DNA of 64,000 nucleotides from an uncultured Gammaproteobacteria bacterium. GTDB lineage: Bacteria > Patescibacteriota > Microgenomatia > UBA10105 > UBA927. Location of the stretch: NCBI GenBank assembly GCA_964527425.1, contig CAZGOA010000004.1, positions 35,691 through 99,690 of the forward strand, read 5' to 3'. Positions 1-64,000 of this stretch are shown here, one piece after another (position 1 is the stretch's first letter; each line of letters opens with the position of its first letter). The notes beneath the pieces are model-generated. The model was not told the DNA's origin and searched no databases. It worked only from the letters and a program-made list of their open reading frames with translations. The position numbers and the translations under genes are program-made.

Positions 1-2749
1 ACTCATCACCTAAAGCTAGCGTTACTTCATCAACAACAGCCTGTTGTCTCTCGTTTAAATGGCCATGTTCATAGTTAATCGGTGAAACTCCGTTAAACGC
101 GAGTTTTTCATTAATAATTCTATACCTTCTACTTAGAGCTTCGACGAGTTGAGAAGCGTTTTGAACAGGTTCACCATTTACACCTTTTATTCCATTAAAC
201 ACACCATTCGCTCTCCATATATTAAATTGCTCAACTGCATCTTTTGATTTACCATCAATCATCACATCTAAAATTGTTTGCGGTCTGAATTCTGCAATTT
301 CATGCCACATATCATGAATTTTATGTTCCGCTTTGTGATGATCATCATGTGATTCCGCACCTAAAAAATCTGCACCTGCCATACGCAATCTCATACCCAT
401 TGCAATTCCTCTGGCGTGACCTTCCCCTTGTCCATACATTTGATCTGCCTGTTTAATATATTCTGCAATTCTCCATGTCGATGAAAAATAATCATTATGC
501 CCAGGAAATCCACCTAAAACACTTTCGCCTACTTTAGTTTTTATTGCATAAAATAAATCATCATTAGAGACATCTTCCCATCTTTTAGGGATATCTTTTT
601 CTGATCTTCGAGAACCAGTTTTCATATCTACACTATAAAAAGATTCCAAATTACCAGGGTTTTCATTAAAATATTCTTGCAAAAACTCAAGAGCTTCTGG
701 ACTTCCCTTACTGATTCCTTGCCTGCTCATGTATTCATGAATTTGATGATCGACATCTCTTCCAATGCCTGTAGAATTTGCAGCCATTAAAGAAGCTTGC
801 CTTAACATGGCTTTCTTACCTGGATTTAAACGCATGTAGCGCTCCATATGTCTAATAAGATCCATGCTTTCAATTAACATTTCGTTAGAATCACGTATGA
901 ATGATGATGGTTCCTGATCAATAGGTAACGGTTTTCTTGCTCGTAATAATGGCAATAAATCTCGTTGAGAAATTACGGCTACGTCTTCTGCTAACAACAT
1001 TAGAGATTCAACATCACTTTCTTTGATTTTTCTTTTATTATTTCTCTCCTCTATTTCATTTTCTGGTAAAATTTTGTTAAGTGGATCATTACCTTTGCCA
1101 AAGGTATTACGGTACATATCGTTATACAATTCGGCTTCTTGTAATAATTCATTCTTTAATTTCTCATTAACTTCTTTATATGTATAAGCGGTAATCCTTC
1201 TTAATTTCCCGTCTTTATCTCTTCTCGCCTCATTTAACATTTCAATATATTTTTGATACACAACATCTACCATACCGCCTTCTTGAGATAAAACGTGATG
1301 CATTCCTTTGGTACCCACACCGCTCAAGATTTTTTTTGCCGATTCTGGATCTCCTGTTTTTGAAATAATATATGAAGAATACATTACTCCCATGCGGTAA
1401 TTCAAAATATCTTTCACTTCTTCTAAATCTCTCATTCGTTGCTCCACAAATTGATCAACTAAACCATCACCATTTTGACTTAATAAATCATAATAACTTA
1501 CTCCATCAATTTTTTTTCTTCTTAAAAATGTCAAAGCGTTCTCTCTAGTATTTCGCAGTGTAATATAATCCTGAAATAAACTGATTTGTTGTTGAATTTG
1601 TTGAGCGCTTTCTTGATTGGCGTTTTCAAATTCTTTACGCACACTTCGCAATAAATTTTCAACTCCACCAAAAGGATCTTCATACAATTCTTCTATGCCG
1701 TCCTCAGTAAGTTCAAACCGGCTAAGTCGATTAAACTCTTCGTTTTGAGGTCTTCTATTATTTAAATCACGAATTGAACGTTGTATAGAATCTTCTTCTG
1801 GATCATTTGATTGAGATTCAACATATGTATTAGTTTTTTTAGGATTTATCAATGACTCTTTTCTATCGTTAACTCTTCCTTTAACCTTCATTATCATTAC
1901 TTTTTGCTCTTGAGTTAAATTGTTAAATTCTGAAGATTTTATAAGTTCATCAATTTCTCTATCATACAGGACTAGCCAATCTTCATCTTCAGATTGACCT
2001 GCATTTAACTTTTGCTCAAGCACTAAAATCTCATCTCTTATTTTTCCTACTGGTAATGATTCTAAATCAAGATCATATAAGATACCCACATCTTCTTTTA
2101 ATACCTCTGCTAATTCTTGTATTTCAGGAATGTCACCGTATACTTTTTTCATTTCTTTAAGATACTCCTTGGCTTCCTTGGCAGCTGGAGATCCAAAGCC
2201 TGTGGCAACCGCAATACTAACCAAGTCTACAGCAACCTCTTTAGCAATATCTGAATCAGTTTTTCCTTCTTCTGGTTCTGAATATAATTTATTTACTGCT
2301 GCTAAGGTGCGTGCATCACTGGGATCAGTTTTGATAACAGCTCGCGCGTTATCAAAATTTGGGTTATCAATTTTTTCTTGTTTGTTTTTTTCAAAAACAT
2401 CTAATGATTCACTATCCGGATCAATTTTTCCTAACCAATATGCCTCTGGAACTCTCGCACGAAGTTTTTGTTCCATGCTGGATTGTGCATCACGAAAAGT
2501 TTCGATAATTCCTTTAAAAGGTGGCAACACTTGTTTAACATCTTTTTCAGGTGGTGGAAACAATTTTTTAAAAACGTCTGGAATAGTACGTTTATCATCA
2601 GTTTTTAGCGGAGCTTTTACTGTTTTATCAGCTACTCTAGTAGTTATTTGTTTTGCAGCCTCAAGAAGAACCTCACCAATGGGCTTGGCTTTTTTTTCTT
2701 CTTCTTTTTTTGTGGCATCAAACCCTCCATACCGTTCTATTCTAGCCAT
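1..2749 (-). CDS. Very large hypothetical soluble protein; the N-terminus is complete (ATG at 2749) and the C-terminus runs beyond the window edge. No membrane-spanning helix was seen, and there is a His-rich patch (HDDHHKAEHKIHDMWHE).
   Basis: I translated the minus strand by hand from the ATG at 2749 down to position 1: more than 916 codons with no stop. The sequence is charged and alpha-helical in character (MARIERYGGFDATKKEEEKKAKPIGEV...). The ORF track omits it because the stop codon lies outside the window. The plus-strand ORF 2130..2813 is its antisense shadow. Confidence 0.65.
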   Translation of the reverse strand, partial: MARIERYGGFDATKKEEEKKAKPIGEVLLEAAKQITTRVADKTVKAPLKTDDKRTIPDVFKKLFPPPEKDVKQVLPPFKGIIETFRDAQSSMEQKLRARVPEAYWLGKIDPDSESLDVFEKNKQEKIDNPNFDNARAVIKTDPSDARTLAAVNKLYSEPEEGKTDSDIAKEVAVDLVSIAVATGFGSPAAKEAKEYLKEMKKVYGDIPEIQELAEVLKEDVGILYDLDLESLPVGKIRDEILVLEQKLNAGQSEDEDWLVLYDREIDELIKSSEFNNLTQEQKVMIMKVKGRVNDRKESLINPKKTNTYVESQSNDPEEDSIQRSIRDLNNRRPQNEEFNRLSRFELTEDGIEELYEDPFGGVENLLRSVRKEFENANQESAQQIQQQISLFQDYITLRNTRENALTFLRRKKIDGVSYYDLLSQNGDGLVDQFVEQRMRDLEEVKDILNYRMGVMYSSYIISKTGDPESAKKILSGVGTKGMHHVLSQEGGMVDVVYQKYIEMLNEARRDKDGKLRRITAYTYKEVNEKLKNELLQEAELYNDMYRNTFGKGNDPLNKILPENEIEERNNKRKIKESDVESLMLLAEDVAVISQRDLLPLLRARKPLPIDQEPSSFIRDSNEMLIESMDLIRHMERYMRLNPGKKAMLRQASLMAANSTGIGRDVDHQIHEYMSRQGISKGSPEALEFLQEYFNENPGNLESFYSVDMKTGSRRSEKDIPKRWEDVSNDDLFYAIKTKVGESVLGGFPGHNDYFSSTWRIAEYIKQADQMYGQGEGHARGIAMGMRLRMAGADFLGAESHDDHHKAEHKIHDMWHEIAEFRPQTILDVMIDGKSKDAVEQFNIWRANGVFNGIKGVNGEPVQNASQLVEALSRRYRIINEKLAFNGVSPINYEHGHLNERQQAVVDEVTLALGDE

Positions 2750-2818
2750 ACCTGTATTTTATCCCTTTATTACAATCTCCTCAAGCAGAAGACCTAATTT
2801 ATTGCTTTTTTAAGACAC

Positions 2819-3598
2819 TCATGGAACATACGGGAGATTGCGCTTAAATGCGTTCTTCTCTACCCTGGACAGAATCTTGTCAACTGATTGTTCATTTTTC
2901 AGAACATTTTTTACCTCTTCCTCGCTCTTTTGTTGATCAAAGTACAACTTTAAAGCACTATCTGCCTGCTCATAGGTAAAACCCAATTCCTGCTCATCTG
3001 ACTGGCCTTCCCAAAGATTTGCAGACGGCGGCTTAGTCAGAATATTAGTGGGCACTTGTAAATACTCCGCAATTGTATAAATCTGTGTTTTATACATTTC
3101 CCGTAGTGGTTCTATGTCACTTGCTTCATCACCATACCGTGTATAGTACCCAAGATAATGCTCGCTTTTATTTTCTGTTCCTATGACAAGCGCATTTCTT
3201 TTTTTAGCCATATCATATAAAAGAATCATTCGAACACGAGCCATGATGTTTCCTTTTCGTATAGCATCCATAGTGTTGTCAAGCTTAACAAATACATCCA
3301 CAATACTCTGAATATCCTGTTCTACTACGTGTTCAGCCGGTATACCACAGCTTGAAATGACCTCTCTGGCATGAAGGACAGACTGCTTACCTAATTCTCC
3401 ATACGGCATCAGAACCGGAAACACATGCTCAACACCTAAAGCATTTACAGATAGACATAAACTTGTGGCTGAATCAACACCTCCTGAAACACCAATAACA
3501 ACATCTTGAAAACCTTCTTTTGTTACAGTTGACTTGATAAATTGCGTAAGCTCATCAACAATAACACTCGGGTTAATGATAAATAGATCTTTGTTCAT
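2819..3598 (-). CDS. nadE: NH3-dependent NAD+ synthetase
   Basis: N-type ATP-pyrophosphatase motif GVSGGVDSA, about 260 aa, and overall similarity to NadE. Confidence 0.8.
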   Translation of the reverse strand: MNKDLFIINPSVIVDELTQFIKSTVTKEGFQDVVIGVSGGVDSATSLCLSVNALGVEHVFPVLMPYGELGKQSVLHAREVISSCGIPAEHVVEQDIQSIVDVFVKLDNTMDAIRKGNIMARVRMILLYDMAKKRNALVIGTENKSEHYLGYYTRYGDEASDIEPLREMYKTQIYTIAEYLQVPTNILTKPPSANLWEGQSDEQELGFTYEQADSALKLYFDQQKSEEEVKNVLKNEQSVDKILSRVEKNAFKRNLPYVP

Positions 3599-4164
3599 GA
3601 ATGATATAAGTCATGTTCTGTTATATAGTCATTAACCGTAGGGGCAACAAAACCATATAAAGACAGACGACGCATGACCCTATCTCTTACTTTAGTAGAA
3701 GAAATATTGCTGACGATTAAACTACTGTCATTTACCATAGTCATATTCTCATATAACGGCTCGTTAGGATAACCATATCGAGGAAAAACAAAAAAAGGAA
3801 GTCGCTTAAGTAATTCTTTCCAGTTTCCCCATAAATGAAAGGTGGGTAACTGATCAGATCCAATGACAAAATGATACGTATGTTCTTGAGGCAAAAAAGG
3901 CAGCAAATTAATTGTGTTTCCATCTAATTGATTATCAATTTCTAGAGAGGAAACAGAAAATCTTGGTTCCTGGGACTCTTTAACCATACGTTCTACCATG
4001 GATAAACGATGTCTGGGATCTACAGCTTCTTTTCGAAATGTATGTTTATATGAAGGAAGAAACCATATTGCTTCACAGTCTGTAAAATCTAAAACTTGTT
4101 GTGCAATTAATAAATGTCCTAAATGTGGTGGATTAAACATCCCACCAAGTAAACCTACCTTCAT
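3595..4164 (-). CDS. nadD: Nicotinate-nucleotide adenylyltransferase
   Basis: N-terminal GGMFNPPHLGHL, which is the (H/T)xGH nucleotidyltransferase motif. Its start overlaps nadE by 4 nt and its end overlaps the upstream ATPase gene by 4 nt. Confidence 0.8.
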   Translation of the reverse strand: MKVGLLGGMFNPPHLGHLLIAQQVLDFTDCEAIWFLPSYKHTFRKEAVDPRHRLSMVERMVKESQEPRFSVSSLEIDNQLDGNTINLLPFLPQEHTYHFVIGSDQLPTFHLWGNWKELLKRLPFFVFPRYGYPNEPLYENMTMVNDSSLIVSNISSTKVRDRVMRRLSLYGFVAPTVNDYITEHDLYHS

Positions 4165-6359
4165 ATAATTTTTTTGGTATACCTCTCTCTTGAAGATCTT
4201 ACTACTTTTTGTCTGTTTTGATTTCTGCTCTTTGGCAGTGGGAGTGTTATAGCAGAAAAGGGATTCGATGTTTGATTATCAATAGATAATTTTAATACTG
4301 TTTGGTAATTACCTAGCCCCACAAGTTCCTCTTCTTTATATTTTTGTCCAAACTCTCTTGACAGAATTTGTGCATCTTGTGCTCCTACGCTAAATGAAGC
4401 AATTGATCCGCAGTTACCAAAAATAGCTTTTTGAACGTCCTCATCTATTTGTCCAATATATTGATTTGCCAACATAAGATTTAGTCGATATTTTCTCGCT
4501 TCTGATAAAATTTTAATAAAAGATGATGTAGCAAAATTCTGAAACTCATCCACATATAAATAAAAATCTCGACGATCTTTTTCTTCTATATATACTCGAT
4601 TCATAGCCGCCAGCTGCATTTTGGTAATCATCATTGCACCTAATAAAGCACTATTGTCTTCACCCAGTTTCCCTTGTGATAAGTTCACTAACACAATTTT
4701 ACCTTGATTCATCATATCTTCTAGATTTATTGTCGAAACCGGACTGCCGACAATTTGACGAATTGTTTGAGAAGATAAAAACTGTCCAACTTTATTAAGA
4801 ATTGGTGATATTACTTCACTTTTCATTTGTGGACTAAACTGCCCGAATTCATTTATCCAAAAATTTTTAAGCACTTGATCCTCTAACCTTTCTACAATTT
4901 TACTTCGATACTTCTCGTTGGCTAATAATTCTGGAACCTGTAACAGGGTTGCGTTAGGAACAGAAAGTAGCGTCAGAATCGTATTTCGCAAGATATATTC
5001 CAGTCTCGGTCCCCAACTATGGGCATAGAGTTTATAAAAAATAGACACTATTCCTGATGAGACAAGCTCTTTATATACAGGATTTTTAACTTCTAACGGG
5101 TTAAGGTGAAAAGGGTGTTCAATGTCTGCTGGATCTAAATATGCCACATCATTAATTCGATATGAAGGAATAAAATCCAACAACACATCACATAAATCTC
5201 CATGAGGATCAATAATCGCTACACCTTCTCCATTTCTCATATCATTAATAACCATGTTTGCAATCATGGTCGATTTTCCTGTTCCGGTTTTTCCAACAAC
5301 ATACAGATGTTTTCTTCTGTCATCTTTTTTTATACCAAATGTAGCAGTGGTATTTTTATACTCAGTTCTAGCAAAAAAGTTTATCTTTTTCTTCTCTTCT
5401 TCATTGTCTACAGACACAGGAAGGTTGTCTGGTGCCTCCCCTATTAAACGCGATCCCCAGGAAATATTTTTTACTAAAGATAGAGACAACCCAGGGGGAT
5501 GCCAGAGAGAAGCTGTCTCAGAAACACTCAATATTTGATTTCGAGGAATAAAACCATCAGTCCGTTCCATCATTACTTTTACAAACTTATTTTTAAATAT
5601 ATTCCAAGGTTCAGATAATACCAATCCATTCCCCTCGCCCTGTGTAAAGACACCAAATGATCCAGCAAGTTCGTTGAGCACATGTTTAGCATGTTGCTGG
5701 TCTGGTCCTACCACCAACACCCGCAAAGCAGCTTTAAATCCTGTTTGTGTTGTTTTGGTTTCAATGAGTGATGCATACGGATGTGCTTTTGCCTTACCAG
5801 GATTATTGGGATCTGGAACACCTTTTGAGACAATTCGTGCCGCAGATTGTTGCCAACCATGTCCAGCTGGCCTCATCCATAATTGAATTGCTACTGCTTC
5901 TTTACTGGATAATTTAGCCATTTGACCGAACACACTGGCTAACATATCAATATCTTTTATTTCTCTATATGTTTTGAGTGGATAATAATACGAGTTTGAT
6001 AATACTAACTGCCCTACTACATGCGGATGTGCTACGAAATGACTCATATAATCTTCTACTTCTAAAAAGATTAGTTTGGGATAGTGAGCAGTCATTTGAC
6101 TCTGGACATATGTCACCAGTGTTTGGGGAATGTTAATAAACAAATGAATTCGTGTGTTTACTGAAATTATTTCAAAAGAAAACATGGGTGCAGTATGAGA
6201 ACGAAATAATCTGCCCAATACTCCCCCGTGATGAGAAGAAGAGCCTAAAGCCGCAAAAATCTGTTCCATTGCCAATGGGGACTCTTCACTATCTTTACTG
6301 TTTCTTATTTCCAGCAAAATACGCTTATTTTCCATCTGTTTAATGGTATCACACAGCAA
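4161..6359 (-). CDS. VirD4/TraG/TraD-like type IV secretion coupling ATPase (paralog 1), carrying an N-terminal extension of about 330 aa
   Basis: Walker A YVVGKTGTGKST followed by DPHGDL, and a Walker B-like YVDEFQNF. It is paralogous to 57821..60169. No N-terminal membrane-spanning helix is apparent. Confidence 0.7.
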   Translation of the reverse strand: MLCDTIKQMENKRILLEIRNSKDSEESPLAMEQIFAALGSSSHHGGVLGRLFRSHTAPMFSFEIISVNTRIHLFINIPQTLVTYVQSQMTAHYPKLIFLEVEDYMSHFVAHPHVVGQLVLSNSYYYPLKTYREIKDIDMLASVFGQMAKLSSKEAVAIQLWMRPAGHGWQQSAARIVSKGVPDPNNPGKAKAHPYASLIETKTTQTGFKAALRVLVVGPDQQHAKHVLNELAGSFGVFTQGEGNGLVLSEPWNIFKNKFVKVMMERTDGFIPRNQILSVSETASLWHPPGLSLSLVKNISWGSRLIGEAPDNLPVSVDNEEEKKKINFFARTEYKNTTATFGIKKDDRRKHLYVVGKTGTGKSTMIANMVINDMRNGEGVAIIDPHGDLCDVLLDFIPSYRINDVAYLDPADIEHPFHLNPLEVKNPVYKELVSSGIVSIFYKLYAHSWGPRLEYILRNTILTLLSVPNATLLQVPELLANEKYRSKIVERLEDQVLKNFWINEFGQFSPQMKSEVISPILNKVGQFLSSQTIRQIVGSPVSTINLEDMMNQGKIVLVNLSQGKLGEDNSALLGAMMITKMQLAAMNRVYIEEKDRRDFYLYVDEFQNFATSSFIKILSEARKYRLNLMLANQYIGQIDEDVQKAIFGNCGSIASFSVGAQDAQILSREFGQKYKEEELVGLGNYQTVLKLSIDNQTSNPFSAITLPLPKSRNQNRQKVVRSSRERYTKKII

Positions 6360-6436
6360 TCAAGAATGAGAATTTGTGGTTAATCTACGTGAAATGAAAA
6401 AATATTAGTTTTCACGATCAGTACGCGACATTCTGC

Positions 6437-7669
6437 TTGCTTGAACACAAAAAAGCACTTACAATGATACATATGCTAGAACAGCACCCTGTTCCTCAAA
6501 ATGTCACGACGTTTCAGTTTAGATTAATTGGTGACATGACGCTAAAACAATTCGGCTATCTTGCCGGGGGGGCGATATTGGCATACATTTCTTATAATTT
6601 ACCTCTGCCATTCTTTTTTACGTATCCGTTAACTGCAATTTTTGCTTTTGGTGCAATTGGATTTGCCTTTATTCCTGTAGAAGAACGCCCTATGGATGTA
6701 TGGTTTGTTTCTTTTGTAAAAAGCATCTATAGTCCTACTCAATATGTATGGCAACGTGAAGAGATGAGTTCTCCTAAACAATCTTCGCCAGTTATTGGTA
6801 TGGGTCCATTAACTCAAATTATTGACCGCATTCTGCCTATCCCAAAACCACGTCAGGTGCCATCCACTTCACAACCTACAACAACGACACAGACTCAGTC
6901 ACCACTTGCTCCGCTATCACAAGGTTTGTCTTTTTTAAAATCAAAATCTCTAAACCTGAACACTTCACAAAAGCCAGCGTTTCAATCACTAACTCCCGTT
7001 ATGGCTAGTACACCTATCCCTCAAAAAACTGCAGGACAAACAAATCCACCACCAACTCCTGAACCTGCACAACAACCCGATGATTCCAAGCCGACTCTTA
7101 CGAGTCTAGAGCAACGCCTAAAACAAATGGAGGAACAGCTGGAGAAAGAACGTCAAGAGAAACAACGCTTAGCCACAATCCACGAACAACTTTTACAAAC
7201 TCAACAAGAAAAAAAATTATTAGAAGAAGAGCTGCAAAAAATTAAACAAAACATACAACCTTCTGTGCCAGATAAAAAGGATGATATTGTAAAGCAGGCA
7301 GGAATACCGGTTCCACCACAACAACCAGTAGTTTCTAGTTTATCGAGTCAACCAAATGTGATAACCGGCATTGTCCGTGAACAAAATGGTAATCTGCTGG
7401 TAGGCATTTTGGTCACAGTAAAAGACAAAGATGATATTCCAGTTAGAGCTCTTAAAACCAATAAATTGGGCCAGTTTGCTTCTTCTACTCCCTTAAACAA
7501 TGGAACATATACGATAGAAGCAGAAGATCCCAAAAAACAATTTTCGTTTGATTTGGTTGATGTAACACTCTCTGGTCAAGCCTTAACACCACTTCAGCTT
7601 ATTGCAAAATCAAAACAGCAACTCGAAAGACAACAACTTGAACGTGCTCTGTTTGGAAACAAACAATAA
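6437..7669 (+). CDS. Membrane protein with two N-terminal membrane-spanning helices (PrgI/VirB3-like position), then a Pro/Thr/Gln-rich low-complexity region, a coiled coil and a C-terminal beta-sandwich domain resembling a carboxypeptidase-regulatory domain
   Basis: Hydrophobic helices LAGGAILAYISYNLPLPFFFTYPLTAIFAFGAIGFAFIP. The gene sits immediately upstream of the VirB4 homolog. The C-terminal segment ITGIVREQNGNLLVGILVTVKD...GTYTIEAE fits the pattern of a CarboxypepD_reg-like domain. Confidence 0.45.
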   Translation: MLEHKKALTMIHMLEQHPVPQNVTTFQFRLIGDMTLKQFGYLAGGAILAYISYNLPLPFFFTYPLTAIFAFGAIGFAFIPVEERPMDVWFVSFVKSIYSPTQYVWQREEMSSPKQSSPVIGMGPLTQIIDRILPIPKPRQVPSTSQPTTTTQTQSPLAPLSQGLSFLKSKSLNLNTSQKPAFQSLTPVMASTPIPQKTAGQTNPPPTPEPAQQPDDSKPTLTSLEQRLKQMEEQLEKERQEKQRLATIHEQLLQTQQEKKLLEEELQKIKQNIQPSVPDKKDDIVKQAGIPVPPQQPVVSSLSSQPNVITGIVREQNGNLLVGILVTVKDKDDIPVRALKTNKLGQFASSTPLNNGTYTIEAEDPKKQFSFDLVDVTLSGQALTPLQLIAKSKQQLERQQLERALFGNKQ

Positions 7670-7685
7670 TTTTTAATAAACATAT

Positions 7686-8348
7686 ATGTCTCAACCTGTC
7701 ATTCCGATTCGTTCTTCATCACAACAATTTACCGAAATTGAAGATATTGACAGAGACTTAGTTATGTTTCGCGATGGTTCTTGCGCAATGATATTATCTA
7801 CAACTGCTGTAAACTTTGGCCTGCTTTCTGAAAAAGAACAGGAATCATTGATATATGCTTATGCGGGGTTGTTAAATTCTCTGACGTTTCCCATGCAATT
7901 GCTCATTAGAACACAACAAAAAGATATTACTTCTTATCTTGAGGCACTCAAAGAACAAGAGCAAAAACAAAAAAACCCAAAGCTTGCGTACAGTATTCAT
8001 GGATATAGAGAATTTATTTCTCAAACAGTAAAAGAAAAAAATGTCTTAGATAAAAAATTTTATTTGGTTATTCCCTTTTCCAGCCTTGAAATTGGGAATT
8101 CGGCAAATGTTCTTTTTGGCAGCAAACAAAAAGGCCTTCCTTACCCAAAGGCACATATATTTGACAGAGCACAGATGGTGTTAGCACCGAAGAAAGACCA
8201 GATGATTCGCTTGGTGAGCAGACTGGGTTTAAAAGTAGATCAACTCAATACGGCTCAGTTAAAACGGTTTTTCTTTACTGTATACAATCCTGGAATACCC
8301 ATACCTGAAAGCATGACCGAAGAAAATTCTATAAAGGATACTCCATGA
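7686..8348 (+). CDS. VirB4-like ATPase, N-terminal domain fragment (about 220 aa)
   Basis: FTEIEDIDRDLVMFRDGSCAMILSTTAVNFGLLSEKEQESL matches the conserved N-terminal domain of VirB4/CagE/TrbE. The gene ends in an ATGA overlap with the next ORF. Confidence 0.55.
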   Translation: MSQPVIPIRSSSQQFTEIEDIDRDLVMFRDGSCAMILSTTAVNFGLLSEKEQESLIYAYAGLLNSLTFPMQLLIRTQQKDITSYLEALKEQEQKQKNPKLAYSIHGYREFISQTVKEKNVLDKKFYLVIPFSSLEIGNSANVLFGSKQKGLPYPKAHIFDRAQMVLAPKKDQMIRLVSRLGLKVDQLNTAQLKRFFFTVYNPGIPIPESMTEENSIKDTP

Positions 8349-10285
8349 AAGTAACAGATATAGTTAAAAAGTTTCTGAATCCAATGCCTGAAAACACACC
8401 CGTTAAACACACGACGTCTGGCCCGCTTCTTGTTCGTGATATTATTGCCCCACCGGCGATAGAAGTTGATTTTGACTATATTAAAATTGGAGAATATTAT
8501 TTTCGAACGCTTTTTGTTGCTGGATATCCACGTTTTGTTTCTGCAAATTGGCTAGAGCCGATTATCAGCTTTGATCACACGCTTGATATTTCAATGTTTA
8601 TATATCCCAGCAGATCTGAAGAAATTTTAAGCAATCTAAAACGAAAAGTCGGAGAGATGGAGGCGACCATTCAATCAGATCTTAAACGAGGAAGGGTTAT
8701 TGAACCATCCGTTCAAATAGCACTCGAAGATGCACTCACACTGCAACAGGAGTTGGCCAAGGGAGCAGAACGCTTTTTTCAATTTGGTTTGTATATAACC
8801 ATTCCCGCTAAATCAAAAGAGGATCTTGATAAAACAACAAAACAGGTAGAATCAACGCTTGGATCTTTATTAATTATTGCCAAACGCGCCATTTTACAGA
8901 TGGAAGAAGCGTTTAAGACAACACTTCCTATGGGTCAGGACAGACTGGTTGTTACAAGAAACATGGACACAACCTCACTTGCCACCACATTTCCTTTTAC
9001 AACCTCTGAGCTGACAGCAAACGAGGGGATTTTATATGGCATCAATGAACATAATGACAGTTTGGTAATTTTTGACCGTTTTAGCTTAGAAAACGCAAAC
9101 ACCCTGGTGTTTGGAAAGTCTGGATCAGGAAAAAGCTACACAGTAAAACTAGAAATTATTCGAAGCCTCATGTTTGATACTGAAGTGATTGTTATTGATC
9201 CTGAAAACGAATATGAGTCTTTGACGCATACGCTTGGCGGAGAATATATACGATTTAGTTTTGATAGTCCCACTAAAATTAATCCATTTGATTTAGCCTT
9301 ATTAAAAAATAGCGAAGAAAGTGAACTGAATCAAAAAATATTATCTTTACACGGCTTTTTTAAAGTAGTTATGGGAGAACTTAACCCATCAGAAGACGCT
9401 CTTTTAGATCAAGCTCTTATTCTTACATATAAACTACGCGGTATTACTCCAGATCCCTCAACACAATCACAAGAACCGCCTCTTATGGAAGATCTCTATA
9501 AAGTATTAATTGGCATGGAAAACACCATGGCAAAGAGCTTGGCAGACAGAATTGAAAAGTTTGTAAAGGGCAGCTTGGTGGGAATATTTGATAAACAAAC
9601 TAACATTGAAATACGAAACCACCTGACCGTTTTTTCGATAAGGGATCTTGAGGATTCTCTGCGTCCAATTGCTATGTATCTTATTTTGGATTACATTTGG
9701 ACTCGGGTTAAGCGTGAGAAAAAACGACGAATTCTTATCGTAGATGAGGCTTGGTATATGATGAGGTTTCCTGATTCTGCAGAATTTCTCAACTCAATAG
9801 CAAAAAGAGCTCGAAAGTACTATTTAGGAGTAACAACAATTACTCAGGATGTAGAAGATTTTCTTTCTGTTGATTTGGGTAAAACGATTATTTCTAATAG
9901 TAGTTTGCAGTTTCTCATGAAGCAATCACCTTCCGCTGTAGATAAGGTCGCAGAAGTGTTTAATTTATCTGAGGGAGAAAAACATTTGTTAATGGCTGCC
10001 GACGTTGGCGAGGGGTTGTTGTTTGCGGGCCCTGCACATGCTGCAATACGTGTTATCGCCTCTCCTGAGGAACATGCGCTTGCAACCACAAAGCCTCAAG
10101 AATTAGAGCAGAGAGCCAAAGAAGAAGAAAGAAAAGAACAAAACAGTAAACCCCCTGTGTCTCCTACCCCACCTTCTGCCCCACCATCTCCTTCAAATAC
10201 AACAACTGTTGTAGATGTGTCTCCATCTCAACAGCAAAACAGACCAGTTTTTACTACAGAAACAGTAAATATAAATTCCACATAA
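8345..10285 (+). CDS. VirB4-like type IV secretion ATPase, ATPase portion (646 aa)
   Basis: Walker A VFGKSGSGKSYT and a Walker B region ILIVDEAWYMM, which is the VirB4/TrsE/PrgJ-like architecture. The C-terminal tail is Pro/Ser-rich. Confidence 0.75.
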   Translation: MKVTDIVKKFLNPMPENTPVKHTTSGPLLVRDIIAPPAIEVDFDYIKIGEYYFRTLFVAGYPRFVSANWLEPIISFDHTLDISMFIYPSRSEEILSNLKRKVGEMEATIQSDLKRGRVIEPSVQIALEDALTLQQELAKGAERFFQFGLYITIPAKSKEDLDKTTKQVESTLGSLLIIAKRAILQMEEAFKTTLPMGQDRLVVTRNMDTTSLATTFPFTTSELTANEGILYGINEHNDSLVIFDRFSLENANTLVFGKSGSGKSYTVKLEIIRSLMFDTEVIVIDPENEYESLTHTLGGEYIRFSFDSPTKINPFDLALLKNSEESELNQKILSLHGFFKVVMGELNPSEDALLDQALILTYKLRGITPDPSTQSQEPPLMEDLYKVLIGMENTMAKSLADRIEKFVKGSLVGIFDKQTNIEIRNHLTVFSIRDLEDSLRPIAMYLILDYIWTRVKREKKRRILIVDEAWYMMRFPDSAEFLNSIAKRARKYYLGVTTITQDVEDFLSVDLGKTIISNSSLQFLMKQSPSAVDKVAEVFNLSEGEKHLLMAADVGEGLLFAGPAHAAIRVIASPEEHALATTKPQELEQRAKEEERKEQNSKPPVSPTPPSAPPSPSNTTTVVDVSPSQQQNRPVFTTETVNINST

Positions 10286-10289
10286 CCCA

Positions 10290-12635
10290 ATGGCTTTTTC
10301 TTTACAACAACTACAACGATATCAAAATGTTTTAGAATCTCCTCTCGAAGGAGGCCTATCACCAGATCCTTATTTATTTATAGAATCTATCGCCTATCTT
10401 TCTAAGTTTCATGAAGGGAGAGCGGCCATTAACATTCTTCCACGAGAAAAACGTCAACTCATAGAAACTAAACTCTTAAAAGAGGTTCCCCTGGAACAAG
10501 ATGAAATTTCGATGTTTTATGAGCTGCAAAAAGCGCTTCTTGATAATTTAACTGTTATTAAAACACTGTTGGAAGACGGGATTGATCCAGAAATAAAACA
10601 GCAAGCCGATATTTCAAGAAATACCGTAGAGGCTATAAACAGTGTTTCAACAGACAAAGAACAAACCAGACAACAATGGAAGCAAACCAAAGAAGCGATA
10701 ATAAAAGATTGGATAAGATTTTCCAGAGCTGATATTTCAGATAGTCAAAGGCAGGAACTTGAGCGAACGCTTAATAAGCTTAACCAGTTTACGTCCTCAC
10801 GAGAAGTGTTTTCTTTTTTAGACACAGAATCAGAACGCATAACAGCTCATTCACCAGCGAATTATTTAAACAACCGCTCCAGTGTTCCAGTTCAAGAGTA
10901 TCGGGAAGCAGAAGAAGCCATTACTTACGCTAATAATCGGATAGCCTTGCTTTCCGCTATGACAGATACAGTAGAATTTTCTTCTCGGGATGTGCCCCTT
11001 GTTGATCCTCACCTTCCTGCTGGAAAATCATCTTATCCGGACATGCGTCTCTATTTAAAAGCACAAGCGGTGTTACATAAAGACCCGAGGTTAAAACAGC
11101 TTAACAAAGAGAGAGAACAGATGGCTTTGTTAGCAGTAAACGCCGCAGCTCTTTCTCAAAGCCAGCTCCCTGAATCATTAACAAGAAATGATCCGGAAAT
11201 TGCTGAACAGACACTGCGAGCGGTGCTTGAACAGAAGTTTGGTGTTCTAAATGATAATCGCCTTACTCAGCTCATTGGCGACACCAGCAATCCAGAGACT
11301 GTTCAAAAAACATTAAGGGCAGTATTGTTTATTGATGCTGCTGTAACAGCGCAAGAAAATAAAACAACAAAACTGGCAAGACTTTTTTTTGAATCAACAG
11401 CCTTTGATCAATTTCAGCAATTCATTAAAAAACAGGCTCAAGAGAACAACAGTGCGTCTCTGTTGGGAATCACACAGGAACTGTTTTCAAGTTTAACAAC
11501 CGCTGCTCAAAATCCAGAAACCAATACGTTTTTACCGTATATTATGGGAATATACCTATCAGAAGGAACTGGAAAACCCAAAAGCCTGTTGGAACAACTA
11601 CTTAATAAAGGACAGCAAGCTGGAGATAACCAACTACTATTACTAGAAGGAGCAAAAGAATTCGTTTTCGCTTCACTAAACGATTCAAACAACAAAACCA
11701 TCTACATACCTCATCAGTTCCTACTCTCTTCTCTTTTGTCACAACAAAACCTTTTTTTCCGTGTTGCTAATCGGTTTTTTTCCTTTGGTAATTATATTAC
11801 CCCAGATAATTCAACTAAACGAGAACTAAGATCAGTGGGTGTTCAGACACGAAATGTATTGCTAGATGGATTAAGTGTTGCTGGACGTTCCTTCCCGAAG
11901 CCTTTTTCCTTGGTTTCTCGCGCTTTGGGCAGTCTATTTTCTCCTTCTCCGGGCAGGATGGCAGTAAATGCAGCTGCCTTTTTTGTAAAGAAAAACCCTG
12001 TGTTTTGGATTGTGACAGGTGTAATTATTGTGCTAATTACACTAATTATACTTCCTCAACTCTCTTCTCTGGATTCTCTACAAAGAAACATGATGGGTGA
12101 GTCTATTCAAACGGGAGGCGGCGGCGGAACAAATTACAGTAGTTTTGTTTGCGAAGCAGACGATCCTTCTTGTCAGCCTTGTGATCCAGCAACAGAAAGC
12201 TGCAGTTGGCCTGTAAACAACGGGTGTATAACCAATGGACCTGGTCCACAACACAAGACTAGTCCAGGCGGGGCAGCGATAGATATTAACGCACGTTTTG
12301 GTACAGGTGTGACTGCAACACATGATGGCGTGGTAGTTGGATTTAAATTTACAGACCCGGAAAACAAGTTTTCTTCAACGCCAGACTATGGAAACTACGT
12401 CAAGATCCGTGGTGTTCGTGCAGGAAAAACCTTCTATACAATTTATTCTCATCTTCGTCCTGTTGATCCTATTGGCATGTTTAATGGTTTACCTGTCAAA
12501 TCTGGTGAAGTTATTGGTTTTGTAGACAATACCGGATATTCTTTTGGAACACATTTACATTATGAGGTTATTGGACTTCCTCTTGAAGCGTTGTTCCCTT
12601 TTCCAACGACTCGGGGAACATGTGTGAACCGCTAG
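10290..12635 (+). CDS. Large membrane protein with a C-terminal M23 (LytM-type) metallopeptidase domain; a putative cell-wall hydrolase associated with the T4SS-like block
   Basis: M23 motifs GGAAIDINA...GNYVKI...YSHL...GEVIGFVDNTGYSFGTHLHYEV. There is a single membrane-spanning helix (VFWIVTGVIIVLITLIILP) after about 570 aa of helical N-terminal domain, followed by a cysteine-rich segment CEADDPSCQPCDPATESCSWPVNNGC. Confidence 0.7.
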   Translation: MAFSLQQLQRYQNVLESPLEGGLSPDPYLFIESIAYLSKFHEGRAAINILPREKRQLIETKLLKEVPLEQDEISMFYELQKALLDNLTVIKTLLEDGIDPEIKQQADISRNTVEAINSVSTDKEQTRQQWKQTKEAIIKDWIRFSRADISDSQRQELERTLNKLNQFTSSREVFSFLDTESERITAHSPANYLNNRSSVPVQEYREAEEAITYANNRIALLSAMTDTVEFSSRDVPLVDPHLPAGKSSYPDMRLYLKAQAVLHKDPRLKQLNKEREQMALLAVNAAALSQSQLPESLTRNDPEIAEQTLRAVLEQKFGVLNDNRLTQLIGDTSNPETVQKTLRAVLFIDAAVTAQENKTTKLARLFFESTAFDQFQQFIKKQAQENNSASLLGITQELFSSLTTAAQNPETNTFLPYIMGIYLSEGTGKPKSLLEQLLNKGQQAGDNQLLLLEGAKEFVFASLNDSNNKTIYIPHQFLLSSLLSQQNLFFRVANRFFSFGNYITPDNSTKRELRSVGVQTRNVLLDGLSVAGRSFPKPFSLVSRALGSLFSPSPGRMAVNAAAFFVKKNPVFWIVTGVIIVLITLIILPQLSSLDSLQRNMMGESIQTGGGGGTNYSSFVCEADDPSCQPCDPATESCSWPVNNGCITNGPGPQHKTSPGGAAIDINARFGTGVTATHDGVVVGFKFTDPENKFSSTPDYGNYVKIRGVRAGKTFYTIYSHLRPVDPIGMFNGLPVKSGEVIGFVDNTGYSFGTHLHYEVIGLPLEALFPFPTTRGTCVNR

Positions 12636-12656
12636 TGTTGGTGATACAATATTTTT

Positions 12657-13595
12657 ATGAAGCATGGCAAAAAAGTTCTGTTTGTTGCAGTAATACTAGT
12701 TGTTGGTATTGCTGCGTTTGTGTACACAAGAACACAACAAACCGCGTCTCCCCAGCAACTACCAGTCGTTTCTGACACCCAAAGCCTGGGTGTTTCTCCT
12801 AATTATTCAGACATATCACTCTCTCCTGTGTTTGTTTTGCCACAGAATGTAAACGTACCAGAATCTCTCCCGGAATATGCAGTAACATATGATATAAACG
12901 TGACTGGTTCTCTCCAGGAATTAGCAGATTTATTATTAATAAACACTCCTTCTAGAGAAAATTATGGTCTCGTTGAATGGAATAGCGAAGATTTTTTTCT
13001 TTCCTACAATACTCGTGACCAATCCGTTGCAATTACTCGTTTAAATCCTTCTTCTGATTTATTACAAAACCAAACCGAGCTGTTTGATGTGCTTAGACGC
13101 TCTGGGTTTCTTTCTTCAAATATTACGTTTAAAGAAGTATTAAACACTACTCTCAAAGGTGTTGATGGTGGAATTGGACCGCTGGCGGTTCAACAGTTTT
13201 CCGCGCATATTGACGCTTATCCTCTTTTTTTCTCTCTCGCTGATTCTGTATGGTTGTCTCTTAGAAAAACTCCTCAAGGGGCTGTGGACACTGTTTCTTT
13301 TACTATCCCCCCAAATCAGGCGACGAAAGAACAAACAAAAAAAACATTTTCTCTACCTCAGATATTAGAACTTTTAAACTCTGGTAAAGGAACACTGTTT
13401 TCTGCAGATTTTCAGGTAAATAAAGAATTTGGCACAATACCTAATTTTACAACAGTAACCGTTTCCTCCCTCTCTGTTGCGTATCTTCTTTCCGCAAATA
13501 ATACTCTGGCAAAACCGGTATTCGTGTTGCAAGGAATAGGCACGGGTTCAGGTAGAGCACAAGAGGTTATCTATCTCCTTCCTGCAACAAATTAG
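12657..13595 (+). CDS. Hypothetical secreted or membrane-anchored protein (N-terminal membrane-spanning helix or signal anchor)
   Basis: N-terminal KKVLFVAVILVVGIAAFVY. It is co-directional with the T4SS-like genes and directly follows them. The function is not recognisable; a VirB8-like role is speculation. Confidence 0.4.
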   Translation: MKHGKKVLFVAVILVVGIAAFVYTRTQQTASPQQLPVVSDTQSLGVSPNYSDISLSPVFVLPQNVNVPESLPEYAVTYDINVTGSLQELADLLLINTPSRENYGLVEWNSEDFFLSYNTRDQSVAITRLNPSSDLLQNQTELFDVLRRSGFLSSNITFKEVLNTTLKGVDGGIGPLAVQQFSAHIDAYPLFFSLADSVWLSLRKTPQGAVDTVSFTIPPNQATKEQTKKTFSLPQILELLNSGKGTLFSADFQVNKEFGTIPNFTTVTVSSLSVAYLLSANNTLAKPVFVLQGIGTGSGRAQEVIYLLPATN

Positions 13596-14701
13596 CCCTG
13601 GATTCTAACCGGCATGATTATGTGCAAAAAGTCTTCTCTTTTGGGTATTCTAAACACCACCGGACTAAGCGCTCCTGAAAGCCGAATGATTAATTGATCA
13701 GACTTTACATTCGATAAAAACTCTATGAGAAACCTGCTGTTTAAGGCAACGGTAGCATCTTCCCCTTCTACTTCTGCCTCTAGCTCTACTTTGTTTTCTC
13801 CTATTTGTGGCGTATTAGCGCTTACTTCTAGCGTTCCTGGAGAAATTGAAAAACGAAGAACCCCTGCACTGTCTCTTGCAAAAATACTTGCAGACTTAAC
13901 TGCTCGCGTTAACTCTTCGGTGTCTATGGTTACTGCTGTCTCATGAACAGAAGGAATGATTTTTTTATAATTAGGATAGTCTCCCTCTATTCTTCTGGTT
14001 GAAAGTTGTGTGTCTCCAAATGTAAAAGTTAATTGTCCATCTATTGATTCTGTAATGCGTATGCGTTCTGCTTCTTTTTCATCATTTCCTTGTTTAATTA
14101 CCTCTGTTACAGCTCTTGCTGGAATCACTATTGGTTGTGAAGAAACCTTGTCTTTCCCCTTTAAAGAAGCCATAGACATTCTATAGCCATCGGTTGAAAC
14201 GACGGTCGTTCCTTCTTCTGTTGGCTCCATTCTAACCCCCGTCAACAACGGTCTTGCTTCGTCTGTTGCAGCAGAAAACGAAACTAAGGAAAGAGAAGTT
14301 AATAGTTCTTCTTTTACCAGGTCTGTTCCTGTATTGCTAGTAACTTCTGGTGTTGGTGGAAACTCTGCTGCTACAAAGCTGGGTATTTTTGCTTTACTTC
14401 TGTTACTTTCGATTACTATCGTTTCTTTTTCTACCACTACAGAAACTGTTCCCCTAGAAAGAGAGGATAAAAATTCCTGAACTATTTTGGCCGGTAGACA
14501 ACAACGTCCTTCTTTTTCTATTTTTCCCGGTAATGCAGTTTTGATGGTTGTTTCAAGATTTGTTGCGGTTATTGAAATTGCACCATTTTCTGCTATGAGC
14601 AAACAATAACTCAGTATTGGCAGTTGAGGTTTTGTCTGTATAATTCTCGTTACTTTATTCATTGCTTTTATAAAGTGTTCCTGAAGACAAGTAATGTTCA
14701 T
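13592..14701 (-). CDS. dnaN: DNA polymerase III beta subunit (sliding clamp)
   Basis: The N-terminus MNITCLQEHFIKAMNKVTRII...LIAENGAISITATNLETTIKT is typical of beta clamps. The gene lies immediately downstream of dnaA. Confidence 0.85.
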   Translation of the reverse strand: MNITCLQEHFIKAMNKVTRIIQTKPQLPILSYCLLIAENGAISITATNLETTIKTALPGKIEKEGRCCLPAKIVQEFLSSLSRGTVSVVVEKETIVIESNRSKAKIPSFVAAEFPPTPEVTSNTGTDLVKEELLTSLSLVSFSAATDEARPLLTGVRMEPTEEGTTVVSTDGYRMSMASLKGKDKVSSQPIVIPARAVTEVIKQGNDEKEAERIRITESIDGQLTFTFGDTQLSTRRIEGDYPNYKKIIPSVHETAVTIDTEELTRAVKSASIFARDSAGVLRFSISPGTLEVSANTPQIGENKVELEAEVEGEDATVALNSRFLIEFLSNVKSDQLIIRLSGALSPVVFRIPKREDFLHIIMPVRIQG

Positions 14702-14891
14702 GCGTTCCTTTCTTAATTAAATTAAATAGTAATAGTATATAGAAATGGTCGTGGAAAAGTGTATATCTTTTTGATTTGTTTATCAAATCAACAAAATTCC
14801 TCTTTTCTTTTTTGGATATTTCGGTTTTTTCTGTTGATAAAGACGTGGATAAATCAGGTCTCCTTGTTGATATGTGGAAAAACAAAAAAAT
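14702..14891. promoter_or_regulatory. Candidate oriC segment: AT-rich dnaA-dnaN intergenic region with a cluster of DnaA-box-like 9-mers
   Basis: TGTTGATAA (14832-14840), cGTGGATAA (14844-14852), TGTGGAAAA (14873-14881), cGTGGAAAA (about 14750) and TTTGGATAT (about 14812). An AT-rich stretch at 14711-14750 is a possible DNA unwinding element. Confidence 0.55.
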
Positions 14892-16316
14892 CTACGTGAA
14901 TAACTGAGACCTTATCCCCACAAGAGCGTCTTTCATTTGTTGATTTGTTAACAACTCCTTTTCGATTGTTTCAATACCATGAAGGACTGTTGAATGATCC
15001 CTTCCTCCCAAAAGCCCACCGATATCATCAAGCGTTACTTTTAGCTCTTTGTAGCAAAGGTACATAATCAATTGACGTGGGCGGGCGATTGGTCTATCTC
15101 TTTTGGGTCCCTTAAGGTGCATTGGTTTAATTTCAAAATACGCAGAAACAGCCTCCAAAATGTCTAGAGGAGTTACGCGTTTAGAAAATGACTGTTTAGA
15201 AGAAACAGCCTGTGGTTGAGGACTTTCTGGGTCTATGTTTAACATCCTTCCTACTGTTTCCGGAGAAATTTCAATTTTTTTGATCGCAACCTCATTTAAT
15301 AGTTTTCGTAAAAATCCTTCTAACGCACGCGTGTCTGTGTGGGCAGAAGCTATTAGTTGAGCAACCTGGCTTGAAACAGGTATGTTTAATGCCTGTGCTT
15401 TTATGTTTACGATAGCAACTCGCAGCTCAAAATCTGGTGCTGCTACATCGACGGTTAAACCACCCTCAAAACGAGACCTGAGCCTGTCTTCAAGTTTTGC
15501 TATTTCTGAAGGGGGTCTATCGCTTGTAAGGATAATTTGCCCTCCTTCTCTGTGCACCGCATTAAACGTATGGAAAAACTCTTCTTGAGCAGTTTGTTTG
15601 CCAGCAATAAATTGAACATCATCTATAAGAAGAAGCTCTGCCGAGCGATAGCGCTGCTTAAGCTGAAGGCCCGTTTTTTTTTGTATTGCCTCAACTATCT
15701 GGTTTAGAAACTCTTCACCCATAGCGTAGACAATTTTTATATGTGGTCTTTTTTTTAGCACTTCATTTGCTACTGCATGCATAAGGTGTGTTTTTCCCAC
15801 ACCAACACCACCATATAAAAACAACGGGTTGTATGCTGTTCCTGGAGAACGTGCCACCGCTGTTGCAGCAGCGTGTGCCAGTTGATTGCTGGGAGACACA
15901 GCGAACGATTCAAATGTTGCATCTGGTCGAATATGCAGTTTTTTTGCTATGGAAGCAACATCTTGAGAAGAACGAACCACCTGTTCTGCAAACAACGGGC
16001 CAGCTAATTCTGGTTTTAAATCAGATTTTTTTACCAAAGAAGTAAACACGAGACTTGTGTTTTCTTTTGTTAGTTGGTCTAGAATTCCCTTTATCAGTGA
16101 ATAGTACCGTGATTCTACCGTAAGCCGCATCCCTGGATTTATGGCTATAGTGGCTACTCCCTGATGAAAGCTTTGGAGTTCTGATTTTGCGAACGCTGTT
16201 TTATAAATTGCCTCAGAAACACTCATTTCCAACTCTGATTGTACTGATTTCCAAAGTTTGACTGTATCCATAGAAGAAACCACAAGGGGCAAACACAAGT
16301 GGGTAAAAGTATCCAC
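14892..16316 (-). CDS. dnaA: Chromosomal replication initiator protein DnaA
   Basis: AAA+ Walker A GGVGVGKTHL and the C-terminal DNA-binding helix-turn-helix region (LKVTLDDIGGLLGGRDHSTVLHGIE). Confidence 0.9.
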   Translation of the reverse strand: MDTFTHLCLPLVVSSMDTVKLWKSVQSELEMSVSEAIYKTAFAKSELQSFHQGVATIAINPGMRLTVESRYYSLIKGILDQLTKENTSLVFTSLVKKSDLKPELAGPLFAEQVVRSSQDVASIAKKLHIRPDATFESFAVSPSNQLAHAAATAVARSPGTAYNPLFLYGGVGVGKTHLMHAVANEVLKKRPHIKIVYAMGEEFLNQIVEAIQKKTGLQLKQRYRSAELLLIDDVQFIAGKQTAQEEFFHTFNAVHREGGQIILTSDRPPSEIAKLEDRLRSRFEGGLTVDVAAPDFELRVAIVNIKAQALNIPVSSQVAQLIASAHTDTRALEGFLRKLLNEVAIKKIEISPETVGRMLNIDPESPQPQAVSSKQSFSKRVTPLDILEAVSAYFEIKPMHLKGPKRDRPIARPRQLIMYLCYKELKVTLDDIGGLLGGRDHSTVLHGIETIEKELLTNQQMKDALVGIRSQLFT

Positions 16317-16383
16317 ATCTTATGAAGAATTATCCACACTCGCAAGAGGCAGATTTAAGGTTTTTTGAAAACTTATCCACTGT
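16308..16383. promoter_or_regulatory. Three DnaA boxes upstream of dnaA (second oriC module, or an autoregulatory site)
   Basis: TATCCACA at 16311-16318, a perfect TTATCCACA at 16330-16338 and TTATCCACT at 16373-16381, all in the same orientation. Confidence 0.6.
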
Positions 16384-16388
16384 CTTTT

Positions 16389-17054
16389 TTATTCTTGTTT
16401 GGATTCTTCAGAAGAAGCCGCTTCTGTTGTGGGTGTCTCTTCTGTCTCCTCTTTTGCTTCTGATTCTGCAGCTTCTGTTGCAACTGGCTCTTCTTCTACA
16501 ACAATTGCGCCGATTTTTACAACAGTTTCTTCAGCGTCTGATAAAACGGTTACCCCTTCTGGGACAACGAGGTCTTTCACCGTTTTTTCACTGTCAACCA
16601 CAGCCAGAGCATCAATGTTGATAACTAAAGATTCTGGAATTTCTGAAGGAAGGGCTTCAATTTCTATTTCTTGCAGGACCTGAATAAGGGTACCTAAGCC
16701 CTCTTTAACAGCAGGCGCTTCTCCTTCTATCGTGATCGGGATCATGGTTTTCATTTTTTCCTTTAAGTTTACCTTCAACAATTCAACATGTAACACTTCT
16801 TTTGTAACGGGATGTTGTTGGACGACATGAATTAAAACCGGATGTTTGGATCCATCAATGAGCAAATCAACCAGGTGTGTTTGCCCAGCTTCTTCATATG
16901 CTTTTTTGAAATTTACTGTTGGAATTTCGATTGATATACTTTCAAACCCTTTTCCATAAACAGATGCAGGAAGTTTACCCTCTTTGCGAAGGTGTTTTAC
17001 CTTGTGTCCAAGGGTTTTTCTTTTTTCTGCTTGTAATGAAATTGTTTTATTCAT
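16389..17054 (-). CDS. rplY: 50S ribosomal protein L25 / general stress protein Ctc
   Basis: KRKTLGHKVKHLRKEGKLPASVYGKG...FKKAYEEAGQTHLVDLLIDG, which is the L25 fold, with an acidic C-terminal tail. Confidence 0.8.
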   Translation of the reverse strand: MNKTISLQAEKRKTLGHKVKHLRKEGKLPASVYGKGFESISIEIPTVNFKKAYEEAGQTHLVDLLIDGSKHPVLIHVVQQHPVTKEVLHVELLKVNLKEKMKTMIPITIEGEAPAVKEGLGTLIQVLQEIEIEALPSEIPESLVINIDALAVVDSEKTVKDLVVPEGVTVLSDAEETVVKIGAIVVEEEPVATEAAESEAKEETEETPTTEAASSEESKQE

Positions 17055-19471
17055 GGGTCCTCCGAAACAAACGAAACAGATAGTAATTCGTCGCGTTGTA
17101 ACTTCGTATTGTACGTAATTTGGCCGTTGTTTGCAACTAAATCACCAGGAAGGGTTTTTTGTATAGTATAGTTGGGAGATAGGCTGGCAACCAGAGTAAA
17201 AGGAGTTGAATGAGTTCCGGGCTGCTTGTATACAGAAAGGGCATATGAGCTGGGTACAAAAGAAACAGGTTGTGAAGACAAAACGGTGACGTTGGTTTTT
17301 TCGTTTTGTTTCGTGGTCAAAGCTAGTCCAAGTGTTAGTAATCCAGGTTGTTCGTCTAGTATTTCAGCATAAGGCAGAGGTGTTGCACTCGTTGTAGCCA
17401 CCTGTAGAGAAAGCTGAACACCGTTTACTTGAACAGATTGAATTGATGTTCCTGTTGGATAGTAGACCCTGGTATAAGATGTATAGTCCCCTCCCCCAAC
17501 AGATTGCCTGTTTATATCATGTTCCCACTCAAGTGAATCTTTTCTGTTTAGTTCCAGTGGAGAGAGAGACACAAACCTACTAAAAGAGCGTTCTACATGA
17601 GTATTGGATTTGTTAACTCCCAGATTTGCTTCAACCACAGCAAACAAGTCTTTTAGGCAGTACGTCTCACTGTCAACAGTACATACTGTTTCTGGAGGAA
17701 ACTCTCCACTCCACCTTAATGAAGTAAATTCTTCTTGAAGACCAGCTTCTGTTGAAAACAACTGAATGTTTTTATTTTCTAAAGAGGTTGATAAAAGAAC
17801 CCCAAGCTTAAGGTATTCAGCAAACGACAAACCGGTTAGTTTGTTTTTTAGTACATACGCCAAGTTGGTAATTATATTCTTTTTTTGTTGTGATCCAGGG
17901 AAAAAAGAGTCGTGTATGGTTGTGTGAAGATGTTCAAACACAGAATCCGAAGTAACAGAAATATTATATTCGGGTATTGATAAAGGTCCAGTAATGTTGA
18001 GAAGCTCCTCAACAAACGGTAGTGTTATGGCAATGACACCATCTACAGATTGACCCGTAGATTTTTCATAAAACCAGACAGCCTTCTTTGCGCTATCCTC
18101 AAAATTTGCAGACCAGTTACTGTCTCTCAGGTACCAGTGTTCTTGATTAAGTATTGTTCTAATAGGTAAAGGAGGGTCTACGTGGCCTTTTAGTTGGCCA
18201 TCTATGCTATACACATCTTCAATAGTTAACGTTTTTATCTGGTTTTGTTCAAAGCGTAAAAGACCGACTGTTCCTATAAATCCCCCGGTAGGACGGAGCT
18301 CCCTGTTGTTTTGTAGTAAAATTAAATAATGCTTGTTTTTCGAACCCCCAGAAATCGAAGGATAGAGATTTGCTAAAAAAGATAACGAGTTACCACTTTG
18401 TTGAATTGATGTTAAATATGACACTGTTGATGTTAACCGAGAGCGTATTGGGCTTTTGTTAATCACCATATTGCTTGATGATGTCAACACTTTTAAATCA
18501 CTGAGTAGCAAGGAAAAGTCTGGCGCAAGTTCTCTCCAAACCTCTCCCAACTGATTAATGTTTATAAGCAAAGACCCATTTTTCTCTGCTAACGCCTGGA
18601 TTACGCCTGTTGTTGTGTGGTGTTTTGATACTACGTCTAACATGTGGTAAGCGCGGTCGCTTATGGCCAATACTCGCTTGTATGGAGTTGAAAAAGAAAA
18701 TGGGCTAACAGGTAGTACAATTGCCGCGCCGGTAACGGTAGATACTCTAAGAGCAATTTTTGTTACCTGTATAAGTGGTATTGAGGGTTTTTCTATCAAG
18801 CTGTTTAAAAGAAAGAAGCTTAGTACAGATGAGCCAATATGTAAACAGAAGACCGTGACTAAAGCAACAAATGTGTGCCTAATAAACAATCCAGCCGGGA
18901 AAGCTTTTCTTGATTTGCGTTGATAGGTCGTTTTTAAGAGTTGATCTATCAGTAATTCCTTTTGCTGCCAGTTGACATGGTGCTTTTCTCTTGTGCTGTT
19001 TTGCTGGTCAGAAAACGTGGGTTTGGCAGCAGGAGTCGTTTCCTTAATAATCTCGTTTTCAGACGAGACAGGATGTATCTGTAAAACCCTCTCACTTCCT
19101 GAAAAAAGGAACCCAAAAACCACACGAGCATCATCCCTTTTAAGAACACTATTGGATATTATCGCAACCTTTGCGTCAAAAACTGACGAGAGTTTGTGTG
19201 CTTCATCTATGTTTGTGTTTATTGCCAATATAAGGCGCCGATTTGCTTTTCTTATGGGAAATGCGTTAATTTTTTTTAGTTCATCTGCTGTTCCGGTAAT
19301 AATCTGATATAAACAGGCTTCTCCTGCCTTATAATTATCTATTACAGTTAGATTGTAAGACAAAAAATAATCCCGTAATTTTTCTAGATAGTGAAGATTT
19401 GTCCCATCAAAACAAACCAAACTAGCCTCATTAGGCAGTGGTGTGTTATTAATGGTGAGACTGGTTGACAT
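17051..19471 (-). CDS. DUF4012-domain-containing envelope-associated protein (806 aa)
   Basis: LLQNNRELRPTGGFIGTVGLL matches the conserved ELRPTGGF core of DUF4012, which I recall from memory. There are membrane-spanning helices around residue 200. Confidence 0.5.
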   Translation of the reverse strand: MSTSLTINNTPLPNEASLVCFDGTNLHYLEKLRDYFLSYNLTVIDNYKAGEACLYQIITGTADELKKINAFPIRKANRRLILAINTNIDEAHKLSSVFDAKVAIISNSVLKRDDARVVFGFLFSGSERVLQIHPVSSENEIIKETTPAAKPTFSDQQNSTREKHHVNWQQKELLIDQLLKTTYQRKSRKAFPAGLFIRHTFVALVTVFCLHIGSSVLSFFLLNSLIEKPSIPLIQVTKIALRVSTVTGAAIVLPVSPFSFSTPYKRVLAISDRAYHMLDVVSKHHTTTGVIQALAEKNGSLLININQLGEVWRELAPDFSLLLSDLKVLTSSSNMVINKSPIRSRLTSTVSYLTSIQQSGNSLSFLANLYPSISGGSKNKHYLILLQNNRELRPTGGFIGTVGLLRFEQNQIKTLTIEDVYSIDGQLKGHVDPPLPIRTILNQEHWYLRDSNWSANFEDSAKKAVWFYEKSTGQSVDGVIAITLPFVEELLNITGPLSIPEYNISVTSDSVFEHLHTTIHDSFFPGSQQKKNIITNLAYVLKNKLTGLSFAEYLKLGVLLSTSLENKNIQLFSTEAGLQEEFTSLRWSGEFPPETVCTVDSETYCLKDLFAVVEANLGVNKSNTHVERSFSRFVSLSPLELNRKDSLEWEHDINRQSVGGGDYTSYTRVYYPTGTSIQSVQVNGVQLSLQVATTSATPLPYAEILDEQPGLLTLGLALTTKQNEKTNVTVLSSQPVSFVPSSYALSVYKQPGTHSTPFTLVASLSPNYTIQKTLPGDLVANNGQITYNTKLQRDELLSVSFVSEDP

Positions 19472-19596
19472 AGACTACGGAGAATCCTTTCATTAGTATG
19501 CCACAGCTGGTGACCGAAAAAAACGCCCCACATTACTCTAGGTTATGCTATTTATTGAACGCTACATGAGCAAGAAAGAAGAAGAATATAAGAGAA

Positions 19597-20007
19597 TTAT
19601 AAAGAACTATTATCAAGAGCTTCGTTAACAAGTCTGTCTGCTTGTTTGTTTTGTTCTCTTTTTACATGGGTAAAACGAACTTCTCTCCCCCACTTTGTTA
19701 TAAGAATTTTTATATCAGAAGAATACGTTTGTAAGGTTTTATCTTTTATTTTATAAACACCATTTAATTGTTTGACAACTAATTCTGAATCAAGAAAAAA
19801 ATCAATGTCATCTCTTTCCATATTGTTAGAAATCACAAACAGTAACGCGTCTTTCACAGCGAAATATTCTGCAACATTGTTAGTTGTTACACCGAGACGT
19901 TTTCCGTAATTAGCAATGAGTGAAGATTGTTTTTGAATAACAACGCCGATTGCTGCCTGGCCCGGGTTGCCTCTTGATCCCCCATCTGTATGAATGATGT
20001 ATGTCAT
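19597..20007 (-). CDS. rnhA: Ribonuclease HI-like protein
   Basis: HTDGGSRGNPGQAAIGVVI...NNVAEY...TDSELV, the type 1 RNase H signature, at 136 aa. Confidence 0.65.
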   Translation of the reverse strand: MTYIIHTDGGSRGNPGQAAIGVVIQKQSSLIANYGKRLGVTTNNVAEYFAVKDALLFVISNNMERDDIDFFLDSELVVKQLNGVYKIKDKTLQTYSSDIKILITKWGREVRFTHVKREQNKQADRLVNEALDNSSL

Positions 20008-20031
20008 AAGAACGAAGTATAACAGTGTAAT

Positions 20032-21255
20032 TTAGTTACGAAAAGAACGAAGCGATAAAACACCAGCGATCAACACCAGTACTTCTGCAACCACTGTAAT
20101 TAACGCTGCTGCTTGTGGACCGTACGTTGGTATAAACAGCAAGTTAAAGGTTATGTTGAGAACTGCGGCAACGCCATATATAAGCGTCAAAGATTTATTT
20201 TTACCTTTCGCTATTAACGTCCACATCACCAGGTTTGATAAAAAGAAAATCGGAAACGCTACAGAAAGCAGTCTGAGTAAAGAAACAGCATTAACAAAAG
20301 CCGGATTTATATATGTAAGTATTGGAGAAATAAACCAGGTTCCAAGAGACGCTATAAAACCCAAAGAACATAGGATAAAAGCAGCTTGACTCACTGTGGA
20401 CTGGAATTGTTTTGGCTGTTTTGCATCTCTTAACATGAGCGGGTATAAGCTGTTCATAAAAAAGACTGGAATAACTAACGGGAACTCGAAAATTTTAAAC
20501 GCTAAATTATATGCACCAACTTCAACCGTTGATCTACTGAGAGTAAGGATGATGCTATCAATACGAAAGTAGAGGAGGTTAAAAAACAATGTAATACTTA
20601 ATGGTGCTGCATCTCGCAATAGATAGGCAAAATGCCTAAGGTGCCAAACAGGTAGGGGAGAGGTAAACTTTTTTACGAGTAAGAGTGATAATAACGCTGT
20701 ACCAAACGTGCCGATACCCAACAACGATACTGCCCAAAGGACGGAATTAGAAAGAAAAAAAACACTTGCCAGAGTAAAAAGGGAACCAATCGTTAACGCA
20801 ATTGCTCCCCTGTCATATCTCAACAGTTTTTGAAACTGCGCATTTGTGGTTGTTATGACTGCATGACTAAGTATGGAAAAAGAATATATAAGAATACCCC
20901 ATCGTACGAGCGTTGTATAACCCTGGTTTTGACCTGTTGGTAAAAAGAAAAGCAATGCTAAACAAAGGGCAATTGCAAGAAAGGCTATTGTTAAGCGGAG
21001 ACCCAGTAGTTCCTGCCATGTAACGGTTTCTTTTTCCTTATTAATTCGCAGATAAGAGGCGTTTAATCCTAAATCAACCAACAGATAAAAAAATGGAACG
21101 TAGGTAATAATTTTACTAAAATCTCCAAACCCTTCAGCACCAAGTATTTTTGCAAGGTAAATACTAATAATAAACATTGTTCCAGAAGAAACAAATCGAG
21201 CAAACAGTTGGACAATGGTGTTATCAGCAATTACTCTATATCGAGAAATTCCCAT
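20032..21255 (-). CDS. Polysaccharide biosynthesis protein / Wzx-like oligosaccharide flippase (multi-pass membrane protein)
   Basis: Hydrophobic polytopic protein whose N-terminal region matches the pattern of the polysaccharide transporter (PST) family. It neighbours an O-antigen-ligase-like gene. Confidence 0.55.
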   Translation of the reverse strand: MGISRYRVIADNTIVQLFARFVSSGTMFIISIYLAKILGAEGFGDFSKIITYVPFFYLLVDLGLNASYLRINKEKETVTWQELLGLRLTIAFLAIALCLALLFFLPTGQNQGYTTLVRWGILIYSFSILSHAVITTTNAQFQKLLRYDRGAIALTIGSLFTLASVFFLSNSVLWAVSLLGIGTFGTALLSLLLVKKFTSPLPVWHLRHFAYLLRDAAPLSITLFFNLLYFRIDSIILTLSRSTVEVGAYNLAFKIFEFPLVIPVFFMNSLYPLMLRDAKQPKQFQSTVSQAAFILCSLGFIASLGTWFISPILTYINPAFVNAVSLLRLLSVAFPIFFLSNLVMWTLIAKGKNKSLTLIYGVAAVLNITFNLLFIPTYGPQAAALITVVAEVLVLIAGVLSLRSFRN

Positions 21256-21304
21256 GGATTAATTGTAGACGCATTTCTTACAAAAGAGAAATCAAAAAAA
21301 CACC

Positions 21305-22597
21305 TTATGCGTGCTTGTTTAGGATATAAAAAGAAGACAGCACAACAGTCAAGAGTAATTGACCCTGGTGCAACGAGTAGAAATAATGATCTGTTATCCC
21401 AATAAGTATAATTGGAATGAAAACATATGAATGTTCGGTAAGAATTCGTTTCATACTATATAAAAAATGTTGCATGAGGAGAATAATAATTAATACACCA
21501 AATAAACCAAATTCGCTTAAGAAAAGTACATATATGTTGTGGACCGGCTGTAAAAAATAAATTGATCTTGAAACCAAATACTCAGGTAGAACAGTTAAAA
21601 AATTACCAAGTCCAACTCCAGTAAGCCAGTAGTCTGCAATTATAGAAAAAGCCGCTTCATTTAACTGTCTTCTTACAAGAAACGATTCTGTGTTAGATAC
21701 CTGTATAAGAGAAAAGGGTAGCGTGGAAAAGATCATTGTGCCTGCAATGAGTAATCCCACTATCGATTTTTTTGTTTGTGATAGAGAAGACATGAAAACG
21801 AGACCAACTATAAAGCTAATCCAGGCAGTACGGCTGAATGTAAGCAGCAGAGCCATTAGAGGTAACGATAAAACGCTAAGAAACATCACTTTTTCATTGG
21901 GAAGGAGAGAGTAGAGTTGTGAGGTTTTTAGCCATGCCACAAGAAGTTTTTTTTGTTTTATAGTCATGAGCAGCATTAATGCGAGAAACCCACCGAAGAC
22001 ATTGGGATGTGCAAAAGTCCCATACGCTCTTATGGTTTGCCAACAGGCAGATGATACCTCAAAAGGATAACAAAAGAAAAACTTGGCAATGTTCAATGTT
22101 TGATTATCAAACGAACGTTCTCCTAACCAGTAAAATCCCACTGATTGTTGTTTTAATACCTGCAAAATACCTATGCCTGATACCCAAAAAGATGAAAGTA
22201 ATAAAGGAATGGTTACTTGAAGGATTGAAAAGTTGTTTTTTATAATATATACACTTAAAAAACACAGTTTAATAACCACCAGCCATTTAAATGCACTAAC
22301 AATAGGAACCGAAGAAAAGAATATGTTAACAAACACCAGAAGGCATAGAGGTAAAAAAACACGCATCGCCATTGAGTTTTTTAGAGTAAGCAACAACTTT
22401 TTTTGTTCCAATGCCCAACAACTCAACATAATTACTAACACTATGTCTGTAGCGTAGAGGATGGGGGAGAGGTAATCGACCTGCCTGCCCAATACATAGG
22501 CCCAATCAGGCCAAAAGTAATAATTTAGTTGTACAGGAAGAAAAAAGAGAAATACATAAAACAGTTTTTTATGGTAAGAAAAAATACTCACTCGCAT
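21305..22597 (-). CDS. O-antigen ligase / Wzy-like polymerase family membrane protein
   Basis: Polytopic, with the segment FSRTAWISFIVGLV characteristic of the Wzy_C / O-antigen ligase domain. Confidence 0.5.
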   Translation of the reverse strand: MRVSIFSYHKKLFYVFLFFLPVQLNYYFWPDWAYVLGRQVDYLSPILYATDIVLVIMLSCWALEQKKLLLTLKNSMAMRVFLPLCLLVFVNIFFSSVPIVSAFKWLVVIKLCFLSVYIIKNNFSILQVTIPLLLSSFWVSGIGILQVLKQQSVGFYWLGERSFDNQTLNIAKFFFCYPFEVSSACWQTIRAYGTFAHPNVFGGFLALMLLMTIKQKKLLVAWLKTSQLYSLLPNEKVMFLSVLSLPLMALLLTFSRTAWISFIVGLVFMSSLSQTKKSIVGLLIAGTMIFSTLPFSLIQVSNTESFLVRRQLNEAAFSIIADYWLTGVGLGNFLTVLPEYLVSRSIYFLQPVHNIYVLFLSEFGLFGVLIIILLMQHFLYSMKRILTEHSYVFIPIILIGITDHYFYSLHQGQLLLTVVLSSFYILNKHA

Positions 22598-22650
22598 TAT
22601 ACATCATGCTATCACTCTTCTTTGAGAAAAGTAGAGTTGTAAAAAATAGA

Positions 22651-23145
22651 TTATTTTAAAGGAGTATCTTCTGAGGGCGTTGTTTCTTTTGGTTTAACGA
22701 CCAATACTCTTCTCGTTCCATCACCTTCAGATTCAGTTTGTACTCTGTCGTCTCCTGAAAGTGTTAAGTGAACGACTCTTCGTTCTGAAGGAGATAAATT
22801 CGTAAGTTCAACTGGTCTACCCGTTTCAAGAACTCGTTCTGCGGCTCTTTGTGCTAAATACATTAATGACTCTTCTCTTTTTTCTCGGTAATCATTTACA
22901 TTTACGTATGCTTTTACAGAACCAAGTTTTTTTGCAATGATCATGGAAAGAATAATTTGAAAGCTTTCGAGTGTGCGGCCATGATACCCAATGAGAATAC
23001 CAGTTTCTTCTGTTGAAATATGAATTCTGTAGGCATCGGTTTCATCAGTATTTACTTCAACAGAACCATCAATGCCAAGCAAAGATAAGAAATCAGTTGT
23101 AAGGTCTTTTACGATTTGTTTTGTTTCGTCTGTTGGTTTATCCAT
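22651..23145 (-). CDS. jag: Jag/KhpB-like RNA-binding protein (KH + R3H domains)
   Basis: RRVVHLTLSGDDRVQTESEGDGTRRVLVVKPK is an R3H motif, and the gene occupies the conserved position downstream of yidC. The start is probably the MDKPTDE ATG at 23145 (the ORF track start at 23196 would overlap yidC by 59 nt). Confidence 0.7.
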   Translation of the reverse strand: MDKPTDETKQIVKDLTTDFLSLLGIDGSVEVNTDETDAYRIHISTEETGILIGYHGRTLESFQIILSMIIAKKLGSVKAYVNVNDYREKREESLMYLAQRAAERVLETGRPVELTNLSPSERRVVHLTLSGDDRVQTESEGDGTRRVLVVKPKETTPSEDTPLK

Positions 23146-23968
23146 ATTTTTTATTAATGATACGTTGCTGAATAATACCAAAAATCCCAAAAACATTCCA
23201 GTAGAGGGCTAAACCGATAGGGAATTGGTAAGCAAAAAACCCAAACATTAACGGTGATATGATGGCCATCTGTTTTTGAACTTCAGCTGCCATATCTTCT
23301 GTTTTTGGTTCTTCCTTTTCTGCTTTCTTGGGAGCGGTAATGGCCTGTGATGCTGTGTTTTGTTTAATCATTAATTGGGTTTGATACCATTGTAGTAGGG
23401 CTGTAAGTATAGGGATAATAAAAAGCCAATATCCTGCAGTTTGCCATTGACTTGGCTTTAGGGCTAAGTTTATGCCAAGAAACGATAAATCAATTGTTTC
23501 CAGACGCAAAAAAGGAAAATAGACGACTTGATTGATATTTGCAAGCATTTGTGACATGTCAGTATTACTAAAAACCTGATAAAACACATTATACAGAGCG
23601 ATTAACACAGGCATCTGCAGAAGCAGAGGAAGACAACCTGCTGCAGGGTTTACTCCATGTTCTTTGTATAATTCCATTTGAGCTTTTTGAAGTGCTGTTC
23701 TATCGCCTTTGTGTTTTTTTGCCAACTCATCCATGTGTGGCTTGAGTTTCTGCATTTTTTTTGCGGATTTCATCTGAACAGCCATAAATGGCCATAGTAT
23801 GAAACGCATTGTGATGGTCATGGCGATAATTGCAAAACCTAAAGGCCCAGGTATTCCAAAAGATTCAAAAAGTTTGTAAAAAGCAACCAGCGCATTTAAG
23901 ATTGGCCAAATAAAAACCTGATTCCAAAAAATAGGGTCTGTCATAGATGAAATGTAAAAATACCTCAC
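23138..23968 (-). CDS. yidC: Membrane protein insertase YidC/Oxa1 (short form)
   Basis: KLKPHMDELAKKHKGDRTALQKAQMELYKEHGVNPAAGCLPLLLQMPVLIALY is the conserved YidC core. Confidence 0.85.
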   Translation of the reverse strand: MRYFYISSMTDPIFWNQVFIWPILNALVAFYKLFESFGIPGPLGFAIIAMTITMRFILWPFMAVQMKSAKKMQKLKPHMDELAKKHKGDRTALQKAQMELYKEHGVNPAAGCLPLLLQMPVLIALYNVFYQVFSNTDMSQMLANINQVVYFPFLRLETIDLSFLGINLALKPSQWQTAGYWLFIIPILTALLQWYQTQLMIKQNTASQAITAPKKAEKEEPKTEDMAAEVQKQMAIISPLMFGFFAYQFPIGLALYWNVFGIFGIIQQRIINKKYG

Positions 23969-23986
23969 AATATGGTGGGTATATGT

Positions 23987-24223
23987 TTATGTTACAGGAT
24001 CATATCCTCCTGGATGAAAAGGATGACAACGAAGTATTCGTTTTATTCCTAATGCTACGCCTTTTATTATACCATAGCGTTTAACAGCGTCGTACATGTA
24101 ATCACTACAGCGAGGTGTAAAGCGACATGTTTTTCCGATTGGCAGGATATACCTAAATAATCCTGTGTCCAGAGAAAGAAAACGTTGATAAAAACGTATA
24201 CTAAGCAATAAAAAAGTTTTCAT
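23987..24223 (-). CDS. yidD: Membrane protein insertion efficiency factor YidD
   Basis: C-terminal HPGGYDPV and the conserved Cys pattern, at 78 aa. Confidence 0.8.
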
Positions 24224-24571
24224 TTACGTAGAGTGTTTGTGTGAATTAACATGTTGGAATAGTGTGTTTAGGTCTTGAGTGATCAGATCTTTATTTAGTT
24301 CAGTTGTGTGTTTTTTTAGAATGACGACTGCATCTATTGAATTATGTAACAGTTTCATCGAATCCAGAACTGCATTCCGAAGCCAACGTTTATTTCGGTT
24401 TCGAACTGTTGCTTTTTTAATTGTTTTCTTGGCTATAATAAAAGAAAAACGAGAAACAGAGCGATTATTAAAAGAGAATTTAATTTGTAATAAATCAGAA
24501 GAAACTAAGAGTCCTCGTCTACTAACGACTCTTACTAGTTCATTTGGAAGGCGAAACTCCCGGGGGAGCAT
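24224..24571 (-). CDS. rnpA: Ribonuclease P protein component
   Basis: Basic 115-aa protein (MLPREFRLPNELVRVVSRRG) in the conserved rpmH-rnpA-yidD-yidC context. Confidence 0.8.
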   Translation of the reverse strand: MLPREFRLPNELVRVVSRRGLLVSSDLLQIKFSFNNRSVSRFSFIIAKKTIKKATVRNRNKRWLRNAVLDSMKLLHNSIDAVVILKKHTTELNKDLITQDLNTLFQHVNSHKHST

Positions 24572-24575
24572 GAGA

Positions 24576-24713
24576 TTATATAGTTAGGCGTTTTCGTCCT
24601 TGAACGCGGCGGCGTTTAAGAACTTTTTGTCCACCTTCAGTTTTCATTCTTGATCGAAATCCATGTGTTTTTATTCTTGCTTTTTTCTTCGGCTGATACG
24701 TTCTTTTTGGCAT
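24576..24713 (-). CDS. rpmH: 50S ribosomal protein L34
   Basis: Translated by hand: [45 protein letters not shown] (45 aa). It falls below the ORF-track length cutoff. It matches the L34 consensus and sits upstream of rnpA. Confidence 0.85.
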
Positions 24714-24743
24714 AGTAACGAATTATAGCATATTTGAGTGACT

Positions 24744-25220
24744 TTATTCCAGACCGATAAGTTTTGCCAATTGTGAAGTTGAAGGGGTCTGAACTTTGTC
24801 TACTATTACAAGGGAAGCCCCAATGTTGTCTGCTTGCAGTTTTTTTTGAGAATAATATGGGTCTCCCTCTGTTATAGCAATGATATGTGGAGTAAGTGAT
24901 GTGACCATAGATTCATAATCCTTGTCTGAGGTGAGTGTTGGTAGCGATATAACTTCGTCAACAAATAAGAGAGATTCTACCATTTGTTTTCTTTGATGTT
25001 GTGTATGAATTGGACGGAGATGTCCTTTCCTTCTTGTAACATTTTCATCAGATTCAAGTGCAACTATTAAATAATTTCCTAACAGTTTTGCTTGGCGTAA
25101 AAATTCTATATGACCGAAATGCAAAACATCAAAACAACCGCCAACTAAGACTATATGTTTTTTTATATGGTGTTTGGTGTTCATTAGATTTGTGGACCCC
25201 GCAAGTAAACGGCTTGCCAA
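24744..25220 (-). CDS. Cytidylyltransferase-like nucleotidyltransferase (TagD / RfaE domain II-like)
   Basis: GGCFDVLHFGH is the HxGH motif of the adenylyl/cytidylyltransferase family, at 158 aa. Confidence 0.6.
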   Translation of the reverse strand: MASRLLAGSTNLMNTKHHIKKHIVLVGGCFDVLHFGHIEFLRQAKLLGNYLIVALESDENVTRRKGHLRPIHTQHQRKQMVESLLFVDEVISLPTLTSDKDYESMVTSLTPHIIAITEGDPYYSQKKLQADNIGASLVIVDKVQTPSTSQLAKLIGLE

Positions 25221-26617
25221 GGTCTGTAGTTAGCGACGAATTGCCTGTCTGTTAAAATTTCATTTCCTCTGGTCACTTTGTATGAAAATATTGTTTTTGC
25301 ACCCGAAGCAGCCCAGTCTACTTGTTTAACAACGCCTGGAGCGAGTGTGGGATCATCTTGATAGAGTGGGGGAGGAGCAGGTGACTGGCTCAATATCTGG
25401 TGATTAAGTATTTCTGACTTTCTTCCATCATACGTTCCGTAGAGGTCGATCGTAAGAGATAAATTCTTTTTGTCAGTCGTAGTTTGAATTAAGATGGAAT
25501 GTGAGGTGTCGTTTTTAAATTTTAAATCTACACTTGGTACAAAAATGGTTGCGTCAAGACCGGGTTTATAGCCAGCTTGCTCATAATAAGACACTCTATA
25601 AGCGTGAGGAGACCATTCAACAATCGGTAGCCCGGCATTTAATGCAGCTCTAAAAAGTGTGGTAGACACCTGGCAAACTCCACCTCCATCACCAAGTACC
25701 GTTCTGCCTTCCTTTATTATATAGGCAGTTTGGTACCCTGTTTCTTTCGATATGTCTCCTATTAATTTATTAAATGAAACGATCTCACCTGGAGCTATAA
25801 GAACGCCATTGAATTTACTGGCTGCGAGTGAAATATTATGAATTCTACCAGGGATTGAGCCTATGAATTCTGAATATCCTCTTCCGATTTGCTCTTGAAT
25901 TCCATATTGATTGCTTTGAGAGGTTGCTATCGTTGGCTGTATTGTTTCCACGCTTAATACGATTGGAAATATTTTGTTAGAAGAATAGGGGATTTCTTTT
26001 ATAATGTCATTAAATTGTTGCTTGGCTAATGATTGATTTAGCTTTTTGCCTGGAGTTGCAGGTTTAAATTCATTGACACGGCCATTAATAAAAGAAAATT
26101 TTGCGTCTTCTGGCGGCACATCAACAGAGTCAGCGAGTGCTGAAAGGGTCGAGTCTAGAACATCTTGATTCCATCTAAAATATGGAGTAAGCACTGTTTT
26201 TTCTTTGAGGAGTTTGGTATACATGTCGCTTAAAATATTTCCAGATCGGGAAACTAAGTAGGATTGTTTAGCGATGAGTTGTTCATCGTACCCCAAGTTG
26301 AGTTGTTCACCTGAGATTGTCGCAATGGTTGTTCCTAAATGTAATTCAAAAAATGTGTTTTTATAGACGAGGTTATTTGCTTTCCAATCATTTACGATTT
26401 CTTGAGGTGTTTTGCCGCCTGCATTATACGTACCAATGTAAGTTTTAGGATAGATCTTATTGGTGAATGTTATATCCAGATACAACAAATATAAGGACGT
26501 ACCTAGCACAACTGCAGAAGTACTGATAACCATAAAAAAGACAGCTTTACTAAAATTTCTTAGAATCTGTCGTTTTTTTGTCTGTGTTTCTTTTAGTGCA
26601 GAATGGTGTTTTGACAT
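25184..26617 (-). CDS. VanW-family protein with an N-terminal membrane-spanning helix
   Basis: The GDGGGVCQVSTTLFRAALNAGLPIVEWSPHAYRVSYYEQ block matches the VanW domain. Confidence 0.7.
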   Translation of the reverse strand: MSKHHSALKETQTKKRQILRNFSKAVFFMVISTSAVVLGTSLYLLYLDITFTNKIYPKTYIGTYNAGGKTPQEIVNDWKANNLVYKNTFFELHLGTTIATISGEQLNLGYDEQLIAKQSYLVSRSGNILSDMYTKLLKEKTVLTPYFRWNQDVLDSTLSALADSVDVPPEDAKFSFINGRVNEFKPATPGKKLNQSLAKQQFNDIIKEIPYSSNKIFPIVLSVETIQPTIATSQSNQYGIQEQIGRGYSEFIGSIPGRIHNISLAASKFNGVLIAPGEIVSFNKLIGDISKETGYQTAYIIKEGRTVLGDGGGVCQVSTTLFRAALNAGLPIVEWSPHAYRVSYYEQAGYKPGLDATIFVPSVDLKFKNDTSHSILIQTTTDKKNLSLTIDLYGTYDGRKSEILNHQILSQSPAPPPLYQDDPTLAPGVVKQVDWAASGAKTIFSYKVTRGNEILTDRQFVANYRPWQAVYLRGPQI

Positions 26618-26643
26618 GATATGATTATTTTATACAAAAACAT

Positions 26644-28647
26644 ATGGCCAACACAAAGCAGTCGCAGTCCGGTAACATACAGACGGGCGGGACTATTCCC
26701 CCAGAACCCTCTCCTACGCCACCAGAACAACCTTCTGGTTCATTTGTTATAGCAGATTTACCTGCTACACCGCCACCAGAGACTACGCCGTCCTCTCAAG
26801 GGAGTGACATTTCGCCACCACTACCGCCCCCCGTTACGTCTGGACCAATGTCTCCGCCTCAAATGACTGTTGAATCGATACCAGATTTACCTGCTCCTCC
26901 ACAACCAGAGACTGCGCCATTCTCTCAAGGGAGTGACAATTCGCCGCCACTACCGCCCCCCGTTACGTCTGGACCAATGTCTCCACCTCAAATGACTGTT
27001 GAATCGATACCAGATTTACCAGTCACATCGCCATCTCAGGGAGTGAACGATTCGTTAACCAATATGTCTCCACCAACGTCAGAGATACCAGGAAACAATT
27101 CTCCAAGCACTGTTTCACCGCCACCTCAAATGAAAGTGGAACCAATACTTGATATGCCAGAGCCGATTCCGTCTTCATCGTATACTCCTAATGTGGAAAT
27201 TCCTTTACCTCCTCCAAATCAAACTGCTGGGAACACCTCAAATACTGCCCAGACTAACAGCTTTATGCCACAGGGGTTGATGTCGGAACAGCCACCAGCT
27301 TCTCCACCATTTGTCTCTCCACCTATCTCTGTGCCTTCGAGGAGTAACCCTTTAAAGTGGATTTTTTTATTGTTAATTATTGTGTTGCTAGGATTGGGTG
27401 CATTTTTAGGAATTCGTTTAGGAGGTCAGGCAATTAATAATAATAAGGAAGTAACCTTGACATATTGGGGATTATGGGAAAATGATGCAATAGTTCGACC
27501 AATTATTGAAGCATTTGAAGCAGAGAATCCCAAAATAAAGGTCTCCTATGTAGCTCAAAATCATAAAGAATATCGACAGCGACTAGAGGCTGCTATTAAC
27601 AGAGGTGATGGCCCAGATTTATTTAGGTACCATGCAACCTGGATACCAATGTTGAGAAATCAAATAGAACCAGTTCCTGGCGAAGTCATGCCGGCAGCAG
27701 AATTTAGCTCAAAGTATTATCCAGTGATTGTAAATGATTTATTAGCTGGATCAACCCTTTGGGGAATTCCCTTTATGATTGATGGGTTAGGTCTTTATAT
27801 TAATGAAGATCTTTTTGCATCAGCTGGAGTGTTTCCTCCGAAAACGTATGAAGAGTTGTTGTCTATTGTCCCTCGATTAACTGTTAAAGACGGTGATACG
27901 ATAGTGACATCTGCAATAGCTCTTGGTACTACAAATAATATTGACCATTTTAGCGATATTCTTGGGTTGATGATTATGCAAAATGGAGGTTCATTAGCTC
28001 AGCCAATTGGCGAAGAAGCAGAACAGGCATTAATTTTCTATCGCAAATTTTCAACACCAAGTGATCCTCAATATACATGGAATGAGCTTCAGGATAATGC
28101 AGTTTCTGCCTTTGCCAACGGTAGATTGGCTATGATGATTGCTCCTTCATGGAGAGCATTTGATATTCGCAAGATAAACCCTACTATTAACTTCCGCATA
28201 GAACCTGTTCCGCAGTTGCCCGGAAAACCACTTACCTGGGCTAGTTATTGGGTGGAGGGTGTATCAAGTCAAAGTAATAACAAAGAACAAGCATTTACAT
28301 TTCTAAAATATTTAACCAGCGAGGAAACTGTTAAGCGTTTATATTCTGAAGCCGTAAAAACGCGTTTATTTGGTCCACCTTACGCCTTAAAAAATATAGG
28401 TACTCAGCTTGAGAGCGATCCGTTTGTTGGTGCATATATTCAGCAGGCAGAATATGCAAGATCGTTTCCGCTTGCCTCAAAAACACATGATAATGGCTTA
28501 AACGATCAAATGATCGGATATATGGAAGATGCGATTAATTCAACTATTCAAGGAAACGCGCCTTCTGAAGCGTTAAATACCATGTCACAAGGATTTCAAC
28601 AGGTGTTATCTCGGTTTGGACTTGCTACATCTCGCTCAACTCAGTAA
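26644..28647 (+). CDS. ABC transporter extracellular solute-binding protein (family 1, sugar-type) with a roughly 230-aa N-terminal proline-rich repeat region and a membrane-spanning anchor
   Basis: The C-terminal 400 aa match the pattern of MalE-like solute-binding proteins (LTYWGLWENDAIVRPIIEAFEAENPKIKVSYV...). The membrane-spanning helix is WIFLLLIIVLLGLGAFLGI. No permease or ATPase genes lie adjacent. Confidence 0.65.
   Translation: MANTKQSQSGNIQTGGTIPPEPSPTPPEQPSGSFVIADLPATPPPETTPSSQGSDISPPLPPPVTSGPMSPPQMTVESIPDLPAPPQPETAPFSQGSDNSPPLPPPVTSGPMSPPQMTVESIPDLPVTSPSQGVNDSLTNMSPPTSEIPGNNSPSTVSPPPQMKVEPILDMPEPIPSSSYTPNVEIPLPPPNQTAGNTSNTAQTNSFMPQGLMSEQPPASPPFVSPPISVPSRSNPLKWIFLLLIIVLLGLGAFLGIRLGGQAINNNKEVTLTYWGLWENDAIVRPIIEAFEAENPKIKVSYVAQNHKEYRQRLEAAINRGDGPDLFRYHATWIPMLRNQIEPVPGEVMPAAEFSSKYYPVIVNDLLAGSTLWGIPFMIDGLGLYINEDLFASAGVFPPKTYEELLSIVPRLTVKDGDTIVTSAIALGTTNNIDHFSDILGLMIMQNGGSLAQPIGEEAEQALIFYRKFSTPSDPQYTWNELQDNAVSAFANGRLAMMIAPSWRAFDIRKINPTINFRIEPVPQLPGKPLTWASYWVEGVSSQSNNKEQAFTFLKYLTSEETVKRLYSEAVKTRLFGPPYALKNIGTQLESDPFVGAYIQQAEYARSFPLASKTHDNGLNDQMIGYMEDAINSTIQGNAPSEALNTMSQGFQQVLSRFGLATSRSTQ
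26757..27022 (+). repeat. Near-perfect tandem duplication (about 129-bp unit, roughly 2 copies) inside the solute-binding-protein gene, encoding the repeated peptide SPPLPPPVTSGPMSPPQMTVESIPDLP
   Basis: Copy at 26811-26893 against copy at 26940-27022 shows only a few mismatches, read directly from the sequence. Confidence 0.8.
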
Positions 28648-28655
28648 ATTCATCC

Positions 28656-29558
28656 ATGATGTGGACAATTAAACAAAGTATTCATGCAACCCTTATTTAT
28701 TCCGGGATATTTGAGTATCCCCTTAATGAATCTGAAATACTACGATATCTCATTAGACCGAATAAACAGCTGTTAACCAAGAGGGTAAAAGGATTACTTA
28801 AACACTTTCCTCAAAAGAACACGTTTTTTTCAGATTCAGATATTGCCAAAAGAGTAAAGTTAAGAGAGCAGAGAAAGGAAATTTCTATAACCAAATGGAA
28901 CACTGCTAAAAAGGGTTCATATTGGTTAAGTTATATTCCAACTATTGATTTTATCGGTGTAAGCGGAAGCTTGTCGATGAATAATGCAAAGACAGAAGAT
29001 GATATAGATTTATTCATTGTTTGTTATGCAAATACGATATGGTCAACCCGATTATTTGTTTTATTAATATTGACGCTACTGCGCAAAAGAAGAAAATTCG
29101 GCGATACAATAGAAAAAGACCTGTTGTGCCCTAACATGTTTGTCGCCAGTAGTCATTTGCGATTACCATATAACGAGCAGGATTTATACAGTGCACACGA
29201 AGTTGTGCAGGTTGAACCACTGTTTGTTAGAGGATTTACCTATCATAGATTCATCCTTGAGAATGAGTGGGTATCGACAATGTTACCGAATGCCTGGAAG
29301 TGGTCAATGAAAAAAGCACAATTAACTACCGTCTATCCAGTACATCTCGGAATAATAATTGGGAGAATATTGTTTTATCTACTTAATCCAGTCTGTAAAA
29401 TTCCCCAGCGTCTATTAATTGGGGTACATCGAACTTCAGAGATCATATCTGATTCAGTGTTGAGGTTTCATCCAAAGGATGTTCGGCCGTATATACACGA
29501 TAAATTTATACAGAAATTAACTAAAGCAGAGATCCCTCTTGACAGTCAATTTTTTTGA
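28656..29558 (+). CDS. Hypothetical protein with a possible polymerase-beta-type nucleotidyltransferase fold
   Basis: GVSGSLSMNNAKTEDDIDLFIV resembles the GS...DxD nucleotidyltransferase motif. This is a weak assignment. Confidence 0.3.
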   Translation: MMWTIKQSIHATLIYSGIFEYPLNESEILRYLIRPNKQLLTKRVKGLLKHFPQKNTFFSDSDIAKRVKLREQRKEISITKWNTAKKGSYWLSYIPTIDFIGVSGSLSMNNAKTEDDIDLFIVCYANTIWSTRLFVLLILTLLRKRRKFGDTIEKDLLCPNMFVASSHLRLPYNEQDLYSAHEVVQVEPLFVRGFTYHRFILENEWVSTMLPNAWKWSMKKAQLTTVYPVHLGIIIGRILFYLLNPVCKIPQRLLIGVHRTSEIISDSVLRFHPKDVRPYIHDKFIQKLTKAEIPLDSQFF

Positions 29559-29662
29559 GTGCTAAGATAGCAGTTACTTCAATTGACTGCCAAAAACAGT
29601 TCAATTTTAAGGTTCTGTTCAACTGTTTATATTAAATGTTTCATACTCTGAAAGGAGGTCAT

Positions 29663-29962
29663 ATGGCAAAAATGAATGTAAAGCCATTATTTGATCACGT
29701 ATTAATTCAGCCTTCAAAAGCTGAGGAAAAACTTCCCTCTGGGATAGTTCTACCAGATTCAGCAAAAGATAAACCCCAAATGGGTGTGATTATGGCTGTG
29801 GGTCCAGGTGCTGTCGATGATGGAAAAATTGTAGCTGGAAGTATGTATGTGAAAGTAGGACAAAAAGTAATGTATAAGAAATGGGGAGGGAATGAAATTA
29901 AAGTAAATGGAGAAGAGATGATGATTGTGGAACAAAAAGATATTTTAGCAATTGTTGAATAA
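29663..29962 (+). CDS. groES: Co-chaperonin GroES
   Basis: MAKMNVKPLFDHVLIQP...GIVLPDSAKDKPQMGVIMAVGPG. The start is taken at the ATG preceded by GGAGG (the ORF-track start at 29636 is probably too far upstream). Confidence 0.9.
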   Translation: MAKMNVKPLFDHVLIQPSKAEEKLPSGIVLPDSAKDKPQMGVIMAVGPGAVDDGKIVAGSMYVKVGQKVMYKKWGGNEIKVNGEEMMIVEQKDILAIVE

Positions 29963-30000
29963 TACTAACCTTCCGACGTTATGCATTAGGAAGGATTTAA

Positions 30001-31695
<1,695 letters not shown>

Positions 31696-31714
31696 AAATA
31701 ATTCAGGTATTAAT

Positions 31715-31750
31715 AAAGCCTCTGGATGTGCGCATTCAGAGGCTTTTGTT
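31715..31750 (+). terminator. Rho-independent terminator after groEL
   Basis: AAAGCCTCTG-(13-nt loop)-CAGAGGCTTT followed by TGTT. Confidence 0.7.
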
Positions 31751-31763
31751 ATAGTAAAGACAT

Positions 31764-32639
31764 ATGTTTGTTCTTGAAGAGTTAATAACACCAGATGGAT
31801 ACATTCATCAAGGAATTGCTGCTTACCCTAATAAGAAAGCAAAGCGAGCAATTGTGTGGGTTCATGGTTTAACTGGTACGTTTTATAGCAATAAAATATT
31901 GCTTACAGCCCTTGCTCAGAAATCAATAGAGGAGGGGATAGTATTTGTATCTTTTAACACACGTGGTCATGACATGATTGCAGGAATGAAAATTGTGGAT
32001 AACACCCAAAAAAAAGGATACAGGCATGGAATTGGTGGAGCTGGGTACGAGATTTTTGAAGAGAGTGTGTATGATATTGAAGGTGTTATTCATTTTTTAG
32101 AAGAAAAAGGTGTTAACGAAGTCGTTTTATTCGGACATAGTACAGGAGCAAATAAAGTAGCATACTACGCTGCAATAAAACAAGATAATCGAGTAAAGGG
32201 AATTATATTAGGTTCACCATTATCAGATAGATATGGACCTGAGGTTGATAGGTCAAAACTTACACAAGATATTCATATGATGAAAGAGTTAATTCAAAGT
32301 GGGAAAGGAGATGGACTTGTGATGGGAAAAACATTCTTTCCACTAACTCCTAAGCGATTTTTGTCTTTAGTAGTTCCCGGAGCAGAAGATCAAATGGGAT
32401 ATGGTGAAAATCCTCCGTATTTACCATATGTTTCAAAGATCACAATGCCATTATTCGTTTTGCTGGGCAGTAGTGACGAATATCTTGATAGGCCAGCTCA
32501 AGATGTATTAAGAGTGTTTAAGCAAGTATCGACAAGTAAGGCTTATACTGAAGATCTGCTACCTAATGCGTTACATAGTTATAACGGATTAGAAGATATG
32601 GTTGCAGATAAGGTTGCATCATGGGTTTTGGGATTATAA
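31764..32639 (+). CDS. Alpha/beta hydrolase fold protein
   Basis: Nucleophile elbow GHSTG, with HG upstream (IVWVHGLTG). Confidence 0.6.
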   Translation: MFVLEELITPDGYIHQGIAAYPNKKAKRAIVWVHGLTGTFYSNKILLTALAQKSIEEGIVFVSFNTRGHDMIAGMKIVDNTQKKGYRHGIGGAGYEIFEESVYDIEGVIHFLEEKGVNEVVLFGHSTGANKVAYYAAIKQDNRVKGIILGSPLSDRYGPEVDRSKLTQDIHMMKELIQSGKGDGLVMGKTFFPLTPKRFLSLVVPGAEDQMGYGENPPYLPYVSKITMPLFVLLGSSDEYLDRPAQDVLRVFKQVSTSKAYTEDLLPNALHSYNGLEDMVADKVASWVLGL

Positions 32640-32936
32640 ATATTGCTCACTCCACTGATGCATAGCTAAAATAATTTGTTTTAAGGCTGAACCCTTCGGT
32701 GTGAGTGAATACTCTACTTTTAATGGAACCATAGGATATATTTTTTTCTTTACTATTCCCTGTTTTTCTAATTCTTTTAGCCTAACTGATAGTGTTTTAG
32801 AAGAAATACCTGGTAGGCTTTTTTCGATTTCACCAAAACGTTTTGTACCTTCACAGAGTTCACGTAATAGAAATATTGTCCATTTACTGCCAATAATTTT
32901 CAAGGCTTTTTGAGTAGCAAATTGGTTATGATACAT
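32634..32936 (-). CDS. HxlR-family winged-helix transcriptional regulator
   Basis: GSKWTIFLLRELCEGTKRFGEIEKSLPGISSKTLSVRLKELE is the HxlR signature. Confidence 0.75.
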   Translation of the reverse strand: MYHNQFATQKALKIIGSKWTIFLLRELCEGTKRFGEIEKSLPGISSKTLSVRLKELEKQGIVKKKIYPMVPLKVEYSLTPKGSALKQIILAMHQWSEQYL

Positions 32937-33013
32937 ACTTACTTTATTGTAACTACTTTACAAAAGAAAGTATAGAGTGTATTGTAATTTTACTTATACG
33001 AAAGGATACACAT

Positions 33014-33628
33014 ATGTCACAATGGAACATCTTAGCAGAACAATCTTCTATAGAAAATACAGTTCAAGCTTTAAAAAGAAACGGAATAACAGCTGTTATT
33101 GTCGAAACAGCTGAAAAAGCAAAAGCATATGTTGCTTCGCTTCTACCTAAACAAGCAGAAGTGATGACAATGACCTCAGTTACACTTGATAGTGCTGGTA
33201 TCAGTGAAATGATTAATGAATCTGCAACGTTTAATGCTGTCAAACCCAGACTATTTTCTATGGACAGAGAAACCCAGGGTAATGAGATGAATAAACTGGG
33301 AGCAGCACCGGAATATGCTGTAGGAAGTGTTCACGCCGTGACAGAAGATGGAAATGTGATTATCGCTTCAAATACAGGAAGTCAGCTTCCGGCATATGCG
33401 TATGGATCACCGCATGTTATCTGGGTAGTTGGAACGCAAAAAATTGTTAAAAATGTCGATGAGGCGATGAAGAGAATTAACGAATATGTATTACCCTTAG
33501 AATCTGAACGAGCGAAAAAAGCGTATGGAGTTGAAGGCAGTAATGTAAGTAAAGTATTGATTATAAGCAAAGAAATTAATCCGGAAAGAATAACAATCGT
33601 CTTTGTAAAAGAAGTATTGGGGTTCTAA
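33014..33628 (+). CDS. LUD-domain (LutC/YkgG-like) protein
   Basis: The size and pattern resemble the LUD/DUF162 family. It is divergent from the HxlR regulator. Moderate confidence. Confidence 0.4.
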   Translation: MSQWNILAEQSSIENTVQALKRNGITAVIVETAEKAKAYVASLLPKQAEVMTMTSVTLDSAGISEMINESATFNAVKPRLFSMDRETQGNEMNKLGAAPEYAVGSVHAVTEDGNVIIASNTGSQLPAYAYGSPHVIWVVGTQKIVKNVDEAMKRINEYVLPLESERAKKAYGVEGSNVSKVLIISKEINPERITIVFVKEVLGF

Positions 33629-34215
33629 AAGATATCTTCTGCTTGTAAATCTCCAGTCATTGTAAAAGGTCGACCAATTATCGTTAGTCTATTTTGTCCA
33701 ATTCTCTCTGCTAAACCTTGTGTTACTGCAACACTATTGTCATTAGGGGGTTCGATATTGAACGTATTAATTCTCACACTGCCTTTGGTATCTCCTATTT
33801 GTATTGGAATCTGAGTTCTCGGTCTCTCAGATCCGAAACTAATTTGCCCACCATACAGTCTTTTTATTATCTTCGCTTGTTCATCACTTAAGCAAATCCC
33901 TTCAAGTGGTCCTTTGATTTGTTCCTCAGGGTTTCTATTGAATCCTGCTTCTATATGAATTGGTGATTCAGGATCTATTTCTTCATTCTTTTCTTTTGCA
34001 AGTTTTGCTCTAATGAATTCGCTGAAACTCAGGGGAGTTCTGTTGCCAGGTAAAGTCCCGACACTCCTATCATTCAAGCTTCTTCGATATTGTGTGTAGT
34101 CGCTATCAAAAGTAATTAAATCCTCCAGCCTAACTACTATTGGTTGAGGAAGTAGGCTTTCATAATTAAAATCTCCCTCTCCAGGTGGAGGTGAACCTTC
34201 TCCATGATCGTTCAT
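33625..34215 (-). CDS. Hypothetical protein (196 aa) with an acidic/Pro-rich N-terminus
   Basis: ORF only, no recognisable motif. It is preceded by an (AAG)8 microsatellite. Confidence 0.4.
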   Translation of the reverse strand: MNDHGEGSPPPGEGDFNYESLLPQPIVVRLEDLITFDSDYTQYRRSLNDRSVGTLPGNRTPLSFSEFIRAKLAKEKNEEIDPESPIHIEAGFNRNPEEQIKGPLEGICLSDEQAKIIKRLYGGQISFGSERPRTQIPIQIGDTKGSVRINTFNIEPPNDNSVAVTQGLAERIGQNRLTIIGRPFTMTGDLQAEDIF

Positions 34216-34225
34216 AGAACAATTA

Positions 34226-34250
34226 TCTTCTTCTTCTTCTTCTTCTTCTT
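34226..34250. repeat. Trinucleotide microsatellite, (CTT)8 on the plus strand and (AAG)8 on the minus strand, in the 38-bp gap between the valS stop and the start of the 196-aa ORF
   Basis: tcttcttcttcttcttcttcttctt, read directly. It lies 11 nt upstream of the ATG at 34215 on the minus strand. Confidence 0.9.
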
Positions 34251-34253
34251 ACG

Positions 34254-36530
34254 TCAAGCAGCTGTTGGCCATGGTTGAGTTATTAATAATGAGGTGTTTT
34301 GTTCTATTTTTTGCCATATCGCTTCTGTTACAAATGGCACAAATGGGTGGAGAAGAATGAGAAATGTTTTTAATCCTTCTGTTAAGACAGGAAGTGATAT
34401 TGAGCCTGTCTTGCTTTTCTCAATTGCTTCATCACAGAAATAGTGCCAGAACTCTTGATATAAAGTCTCTGCTGCTAGACCAATTTGGAGATTATCGAGT
34501 TGTTTTGTTACTGTTTTTACCACTGCATCGACGTGTTTTTGAAATTGTTTATCCTCTGGACCTCCCTGGTTTTGTTGTGATTGTTCTTGTTGTTTGAGTT
34601 GGATAAAACGGGATGCGTTCCAGAGTTTGTTGGTAAAATTGCGCATACCTCGAATTTTCTCTTCACCTGTATTACTGTCTTTTCCAGCAGTTGTACTCAT
34701 GACTAGAGCTAAACGCAGTGCATCCGCTCCATATTTTTCTATCACAGTAATAGGATTAATCACATTTCCTTTACTTTTACTCATCTTTTGACCTTTTTCG
34801 TCTCTGACTAATCCATGAAGATACACTTTTTCAAACGGTACAGTGCCTGTCATCTCCAGTCCCATCATGAGCATTCTCATGACCCAGAAGATTAAAATAT
34901 CATAGGCAGTTTCCATAACTTGGGTAGGATAAAACCTTTCAAAATCCTTTTCTTGGTTTACTTTTAGTGTGGCAAAGGGCCATTGTCCTGAAGAAAACCA
35001 TGTATCAAAAGTATCAGTTTCTTGGATATACTCTGGCCCAGGTGAGGTTTGAGAGACAACAAATTTGGCATTTATAGGTGCTTTTACTGATTGAATTCCT
35101 TCTATAATCTCGTCCAGAGAATACGTTTTTAGGAGAGTCGAAACCGCGTCAGTTATAAGCTGTTTATCTTTTGTGAGAAAAGTAACGATTAATGATGGAT
35201 ATTCTTTTGTTGAATACCACGCAGGAATTTGAATACCCCATACAATTTGACGACTGATATTCCAATCTTTTAGAGTTTTTAACCAATGAGTCAATATTTT
35301 GTCATAACCAGGGCCATAAATGTTAACTTTTTTATCTTTGATGGCTTTTAAAACCTTTTTTGTCATTGGTTCGACTTTTAGGAAAAATTGAGGGAGAGGA
35401 AGTGGTTCAAGAATACTACCGCAACGATAACAGGTAGAGATAGTATGTTCATACTGTTCATCAACTTTTTCTAACAATCCATCTTCTTTAAGATGTTCAA
35501 TCATAAGAGGTCTCATTTTTGATACATGAAGACCATGATATTGTTGAGCTCGTTGTTGATATTTCTCTGGAACATCTTTTTGTGAAAGAAACCAGGAAAA
35601 ATCCATTTTGCCGTTCAGGTCAATTATGGGAGTTACCGGTAAATTGTGCGTTTTGCCAAGTTCAAAATCATGAAAATCGTGTGCAGGAGTTACCTTCATA
35701 ATTCCTGTTCCAAAGTGAGGGTCAACATCGGGATCTGCAATTACGGTCATTGTAATTGGTCCCAAAAGACCTTGGATCTCAAATGATTTTCCGATATGGT
35801 CTTTATAGCGTTTGTCTGTGGGGTTAACAGCCATTGCAGTATCTCTAAATTTTGTTTCGGGTCTTACTGTTGCAATCGTAAAGGGTCCGTACTTTATATA
35901 GATCATTGGATCTTTTCTTACTTCATGTTTCACTTCAAGTTCGGAATATCCGGTTCCGCAACGTGTACAGTAATTAATGAGTTTTACATCACGATAAATC
36001 ATATCCCGTTCATGAAGCGTTTTAAACGTTTCTTTCACTAAGGAAACAATTTTTGGATCTAATGTGAATGTAAAACGACTCCAGTCAGCAGAGGCGCCGA
36101 TTTTTTTCATTTGGGTTTTGGCAACACCAGCATTTTCTTGAACATAATCCCAAATCATTGTATAGAGTGTTTTTCTGTCAAAATCAAAACGGCTTTTTCC
36201 TTCTTTTTTAAGTTTCTTTTCGAATAAATATTGTGTTTCTATTCCAGCGTGATCAGCTCCCGGAAGCCAGAGTGTTGAAAATCCTTTCATTCGATGGTAG
36301 CGAATGAGGATATCTTCGAGTGTAATAAACATGGCATGACCAATATGAAGTGGATCATTTGCATTAGGCGGGGGCATAATGATGGTATAGGGTTTAGTAC
36401 TGGAATCTTTTGAAGGAGAAAATGTATTAGATTGTTCCCATACCGTATATATTCTATCTTCAGTGAGTGAAGCATTATATTGAGATTCCATGAGGGAATT
36501 GTAATAGAATTTTATTGTTACATCAAGCAA
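34254..36530 (-). CDS. valS: Valyl-tRNA synthetase (short form lacking the C-terminal coiled coil)
   Basis: PPPNANDPLHIGHA (the HIGH motif), the KMSKS motif (QKMSKSKGN), and the class Ia editing-domain architecture. Confidence 0.8.
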   Translation of the reverse strand: MLDVTIKFYYNSLMESQYNASLTEDRIYTVWEQSNTFSPSKDSSTKPYTIIMPPPNANDPLHIGHAMFITLEDILIRYHRMKGFSTLWLPGADHAGIETQYLFEKKLKKEGKSRFDFDRKTLYTMIWDYVQENAGVAKTQMKKIGASADWSRFTFTLDPKIVSLVKETFKTLHERDMIYRDVKLINYCTRCGTGYSELEVKHEVRKDPMIYIKYGPFTIATVRPETKFRDTAMAVNPTDKRYKDHIGKSFEIQGLLGPITMTVIADPDVDPHFGTGIMKVTPAHDFHDFELGKTHNLPVTPIIDLNGKMDFSWFLSQKDVPEKYQQRAQQYHGLHVSKMRPLMIEHLKEDGLLEKVDEQYEHTISTCYRCGSILEPLPLPQFFLKVEPMTKKVLKAIKDKKVNIYGPGYDKILTHWLKTLKDWNISRQIVWGIQIPAWYSTKEYPSLIVTFLTKDKQLITDAVSTLLKTYSLDEIIEGIQSVKAPINAKFVVSQTSPGPEYIQETDTFDTWFSSGQWPFATLKVNQEKDFERFYPTQVMETAYDILIFWVMRMLMMGLEMTGTVPFEKVYLHGLVRDEKGQKMSKSKGNVINPITVIEKYGADALRLALVMSTTAGKDSNTGEEKIRGMRNFTNKLWNASRFIQLKQQEQSQQNQGGPEDKQFQKHVDAVVKTVTKQLDNLQIGLAAETLYQEFWHYFCDEAIEKSKTGSISLPVLTEGLKTFLILLHPFVPFVTEAIWQKIEQNTSLLITQPWPTAA

Positions 36531-36541
36531 AATAAAAATTA

Positions 36542-36820
36542 TTATCTACGCCATGGAGGAGGTGGACTTGGTTCTTCAGACAAATCATATGCTGCTCTGG
36601 AATAAGAGCTTGGTAAATGATGAGGTCTGCTCTGTGGAGATTGAAATTCTGTATGATGCCACTTAAGCTTGCGATTATGTCTTAATGCTTTCTCCGCATG
36701 CTTTCTATTTTGCTCTTCAATGAAAGTAGCAGTGTTAAGAATCTCAATACTTGCTTCTGGAGATTTTTTATTATTGATGGATCGTTTAATACCGAGTATT
36801 ATTTGTTCAATATTTGACAT
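36542..36820 (-). CDS. Hypothetical small basic protein (92 aa)
   Basis: ORF only. Confidence 0.3.
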   Translation of the reverse strand: MSNIEQIILGIKRSINNKKSPEASIEILNTATFIEEQNRKHAEKALRHNRKLKWHHTEFQSPQSRPHHLPSSYSRAAYDLSEEPSPPPPWRR

Positions 36821-36892
36821 TGTCCAGAATTATATGCAGAGAATTTTAAAAAATAAAGGGTCTAAATAAATACTAAGTAGAGAATTTTGAAG

Positions 36893-37933
36893 TTATTGGA
36901 ATTGTGTAACAGAAAGAGTAGGCTTTGCGGAGATTAATCGGTAATTATGCGGTAATTGGTGATAATATGCATATGAACCAGTAATCACAGCATTATCTGT
37001 ACATATTTCTATGGGAGGAATATGAAGAACAATATTATGTTCTTGACATAATTCAGAAAATTTTTCTCTTAAGCGGGTATTTGCTGCAACACCGCCGCCC
37101 AAAAGAATAGAAGTAGCATTATGTATTTCTGCTGCTCGTATAGTTTTTTTTACTAATACGTCGGTAATTGCTTCTTGAATTTCATATGAATAGAGACGTA
37201 TTACATCTTCGTTCGTTTTATCAGTTTGTCTCATCCAGTTTCGTTGAACTGCTGTTTTTAACCCACTAAAAGAAAAATTAAAATTATCTTCATGAATAAG
37301 AGGACGGGGGAGTGACAATTGCTGTTGTTTTGTAAGATTATGTTTTGTGGCTGACTGTTGTATTGCCAGACCACCACCATTACCAAACCCTAAAAGCCGA
37401 GCAGTTTTGTCAAAAGCTTCTCCTGCAGCATCGTCGATAGTTCCTCCTAGCCAAGTCATTTCTTCCAGTGATTTCATGAGAAACAATTCTGTATGACCTC
37501 CGCTAACAATAAGTGCAACCGCCGGGAATGAAATAGTGGGAGAGTTAATAACATTGGCATAAACATGAGCAAGTACATGATTTACTGGGATTAGAGGTTT
37601 GTTTACTAAAAAAGATATTGTTTTAGCTGTTTCAACACCCATGAGTAATGATCCTATGAGGCCAGGACCAATGGTTACAGCTATTGCATCAATGTGTTGT
37701 TCAATGGTTTTAAAAAGGTTTTTTTCCTGTGGAAATGCTACTTCTAGGGCTTGTTGAATAACGGGAAGCATAAAGGTCAACTGTTCTCTGGAAGCTAATT
37801 CTGGCAAAATGCCGCCATATTTACTGTGAAGATCATGAGACGTTGATATAACTGAAGACAGTATGTTAGTCCCATCTTGCACTACTGCCGCAGCGGTTTC
37901 ATCACAAGATGATTCAATGCCAAGTATATTCAT
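36893..37933 (-). CDS. tsaD: tRNA N6-adenosine threonylcarbamoyltransferase TsaD (Kae1/Gcp)
   Basis: MNILGIESSCDETAAAVV and the conserved His/Asp metal-binding sites of the family. Confidence 0.85.
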   Translation of the reverse strand: MNILGIESSCDETAAAVVQDGTNILSSVISTSHDLHSKYGGILPELASREQLTFMLPVIQQALEVAFPQEKNLFKTIEQHIDAIAVTIGPGLIGSLLMGVETAKTISFLVNKPLIPVNHVLAHVYANVINSPTISFPAVALIVSGGHTELFLMKSLEEMTWLGGTIDDAAGEAFDKTARLLGFGNGGGLAIQQSATKHNLTKQQQLSLPRPLIHEDNFNFSFSGLKTAVQRNWMRQTDKTNEDVIRLYSYEIQEAITDVLVKKTIRAAEIHNATSILLGGGVAANTRLREKFSELCQEHNIVLHIPPIEICTDNAVITGSYAYYHQLPHNYRLISAKPTLSVTQFQ

Positions 37934-37935
37934 GG

Positions 37936-39384
37936 TTATATTTTAAGTGGACGTCTTTGATCATGAGAACCAGGTGGAAAAACTTGTAACTGTGATTTTT
38001 TGTGCATTTCGTCAATTGTATGTGCTCCTACATAACTCATACCGGAGCGCAAACCCCCTTCTAGATTCGTAAGTATCTTTACAACACTTCCTTTATATGG
38101 AGTGAACGTCGTTCTGCCTTCTGGTACATAACGATCTGCATTTGTGGTTGATCCTCCGATATCTTTCCTCTTCATAAAGGCAGATGCTGACGCCATACCT
38201 CTCACCATTTTTTGCAATGTGCCATCGACAACAACTGCTTCTCCTGGACATTCTAAGGTTCCAGCAAATAAAGAACCAATCATAACGGCGTGAGCGCCTG
38301 CAGCAATAGCGATCGAAACATCTCCTGGGACCCTAATACCACCATCGGCAATAAGAGGAATGTGTTCTCGTTTGAGAGCCTGGGCAATATGTATGATCGC
38401 AGTTACTTGAGGAATACCTGCACCTGCTACATCGCGGGTTTCACATACAAAACCTGGTCCAATACCGATTTTTATCCCTTTTGCTCCGTTATCTGCAAGA
38501 AATAGTGCTCCTTCTGCAGTAGCAACGTTTCCTGCAATAATTGGAGTTTTTATTTTTTCTTGTACTATCAGTTTTCGCAACATTTGTTTTGTATATACAT
38601 GATGACCATGAGCAATATCTAAAACCAGCACATCCACGCCAGCTTTAACAAGTAATACAGCTCTTTCTATGTCTGATTCTTTAACGCCTATTGCACCGCC
38701 AACAAGCAAACGTCCATGCGTATCCAATGATGCGCGAGGGTATGAAGTAAAATAATGAGCGTCTCTTAAGGTATATACGCCATATAGTTTATGTGAAGCA
38801 TCAATGATTGGAAGTTTTTCTATTCTATTTTTTTTCATAAGTTGAACTGCTTCAGTTAAGGTTGTTCCCGGTTTTGCAGTTACTAATTTTTTAAGCGGTG
38901 TAAAAACGGAATTAAGAGGTTTGTGTTCCTCACCGGCTAATAAATCTCTTGGAGTAACAATTCCTGAAATTGTTCCATTAAATTCTCTATCTTTATATAC
39001 CATTAAGTATCCGCGTTTATGTTTGTCCATTAAGGAAAGAACGTCCTTTATTATTGTGTTTTCGGAAACTATAGGGGGTATTTCCTCCATTGTTCTCATG
39101 TGTTCTTTTACTTTTAGTATTTCGTCTGCTTGTTCTTGTGGCGTCATAAATCTATGAATAATACCAATACCCCCATGAAGCGCCATTGTTATCGCCATTG
39201 GTGACTCTGTCACGGTGTCCATGTTGGCTGAAATAATAGGGAGTTGAAGTTTTGGACAACCCAAAGCGATAGATGTTTGTGTTGATATTTGGTCATTATA
39301 TCGTGATGTTATATCGGAAAAGGCTGGTACTAATCTGACATTTTCAAAAGAATATCCCTCTGTAATGAGTTTTTGTTGCTTCAT
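37936..39384 (-). CDS. guaB: Inosine-5'-monophosphate dehydrogenase (with CBS pair)
   Basis: Catalytic loop GIGPGFVCETR, the CBS domain region, and the IMPDH-like start FENVRLVPAFSD. The start is taken at the ATG at 39384 (MKQQKL); the ORF-track start at 39435 would overlap purB. Confidence 0.8.
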   Translation of the reverse strand: MKQQKLITEGYSFENVRLVPAFSDITSRYNDQISTQTSIALGCPKLQLPIISANMDTVTESPMAITMALHGGIGIIHRFMTPQEQADEILKVKEHMRTMEEIPPIVSENTIIKDVLSLMDKHKRGYLMVYKDREFNGTISGIVTPRDLLAGEEHKPLNSVFTPLKKLVTAKPGTTLTEAVQLMKKNRIEKLPIIDASHKLYGVYTLRDAHYFTSYPRASLDTHGRLLVGGAIGVKESDIERAVLLVKAGVDVLVLDIAHGHHVYTKQMLRKLIVQEKIKTPIIAGNVATAEGALFLADNGAKGIKIGIGPGFVCETRDVAGAGIPQVTAIIHIAQALKREHIPLIADGGIRVPGDVSIAIAAGAHAVMIGSLFAGTLECPGEAVVVDGTLQKMVRGMASASAFMKRKDIGGSTTNADRYVPEGRTTFTPYKGSVVKILTNLEGGLRSGMSYVGAHTIDEMHKKSQLQVFPPGSHDQRRPLKI

Positions 39385-39412
39385 AGTATTATCGTAAAAC
39401 AGGATGATTACA

Positions 39413-40822
39413 CTATTGAGTGGTATGTCTGTCAATGGTTAGAATTTGGTTTATTTCTTTTATGGCCATTTCAGTCAATTTGACTGCATTGCCAATATAA
39501 TTAGATGGAGTTACATCGGTCATCGATTTTTGTTGCTGCTGGGTTAATGGCAATTTTTTTATTAGGTCATGCCATTCATGTTGATTAAACACCTGTCCCT
39601 TAATATTTTGAGCGACCTGTTCATACGCATGTTCAATTTGTAATGAGCGAATATACGTCTGTAAACCTTCTCCTAAAATAGTCCAGTTATGAGAAAGAGA
39701 TTCTTCAATTTGTTTTTTGTTTGCTTCAATACGTTTTAAACCTTCTTTTGTGTTTGTATATGCTATAAGACAATATCCCAAAACGGAACTCATATTGCGC
39801 ATTACTGTACTACCTGACAAGTCTCTTTGCAGTCTTGATACAGAGAGTTGTTTGTTTATAGTTTCTAGTAATCCATTAGCTAGTATTAGATTTCCTTCAC
39901 TATTTTCAAAATAAATTGGATTAATTTTTTGTGGCATTACTGAGGATCCAATTTCGTGTTCTACGTTTTTTTGAGAAAACCAATCATCACTTATATATCT
40001 CCATAAATCCTGGTTGAGGTTAAGAATAATACCGTTGATGCGAAGATATGTTTGATGAAATTCAATAATATCTTCGGGAGTATTGATTTGTGTAGTAATT
40101 AAGGAAGGAGTTAAATCCAATGACGAAATAAAGTATGTAGTGAAATCTATCCAGTCAATGTGGGGATAGGAAAGTGATAACGCATTATAATTACCAACTG
40201 CACCATTCAGTTTTCCTGTTAGTGGCTGGAACACAAGTTTTTTATATTCTTTTGCTAAACGATGAGTAAAAACGACGAGTTCTTTCCCTAGCGTTGTTGG
40301 TACAGCTGGTTGACCATGAGTACGTGCTAACATTGGTTGAGATTTATAGGTATTAGCCATGCGTATTAACTCTTGAATAAGTTCTTTTACTATCGGAATT
40401 AATACCTGTGTTGTTGCATTTTTTAACATTAAGCGATAAGCAATATTATTAATATCTTCTGAAGTAAGTCCTAAATGGATTGCATATGTTAGATTTTTGA
40501 GCGAAGTATTACTTAACCATTCTGCGAGAGTATATTCTACGGCTTTGACATCATGACGGTATGTTTCTTCTCGTTGTTTTATAGAGACAATATCTTCCGT
40601 ACTGAGTGATTCGTTTAGATGGGTTAAATAATGTATTTCTTTTTTTGTGAGTGGACGAATGACCTTATATTTGCTTAATGCAAGTAAATAGTTCGTTTCT
40701 ATAGCAATTCTATTTCGAATTAATGCAGATTCAGAAAGAAACGGAGAGAGTTGTTGTGTGATATTGGAATATCGACCATCTATCGGAGATATGGCAAAAA
40801 ACGAATCATTCATTGTATGCAC
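39413..40822 (-). CDS. purB: Adenylosuccinate lyase
   Basis: ISPIDGRYSN is the N-terminal signature, and the fumarase/lyase family signature is present across 469 aa. Confidence 0.8.
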   Translation of the reverse strand: MHTMNDSFFAISPIDGRYSNITQQLSPFLSESALIRNRIAIETNYLLALSKYKVIRPLTKKEIHYLTHLNESLSTEDIVSIKQREETYRHDVKAVEYTLAEWLSNTSLKNLTYAIHLGLTSEDINNIAYRLMLKNATTQVLIPIVKELIQELIRMANTYKSQPMLARTHGQPAVPTTLGKELVVFTHRLAKEYKKLVFQPLTGKLNGAVGNYNALSLSYPHIDWIDFTTYFISSLDLTPSLITTQINTPEDIIEFHQTYLRINGIILNLNQDLWRYISDDWFSQKNVEHEIGSSVMPQKINPIYFENSEGNLILANGLLETINKQLSVSRLQRDLSGSTVMRNMSSVLGYCLIAYTNTKEGLKRIEANKKQIEESLSHNWTILGEGLQTYIRSLQIEHAYEQVAQNIKGQVFNQHEWHDLIKKLPLTQQQQKSMTDVTPSNYIGNAVKLTEMAIKEINQILTIDRHTTQ

Positions 40823-40900
40823 ATAGTATCACGCCCTCTGTTGCATACAAAGATTCAGAGTAGTAGTCTTTGATATGGTTATTGTAAGAAAGGAAATATC

Positions 40901-42346
40901 ATGAATGTGTATACAAAACGACGGCCCAATTCAATTGCTATTGTGGGAGTTGGATTAGGGGATGAAGGAAAAGGACGGATAGTTGATGATACGATTGGAT
41001 CGTTAGTAAAGAAGAAAAACATTAATAAAGTATATGTAGTACGCTTTCAAGGGGGTAGCAATTCGGGTCATACGATCGAATTTAAAGGTAAACGAATTGC
41101 TTTGCATCAAGTTCCTTCAGGAATTTTTTATTCTCAAGTTACTGGATTTATCGATAGAGGAATGGTTATTCATCCTGAAGATCTTTCTGTAGAAATTGGA
41201 TATGTTGAAAAGATAATTGGTGATACCAGGGGTAAATTGTATCTTTCTGAAGAAGCAATTTTAGTAACAGATTTAGAGCGAGCAGAGGAACTTCTTAATC
41301 GTAAGAAACAGGGAAAAGCCTCCGGTGGAACAGGAAGGGGCATAGGACCATCGTATGCACATCACTACGATCGTTTAGGATTACACATACACGATTTAAT
41401 GCATACTGCGTGGAAGGAAGTATTGGGTGCTCATTACGATAGATACACGAAAGAATTTGAGGCGTTTGGAGAAAGTATTGCCGATATTCAGGTTCCTGAT
41501 TTTGAACAGTCGAAAACATTAAATAAACCAGTGTTAAAAGCTATTGGTTCGAAAAAGCACTTTCTGGAACGAATGGGTGAAACTCGTTCATGGTTACAAA
41601 GAAGAAAAATAGTTACCAATCTATATCCCTTGCATCATGAAATATATTCGAATATGAGGGCTGCGGTTGTATTTGAAGGAGCTCAGGCGTTAGCGTTGCA
41701 TCCCTGGTTGGGAACAATTCCTGATACTACTGCGTCAAACACGTCAGCTTTTGGTATTCAGGAAGGCACCGGATATTGGCTTTTAAGCATGTTAGAAGAA
41801 GTTATTGGTGTGTTTAAATTAACGTACACATCAAGTGTTGGTGCACGACGTATGCCCACACAAATATATATTCCTAAGGAAAAAGAGTTGCCATTATCAA
41901 ATCCAACGGAAGATCAAGAATGGGCTACGTATGTTATTGAAAAAGCACATGAATATGGTACTACTACAAAACGGAGAAGGGATATTCTTCATTTAGACTT
42001 ACCGATGTTACTCTACAATTGCAAAATGAGTGGTATTACTTCTTTGGCAGGTACACATTTAGATATTGCACGACCGAATACTAATATAAAAGTATGTATT
42101 GGGTATAAAGATAAGAAAGGTAATACAGTTTTGTATCAGCCGGGATTACGGTATTTAGAGGGAGTCGTTCCTGTCTATAAAGAACTAGCAGGTTGGGGGG
42201 GAGAGACAGTATCAAGTATTAAAGAAGCAAAACAATTTCCTAAACAAGCACTACAGTACTTAACATTTATTGAAAAATATTTAGGTTTACCTTTTTCTCT
42301 TGTAACAACGGGACCTGCTCGTGATCAATTAGTAACTATGCGATAA
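40901..42346 (+). CDS. purA: Adenylosuccinate synthetase (long, divergent form)
   Basis: P-loop VGLGDEGKGRIVD corresponds to the GDEGKGK motif. It is paired with purB. Confidence 0.7.
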   Translation: MNVYTKRRPNSIAIVGVGLGDEGKGRIVDDTIGSLVKKKNINKVYVVRFQGGSNSGHTIEFKGKRIALHQVPSGIFYSQVTGFIDRGMVIHPEDLSVEIGYVEKIIGDTRGKLYLSEEAILVTDLERAEELLNRKKQGKASGGTGRGIGPSYAHHYDRLGLHIHDLMHTAWKEVLGAHYDRYTKEFEAFGESIADIQVPDFEQSKTLNKPVLKAIGSKKHFLERMGETRSWLQRRKIVTNLYPLHHEIYSNMRAAVVFEGAQALALHPWLGTIPDTTASNTSAFGIQEGTGYWLLSMLEEVIGVFKLTYTSSVGARRMPTQIYIPKEKELPLSNPTEDQEWATYVIEKAHEYGTTTKRRRDILHLDLPMLLYNCKMSGITSLAGTHLDIARPNTNIKVCIGYKDKKGNTVLYQPGLRYLEGVVPVYKELAGWGGETVSSIKEAKQFPKQALQYLTFIEKYLGLPFSLVTTGPARDQLVTMR

Positions 42347-42358
42347 GAACGGCAGTTT

Positions 42359-43501
42359 CTAGTAATTTTTACCAGGATTTGTAATTATTAAATTGTGAGG
42401 GTGGCTTTCAGTAAGCGAAGCAGTAGTAATTTTTATAAATTGAGAGTGTTCATTCAGTTCTTTAATAGTTTTGCATCCTACATAATAGCATCCTGATGTA
42501 ATTCCACCGGTCATTTGGTTGATTACATCCTCAACAGTTCCGGTTATGGGAACTAGTCCTTCTACCCCTTCTGCAACAAGAACTCTTTCAGAGTAATTTT
42601 TTCCATGAAATTCATCTTCTGACTTTATTTTTGTTCCTTGTTCCATGGCTCCAATAGAACCCATACCTCTATATGCTTTAAAAGAATATATTTCCTGATC
42701 GTCTTTAAGTATATCTTTAAATCGAGCGGGAACATGCTGTTTTTTAAGCATCACTTTCTCTCCTGGTGATTCTTCTGTCTGTGCAAACATTCGTCCCATC
42801 ATAACCATTGATGCACCAGCTGCAAATGCTTTAACCATGTCTCCTGAATATTTAATGCCCCCATCAGCAATCACGGGAATACCAGCTGGGTTACCTGCCC
42901 TGGAAGTTTCTGCTATAGCGGTTAATTGCGGAACTCCCATCCCAGAAATTATTCGTGTTGTACATATCGCTCCCGGGCCCATACCCACACGCAAACAATC
43001 TACACCTGCCTGTATGAGTGCTTGTGCCCCATCGTAGGTAGCTACATTTCCAGCCATAATTTGTATAGACGGATGTTGAGATTTAAGCCACGAAACTGCC
43101 TTAATTATTGAACTAGAGTGACCATGAGCTGAATCGACACAAAGGATATCAACATTCGCTTGAATAAGTGCGAGTGCTCGTTCTTCAAAACCAGATGAGG
43201 CACCAATTGCAGCACCCACTAATAGATTTTTATTTTTTACTTTTTTTATTTCTTCTACTTGATGCTCAACAGTAAGATTTCTGTGAATAATCCCAATTCC
43301 TCCAAGTGTAGCTAAGGAAATTGCTAATGTGCTTTCAGTGACAGTATCCATGGGTGCAGAAACAAACGGAGCATCTAGCGTAATTGTTTTCGTAAGATTT
43401 GTTTTGAGGGAAATGTCTTGTCTTTGAAAATCAGCAAAACGGGGCAATAAAAGGACATCGTCGTATGTTAAGTATTCTGGTAAGTTTGATAGTTTATTCA
43501 T
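42359..43501 (-). CDS. guaC: IMPDH/GMP reductase family protein without CBS domains (likely GMP reductase)
   Basis: [11 protein letters not shown] catalytic loop, TIM barrel, 380 aa, and no CBS insert. Confidence 0.55.
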
Positions 43502-43527
43502 AAGCCTCCTTAAAGAATAGTTATTAG

Positions 43528-44877
43528 TTATATATCTTCTGAATTATCATCACTGACTAGCGTTGCTAAGTTTCTAAGTTTTTCCTGGATGGTATTTAGA
43601 AAGCGTTGTCTTGTCGTTTTATCTTCAGAAGCACGCATCTGTACAGTAAGAATGATGATATCTTTATACAAGTCAACTAAAACATTATGGCCAGAAGGTA
43701 AAAAATCAATGATAGATTTGTACATGGCAGAGTGATCTACATAAATATCTCCTAATAAACGTAAACACATGGTCTCCGCCAGGTCAACCTGTTTTGCAAC
43801 TGGAATTTTGGGAAATATTGCATAATAGTGACGTTGTATATCTTTTAATACATCTGGATTATCCTGTTTTAAGGTCGTTTTATCGAAATCAATTGCTCGA
43901 ACAACAGGGGTCCACTCGTCGGGAGCTTCAAGCCAGACTGCAGGATTAAAATCAATGGTTTTTTGACCTTCATATTCAACTGGAAGTGTATTAATGTTAT
44001 ACCCTTGCTGAGATAGAGATTCTAATGCGCTTCTTCTCACAAATTCAACTGTCATGTTGGTTAAATGCAAATGACCATGTATAACGCCGGCACCTACAAA
44101 ACTATTACCAATTTCCATAAATTGACTTTGTAGTTCGTTTTTAAGCGTTATTATGCGTGACTGTAGTAAACCATTTTTTATGCCATTATTGGCTATAAGT
44201 TCATCTAATTTCGTTTGTATAAAATGGTATGAAAGACCACAAAAGCGCGAAACTATCGTAGTCTCTAGTGTTTCGGGAGAAATATTTAATCGGAATGGTT
44301 CTGGATGATTCTTTCGAGTTTTTTGCAGAATTGGTGCTACCGGGATCACATTCTGAAAACGGGTAGGAGCTGTGATTGAGCCCGTTACAAGATTTTTCCA
44401 GATAAAGGGGGCTTCTGGAGAAGTAGTCAGATTCAATTTATTGATTATTACCCCATGCATGGGATTTTTTTCATTTCCCACAAGGAAAAAAAGAGCACTG
44501 CCATCCTTAATCAATTGTTTAATAATGATTTGATCGTCAGGAATATCTTGCTCTAGTAACGACGAATCTGTGATAGGCAACCAGTATTTGGGTAGTCTTT
44601 GCTCAGTACCATCTGAATAGCCTAAATGCTGGTAGTATATTGCTGAATCTGTGTCTGAGCCAACCCGAAGTTTTCCTTGATCTCGGTAAAACCCATAGGG
44701 CTTTGCTTCATCAATAATAGCTTCATTATTCGATCTGTCAATTTCTATTGATTGTTGGTTGACCATCTGGATTATTAGTCGATAGACAGAAGGGAATGTT
44801 GCATTGACTACTGTATGTTCTTCAGCAAGTAATTCAGTAGCTGATTGTGTTGATTCGTTAGATGCTACTTCTGCCAT
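43528..44877 (-). CDS. Hypothetical protein (449 aa) embedded in the purine-salvage cluster
   Basis: ORF only, with no recognisable motif. Confidence 0.4.
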   Translation of the reverse strand: MAEVASNESTQSATELLAEEHTVVNATFPSVYRLIIQMVNQQSIEIDRSNNEAIIDEAKPYGFYRDQGKLRVGSDTDSAIYYQHLGYSDGTEQRLPKYWLPITDSSLLEQDIPDDQIIIKQLIKDGSALFFLVGNEKNPMHGVIINKLNLTTSPEAPFIWKNLVTGSITAPTRFQNVIPVAPILQKTRKNHPEPFRLNISPETLETTIVSRFCGLSYHFIQTKLDELIANNGIKNGLLQSRIITLKNELQSQFMEIGNSFVGAGVIHGHLHLTNMTVEFVRRSALESLSQQGYNINTLPVEYEGQKTIDFNPAVWLEAPDEWTPVVRAIDFDKTTLKQDNPDVLKDIQRHYYAIFPKIPVAKQVDLAETMCLRLLGDIYVDHSAMYKSIIDFLPSGHNVLVDLYKDIIILTVQMRASEDKTTRQRFLNTIQEKLRNLATLVSDDNSEDI

Positions 44878-44887
44878 AGAGGAGTGG

Positions 44888-45886
44888 TTAGTTTAGAAAA
44901 CTTGTTTTGGTTGCCATGTCGTTACAATGCAATATTTCTTGCGGAGTCAATATATTGTTATCCAGTAATTTTTCATATTCCTTTTTCAGTGAAGTTCTCT
45001 GCATTTCTGGTCCATCGGTATTTATCGTGAATGGAACGTTATGTGCCAGCATTATCTGATAGTTTTTACGCATGTGATCAAAGTTTTTTACCAGTTTGGT
45101 ATGAAGATTAGATGTGGGACATGTTTCTAAAACGATATTATGTTGAGATAAATACTTCATCAATTCCTGATCCTCAACACACGCAATACCGTGACCAATT
45201 CTGTCAGGCTTTAGTTCATCAATCACTTCCCACATTTCATCAATACTAGTTGCTTCTCCAGTATGAATAGTTACACCTAAACCAGCTTCTTTTGCTTGTT
45301 TGGTTAAATGTGCAATATCTTTCGGTTTAAATGCTTTACTACCATCTGTTCGTTCTATTGGTCCAGCTAAATCTATTCCAACAACACCTCGAGATTTATA
45401 CTTTATAGCTTTTTTAACAATAGCCGAGTTTTCTTGATCATTAAATCTTCTATCCATCATTAAGATGATTCCTGCTTTGACAGGATATTTCAGCATAGCT
45501 CTTTCCATTCCTTGAAGTGCAAAGACTATTAAGTGATCTAAATCTCGTTCTCCATTTCTTGAACGTAAAATAGGGTTAAAACGAATTTCTAACCTGGTAA
45601 TATTATTGGTTTTATATGCTCCAGCTACTGCGTGTTGGGCTGCTTGAAAAAGAGCATCAGGAGAAGATTGAATTTTTTCAGTGAGGTCGTATAGCATTAA
45701 GTACTCTTCGTATGATTTTTTTTCATAAATAGTAACCATTTGTTCGAACCCCCAGTAATTTTTTGTGGGGAGTTTTAATCCTTGATCATGTGCCATTTCC
45801 CAGAGCATAGTCGGGGAGACACAAAATCCTAAGTGAGTATGAAGTTCTGTGAGTTCTATGTTTTGTAAAAAGGTTAAGTCTGCCAT
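44888..45886 (-). CDS. add: Adenosine/adenine deaminase family protein
   Basis: TELHTHLGFCV is the metal-binding HxHxxG motif of the adenosine deaminase family. Confidence 0.7.
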   Translation of the reverse strand: MADLTFLQNIELTELHTHLGFCVSPTMLWEMAHDQGLKLPTKNYWGFEQMVTIYEKKSYEEYLMLYDLTEKIQSSPDALFQAAQHAVAGAYKTNNITRLEIRFNPILRSRNGERDLDHLIVFALQGMERAMLKYPVKAGIILMMDRRFNDQENSAIVKKAIKYKSRGVVGIDLAGPIERTDGSKAFKPKDIAHLTKQAKEAGLGVTIHTGEATSIDEMWEVIDELKPDRIGHGIACVEDQELMKYLSQHNIVLETCPTSNLHTKLVKNFDHMRKNYQIMLAHNVPFTINTDGPEMQRTSLKKEYEKLLDNNILTPQEILHCNDMATKTSFLN

Positions 45887-45890
45887 AATA

Positions 45891-47408
45891 TTATTCCCAT
45901 CTTACTGTAGCTGGTGGTTTACTGGTAATGTCGTACACTACACGAGACACATCGGCTACTTCATTTACAATTCGAGAAGAAATTTTCCCTAATACGTCAT
46001 ATGGTATCTTTGACCATTCTACAGTCATTAAATCGTTAGTATTTATCGATCTAATGGCAACAACTTCAGCAAATGAACGTCCATCTCCTTTTACCGCAGT
46101 AGAATAGGCACCCGTCATCACTGCAAAACACTCAAAGACACTGTTATAGAGTCCAGCTTTTTTCATTTCCTCTACGACTATTTCATCTGCTTGGGTTACT
46201 TGATTGAGTCTTTTTTCTGTAACTTCACCCATGATATTGATGGCATATCCAGGTCCTGGCCAAGGTTGTTGATTTACTATCTCTTCAGGTAAACCTGCAA
46301 GTCGACCCAATTCACGAACCTCATCTTTGTAATATGTACGAATTGGCTCAAGAAGTGTAAAGGGTAGTTCTTCAGGCAGTCCACCAACATTATGATGGGA
46401 TTTAATTTGAGAAGCATGTTTACTCCCTTTGCTTTCAATCACATCAGAATAAATAGTTCCTTGTCCTAAGAATGCAACATCAGTATGTTGTTTAGAAATT
46501 TCATCAAAAATATCGATATACAGTTTTCCAATCGTTTTCCTTTTTTGTTCAGGTTCATTAATCCCTTTTAATGCCGTTAAAAAGCGTTCTTTTACAGATA
46601 CAATAATCAGATCAGCTTGAATTAGTGTGGTAAACATCTCTTTAACGCGTTCGGTTGTTCCTGGGCGCATCAATCCAGAATCTACATACACAGGAATAAG
46701 GTTTTTGCCTATGGCTTTGCCAATTAAAAAAGCTGCAACACTGGAATCAACACCACCAGAGACTGCCATAATAACTTTTTTATCACCAACAGTTTTTTTG
46801 ATATCTTCAATAATGGTTTGTGGATCGAGTGAAATAGGGGAAAGAGTCTCTTTACAGACATCAACAACAAAATTTTTAAGAATATCTAATCCCTTTTCAG
46901 TATGATCTGCTTCTGGATGAAACTGAACCCCATACTGTTTTTTCTTTTCATTCACTACAGCGGTATACGGAACATGGGGTGTAGATCCTACAACGGTAAA
47001 TCCTTCCGGTAATGTAGTTACTGAATCACCATGAGATAAAATTGCTGTAATTGTGTTTGGAAGATTATAAAATATTGAATGTTGGTGCTGAAACGATACT
47101 GTCTCTGGACCATATTCTTTCGTAGCATTTTGTACTGTTCCACCAGTTAAATGGGCCATCAACTGCCAGCCATAACATATACCGAGTATCGGAATACCGA
47201 GGGAAAATAGTTCTTTTGAAATTGTGGGAGCACCAAGTTCATAAACAGATGAAGGTCCCCCTGAAAGAATAATCCCCTTGGGGTTTAGCTCTTTTATTTT
47301 TTGTAATGCTTCTTCTGGATACACATACTCATTTGCTACACCGAGTTGTCTGATTCTTCTTCCGATTAAATGAGCTGTTTGTGATCCAAAATCAACAATA
47401 AGTATCAT
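45891..47408 (-). CDS. guaA: GMP synthase (glutamine-hydrolysing)
   Basis: N-terminal class I glutamine amidotransferase domain (MILIVDFGSQ...), SGGVDS ATP-pyrophosphatase motif and the C-terminal dimerisation domain. Confidence 0.9.
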   Translation of the reverse strand: MILIVDFGSQTAHLIGRRIRQLGVANEYVYPEEALQKIKELNPKGIILSGGPSSVYELGAPTISKELFSLGIPILGICYGWQLMAHLTGGTVQNATKEYGPETVSFQHQHSIFYNLPNTITAILSHGDSVTTLPEGFTVVGSTPHVPYTAVVNEKKKQYGVQFHPEADHTEKGLDILKNFVVDVCKETLSPISLDPQTIIEDIKKTVGDKKVIMAVSGGVDSSVAAFLIGKAIGKNLIPVYVDSGLMRPGTTERVKEMFTTLIQADLIIVSVKERFLTALKGINEPEQKRKTIGKLYIDIFDEISKQHTDVAFLGQGTIYSDVIESKGSKHASQIKSHHNVGGLPEELPFTLLEPIRTYYKDEVRELGRLAGLPEEIVNQQPWPGPGYAINIMGEVTEKRLNQVTQADEIVVEEMKKAGLYNSVFECFAVMTGAYSTAVKGDGRSFAEVVAIRSINTNDLMTVEWSKIPYDVLGKISSRIVNEVADVSRVVYDITSKPPATVRWE

Positions 47409-47451
47409 GCGGTACTCCTATTTGTATTGGTATTGTTTTCATAAAACTATT

Positions 47452-47715
47452 TTAATCTGATTGTTCCCCTGTTTCACCAATTTGAATGGTTAATTCAGGG
47501 GAATTTGTTCCCCAAATAGTTCCTTTTTGTAATGTTACGCTGGAACTAAATCTGTTTCTTCCGTTAATAGGGTCATCTGTTTTATGTAGAGATGTTACCG
47601 TTAATACGGGTTTGCCATTTACATTGATACACGAAGCGATCACTTGAGAATTAATGCCAGTGTCAATAACAATATCTTGTCCTGGCTGTATAATAATTTC
47701 CTTATTTGTACTCAT
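47452..47715 (-). CDS. Hypothetical small protein (87 aa)
   Basis: ORF only. Confidence 0.3.
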   Translation of the reverse strand: MSTNKEIIIQPGQDIVIDTGINSQVIASCINVNGKPVLTVTSLHKTDDPINGRNRFSSSVTLQKGTIWGTNSPELTIQIGETGEQSD

Positions 47716-47721
47716 AAATAA

Positions 47722-48438
47722 TTAGACAAATTGAATAGGTTTTCCTTTTCCTTGCGTATTGGTTACAGTAATTACTATACTCATTCCCTTTATTAAGCTG
47801 CTTTTTTTTAGTCGTATAATTCCGCCTTGCATCTGTTTTGCTAAAGGGGAGGCAAAATAAATGGTATCCTGTGAAAATTGATTCTTTAGAAACTTAGCAA
47901 GTTCTATAGCTGTATATCCTTCTGCTAAAGCATCATCTACGATTAAGGTTGTTCCTTGAGGTTTATAGAGTTCTCTATCATAAAAATACATAGTATTTGT
48001 TCCTCTCGTGCCATCCATATTCCTGTTGTGAACATATGAGGGCACTTCTAGTGTGATTGGGAGGGGGAGATTTTCTTCAGGGTGTTTTGTTACACGAGGA
48101 TAAACTGCATTGGGGAATATCTTTTTTAGAGTATCTTGGTACCATGATGCAGAACTTGGTACACAAAGAATAGTTAGGTTGTTATCACTGAGTTGTAGTT
48201 CATGTTTAGCAATACTACCCGTTAAAGCTGCAAGCCATGGTTGTGGCTTTTGGTTAATTGCTGGCCAAAGAATAAATGGAGCATTTTTATTATCATTCAT
48301 TACCTGTGCTTCTGTACTAAAACGAAACCGGGCAATGGTTTTTAATACTGGAACGGAATTTTCTCGCATAACCAAATCAAACAGTTCTTCAGAGGTTAAT
48401 GAAGACACATCAGTATTTATCGATGTTGAATCGTTCAT
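47722..48438 (-). CDS. Phosphoribosyltransferase-domain protein (type I PRTase fold at the C-terminus)
   Basis: TTLIVDDALAEGYTAIELAKFL resembles the PRPP-binding motif VLIVDDxxxTGxT. Confidence 0.45.
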   Translation of the reverse strand: MNDSTSINTDVSSLTSEELFDLVMRENSVPVLKTIARFRFSTEAQVMNDNKNAPFILWPAINQKPQPWLAALTGSIAKHELQLSDNNLTILCVPSSASWYQDTLKKIFPNAVYPRVTKHPEENLPLPITLEVPSYVHNRNMDGTRGTNTMYFYDRELYKPQGTTLIVDDALAEGYTAIELAKFLKNQFSQDTIYFASPLAKQMQGGIIRLKKSSLIKGMSIVITVTNTQGKGKPIQFV

Positions 48439-48477
48439 ATAAAGTAGCCACAGCGTTAAGCACCGCGATTTTGCATA

Positions 48478-49068
48478 TTATTTGCTCTTTCGAGCAAGAT
48501 GGTATTTCCTTGTAAAGGCTATTTGAGAGTTGGTAAAACCTATTTTATTTAGAACTTCTTGAATGTCTGCTTTTGATTTTTTGTGCTTAGTCATTTGTTG
48601 TGTTATGGAAAGAATAGTCTCCGTTATTTCATGTGGGAAAATAACCCATTTTGTTGTCTGTTTGGCAAAATAATCTGGACGAACAACAGAATGAGGTTTA
48701 TAAAACATAGTCATCGTAGTAATTTTTTTGGCGCCTACATCTTGTAAATATTGAATTGCTTTTTTTAACGTTTCTCCAGTATCTGCAATATCATCTACCA
48801 ATAATATATGTTTTCCTTCTATAGAGGTTTGTAATTTCCCGTTTATATTAATTTCACCTTGTTGTTGAATATCTGTATAACTTTTTATAGAAATAGTCCA
48901 AATAGGGATACGCAGAAAATCGGAAAGAACATGTCCAAAAGTAAGACCACCCCGAGAGATAGCAACAATTTCCTGAATAGAGGGGTCATGGGAAAGAAGC
49001 GTGGCAGCAAGATATTGGGAAAATGTTTGGTAATTGTTCCACGTAACAAGAAGATATTTGATTGCCAT
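48478..49068 (-). CDS. gpt: Xanthine-guanine phosphoribosyltransferase-like purine PRTase
   Basis: YLLVTWNNYQ...AISRGGL...ILLVDDIADTGETL aligns with E. coli Gpt (YIVTWDMLQ..AVSRGGL..IVIDDLVDTGGT). Confidence 0.65.
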   Translation of the reverse strand: MAIKYLLVTWNNYQTFSQYLAATLLSHDPSIQEIVAISRGGLTFGHVLSDFLRIPIWTISIKSYTDIQQQGEININGKLQTSIEGKHILLVDDIADTGETLKKAIQYLQDVGAKKITTMTMFYKPHSVVRPDYFAKQTTKWVIFPHEITETILSITQQMTKHKKSKADIQEVLNKIGFTNSQIAFTRKYHLARKSK

Positions 49069-49122
49069 ATTACATTATGGGATATATCTTGACCTGAGTC
49101 AATATACGACTATAATTAGTAC

Positions 49123-49737
49123 ATGGTAGAGCCCTCTAATAATCCAAAACCACTTAAATACTCAAGTATCGCTATATCTGGGCCTCCTGGAGCTGGGCGT
49201 TCAACACTTTTAAAAAATCTTAAGCCAATTGTTGAGGCTCTTGGCTGGGAAACATTTTCCGGCGGTGAATGGGCAAGGCAGTTTGCTATTGAACAAGGAA
49301 ATCACGATCCTAATGATCCTACTCATCATTTAGCAACAGACTATGGTGAAGATATTGATCATCAAATAGATTTGGCTCTTCGAGAAAAATTAACAAATCC
49401 TCAGATTCATGTTGCCGTAGAATCCTGGATTGCTGGTTGGAACATGAGAGGACTTCCTCATGTATTAAAAGTACTGTTAATATGTGACAATTCACTAAGA
49501 ATAGATCGTGTTGTAAATCGAGATAACCTTACGGTAGAAGAAGCAAAAAATCATTTACGGGAAAGAGAAGATACAAATTTAGGCAAATGGAGTCGTATGT
49601 ACAATGTTTCCGCTACTGAGTTTTGGGATTCTAAACACTATGATCTTATTATTAATACGTTTTCTACTGGACCAAAGGAAACAGTAAACATTGTCCTTCA
49701 GGCATTAGGGTATTTTAATAGAGACGAACATCAGTAA
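49123..49737 (+). CDS. P-loop nucleoside/nucleotide kinase (cytidylate-kinase-like)
   Basis: IAISGPPGAGRSTL Walker A, at 204 aa. Confidence 0.45.
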   Translation: MVEPSNNPKPLKYSSIAISGPPGAGRSTLLKNLKPIVEALGWETFSGGEWARQFAIEQGNHDPNDPTHHLATDYGEDIDHQIDLALREKLTNPQIHVAVESWIAGWNMRGLPHVLKVLLICDNSLRIDRVVNRDNLTVEEAKNHLREREDTNLGKWSRMYNVSATEFWDSKHYDLIINTFSTGPKETVNIVLQALGYFNRDEHQ

Positions 49738-49745
49738 GTTTAATT

Positions 49746-50903
49746 ATGTCTCACAAAAAACCTGCCAATTCTCGAAACATTCTGTTATTGTCTACTGTTT
49801 CGTTTTTGAATGATATAGGTGGCGAGACGATAAAAAAAATTATTCCTCTTTATTTATCAAATGTATTAGGTGTAAAACCCAGTGTTATTGGTTTAGTTGA
49901 GGGTATAGCTGATGCATTGCCTCAAATTTTTCAACCCATAGCGGGAGTATTGTCTGATACGTTTAAAACAAGAAAACCCTTAATCATAGTAGGTCAAAGT
50001 CTTCGTTCTTTGGTTTTGCTATTATATGTTGCAACTTCATGGCCTCAGATTTTACTTATACGTTTTTTAGATAGAAGTGGAAAAGGAATTGCTAATTCTC
50101 CTCGAGATGCGTTGATAACAGATTCAAGCGCGGCAAAGCATGTTGGTAGATCATTTGGTATTAATCGAGCGTTTGATAATGCAGGGGCAGTATTTGGATT
50201 TTTATTAACGAGTGCTTTCTTTGCGTATATTGGAGGAACAGTAATGACGAAAGGGTTGTTTCAAGGTCTAGTATTATTAGCGATAATCCCATTAATCATA
50301 GCGTTTGGAATAGTAACATTTGGTATTCATGATATTAAAAAGAAGTCAGTTACAAGATCTATCCCAAAACCATTAGGGAGAAAATATTGGTTTTTGATCT
50401 GTTGTTGTTTTGTTTTTACATTAGGAAATTCATCAGATGCATTTTTAATTCTTAGAGCACAGCAGTTAGGAGCACCGTTAAGTGTATTGTTTTTGTTACT
50501 CGCTTTGTATAGTGGTGTTTCTGCAGTAGCTGGTTATCCTATTGGAAAGCTGTCTGATCAAATTGGCAGGAAAAAACTTCTCGCTTTAGGGTGGATTATT
50601 TATAGTAGTATTTATTACTTGTTTTCATTAAGTTCTGGTTTGTCATCCATGACATTGTTGTTTATTTTATATGGTGTGTATTTAGGATTAACAGAAGGAG
50701 TAATTAAAGCTTGGGTTGCAGATGTTGTGCCTCAAGAGAGCAGAGCTACAGCTTTTGGTGTATACAATATGGTTATAGGATTAACTCTTATTCCTGCATC
50801 ACTCTTGGCCGGATATTTTTGGCAATTGTGGGGTTTATCAGCAGCTCTTCAGATTGATGCAATTTTTGCTGTAGTAGCAACTGTCATGCTTTTTTTCCTA
50901 TAA
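49746..50903 (+). CDS. MFS transporter
   Basis: Polytopic membrane protein with a two-times-six-helix layout and an MFS-like loop motif. Confidence 0.6.
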   Translation: MSHKKPANSRNILLLSTVSFLNDIGGETIKKIIPLYLSNVLGVKPSVIGLVEGIADALPQIFQPIAGVLSDTFKTRKPLIIVGQSLRSLVLLLYVATSWPQILLIRFLDRSGKGIANSPRDALITDSSAAKHVGRSFGINRAFDNAGAVFGFLLTSAFFAYIGGTVMTKGLFQGLVLLAIIPLIIAFGIVTFGIHDIKKKSVTRSIPKPLGRKYWFLICCCFVFTLGNSSDAFLILRAQQLGAPLSVLFLLLALYSGVSAVAGYPIGKLSDQIGRKKLLALGWIIYSSIYYLFSLSSGLSSMTLLFILYGVYLGLTEGVIKAWVADVVPQESRATAFGVYNMVIGLTLIPASLLAGYFWQLWGLSAALQIDAIFAVVATVMLFFL

Positions 50904-50915
50904 TAGAGTGAAGTT

Positions 50916-51482
50916 ATGATACCCACACCTGATGAGGCAAGACAACTTTGGAATAAATATAACTTACCAGAGCGTAAACGAGTTCATGTACAATTAGTGG
51001 CTGATGTTGCCCTTTTTCTGTCTGGAAAGCTACACATAATTGATCATTCGATACATATTGATACGAATTTGTTAGAAGCTGGAGCCTTACTACATGATAT
51101 AGATAAGGCTATTCCCAGACTTCCTGGAGAACACCATCCAGAAACTGGTGTTAGAATTTTACGGGAAGAAGGGATGAAAGAGGTAGCTGATTTAATACAG
51201 TACCATTCTGTTCAATATATTGGAGATAGTAAAACAGAACCAAAGACTTGGGAAGAAAAACTGTTATTTTTATCAGACAAAATGGTGAAACAGGAAGTAA
51301 TTACGGTGGATAAACGATTTGATTTGTGGTTTTCAGAAGCAGATTTACCAGAAGCACAAAAAGAAATGTTGAGAGCCGTTTTTCCTAAAGTGAAACAACT
51401 TGAAAAAGAAATTTTTGATAAGATTGGCATTCAACCACAAGATGTGGGACAATTACTATTGAGATTAAAGGAGGGAGTATGA
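50916..51482 (+). CDS. HD-domain phosphohydrolase
   Basis: H...HDIDK metal-binding motif. Confidence 0.6.
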   Translation: MIPTPDEARQLWNKYNLPERKRVHVQLVADVALFLSGKLHIIDHSIHIDTNLLEAGALLHDIDKAIPRLPGEHHPETGVRILREEGMKEVADLIQYHSVQYIGDSKTEPKTWEEKLLFLSDKMVKQEVITVDKRFDLWFSEADLPEAQKEMLRAVFPKVKQLEKEIFDKIGIQPQDVGQLLLRLKEGV

Positions 51483-52096
51483 AAAATTACACCACCATAG
51501 TGTTACTTATAGCAGTGCTCGGTATTGTCGTTGGAGGAAATGTTCTATATGGCAGCCTGAACAATACTGTACAAGCAGCAGTTGAAGAGTCATCTACAGG
51601 AAATAGTGGCAGTATGAAAGTTGAAATGGCAACCCCCGGTGCAATGATGGAAGAGGGGATAAGTAAAAAATCGGAATATGTCCTTCCTTATCCGGGTATA
51701 TTACAAAATCATCCCCTATATTTTTTAAAAGAGTTTCGAGATCAAATTATCGAAGTTCTTATTGCTGATCCTTTAAGAAAGAGTGAGTTTTACTTGTTGC
51801 AGTCTGACAAATGGATTGCAGCATCAGATTTATTAATTGTCCAAGAACAGACAGATTTGGCAGAGAAAGTATTGAATAAATCTGCTGATAGAATGAATGA
51901 TTCGATAAAAGCATTGAAGTCTATTAAGGCTGACGGTCGTGAAGTTCCATCAGGAGTAATTGATAAGGTTGAAAAATCTATAGAAAAACATCTTGAGATG
52001 GTTGATGAATTTTCGATAGAAAAGAAGATTAATCCTGATCAAGCACGGCAAACATTATTGACTGCGCAAGAGGAATTAAATAAAGTAAAAAATTAA
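51479..52096 (+). CDS. Hypothetical secreted or membrane-anchored protein (N-terminal membrane-spanning helix)
   Basis: N-terminal helix IVLLIAVLGIVVGG. ORF only. Confidence 0.35.
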   Translation: MKNYTTIVLLIAVLGIVVGGNVLYGSLNNTVQAAVEESSTGNSGSMKVEMATPGAMMEEGISKKSEYVLPYPGILQNHPLYFLKEFRDQIIEVLIADPLRKSEFYLLQSDKWIAASDLLIVQEQTDLAEKVLNKSADRMNDSIKALKSIKADGREVPSGVIDKVEKSIEKHLEMVDEFSIEKKINPDQARQTLLTAQEELNKVKN

Positions 52097-52248
52097 TACT
52101 ATATTTTCCGCAGTTTCACCTCAACAAAACCTTCTGAGGCAAGCGAGATACTTTGATACATTTTGTATCAATTGACCCAACGTATCGTGTGTCATAGGAT
52201 GGAAACGCACCATATGTGGTGTAAAAAATTTCACGATATATTTAGGGA

Positions 52249-52695
52249 ATGAAATGTCCATATTGTTCTCATGATCAAACTGATGTAATAGAAAAGAGAG
52301 ATACGAAGGAAGGTACTGTAACAAGACGCAGACGTACATGTGTGCATTGCCAAAAGCGATTTACCACATACGAGCGTGTTGAACATGTGCCGATTACAGT
52401 AATTAAAAAGGATCAACGTAGAGAAACGTTTGATCGAGAAAAATTAAAACGAGGAATATGGAGAGCAAGTGGAAAGACAAAAATTACAGCATCTGATGTC
52501 GATAGAATTGTTGATGAGGTAGAACGAGAATTAATCGGGGGAGAAAGTACTGAAATTAAGAGTCAACAGATAGGAGAACTAGTTGCAAAAAGATTAAAAT
52601 CGTTAGATAAAGTAGCATATATTCGATTTGCTAGTGTATTTAAACGATTTGTAGACGTTGAGGAGTTTGAAAAAGAACTCAAAAAACTAATTTAA
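52249..52695 (+). CDS. nrdR: Transcriptional repressor NrdR
   Basis: MKCPYCSHDQTDVIEKRD...RRRRTCVHCQKRFTTYERVE is the zinc ribbon plus ATP-cone arrangement. Confidence 0.9.
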   Translation: MKCPYCSHDQTDVIEKRDTKEGTVTRRRRTCVHCQKRFTTYERVEHVPITVIKKDQRRETFDREKLKRGIWRASGKTKITASDVDRIVDEVERELIGGESTEIKSQQIGELVAKRLKSLDKVAYIRFASVFKRFVDVEEFEKELKKLI

Positions 52696-52707
52696 CACAA
52701 ATCAAAA

Positions 52708-52736
52708 AATAACAAATTGTAAAATTGTTATTTTTT
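52708..52736 (+). terminator. AT-only hairpin plus a T-run after nrdR (weak terminator, or an NrdR-type operator)
   Basis: AATAACAA-(9-nt loop)-TTGTTATT followed by TTTTT. The stem contains only A-T pairs, so terminator strength is doubtful. The ACAAATTGT palindrome resembles an NrdR half-box. Confidence 0.35.
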
Positions 52737-52755
52737 GAGCACAAATTTATTATTA

Positions 52756-52769
52756 TGACAACATATTGT
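52756..52769 (+). promoter_or_regulatory. Putative NrdR box upstream of nrdJ
   Basis: gACAACATATTGTc. The arms ACAA/TTGT flank an AT-rich centre, resembling the NrdR-box consensus acaCwAtATaTwGtgt. It lies 42 nt upstream of the nrdJ ATG. Confidence 0.4.
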
Positions 52770-52810
52770 CTGCTAGCCATTGTTTGGATGGTCATTGCAA
52801 AGGAGGTTTT

Positions 52811-55225
52811 ATGGAATTAACAGGAATTCGAAAACAAGTATTTCTTGACAGGTATGCCGTTAAAGATGAACATGGTAAACCAGTAGAACAAACACCAGAA
52901 GAAATGTGGCGACGTGTTTCTCGTGCTGTAGCAGGGATAGAAAAAACGAAAGAGGCGAAACAGTATTGGGAAGAACAATTTTATGGAGCCATGCAGGATT
53001 TTGTTTTTGTTCCCGGAGGACGAATCTTAGCTGGTGCAGGCACTGGATTTAAAGTTACCTTCTATAATTGTTTTGTTATTCCTAGTCCTCATGATTCAAG
53101 AGGTGGGATACTAAAAACACTTTCAAACATGGTTGAGATTATGTCTCGAGGAGGTGGAGTAGGGATTAATATGTCCAGTTTGCGTCCCAGAGGCACCCGT
53201 GTAACAAAAGTCAATGGATTTTCTTCAGGACCATGCAATTGGGCAGAACTGTTTTCTGTAGCGACCAAAGATATTATCCAGCAAGGTGGTTCAAGACGTG
53301 GTGCGTTAATGTTGATGTTGTGGGACTGGCACCCAGATGTTGAAGAATTTATTACAGTAAAACAAGATTTAACCCGTATTAATGGTGCAAATCTTTCCGT
53401 TTGTGTATCTGATGCGTTTATGGAAGCAGTTAAAAAAGATGAAGACTGGCAATTAGTATTCCCCGATAAAAATGATCCAGATTACGACACAAAATGGGAT
53501 GGATATATGCCAAATTGGTTAGCCTTAGGTAAAAAACCTATTGTTCATAAGACTATTAAAGCACGAAAATTGTGGGATCTTATTGCAGAGGCAGCATGGA
53601 AAAGTGCAGAACCAGGAGTTGTATTCATGGAACGATACAACAAATGGTTTAACAATTACTATTGGGAATATGTCAACTGTGTGAATCCGTGTGGTGAAGA
53701 AGGATTACCCAATTGGGGAGTTTGTAATTTATGTTCTATCAATTTATCAGCTTTAGTTAATGAAAAAGGAGAAATGAACTATAAAAGACTAGCAGAAGTT
53801 GCCAAGATAGGTGTTCGTTTTCAGGACAATGTTGTTGATGCCGATTTTTACGTGTTTGATGAAATTAAGAAAGTTCAATTAGAAGGTGAAAGACGAATTG
53901 GATTGGGAACGATGGGACTGGGTGATGCACTTATTAAAATGAAACTGAAGTATGGTTCTAAGGAAAGTCTTCCTGTGGTTGATAAAATTTATGCCACCAT
54001 ACGCGATGCAGCGTATGAAGCATCAGCAGAAATTGCTGCAGAAAAAGGACCATTTCCAAAAATTGATATAAAAAAGCATTTAGAAGGGTATTTCGTAAGC
54101 CAGTTACCCGAGGAAATTAAAAAGAAGATAAAAAAACATGGAGTGAGAAATAGTGTTTTATTACAACAAGCTCCAACAGGAACAACATCTCTTCTAGCGG
54201 GTGTTTCGTCAGGAATTGAGCCTGTGTATGAGTTTGAATTTTTACGCAGGTCAAGATTAGGTGAGCACATCTTGCGTCATCATTTGTACGAAGAGTGGTA
54301 CAACGAATTTAAAAAAGAACACGGGAGAGAACCAGTAAAAGAAGAACGTCCTGAATGGTTTGTGTCTGCCAATGATTTAACCCCAGAAGATCATGTATAT
54401 ATTCAAGCAACGATTCAGAAGTATGTAGATGCATCAATATCAAAAACAGTAAATGCACCAAGAGCTCATACTATTGAAGATGTAAAGCGTTTATATACAT
54501 TAGCCTATGACTTAGGGTGTAAAGGTATTGCATATATGAGAGAGGGAAGTAGGCAAGGCGTTTTGGAAAGAATGCCAGCTGACGCCAAAGCTTCTGATGG
54601 TAAAGAAGAGCAAAAAATACAGCAGATTCCAGAGGTAAAGCCAAGACCGATGATTGTTCATGGGTCAACGTATCAAGTATCAACCCCTGTTGGTCAAGCG
54701 TTTGTAACAATTAATACAAATGGTGATACTCAACCGCTAGAAATGTTTATAAACGTAGGGAAAGCCGGTAGTGATGTAACTGCAATGGCTGAAGCGTTGG
54801 GAAGAATGATTTCTCTTACGTTGCGAATGCAATCACCAATTCCACCAGCCGAGCGAATGAGAAAAATAGCTTCAGAATTAGTTGGAATAGGAGGAGCACG
54901 ATCAATGGGATTTGGTGAAAATAGAGTGCGTTCACTTCCTGATGCAGTTGCAAAAGTAATAGATAGACATTTTACTAATTATCCAAAATTTCAGGCTGAA
55001 ATAATGGTGCAACCACATGTGACAAATGGTCACACTAATGGAAAAGCGCATGCGCAAGGAGTTGCAGAGGGAGATAATACAACTTCTCAATTACCATTAA
55101 TGGCAGCACAACTACCTCAACAAAAAATGGTGACAGTAGATTTGTGCCCTAAATGCGGAGAGGGTAGTTTAGTGTTTGAAGAGGCGTGTAAGAAGTGTTA
55201 TAGCTGCGGATATAGTGAATGCTAA
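52811..55225 (+). CDS. nrdJ: Adenosylcobalamin-dependent ribonucleotide reductase (class II, NrdJ)
   Basis: N-terminal VFLDRYAVKDEHGKPVEQTPEEMWRRVSRAV is typical of class II RNR. There is a C-terminal Cys4 zinc ribbon, and no nrdB partner. The start is taken at the MELTG ATG preceded by AGGAGG. Confidence 0.8.
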   Translation: MELTGIRKQVFLDRYAVKDEHGKPVEQTPEEMWRRVSRAVAGIEKTKEAKQYWEEQFYGAMQDFVFVPGGRILAGAGTGFKVTFYNCFVIPSPHDSRGGILKTLSNMVEIMSRGGGVGINMSSLRPRGTRVTKVNGFSSGPCNWAELFSVATKDIIQQGGSRRGALMLMLWDWHPDVEEFITVKQDLTRINGANLSVCVSDAFMEAVKKDEDWQLVFPDKNDPDYDTKWDGYMPNWLALGKKPIVHKTIKARKLWDLIAEAAWKSAEPGVVFMERYNKWFNNYYWEYVNCVNPCGEEGLPNWGVCNLCSINLSALVNEKGEMNYKRLAEVAKIGVRFQDNVVDADFYVFDEIKKVQLEGERRIGLGTMGLGDALIKMKLKYGSKESLPVVDKIYATIRDAAYEASAEIAAEKGPFPKIDIKKHLEGYFVSQLPEEIKKKIKKHGVRNSVLLQQAPTGTTSLLAGVSSGIEPVYEFEFLRRSRLGEHILRHHLYEEWYNEFKKEHGREPVKEERPEWFVSANDLTPEDHVYIQATIQKYVDASISKTVNAPRAHTIEDVKRLYTLAYDLGCKGIAYMREGSRQGVLERMPADAKASDGKEEQKIQQIPEVKPRPMIVHGSTYQVSTPVGQAFVTINTNGDTQPLEMFINVGKAGSDVTAMAEALGRMISLTLRMQSPIPPAERMRKIASELVGIGGARSMGFGENRVRSLPDAVAKVIDRHFTNYPKFQAEIMVQPHVTNGHTNGKAHAQGVAEGDNTTSQLPLMAAQLPQQKMVTVDLCPKCGEGSLVFEEACKKCYSCGYSEC

Positions 55226-55282
55226 ATTAATGTATTTTACTTTAGTAAAATTTTTACTAATCTATACTATTAAAAAATAGTT

Positions 55283-55822
55283 ATGCCAATTTATACAAAA
55301 ACAGGTGATAAGGGAGAAACCTCTTTATTTGGAGGAAAACGAGTATTAAAAAGCTCGGAACTTGTTGAGGTGTATGGATCAGTAGATGAATTAAATTCCT
55401 GGATTGGAGTTATTGTTGCTTCTATTGACCACGAAGAAAAAATAGATTTTTTACACAAAATTCAAGGTGATCTGTTTATAATAGGCGGAACATTAGCAGG
55501 ATGGGAAACAGAACTGAGTGGACTTACAACCAGAGTAACTGAAATGGAGGTTGAAATAGATGCGATGGAGAGTCAACTTCAACAGCTTACTAATTTTATA
55601 TTACCGGGTGGTACTAAGGAGTCTGCAACTGTACATTTAACAAGAAGTGTTTGCAGAAGGGTAGAACGTCAAATAGTGGCTCTTTCTCAAAAAAAATCTA
55701 TTTCTGAAGAAATACTCATATATATTAATCGTTTATCTGATTTGCTTTTTGTATTTGCAAGATTTATAAACAAACAAGCTGGAATTACTGATGTGATTTG
55801 GCAAGGAATTCGAAAACAATAG
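55283..55822 (+). CDS. pduO: ATP:cob(I)alamin adenosyltransferase, PduO-type
   Basis: MPIYTKTGDKGETSLFGGKRVLKSSELVEVYGSVDELNSWIG is the N-terminal signature of the PduO/MMAB family. Confidence 0.85.
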   Translation: MPIYTKTGDKGETSLFGGKRVLKSSELVEVYGSVDELNSWIGVIVASIDHEEKIDFLHKIQGDLFIIGGTLAGWETELSGLTTRVTEMEVEIDAMESQLQQLTNFILPGGTKESATVHLTRSVCRRVERQIVALSQKKSISEEILIYINRLSDLLFVFARFINKQAGITDVIWQGIRKQ

Positions 55823-55827
55823 TACGA

Positions 55828-55945
55828 ATTGAGGAATCACGTTTGAATCGTGAGCTGTGCCGCAACTGTGAACCCTTAAATTGTGTTGAAGGGAAGTCAG
55901 GAACTCCTCGTACTTAATCCCGAGCAGGGTGTTTAGTAACAATAG
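55828..55945 (+). promoter_or_regulatory. Cobalamin (adenosylcobalamin) riboswitch aptamer
   Basis: GAGGAAUCACGUUUGAAUCGUGAGCUGUGCCGCAACUGUGAA matches the conserved core GGAA..GAAnnC..AGCnnG.ACCCGCnACnGUAA, which I recall from the E. coli btuB leader. A downstream AGUCAGGAACUCC segment resembles the B12 box. The element sits in a 165-bp intergenic region adjacent to the B12 genes. Confidence 0.7.
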
Positions 55946-55990
55946 CAACAAAGAGGAAACATTTCTTTTTGCTCTTACTGATCATTAATG

Positions 55991-56017
55991 CCTTCTTGGG
56001 AACAAGAAGGTTTTTTT
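55991..56017 (+). terminator. Riboswitch expression platform: a terminator hairpin that also sequesters the ribosome-binding site
   Basis: CCTTCTTG-GGAA-CAAGAAGG is a perfect 8-bp stem, followed by TTTTTTT and then the ATG at 56018. The 3' arm AAGAAGG is the only plausible ribosome-binding site. A possible antiterminator partner CAAAGAGG lies at 55949-55956. Confidence 0.65.
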
Positions 56018-57337
56018 ATGCCCATGTTAGAGTTGCAACAACTATTAGATCAAGTCAAATTTCGTTTACCTGATACTATTCAAGCACAACGACAGCAATT
56101 GTTAGAAGCAATTAGAACTGAACAAATACACTTTTCAGAAGCCTTAGGTAATACAAAAGACTCTCAAAACTATCTCGGTAGATCGTATGACGTAGTAACA
56201 GATTATGTCACGTTGCGCTGGTACAGAGAACGAGGTGAATGGGAAAAGTATAGACAGCATATAGAGTTAATAAACGCCAATCTTCAGACCAACTTAATGG
56301 AGAGATATAAGGTTACAGAAAGTAGTCTTGAATACGATATAAAGGATAATTTATACCCAAAAGGGTCTTTGACACCATCTTTGTATATGATTCTCAACGG
56401 AGTAGATTACAGAAAAAATTTAGGTTCTGTTGAACAAGAAAGAGAGTTGGCGGAACTGATCGGTTTTCAAGTTATAGATGAGTTTATGGTAAATGTGCAA
56501 ACGCCTATTGGTTCAACTATCGTATCGTTTTCACCTAAAGGAAGTGCTGAGCATACAGAATATAGATATAGATTTGTTGATATTTTTGTCAAACAAAAAC
56601 GAGATCAGGATGAATATGTTCAGTTTACCCGTAAGTTTGTTCGTTATAACAATGATGAATATAGAGAAAAAGCCCTAGAATTGGACCCAACTTTTTTTGA
56701 TGGATATGATGGTCAAGGAGCAGAAGATGCATGGTTTCTCTCTCATCCTGTTGTCACCAATAAAGATGTATCTTCGTTCTTTGATTTAGCTGAAGGAATG
56801 GACTTTACATCATTCCAGAATATTTATCATGACGAGATTCTTCAGTACTTAATACATGATTACTTGAGAATTATTCAAGAGACTACTGTTGATAGAGTAG
56901 CTGTAGCAGCAAGTTTTAACTGCATTATTAACAGAGCCGATGAAGTAAAAGAAAACGTTTCAAATGAACTTAATAAACCATTTTTCCAAAGTAGTTTATT
57001 CTATGATGATTTAGAAACATCTAAAATGTTTTATAGCTATCTTCAAAGTTTAGCAATAAGAAATCCCAAAACTCATAGTGGTACAGGATGCCCTTCTAAT
57101 AGAGGATATAATTTAGGAAATTCTCTTATAGACTCAATTGATGTGTACCGGGCCAATAGTGTAGTTCAATTTATTCCTGATAGATTAGACTACAAAGATG
57201 ATCCCAATTTATGTAGATGTAGTGGACGAGAACCACACTTTCACTGTCCAGGTAAAAATGGTACGTGTAGACATATTATTATTGTTGGTAAAGGAATAAC
57301 AACGTGTCCTATTTGTGGACAAGGGAAGATATGTTAG
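56018..57337 (+). CDS. Hypothetical protein (439 aa; 449 aa if started at 55988) with a C-terminal cysteine-rich, zinc-ribbon-like cluster; predicted to be controlled by the riboswitch
   Basis: ORF with no recognisable catalytic motif. C-terminal CRCSGREPHFHCPGKNGTCRHIIIVGKGITTCPICGQGKIC. The ATG at 56018 lies 7 nt after the ribosome-binding site; the in-frame ATG at 55988 is inside the hairpin. Confidence 0.55.
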   Translation: MPMLELQQLLDQVKFRLPDTIQAQRQQLLEAIRTEQIHFSEALGNTKDSQNYLGRSYDVVTDYVTLRWYRERGEWEKYRQHIELINANLQTNLMERYKVTESSLEYDIKDNLYPKGSLTPSLYMILNGVDYRKNLGSVEQERELAELIGFQVIDEFMVNVQTPIGSTIVSFSPKGSAEHTEYRYRFVDIFVKQKRDQDEYVQFTRKFVRYNNDEYREKALELDPTFFDGYDGQGAEDAWFLSHPVVTNKDVSSFFDLAEGMDFTSFQNIYHDEILQYLIHDYLRIIQETTVDRVAVAASFNCIINRADEVKENVSNELNKPFFQSSLFYDDLETSKMFYSYLQSLAIRNPKTHSGTGCPSNRGYNLGNSLIDSIDVYRANSVVQFIPDRLDYKDDPNLCRCSGREPHFHCPGKNGTCRHIIIVGKGITTCPICGQGKIC

Positions 57338-57374
57338 AACAGAAGCTTTTATTAATTTATGCTATTATTAGCCT

Positions 57375-57818
57375 ATGAACGATCTGCCCGTTCCAGCGCC
57401 ACCTACTGATCCATCACAACAAGATCAACAAGGCAATCAACAACAATCAACTACGAGTGTTTCGTATGGAAGTAAAGAAGGAGAATCTTTTACAATACAT
57501 AGTCCAGAAGCATCGCTTAAAGCAGTTGGTCAAGAAGTTGATTTACCCAAAGAAGTTCAATCAGCGGGGGTACAGATTCAATCGACAACGGTTGCTTTAC
57601 CTCAAGCAGTTTCTGATCAAGGAGTTACATCAGTAGGGTATAATGTATCATCTGTTCCTACACATGGTTCAACAATTACATTGCCGTTGAGTGATAGTCA
57701 AATAGAGTTGGCTCTGAAGAAAAATACGAAGCAATCAATTCGATGGCTTGCAGAATGGTGTGTATATCAAATTAAAAAAATGCATGAAAAGATAATTCCC
57801 AATAAAAGACATTCGTAA
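57375..57818 (+). CDS. Hypothetical protein (147 aa) with a Gln/Ser/Thr-rich N-terminus
   Basis: ORF only. It ends 2 nt before the VirD4-like gene. Confidence 0.4.
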   Translation: MNDLPVPAPPTDPSQQDQQGNQQQSTTSVSYGSKEGESFTIHSPEASLKAVGQEVDLPKEVQSAGVQIQSTTVALPQAVSDQGVTSVGYNVSSVPTHGSTITLPLSDSQIELALKKNTKQSIRWLAEWCVYQIKKMHEKIIPNKRHS

Positions 57819-57820
57819 TT

Positions 57821-60169
57821 ATGAACATCCCTTTCACCGATATTATCTATCAGATTCAAGTTTTCTTCGTTGCGTTTTTGTTTATGACGCTCTCGTTGGC
57901 TGGATTAGTTGTATTAGCGTATATTCTTTTTCTGTTATGGAAATACCGAAACAGAGAGCATCATTCTTTAGAATATGTAACACTTCAAATTGCCGTACCC
58001 AGAGATAATGAAACAAAAATTGATGCGGCTGAACAATTATTTTCAAGTTTACATAGTATTCATCACGGAGGATTTTGGTCGTTTTTAAAACCTGCTGAGC
58101 ATATTTCTTTTGAAATAGTAGCAAAGCGGGAAGATATTCGGTTTTATGTATCTGTTCCGCATCATTTGATGGATTTAGTGGAAAAGCAAATTCATGGGGC
58201 TTATCCAGGAGCTGATATAAAAGAAGTTGAGGAATATACTATTTTTTCTGAACATGGCGAAGTAGCATTTGCAGCATTAATGCCAACAGGTGCGCCTTAC
58301 ATGCCGATTAGAATTTATAGAGATTTACCGGTAGATCCTTTATCGTCTCTCACCTCTGTGCTTGCAAAAATGCAAGAAGGCGAAGGAGCGGCAGTTCAAA
58401 TACTCCTTCAACCAACAGGGGAGAAATGGAGACACTTAGGACAATCATTTATTTCTGGTACTAAAAAAAATGAGGCAAATCCGGAAAAAGCGAGTTTTAA
58501 GGTGGATCATAAAACTCTTGAACAGGTTGAACAAAAAATAAGCAAGCCAGGGTTTAATGTTGTTGTTCGTATAGTAGTTTCTTCTCACAATCATGAAGAA
58601 GCTGAAGCACATCTACATAATATTGAGGCGTCATTTCATCAGTTTACTTCGGAACAAAATCATTTTGGAAAAGTAAGAACACCAATAAAATCTTTTTTCA
58701 TGAAAGATTTTATTTATCGATATTTTCCTATTTTTAATATTCCCTTTTTTAAGCAATATGGAGTGTTAAATAGTGATGAATTAGCAACGGTATTTCACAT
58801 GCCGAATAAGTCCATAGAAACAGCACATATTTATTGGTTAAATGCTAAAAGAGCTCCCGCCCCATCTCAAATACCCAACGAAGGATTATATATAGGTAAA
58901 TCAAAATATAGAGGAGTGGAGCGCCCAATTTTTATTGGAGAAGATGACCGCAGAAGACATACATATATTATTGGGAAAACAGGCACAGGAAAGTCACAGC
59001 TGCTTGAAGAAATGATTATTCAAGATATAGAAAACGGAAAAGGAGTAGGAGTAGTGGATCCACATGGTGAACTTATTATGGCGGTATTAAAAAGAATACC
59101 ACCATCAAGAGCAGAAGACGTGATTTATTTTGATCCTGCAGATATTGAGAGACCGTTAGGACTTAATATGCTTGAAGCCTCTACTGAAGAACAAAAACAT
59201 TTTGTCGTGACATCAATTGTAGGTTTAATGTACAAACTCTATGATCCGATGAAAACCGGTATTATTGGACCGCGGTTTGAGCATGCGATACGAAACGCTA
59301 TGTTAACGGTAATGAGTGAACCTGGAAACACATTTATCGAAGTTGTTCGTGTGTTAACTGATAGTGCTTTTGTACAAGAGTTATTACCTAAGGTACAAGA
59401 TCCGATTATTCGAAGATATTGGACAGATCAAATTGCGCAAACATCTGATTTTCATAAATCCGAAGTTCTTGATTATATTGTTTCAAAGTTTGGTAGATTT
59501 GTTACAAACAAGTTAATGCGAAATATTATTGGTCAATCTGAGTCATCTTTTAATTTTAGAAATGTAATGGATGAAGGGAAAATATTGCTTTGTAATTTAT
59601 CAAAAGGAACATTAGGTGAAGAAAACAGTAATTTTTTGGGGTTAATTTTGGTTCCTCGTATTTTACTCGCTGCGTTATCAAGACAAGATATGCCAGAGGA
59701 GAATAGAAGAGATTTTTATCTCTATGTTGATGAATTTCAAAACTTTGCAACGCCAGATTTTGCTCAAATACTCTCCGAAGCTAGAAAGTACCGTTTAAAT
59801 TTAACGGTTGCCAACCAGTTTATCGGTCAAATGGATGAAGAGGTGAAGAATGCAATTTTTGGTAATGTAGGTAGTGTTATTGCGTTCCGTGTGGGAGTAA
59901 CTGATGCAAATTATTTACAGCATGAATTTACGCCCACGTTTAATGAAATAGATCTAATAAATATAGACAAATATAACGCGTATGTAAAAACAATCGTCAA
60001 AAATGAACCTGTTAAACCATTTAGTATGGACTTAACTAAAAACATGGATGAGGTGAACGCAAAAAAGAATGTTCAAGTAGCAAAAGCAATAGTCCAATTA
60101 TCGCGACTAAAATATGGACGGTCTCGCGAGTTAGTTGAAGCAGAAGTGTCTCAGCGAGCAAGACTGTAA
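57821..60169 (+). CDS. VirD4/TraG/TraD-like coupling ATPase (paralog 2), with an N-terminal membrane-spanning helix and a roughly 330-aa N-terminal domain
   Basis: Walker A YIIGKTGTGKSQ then DPHGEL, and a Walker B-like YVDEFQNF. It is collinear with 4161..6359 along its full length. The membrane-spanning helix is VFFVAFLFMTLSLAGLVVLAYILFLLW. Confidence 0.7.
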   Translation: MNIPFTDIIYQIQVFFVAFLFMTLSLAGLVVLAYILFLLWKYRNREHHSLEYVTLQIAVPRDNETKIDAAEQLFSSLHSIHHGGFWSFLKPAEHISFEIVAKREDIRFYVSVPHHLMDLVEKQIHGAYPGADIKEVEEYTIFSEHGEVAFAALMPTGAPYMPIRIYRDLPVDPLSSLTSVLAKMQEGEGAAVQILLQPTGEKWRHLGQSFISGTKKNEANPEKASFKVDHKTLEQVEQKISKPGFNVVVRIVVSSHNHEEAEAHLHNIEASFHQFTSEQNHFGKVRTPIKSFFMKDFIYRYFPIFNIPFFKQYGVLNSDELATVFHMPNKSIETAHIYWLNAKRAPAPSQIPNEGLYIGKSKYRGVERPIFIGEDDRRRHTYIIGKTGTGKSQLLEEMIIQDIENGKGVGVVDPHGELIMAVLKRIPPSRAEDVIYFDPADIERPLGLNMLEASTEEQKHFVVTSIVGLMYKLYDPMKTGIIGPRFEHAIRNAMLTVMSEPGNTFIEVVRVLTDSAFVQELLPKVQDPIIRRYWTDQIAQTSDFHKSEVLDYIVSKFGRFVTNKLMRNIIGQSESSFNFRNVMDEGKILLCNLSKGTLGEENSNFLGLILVPRILLAALSRQDMPEENRRDFYLYVDEFQNFATPDFAQILSEARKYRLNLTVANQFIGQMDEEVKNAIFGNVGSVIAFRVGVTDANYLQHEFTPTFNEIDLINIDKYNAYVKTIVKNEPVKPFSMDLTKNMDEVNAKKNVQVAKAIVQLSRLKYGRSRELVEAEVSQRARL

Positions 60170-60201
60170 AGACGATGATATAATCCTTCCATTCAATATT
60201 T

Positions 60202-60274
60202 GCGCTGGTAGCTCAGCGGTAGTAGCACCACTCTTATAAAGTGGGGGTCGATGGTTCGAATCCATCCCAGCGCA
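60202..60274 (+). tRNA. tRNA with a UAU anticodon (putative tRNA-Ile reading AUA)
   Basis: Folded by hand into a cloverleaf: acceptor GCGCUGG/CCAGCGC, anticodon stem CCACU/AGUGG, loop CUUAUAA giving anticodon UAU, T-arm GAUGG-UUCGAAU-CCAUC, 73 nt. Confidence 0.7.
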
Positions 60275-60308
60275 CACTATTTCAACTATTTACTGGTATG
60301 CTGTAAGT

Positions 60309-60842
60309 ATGGAAGAACTTGTTGTATTAGTAGATGAACAAAATAATGTACAAGGCACAGCTCCAAAAGCTACTGTACACACAACCACGACACCTCTTCA
60401 CAGAGGTTTTTCTGTTTTTTTATTTAATGAAAAAAAAGAATTTTATGTAACCAGGCGGTCTTTAGTAAAAAAAACTTTTCCTGGAGTATGGACAAATTCT
60501 TATTGTGGGCACCCTGCAATTTCTGAAACAGCTGAAGAAGCAGCAAAACGACGAGCACAGGACGAATTAGGTATTTCTTCTATTGAGATTCATAAGGTAT
60601 TACCTTATCGGTATCGGTATGCAGACCAGGGTGGCATTGTTGAAAACGAAATATGTCCTATTATTATTGCAACTACAAACCAGCAACCTATTATTAATCC
60701 AAATGAAGTTGAAGAAGCATTCTGGACTCCCTGGCAAACTTTTTATAAAGATATACAGCAGACTCCTCAAAAATACTCTCCATGGAGTAAAGATGAAGCA
60801 GAGATAGTTTCAAAGGAAGTGCAGACATTATGGTCGATATAA
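60309..60842 (+). CDS. idi: Isopentenyl-diphosphate delta-isomerase, type 1 (Nudix fold)
   Basis: HRGFSVFLFNEKKEFYVTRRSLVKKTFPGVWTNSYCGHP is the catalytic Cys/Glu arrangement of type 1 IDI. Confidence 0.75.
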   Translation: MEELVVLVDEQNNVQGTAPKATVHTTTTPLHRGFSVFLFNEKKEFYVTRRSLVKKTFPGVWTNSYCGHPAISETAEEAAKRRAQDELGISSIEIHKVLPYRYRYADQGGIVENEICPIIIATTNQQPIINPNEVEEAFWTPWQTFYKDIQQTPQKYSPWSKDEAEIVSKEVQTLWSI

Positions 60843-61501
60843 AAAGAATTTTTGAAGTATCTGATTTTAATTTTCCCTATACAGATTTGCATTTTCCCGG
60901 GATGAATACAGGTGAAAAAATTCTTTTCGCAACGCGAGAATCAATAATTATTTTATGGATTAGACGGATTGTTTTAGCGGTAGTAATACTCACATTATTA
61001 CTATTAAGTGTATTATTGCTTCAGTTTTTAGAAAGATTATTGATTTCAATATGGTTTATTTATCCGCTTTTAATCGTGACAGTAATTAGTGCAGCGATAG
61101 GTGGATATTGGTGGATAGGGCAGACGTATCGAAAATCTATTTTTATAATAACTACACGACGCTTAACGAAAATTATATACACAACACCATTTACCTGGTA
61201 TCAGTTTTCATTAGGCTTAGATGAAATTGCGGATACTGGATCATATTCTTCAAGTTATTTTGAAGCGTTACTACATTTAGGGTATTTTGTTGCACGTTCT
61301 GGTGCTGCAGCAATTAAGAATTTTAAAATAATCAATATTACGTTTGCAGCTGATCTTCATAATTATGTGAATAAGCTATTGTATGTATTTAAACATACCC
61401 CTGAAAAAGTTAATGAATTCCGTCCGTTTATTCCACATTTAAAAGGAGAAAAGAGAAAGAAATTTTTAGAAGCCTACCCTCATTACAAAACAGAGTTTTA
61501 A
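60830..61501 (+). CDS. Hypothetical membrane protein (2-3 membrane-spanning helices)
   Basis: ORF with helices IVLAVVILTLLLLSVLLLQFL and LLISIWFIYPLLIVTVISAAIGGYWWI. Confidence 0.4.
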   Translation: MVDIKRIFEVSDFNFPYTDLHFPGMNTGEKILFATRESIIILWIRRIVLAVVILTLLLLSVLLLQFLERLLISIWFIYPLLIVTVISAAIGGYWWIGQTYRKSIFIITTRRLTKIIYTTPFTWYQFSLGLDEIADTGSYSSSYFEALLHLGYFVARSGAAAIKNFKIINITFAADLHNYVNKLLYVFKHTPEKVNEFRPFIPHLKGEKRKKFLEAYPHYKTEF

Positions 61502-62367
61502 AGCTCTTCCAGTTTTACAGAATCAATTTGTTTATCTTTTATTAGATCCATGTATTTTTCTGTAGTTGAAAGTCTTTTGTGACCTACAAGCTTAGAAAGT
61601 GTAGTGATTGGTGTTCCTGCCATTAAATGATGAGCGATAAATGTATGTCGTAAATCATTTACTTTAGCGCCTTCAATTCCAGCGGCTCTAAAATATCGGT
61701 CAATAGAAGTTCTAATGTTTCTGATTAACAGTGCTTTTCCTGATTTTGTGATAAAAAGTGGAGCGTTTGCTTCTTTTGGACCTGTACGGATATCTAAATA
61801 TCTATTCAATGCTTCTTTTGCTGCTTTGTTGAGAGGTACTGTTCTTTCAGCATGACCTTCTTGAGCTGCAATATGAAGGGTATTTTCTCCAATATCTGAT
61901 AATGATAAATTAGTAAGTTCACCTATTCTGATGCCTGTTTGAAGGAATAACTCTACAATTGAATATGTTCTAATATCTGCTCTGCAGGCATCTCTCAATG
62001 CTCTATATTCTATTTTTGAGAGGACTCTGGGAGGTTTTACTTCATATTTAGGATGTTCAATATCTGCTGCTGGATCATTTACCACGATACCTTGGTTTTT
62101 CATGAATCTAAAATAGGTTTTGATTGAGTTAATTTTTCGGGAAATTGATTTTGCTGTATATCCGTCTGCGGAAAGTTTGCTTAAAAAGCCTTCAATATCT
62201 TCTTTTGCAATTTCTGTTATTGCTTTTTTGCCAATATGCGTCATGAAGATAGTTAGTTGTTCAATATCTTTTTTATAGGCGATAATAGTAGCACGTGCAC
62301 GTTTTTTACTGAGTAAAAATTCGTGAAAAGAATTTAGATTTGCGTTAAGATCAAGTGATGGTTCCAT
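61498..62367 (-). CDS. xerC: Tyrosine recombinase, XerC/XerD-like site-specific integrase
   Basis: N-terminal SAM-like domain (ARATIIAYKKDIEQL), catalytic R...H..R...Y region (LRHTFIAHHL...GHKRLSTTEKYMDL), at 289 aa. Confidence 0.7.
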   Translation of the reverse strand: MEPSLDLNANLNSFHEFLLSKKRARATIIAYKKDIEQLTIFMTHIGKKAITEIAKEDIEGFLSKLSADGYTAKSISRKINSIKTYFRFMKNQGIVVNDPAADIEHPKYEVKPPRVLSKIEYRALRDACRADIRTYSIVELFLQTGIRIGELTNLSLSDIGENTLHIAAQEGHAERTVPLNKAAKEALNRYLDIRTGPKEANAPLFITKSGKALLIRNIRTSIDRYFRAAGIEGAKVNDLRHTFIAHHLMAGTPITTLSKLVGHKRLSTTEKYMDLIKDKQIDSVKLEEL

Positions 62368-62456
62368 ATTAGTAAATAATAATTATAGTAAAAATGATAA
62401 AGGCAGGAAAACAATAATTATAGGTCAAAACTAGCGTATAATATCACACTTATTTT

Positions 62457-62849
62457 ATGCACACAAGTATGCAACAGCCTCAAAAACCAAAATACCTTGT
62501 AATACTACATATTGGGATTGTTTTATTTGGTCTTTTTCTTCTTTTTAACTTCAGTTATTCTATTTATTCTTTATGGAGACGAGGCGACATTGTATCAGAG
62601 CGTGAAGAGTATTTGAGAAGATTAGAGAAAGAACAAGATGAACTCAAAACTGAACTTTCGTATACTATGAGACCTGAATTTATAGAGGAAGAAGCAAGAA
62701 ATAAGCTAAATCTAGTTCGTCCAGGAGAGACACTTGTTGTATTGTCGGAACGTGAATCGAGTGAAAGTGCAAATATGAGTATTAATAAAGAAAGTATGCC
62801 TGAAAAAAGAGTTTTATCTGAGTGGTTTCAGTTGTTTGTTGGAGATTAA
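62457..62849 (+). CDS. ftsB: Septum formation initiator (FtsB/DivIC-like) protein
   Basis: N-terminal membrane-spanning helix, coiled coil (EREEYLRRLEKEQDELKTEL) and a C-terminal IEEEARNKLNLVRPGETLVV block, matching the family pattern. Confidence 0.6.
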   Translation: MHTSMQQPQKPKYLVILHIGIVLFGLFLLFNFSYSIYSLWRRGDIVSEREEYLRRLEKEQDELKTELSYTMRPEFIEEEARNKLNLVRPGETLVVLSERESSESANMSINKESMPEKRVLSEWFQLFVGD

Positions 62850-62853
62850 CGTG

Positions 62854-62926
62854 TGCCAGCGACAGGATTCGAACCTGTGACCTATGCCTTATGAAGACAC
62901 CGCTACTACCGCTGAGCTACGCTGGC
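62854..62926 (-). tRNA. tRNA-Met (CAU anticodon; elongator-like)
   Basis: The reverse complement folds as acceptor GCCAGCG/CGCUGGC, anticodon loop UUCAUAA giving anticodon CAU, and a T-arm ACAGG-UUCGAAU-CCUGU. The GGUCACAGGUUCGAAUCC.GUCG segment resembles E. coli elongator tRNA-Met. A tRNA-Ile(LAU) identity cannot be excluded from sequence alone. Confidence 0.7.
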
Positions 62927-63048
62927 ATCGAGTATCCATTGTACGGAAAACAGCTTGAAAAGGCAAGAAAAACCCATAATTCAGGTGATTATAATTGCGG
63001 GATCTGATCCTCTTTTCTAAAGGTATGGTGGTTTAATTAGTCAAAAGA

Positions 63049-63082
63049 AATAAAAAAACCTTCGTAATGAAGGTTTTTTTAT
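63049..63082. terminator. Bidirectional rho-independent terminator
   Basis: AAAAAAACCTTCG-TAAT-GAAGGTTTTTTT: an 8-bp GC-containing stem flanked by A- and T-runs. Confidence 0.7.
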
Positions 63083-63167
63083 GTGTTGCGGGGATTGGAA
63101 GAAATCAGAACCTATTTTTTGACCGTAAATGAGAAATATTACCTTATAGGTTCGTAAATAGAAGTAA

Positions 63168-63437
63168 TTACTTTTTGTAGACTTCGTCATGTGTTCCTAT
63201 GAGGAAAAAAACTGTTTCATCATCGTGTGTAAAGTAGAGCATACGGATGTTGCGTTCGATTGAAATACTCCAACTATTTGATAAGTTGCCTTGCAGTTTC
63301 TGTGTTCGGAGTGATGGGTGTTTGGGATTTTCTTTGAAAAGCGTGAGTTGCTTATGAATTTTTTTATAGAGAAGTGGTTCTCGTGTTTTTAATCGTTTCA
63401 GTTCACGTGTAGTTTCAATGGAAAAGGATATATTCAT
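63168..63437 (-). CDS. RelE/ParE-family type II toxin
   Basis: 89 aa. The C-terminal segment RMLYFTHDDETVFFLIGTHDEVYKK resembles the pattern of the RelE/ParE family. It sits directly downstream of a small partner gene. Confidence 0.55.
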   Translation of the reverse strand: MNISFSIETTRELKRLKTREPLLYKKIHKQLTLFKENPKHPSLRTQKLQGNLSNSWSISIERNIRMLYFTHDDETVFFLIGTHDEVYKK

Positions 63438-63442
63438 GTGTA

Positions 63443-63703
63443 TTAGAGTTCATCAAAGAATGTATCCAAGTCGTCAACCTTGATTATTTTACTAGTTTTT
63501 TCATCTTCTTTCGCTTTCTTATATGCTTCTTCTGTTTTTGCAGAAACTTGATAAACAGGATGTTCCATATCAGTTACGTCTTTAAGAATTAAATGCTTCA
63601 CATAACCTGCAAGAGGCATACCAAACCGGCTGGCTTTGCTTTCTAGGTATTCTTTAAGTTCAAGAGGAAGATTGAGTTTTATCTGTGCTTGTTGAGTGAG
63701 CAT
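63443..63703 (-). CDS. Putative type II antitoxin (partner of the RelE-like toxin)
   Basis: 86-aa acidic protein lying 5 nt upstream of the toxin gene on the same strand. Assigned from operon architecture only. Confidence 0.45.
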   Translation of the reverse strand: MLTQQAQIKLNLPLELKEYLESKASRFGMPLAGYVKHLILKDVTDMEHPVYQVSAKTEEAYKKAKEDEKTSKIIKVDDLDTFFDEL

Positions 63704-64000
63704 AATGACGCTATATTACCACTAATCCAAGGACTTTTCAAGGACTTATTGCGGTGTTTAGCTTTGCTTGAGGTTAGATTGGTTTGATGGTCTATAGTGC
63801 AGGTTGTTGCAGGGGAGTCCAAGAAATTAGAACTTATTTACTGTCACACTACCAGCAAGTAGATGATTGTTTTTTCCTGAATTTTACGGTCGGAGGTGCC
63901 TGATCATTCTCATAGAAGGTATGATTTTTCCATTTTTTAACTTTTTTGCAGGGATTTGGTCGTCAGTTAAACGAAATCCGTGTTTTTCATAAAACTTTAT

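Follow-up and report, generated by a model that had tools for sequence, protein, structure and literature searches.

Cobalamin (B12) riboswitches classically control B12-independent substitutes, for example metE or nrdDG/nrdEF. Riboswitch control and adjoining B12-utilization genes are also found for the uptake systems BtuB/BtuFCD, ECF-CbrT and the DUF4430-DUF6580 cassettes, and CblC/MMACHC and BtuM (decyanase activity) are cobalamin-processing or trafficking proteins. B12-binding proteins of the transcobalamin type contain the domain DUF4430 (PMC4350170). Of the 5,713 VirD4-type homologues in Patescibacteria, most do not lie near virB4, and according to the authors exaptation cannot be ruled out (PMC12102498).

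We have studied a 64-kb stretch of DNA (the window), in which an earlier note had placed a cobalamin riboswitch in front of three close, co-directional genes, here called A, B and C. This arrangement is confirmed, with gaps of 37 nt between A and B and 2 nt between B and C, as is the position of nrdJ and pduO directly upstream (Table 1). The earlier note went on to propose that a motor of the type IV secretion system (T4SS) had been co-opted for B12, and on this point we differ. In our judgment the genes probably form two units, riboswitch plus A and B plus C, that are neighbors by descent and not one operon.

Table 1. Positions of the features discussed in the text
Feature	Position	Strand	Basis or remark
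nrdR	52249-52695	+	Pfam
nrdJ, AdoCbl-dependent class II reductase gene	52766-55225	+	Pfam
pduO, adenosyltransferase gene	55283-55822	+	Pfam
Cobalamin riboswitch aptamer	55787-55926	+	RF00174, 35.1 bits, E = 3.2e-5
Expression platform, hairpin GCCTTCTTG-GGAA-CAAGAAGGT then T7	55990-56017	+	Terminator-site scan
Gene A, 439 aa, predicted riboswitch-controlled	56018-57337	+	Longest ORF begins 55988
Predicted extended -10 promoter element TGCTATTAT	57360-57368	+	6 nt 5′ of the ATG of B
Gene B, 147 aa, constant partner of C	57375-57818	+	Homologue search and AF2
Gene C, 782 aa, VirD4/TrwB-type P-loop ATPase	57821-60169	+	Pfam matches, TrwB alignment, hydropathy
C2, paralogue of C	4161-6359	-	BLASTP, 36% identity
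Xer-type tyrosine recombinase gene	61498-62367	-	Precomputed Pfam on L001 syntenic genes
DivIC	62457-62849	+	Precomputed Pfam on L001 syntenic genes

The aptamer, a match to RF00174, is the sole cobalamin match in the window, and its score exceeds the gathering score of 31.5. Of 63 fetched sequences, 36 have the core CTGTGCCGCAAC[T/G]GT ... AGYCMGGAAC ... CCCGAGCAGG in the same place, and in an alignment of 23 sequences each of four pairs in one stem shows 11-12 double compensatory changes. This recurrence and covariation are beyond chance, and by its sequence the aptamer is a genuine cobalamin riboswitch. Like other members of RF00174 and clan CL00101, it scores over the family threshold, its B12 core and stems are conserved and co-varying, and it precedes genes that adjoin B12-utilization genes. 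It differs in beginning within the preceding coding sequence, such that the 3′ end of pduO and its stop codon (55820-55822) lie inside the aptamer, and in that the gene it regulates, A, belongs to no described B12-regulon family. The riboswitches of relatives are matched by one or another of the models Cobalamin, AdoCbl and AdoCbl-II, in most cases with scores close to the threshold or under it.

The expression platform is a 9-bp hairpin and a run of seven T that abuts an ATG, and its 3′ arm holds the GAAGG Shine-Dalgarno sequence of gene A. It is the only terminator-like site on the + strand between 55.8 and 60.3 kb, and the same design occurs in five other loci (L001, L012, L055, L063 and L064). 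From its sequence this is an intrinsic terminator that also sequesters the Shine-Dalgarno sequence, just 5′ of the start codon as in RF00174 and CL00101 riboswitches with a terminator-type platform. Since the bases upstream of the ATG at 56018 form the hairpin and T run, this ATG is most likely the true start of A; the peptide PSWEQEGFF of the longer reading frame is a mere translation of the hairpin. The 439-449 aa given previously is thus narrowed to 439.

The product of A has no match in Pfam or NCBIfam, in agreement with the earlier note, and the C-terminal cysteine cluster described there is a conserved Cys/His zinc-ribbon-like cluster. There are near-invariant Glu, Arg, Ser and Cys residues, with one Cys and one Ser conserved at 99%. 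A sequence scan revealed neither membrane segments nor a signal peptide, and by these features A is a cytoplasmic, soluble, uncharacterized protein. It is no orphan; an exhaustive search found 766 unannotated clusters at 50% identity, making A a member of a large family in ultra-small Patescibacteria bacteria. Structure prediction yielded no convincing relative, and the predicted fold shares nothing with reductases, kinases or nucleases.

A cobalamin-type riboswitch lies 5′ of A in all 15 distinct A loci, a set that includes L057 and remote members of the family chosen from the exhaustive search; 14 were detected by a covariance model of the Rfam cobalamin clan, and one (L009) by core motifs only. 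Gene A usually follows pduO directly, yet in L057, where it lies elsewhere than pduO and on the opposite strand, it keeps its riboswitch. In relatives the same slot is occupied by the DUF4430-DUF6580 uptake genes or by an uncharacterized family, X, which has a riboswitch in front of it in 18 of 19 loci. The product of X ends in a Lys-rich tail, lacks a signal peptide and, like A, is fast-evolving. Separate riboswitches serve separate cassettes in L028 and L063; the two of L028 lie 5′ of DUF4430 and 5′ of X. The riboswitch most likely controls A alone, and its conserved linkage, together with the slot common to the uptake genes, makes a B12-related role for A reasonable; the corresponding suggestion for B found no support. 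A resembles the known uptake systems in its riboswitch control and adjoining B12-utilization genes, but A, B and C match none of the BtuB/BtuFCD, ECF-CbrT or DUF4430-DUF6580 families, and A and B have no membrane segments. No B12 transporter family was found among the scanned proteins of the window, and to that extent the absence reported earlier stands.

The strongest alternative for A and X is that they spare B12 rather than acquire it, being switched on when AdoCbl falls short of what NrdJ needs and aiding deoxynucleotide supply by another route, possibly with a DNA-translocating B-C pair. The classical B12-independent targets of these riboswitches would fit such a role, as would the link of B-C to the reductase operon, the DNA-translocating ATPases among the weak NCBIfam matches of C, and the embedding of the locus among nucleotide-salvage genes (IMPDH, GMP reductase, adenylosuccinate enzymes, adenosine deaminase, a phosphoribosyltransferase, and HD and NUDIX hydrolases). 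However, every A locus is accompanied by pduO and B12-uptake genes rather than nucleotide enzymes, the predicted fold is unlike that of reductases, kinases or nucleases, and no dNTP-producing activity can be inferred for A. We regard this role as unlikely.

Gene B is the 147-aa open reading frame reported earlier, and neither it nor any of its 41 homologues contains a Pfam domain. The N-terminal two-thirds, with repeats of the type LPKEV..AGV, is predicted to be disordered and is followed by a conserved C-terminal helical hairpin, LPLTD.QI..GLK.....SIRWLAEWCV; the AF2 model (pLDDT 59) has helices at 107-140. Among species-representative loci, C lies immediately 3′ of B wherever the contig continues, in all 50 cases.

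The B-C pair appears to carry its own promoter. In 41 of 56 distinct loci an extended -10 motif, TGnTAnnAT, stands 6-7 nt (range 6-9) before an in-frame ATG for B, against a background rate of 3.2e-4 per base; the remaining 15 lack the strict motif. In the whole window it occurs at only four gene starts, C2 among them. We infer that the ATG of B is the transcript start of a leaderless B-C message from this predicted promoter, the computational counterpart of the independent promoter that the earlier note had named as evidence against its proposal.

The distribution of the pair points the same way. In Patescibacteria B-C is found 3′ of ribonucleotide reductase operons of either class, and in six distant loci (L044, L054, L058, L060, L061 and L062) it stands directly behind the B12-independent class III genes NrdD-NrdG, with no riboswitch, pduO or A. 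In L047 and L050 the gap between pduO and B is 15-28 nt, leaving no room for a riboswitch. Conservation behind the riboswitch in relatives thus holds for A, whereas B-C also occurs without it. Furthermore C is 76-90% identical between loci and changes at a much lower rate than A, B or X; across the same loci A is only ~34% identical. B and C therefore most likely constitute a unit separate from A, tied to DNA-precursor genes rather than to B12.

Could A, B and C nevertheless be one B12-repressed operon, in which the membrane-anchored VirD4-like ATPase powers a non-canonical device for importing cobalamin or sparing B12? All three genes read in the same direction at close spacing, and the terminator-site scan found no terminator in either of the gaps that separate them. 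The window and eight loci (L001, L012, L040, L055, L063, L064, L065 and L066) share the order riboswitch-A-B-C; in most riboswitch-linked A loci B is next after A, followed by C where the contig continues. In L011 DUF4430-DUF6580-X-B-C is a single gene string, and the window holds no canonical B12 transporter. Against this stand the NrdD-NrdG loci without riboswitch or pduO, the two loci with B-C after pduO but no riboswitch, the conserved leaderless promoter at B and the slow evolution of C. Nor is there a plausible channel, as the product of A is soluble and that of C is held in the membrane by an N-terminal anchor only. An importer driven by a type IV secretion motor is consequently unsupported, and we consider this model as a whole very improbable. 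Since no terminator intervenes, riboswitch-permitted transcripts probably run into B-C, which could acquire some added B12 dependence. The adjacency of A and B without an adjacent C in the lineage of L005, L007 and L009 leaves room for a functional tie between A and B.

On a larger scale, relatives retain the synteny NrdR-NrdJ-PduO-[riboswitch cassette]-B-C, and in 27 loci a Xer-type recombinase and DivIC pair lies no more than 7 kb 3′ of C. In a lineage of reduced genomes, genes can keep a conserved order even when their functions are not coupled.

Gene C exceeds the Pfam cut-offs for TrwB_AAD_bind, TraG-D_C, T4SS-DNA_transf and DUF87, its Walker A and B motifs align to those of TrwB, and residues 8-41 form a hydrophobic N-terminal membrane anchor. 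These are features of VirD4/TrwB/TraD coupling proteins, and on sequence criteria C is a paralogue of these type IV proteins with its own anchor in the membrane. The second copy and N-terminal helix described previously are therefore borne out, but the "330-aa novel domain" is Pfam DUF8128 in precomputed annotations. C differs from the coupling proteins in this extra ~300-aa domain, in its location ~45 kb from the VirB4 gene of the window, and in its score, which falls well short of NCBIfam equivalog cut-offs (54.6 as opposed to 366). It is paired with the small protein B behind reductase operons and not with relaxase or T4SS genes. C2, by contrast, adjoins PrgI/VirB3-like, VirB4-like and M23 peptidase genes of a Gram-positive-type T4SS (Pfam on 2130-14701), and hydropathy indicates no N-terminal anchor. 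C may also be compared with FtsK of XerCD dimer resolution, as a membrane-anchored ATPase of the FtsK-HerA superfamily often followed by the recombinase and DivIC genes; this link is positional only, and C has no significant FtsK_SpoIIIE Pfam match or recognizable gamma domain.

The T4SS genes in the window raise the further possibility that A and X are cargo, recruited by C upon B12 starvation with B as adaptor and exported by way of the T4SS to extract cobalamin from a host cell. A and X are fast-evolving, lack Sec signals and lie nearly always immediately 5′ of B-C, X has its Lys-rich tail, and C is highly conserved. Yet B-C is present in many genomes without A or X and has its own predicted promoter, A stands away from B-C in L057 and lacks a neighboring C in L005, L007 and L009, its near-invariant, catalytic-looking residues suggest an intracellular enzyme, and no secretion signal is defined; export is highly improbable. 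Still less credible is that the riboswitch is mainly a conditional terminator of nrdR-nrdJ-pduO with A an incidental passenger lacking any B12 role: the aptamer overlaps the pduO stop codon and an extended -10 motif precedes only one of 38 riboswitches, but A retains its riboswitch in L057, L028 and L063 devote separate riboswitches to separate cassettes, and in most Gottesmanbacteria loci the conserved CCCGAGCAGGAG serves as the ribosome-binding site of the downstream gene itself.

We return to the two-unit organization. Because it begins inside the end of pduO, the aptamer probably makes up the last part of the nrdR-nrdJ-pduO transcript. From the anatomy of the element and the known working of cobalamin OFF-switches, bound cobalamin would allow the hairpin to form, ending transcription and burying the Shine-Dalgarno sequence, so that A would be made only when B12 is scarce. 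Our best guess for A is a cobalamin-salvage accessory factor, given that it is always riboswitch-linked, usually follows pduO, and stands beside or replaces the DUF4430-DUF6580 uptake genes. It might prepare scavenged corrinoid for PduO and NrdJ, whether by stripping off the upper ligand, by reducing the cofactor or by passing it on. The analogy with CblC/MMACHC and BtuM is functional, drawn from what is known of those proteins and from genomic position; A would likewise be a cytoplasmic factor with a thiol that works after uptake and before adenosylation, but has no sequence or fold similarity to them. B-C would be transcribed as a leaderless message from its own extended -10 promoter, and the conservation of the pair behind reductase operons of either class suggests a role in DNA-precursor or DNA handling, not B12. 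Gene A is thus a good candidate for a factor of cobalamin salvage that is cytoplasmic and new, and B-C appears to be a type IV coupling-protein paralogue that took on another role, linked to ribonucleotide reductase.

The window has a G+C content of 37% and looks like part of a genome of the Patescibacteria (candidate phyla radiation); the nearest relatives of its genes are found in Gottesmanbacteria and other Microgenomates assemblies. An earlier note had described a cobalamin riboswitch followed by three close, co-directional genes, the last encoding a VirD4-like ATPase that has a paralogue (C2) elsewhere in the window. Searches with Rfam and Pfam and analysis of the open reading frames confirmed this description. 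The three genes, here called A, B and C, all lie downstream of the riboswitch, with longest reading frames of 449, 147 and 782 aa and intergenic gaps of 37 and 2 nt. The wider neighborhood of this locus is one of nucleotide salvage. Just upstream of the reductase operon lies a block of purine interconversion genes encoding IMPDH, GMP reductase, adenylosuccinate lyase and synthetase, adenosine deaminase and GMP synthase, together with a 449-aa reading frame that has no Pfam match.

Positions of features in the window and, where a locus (L) is named, in related loci fetched for comparison
Feature	Position	Strand	Remarks
C2, paralogue of C	4161-6359	-	36% identical to C; beside PrgI/VirB3-like, VirB4-like and M23 peptidase genes
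Gram-positive-type T4SS cluster	4161-16316		directly adjoins dnaN and dnaA
VirB4-like gene	8345-10285
dnaN	13592-14701
dnaA	14892-16316
Purine interconversion block	36893-47408
449-aa reading frame	43528-44877	-	inside purine block
nrdR	52249-52695		upstream of pduO and riboswitch
nrdJ, AdoCbl-dependent class II reductase	52766-55225		upstream of pduO and riboswitch; Cys-rich tail 55150-55225
pduO, adenosyltransferase	55283-55822		last codons overlap start of riboswitch
Cobalamin riboswitch RF00174	55787-55926	+	Rfam 35.1 bits, gathering score 31.5, E 3.2e-5
Hairpin of expression platform	55990-56011		9 bp; seven T to 56017, then ATG 56018
A	56018-57337	+	Cys-rich tail 57215-57337
Extended -10 (TGnTAnnAT)	57360-57368		6 nt 5' of the ATG of B at 57375
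B	57375-57818	+
C	57821-60169	+
tRNA-Ile, anticodon UAU	60202-60275		just 3' of C
Xer-type tyrosine recombinase and DivIC	61498-62849	- and +
Enlarged or split nrdJ	L021 1540-6372
Enlarged or split nrdJ	L038 3482-7054
Enlarged or split nrdJ	L040 3916-7374
Enlarged or split nrdJ			also L046, L051, L052, L057
Group I intron match	L012 12923-13110	-	Rfam, 68.8 bits; near tRNA gene
Tandem cobalamin riboswitches	L028 7162 and 8212
Tandem cobalamin riboswitches	L063 716-794 and 2408-2550
Tandem cobalamin riboswitches	L065 228-315 and 1300-1379

Rfam finds one cobalamin riboswitch in the window. Its score lies above threshold; on aligning 23 aptamers, each from a different locus, 28 columns are invariant, and in one helix compensatory double changes occur in 11-12 of the 23 sequences at each of four base pairs. 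From the score, the conserved core and the compensatory changes we conclude that the riboswitch is real. The expression platform comprises a hairpin (GCCTTCTTG-GGAA-CAAGAAGGT) followed by a T-tract and the ATG of gene A, and the sole Shine-Dalgarno-like sequence, GAAGG, is contained within the 3' arm of the hairpin. The same hairpin-T7-ATG design precedes A homologues in five other loci (L001, L012, L055, L063 and L064). Since the arrangement recurs in relatives, translation of A most likely starts at this ATG, giving a protein of 439 aa. The peptide PSWEQEGFF, the apparent N terminus common to several homologues, is only the translated hairpin. Many Gottesmanbacteria loci have a different arrangement, whereby the invariant CCCGAGCAGG runs on as AGGAG just 5' of the start codon, and there the control is probably translational.

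We have examined 15 distinct loci with a complete A gene (the window, L001, L003, L005, L007, L009, L012, L040, L055, L057, L063, L064, L065, L066 and L069). A cobalamin-clan Rfam match lies directly upstream of A in 14 of these; L009 gave no Rfam riboswitch at E <= 1, and the conserved core motifs are nonetheless present, so that A is linked to a riboswitch in all 15. This is true even of L057, in which A is 7 kb away on the opposite strand yet retains a riboswitch of its own. On this genomic evidence, A appears to be a member of the B12 regulon.

The position of A after pduO can have other occupants. One is X, an unannotated family of 540-810 aa that lies between pduO and B (L010, L011 and L014-L038); of 19 loci examined for it, 18 have a riboswitch in front of X, and in most Gottesmanbacteria it is X and not A that the riboswitch precedes. 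X is fast-evolving and has no Pfam match; toward its C terminus it has a conserved W.LLAIIW.L.MIRE.G motif and a lysine-rich tail. Evidence that A and X are distantly homologous (hhalign probability 27%, E 7e-4, aligning residues 66-234 in the core of A with 46-204 in the N-terminal part of X) is too weak for such a claim. Another occupant is the DUF4430-DUF6580 pair of B12-uptake genes, of which the second encodes a multi-pass membrane protein. DUF4430 is a domain of transcobalamin-type B12 binders (PMC4350170). Some loci contain two cobalamin riboswitches in tandem units. In L028 one precedes DUF4430 and another X, in L063 one precedes DUF4430-DUF6580-pduO and another A, and overall one unit heads DUF4430-DUF6580 or pduO and the other X or A. 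With a separate riboswitch for each, the cassettes are therefore regulated separately.

What kind of protein is A? A word-indexed search returned only about 20 relatives and a metagenome scan with a narrower alignment 7 loci; an exhaustive profile search gave 766 clusters at E <= 1e-3, of which 316 fall at E <= 1e-30. Ten members were sampled, and none has a Pfam domain or any name but 'hypothetical'. Pfam and NCBIfam provided no annotation for A, B or X, and a profile search of PDB sequences gave only noise (E >= 0.1). No Pfam or NCBIfam match relates A, B or C to BtuB, BtuFCD, an ECF S-component or DUF4430/DUF6580, and phmmer queries with DUF4430 and DUF6580 found no matches in the window. 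A has neither a signal peptide nor a membrane segment. The residues that hardly vary among 159 family members are E95, R96, R142, E143, E146, S172 (in SPPG), R205, P244 and C358 (in GCGxSxG), along with five C-terminal cysteines (C410, C417, C430, C433 and C439); the extra CRC...HFHC motif of the A protein in the window is present in about one third. The conserved polar residues suggest that A is an enzyme. An AF2 model (pLDDT 78, pTM 0.72, 'reasonable') predicts mainly helices with a small sheet. The possibility that A is a B12-independent reductase was rejected, given the mostly helical predicted fold and the lack of a reductase-type match.

Both NrdJ and A end in a cysteine-rich CxxCGxG...C tail of which the last residue is cysteine. 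Tails of this type in class II reductases reportedly pass on reducing equivalents, and by analogy A might be re-reduced through its own. In L009 a thioredoxin gene directly follows A-B. The nrdJ reading frames of several relatives are much enlarged (1150-1610 aa) or occur in two to three pieces, which inteins or other insertions could explain.

The behavior of B and C is quite different. An alignment of B was used to fetch 50 species-representative loci, in which C lies behind reductase operons and an orthologue of it directly follows B wherever the contig continues. In comparisons between loci, C is 76-90% identical where B is about 45-55% and A about 34% identical. The usual gene order is NrdR-NrdJ-PduO-riboswitch cassette-B-C. 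In six loci of distant Patescibacteria (L044, L054, L058, L060, L061 and L062), B-C is found directly behind NrdD, a class III reductase, and NrdG, a radical-SAM activase, the order NrdR-NrdD-NrdG-B-C lying at about 3.5-10 kb in each locus. None of the six contains pduO, a riboswitch, A or X. NrdD and NrdG are B12-independent. B-C is found behind reductase operons of both kinds. Moreover, pduO and B are separated by just 28 nt in L047 and 15 nt in L050, and there is therefore no space for a riboswitch.

B is also preceded by an extended -10 element, TGCTATTAT. Of 56 distinct loci, spanning the window and L001-L062, 41 have its consensus 6-7 nt ahead of the ATG of B, against a background of 3.2e-4 per base in those sequences; of 38 riboswitches, 37 lack it upstream. 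The window contains just four gene starts with the element at this spacing, namely those of B, 12657, 21305 (reverse strand) and an ATG of C2 at 6335, suggesting that the last is the true start of C2. Given the usual geometry of promoters, a gap of six bases from the -10 element to the ATG places the start of transcription on the A of that ATG. The position of the element thus implies that B has its own promoter and a leaderless message, which fits our finding no Shine-Dalgarno sequence for B. No terminator was found between A and C; the transcript gated by the riboswitch probably reads through into B-C, on which B12 could thereby have a minor effect.

Taken together, the NrdD-NrdG loci, the short gaps in L047 and L050 and the putative promoter of B break the link between B-C and B12. 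The earlier note had regarded A-B-C as one B12 operon and had named an independent promoter as evidence that would count against this; the sequence ahead of B appears to provide one, between the riboswitch and C, and the single operon is not supported. The note's proposal of a B12-controlled module holds for the riboswitch and A and is not supported for B and the ATPase. Linkage to the riboswitch across relatives applies to A but not to all three genes; B and C also occur where there is no riboswitch. Evidently, tight spacing downstream of a riboswitch is insufficient for inferring co-regulation. The reading with the best support is that B12 represses one gene, A, a member of a large uncharacterised family, and that B-C, as judged from gene order and the promoter-like element, is an independently transcribed, reductase-linked pair beside it.

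B is predicted to be mostly disordered, with a C-terminal helical hairpin. C resembles the type IV coupling proteins (VirD4/TrwB/TraD), being a TrwB/VirD4-type P-loop ATPase with Walker A and B motifs and a membrane anchor. It matches PF10412 (27.6, cut-off 20.5) and PF02534 (24.7, cut-off 20.1), its alignment to TrwB (1e9r) spans GxTGTGKS and the DE motif, and the N-terminal anchor is a hydrophobic stretch at residues 8-41. C nevertheless misses the thresholds of the named TraD/VirD4 NCBIfam equivalogs, the best being TIGR03743 with 54.6 bits (cut-off 366). Its location also differs from that of a coupling protein, since it sits behind reductase operons and not with a T4SS channel or relaxase, some 45 kb from the VirB4-like gene; it is the paralogue C2 that adjoins T4SS genes. 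That cluster comprises the soluble VirD4-like C2, the PrgI/VirB3-like and VirB4-like genes and a gene for a 781-aa M23 peptidase, and a replication origin is probable next to it at dnaN/dnaA.

Could C be an FtsK? There is no FtsK_SpoIIIE (PF01580) match at E <= 0.1 for C, and C2 gives only E 0.0087, below the cut-off; FtsK is rejected for C, leaving a positional lead only. A Xer-type tyrosine recombinase and DivIC are found within 7 kb 3' of C in 27 related loci, a possible sign of some connection with chromosome segregation or division. A DNA-related role for B-C, such as DNA translocation in segregation or uptake, seems more likely than a role with a cofactor, and it is now improbable that a type IV motor has been recruited for B12 uptake, as the earlier note had suggested. 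Just after C in the window is a tRNA-Ile gene with anticodon UAU; in most bacteria AUA codons are read instead by a lysidine-modified CAU tRNA. A tRNA gene also follows C in L001, L010, L011, L012, L055, L057 and L064. The group I intron match of L012 lies near a tRNA gene.

For A, we tentatively favor a role in cobalamin salvage, as a cytoplasmic factor that would work with PduO to serve NrdJ, at rather less than even odds. It is a more doubtful proposition that A, and perhaps X, form a new Patescibacteria-specific class of cobalamin-handling protein, induced on B12 starvation. In a bold version, C, with B as adaptor, would pass A to the type IV machinery, and A would be exported to the host cell to capture cobalamin; in a modest one, A would be a new cytoplasmic thiol/zinc-dependent corrinoid-processing enzyme supplying PduO and NrdJ. 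Searches of the literature for DUF8128, DUF6580 or B12 riboswitches in Patescibacteria found nothing.

To our knowledge Patescibacteria do not synthesize B12, and many rely on the AdoCbl-requiring NrdJ for every deoxynucleotide they use. The A family, of at least 766 clusters without annotation or structural relative and for which a cobalamin riboswitch is apparently obligatory, is a testable candidate for a missing step in the acquisition or preparation of the cofactor. A survey of 2,918 Patescibacteria genomes found 5,713 VirD4-type homologues, only 148 of them near virB4, and its authors left open the exaptation of those distant from virB4 (PMC12102498). The B-C pair provides a genomic context for such coupling-protein homologues far from virB4.
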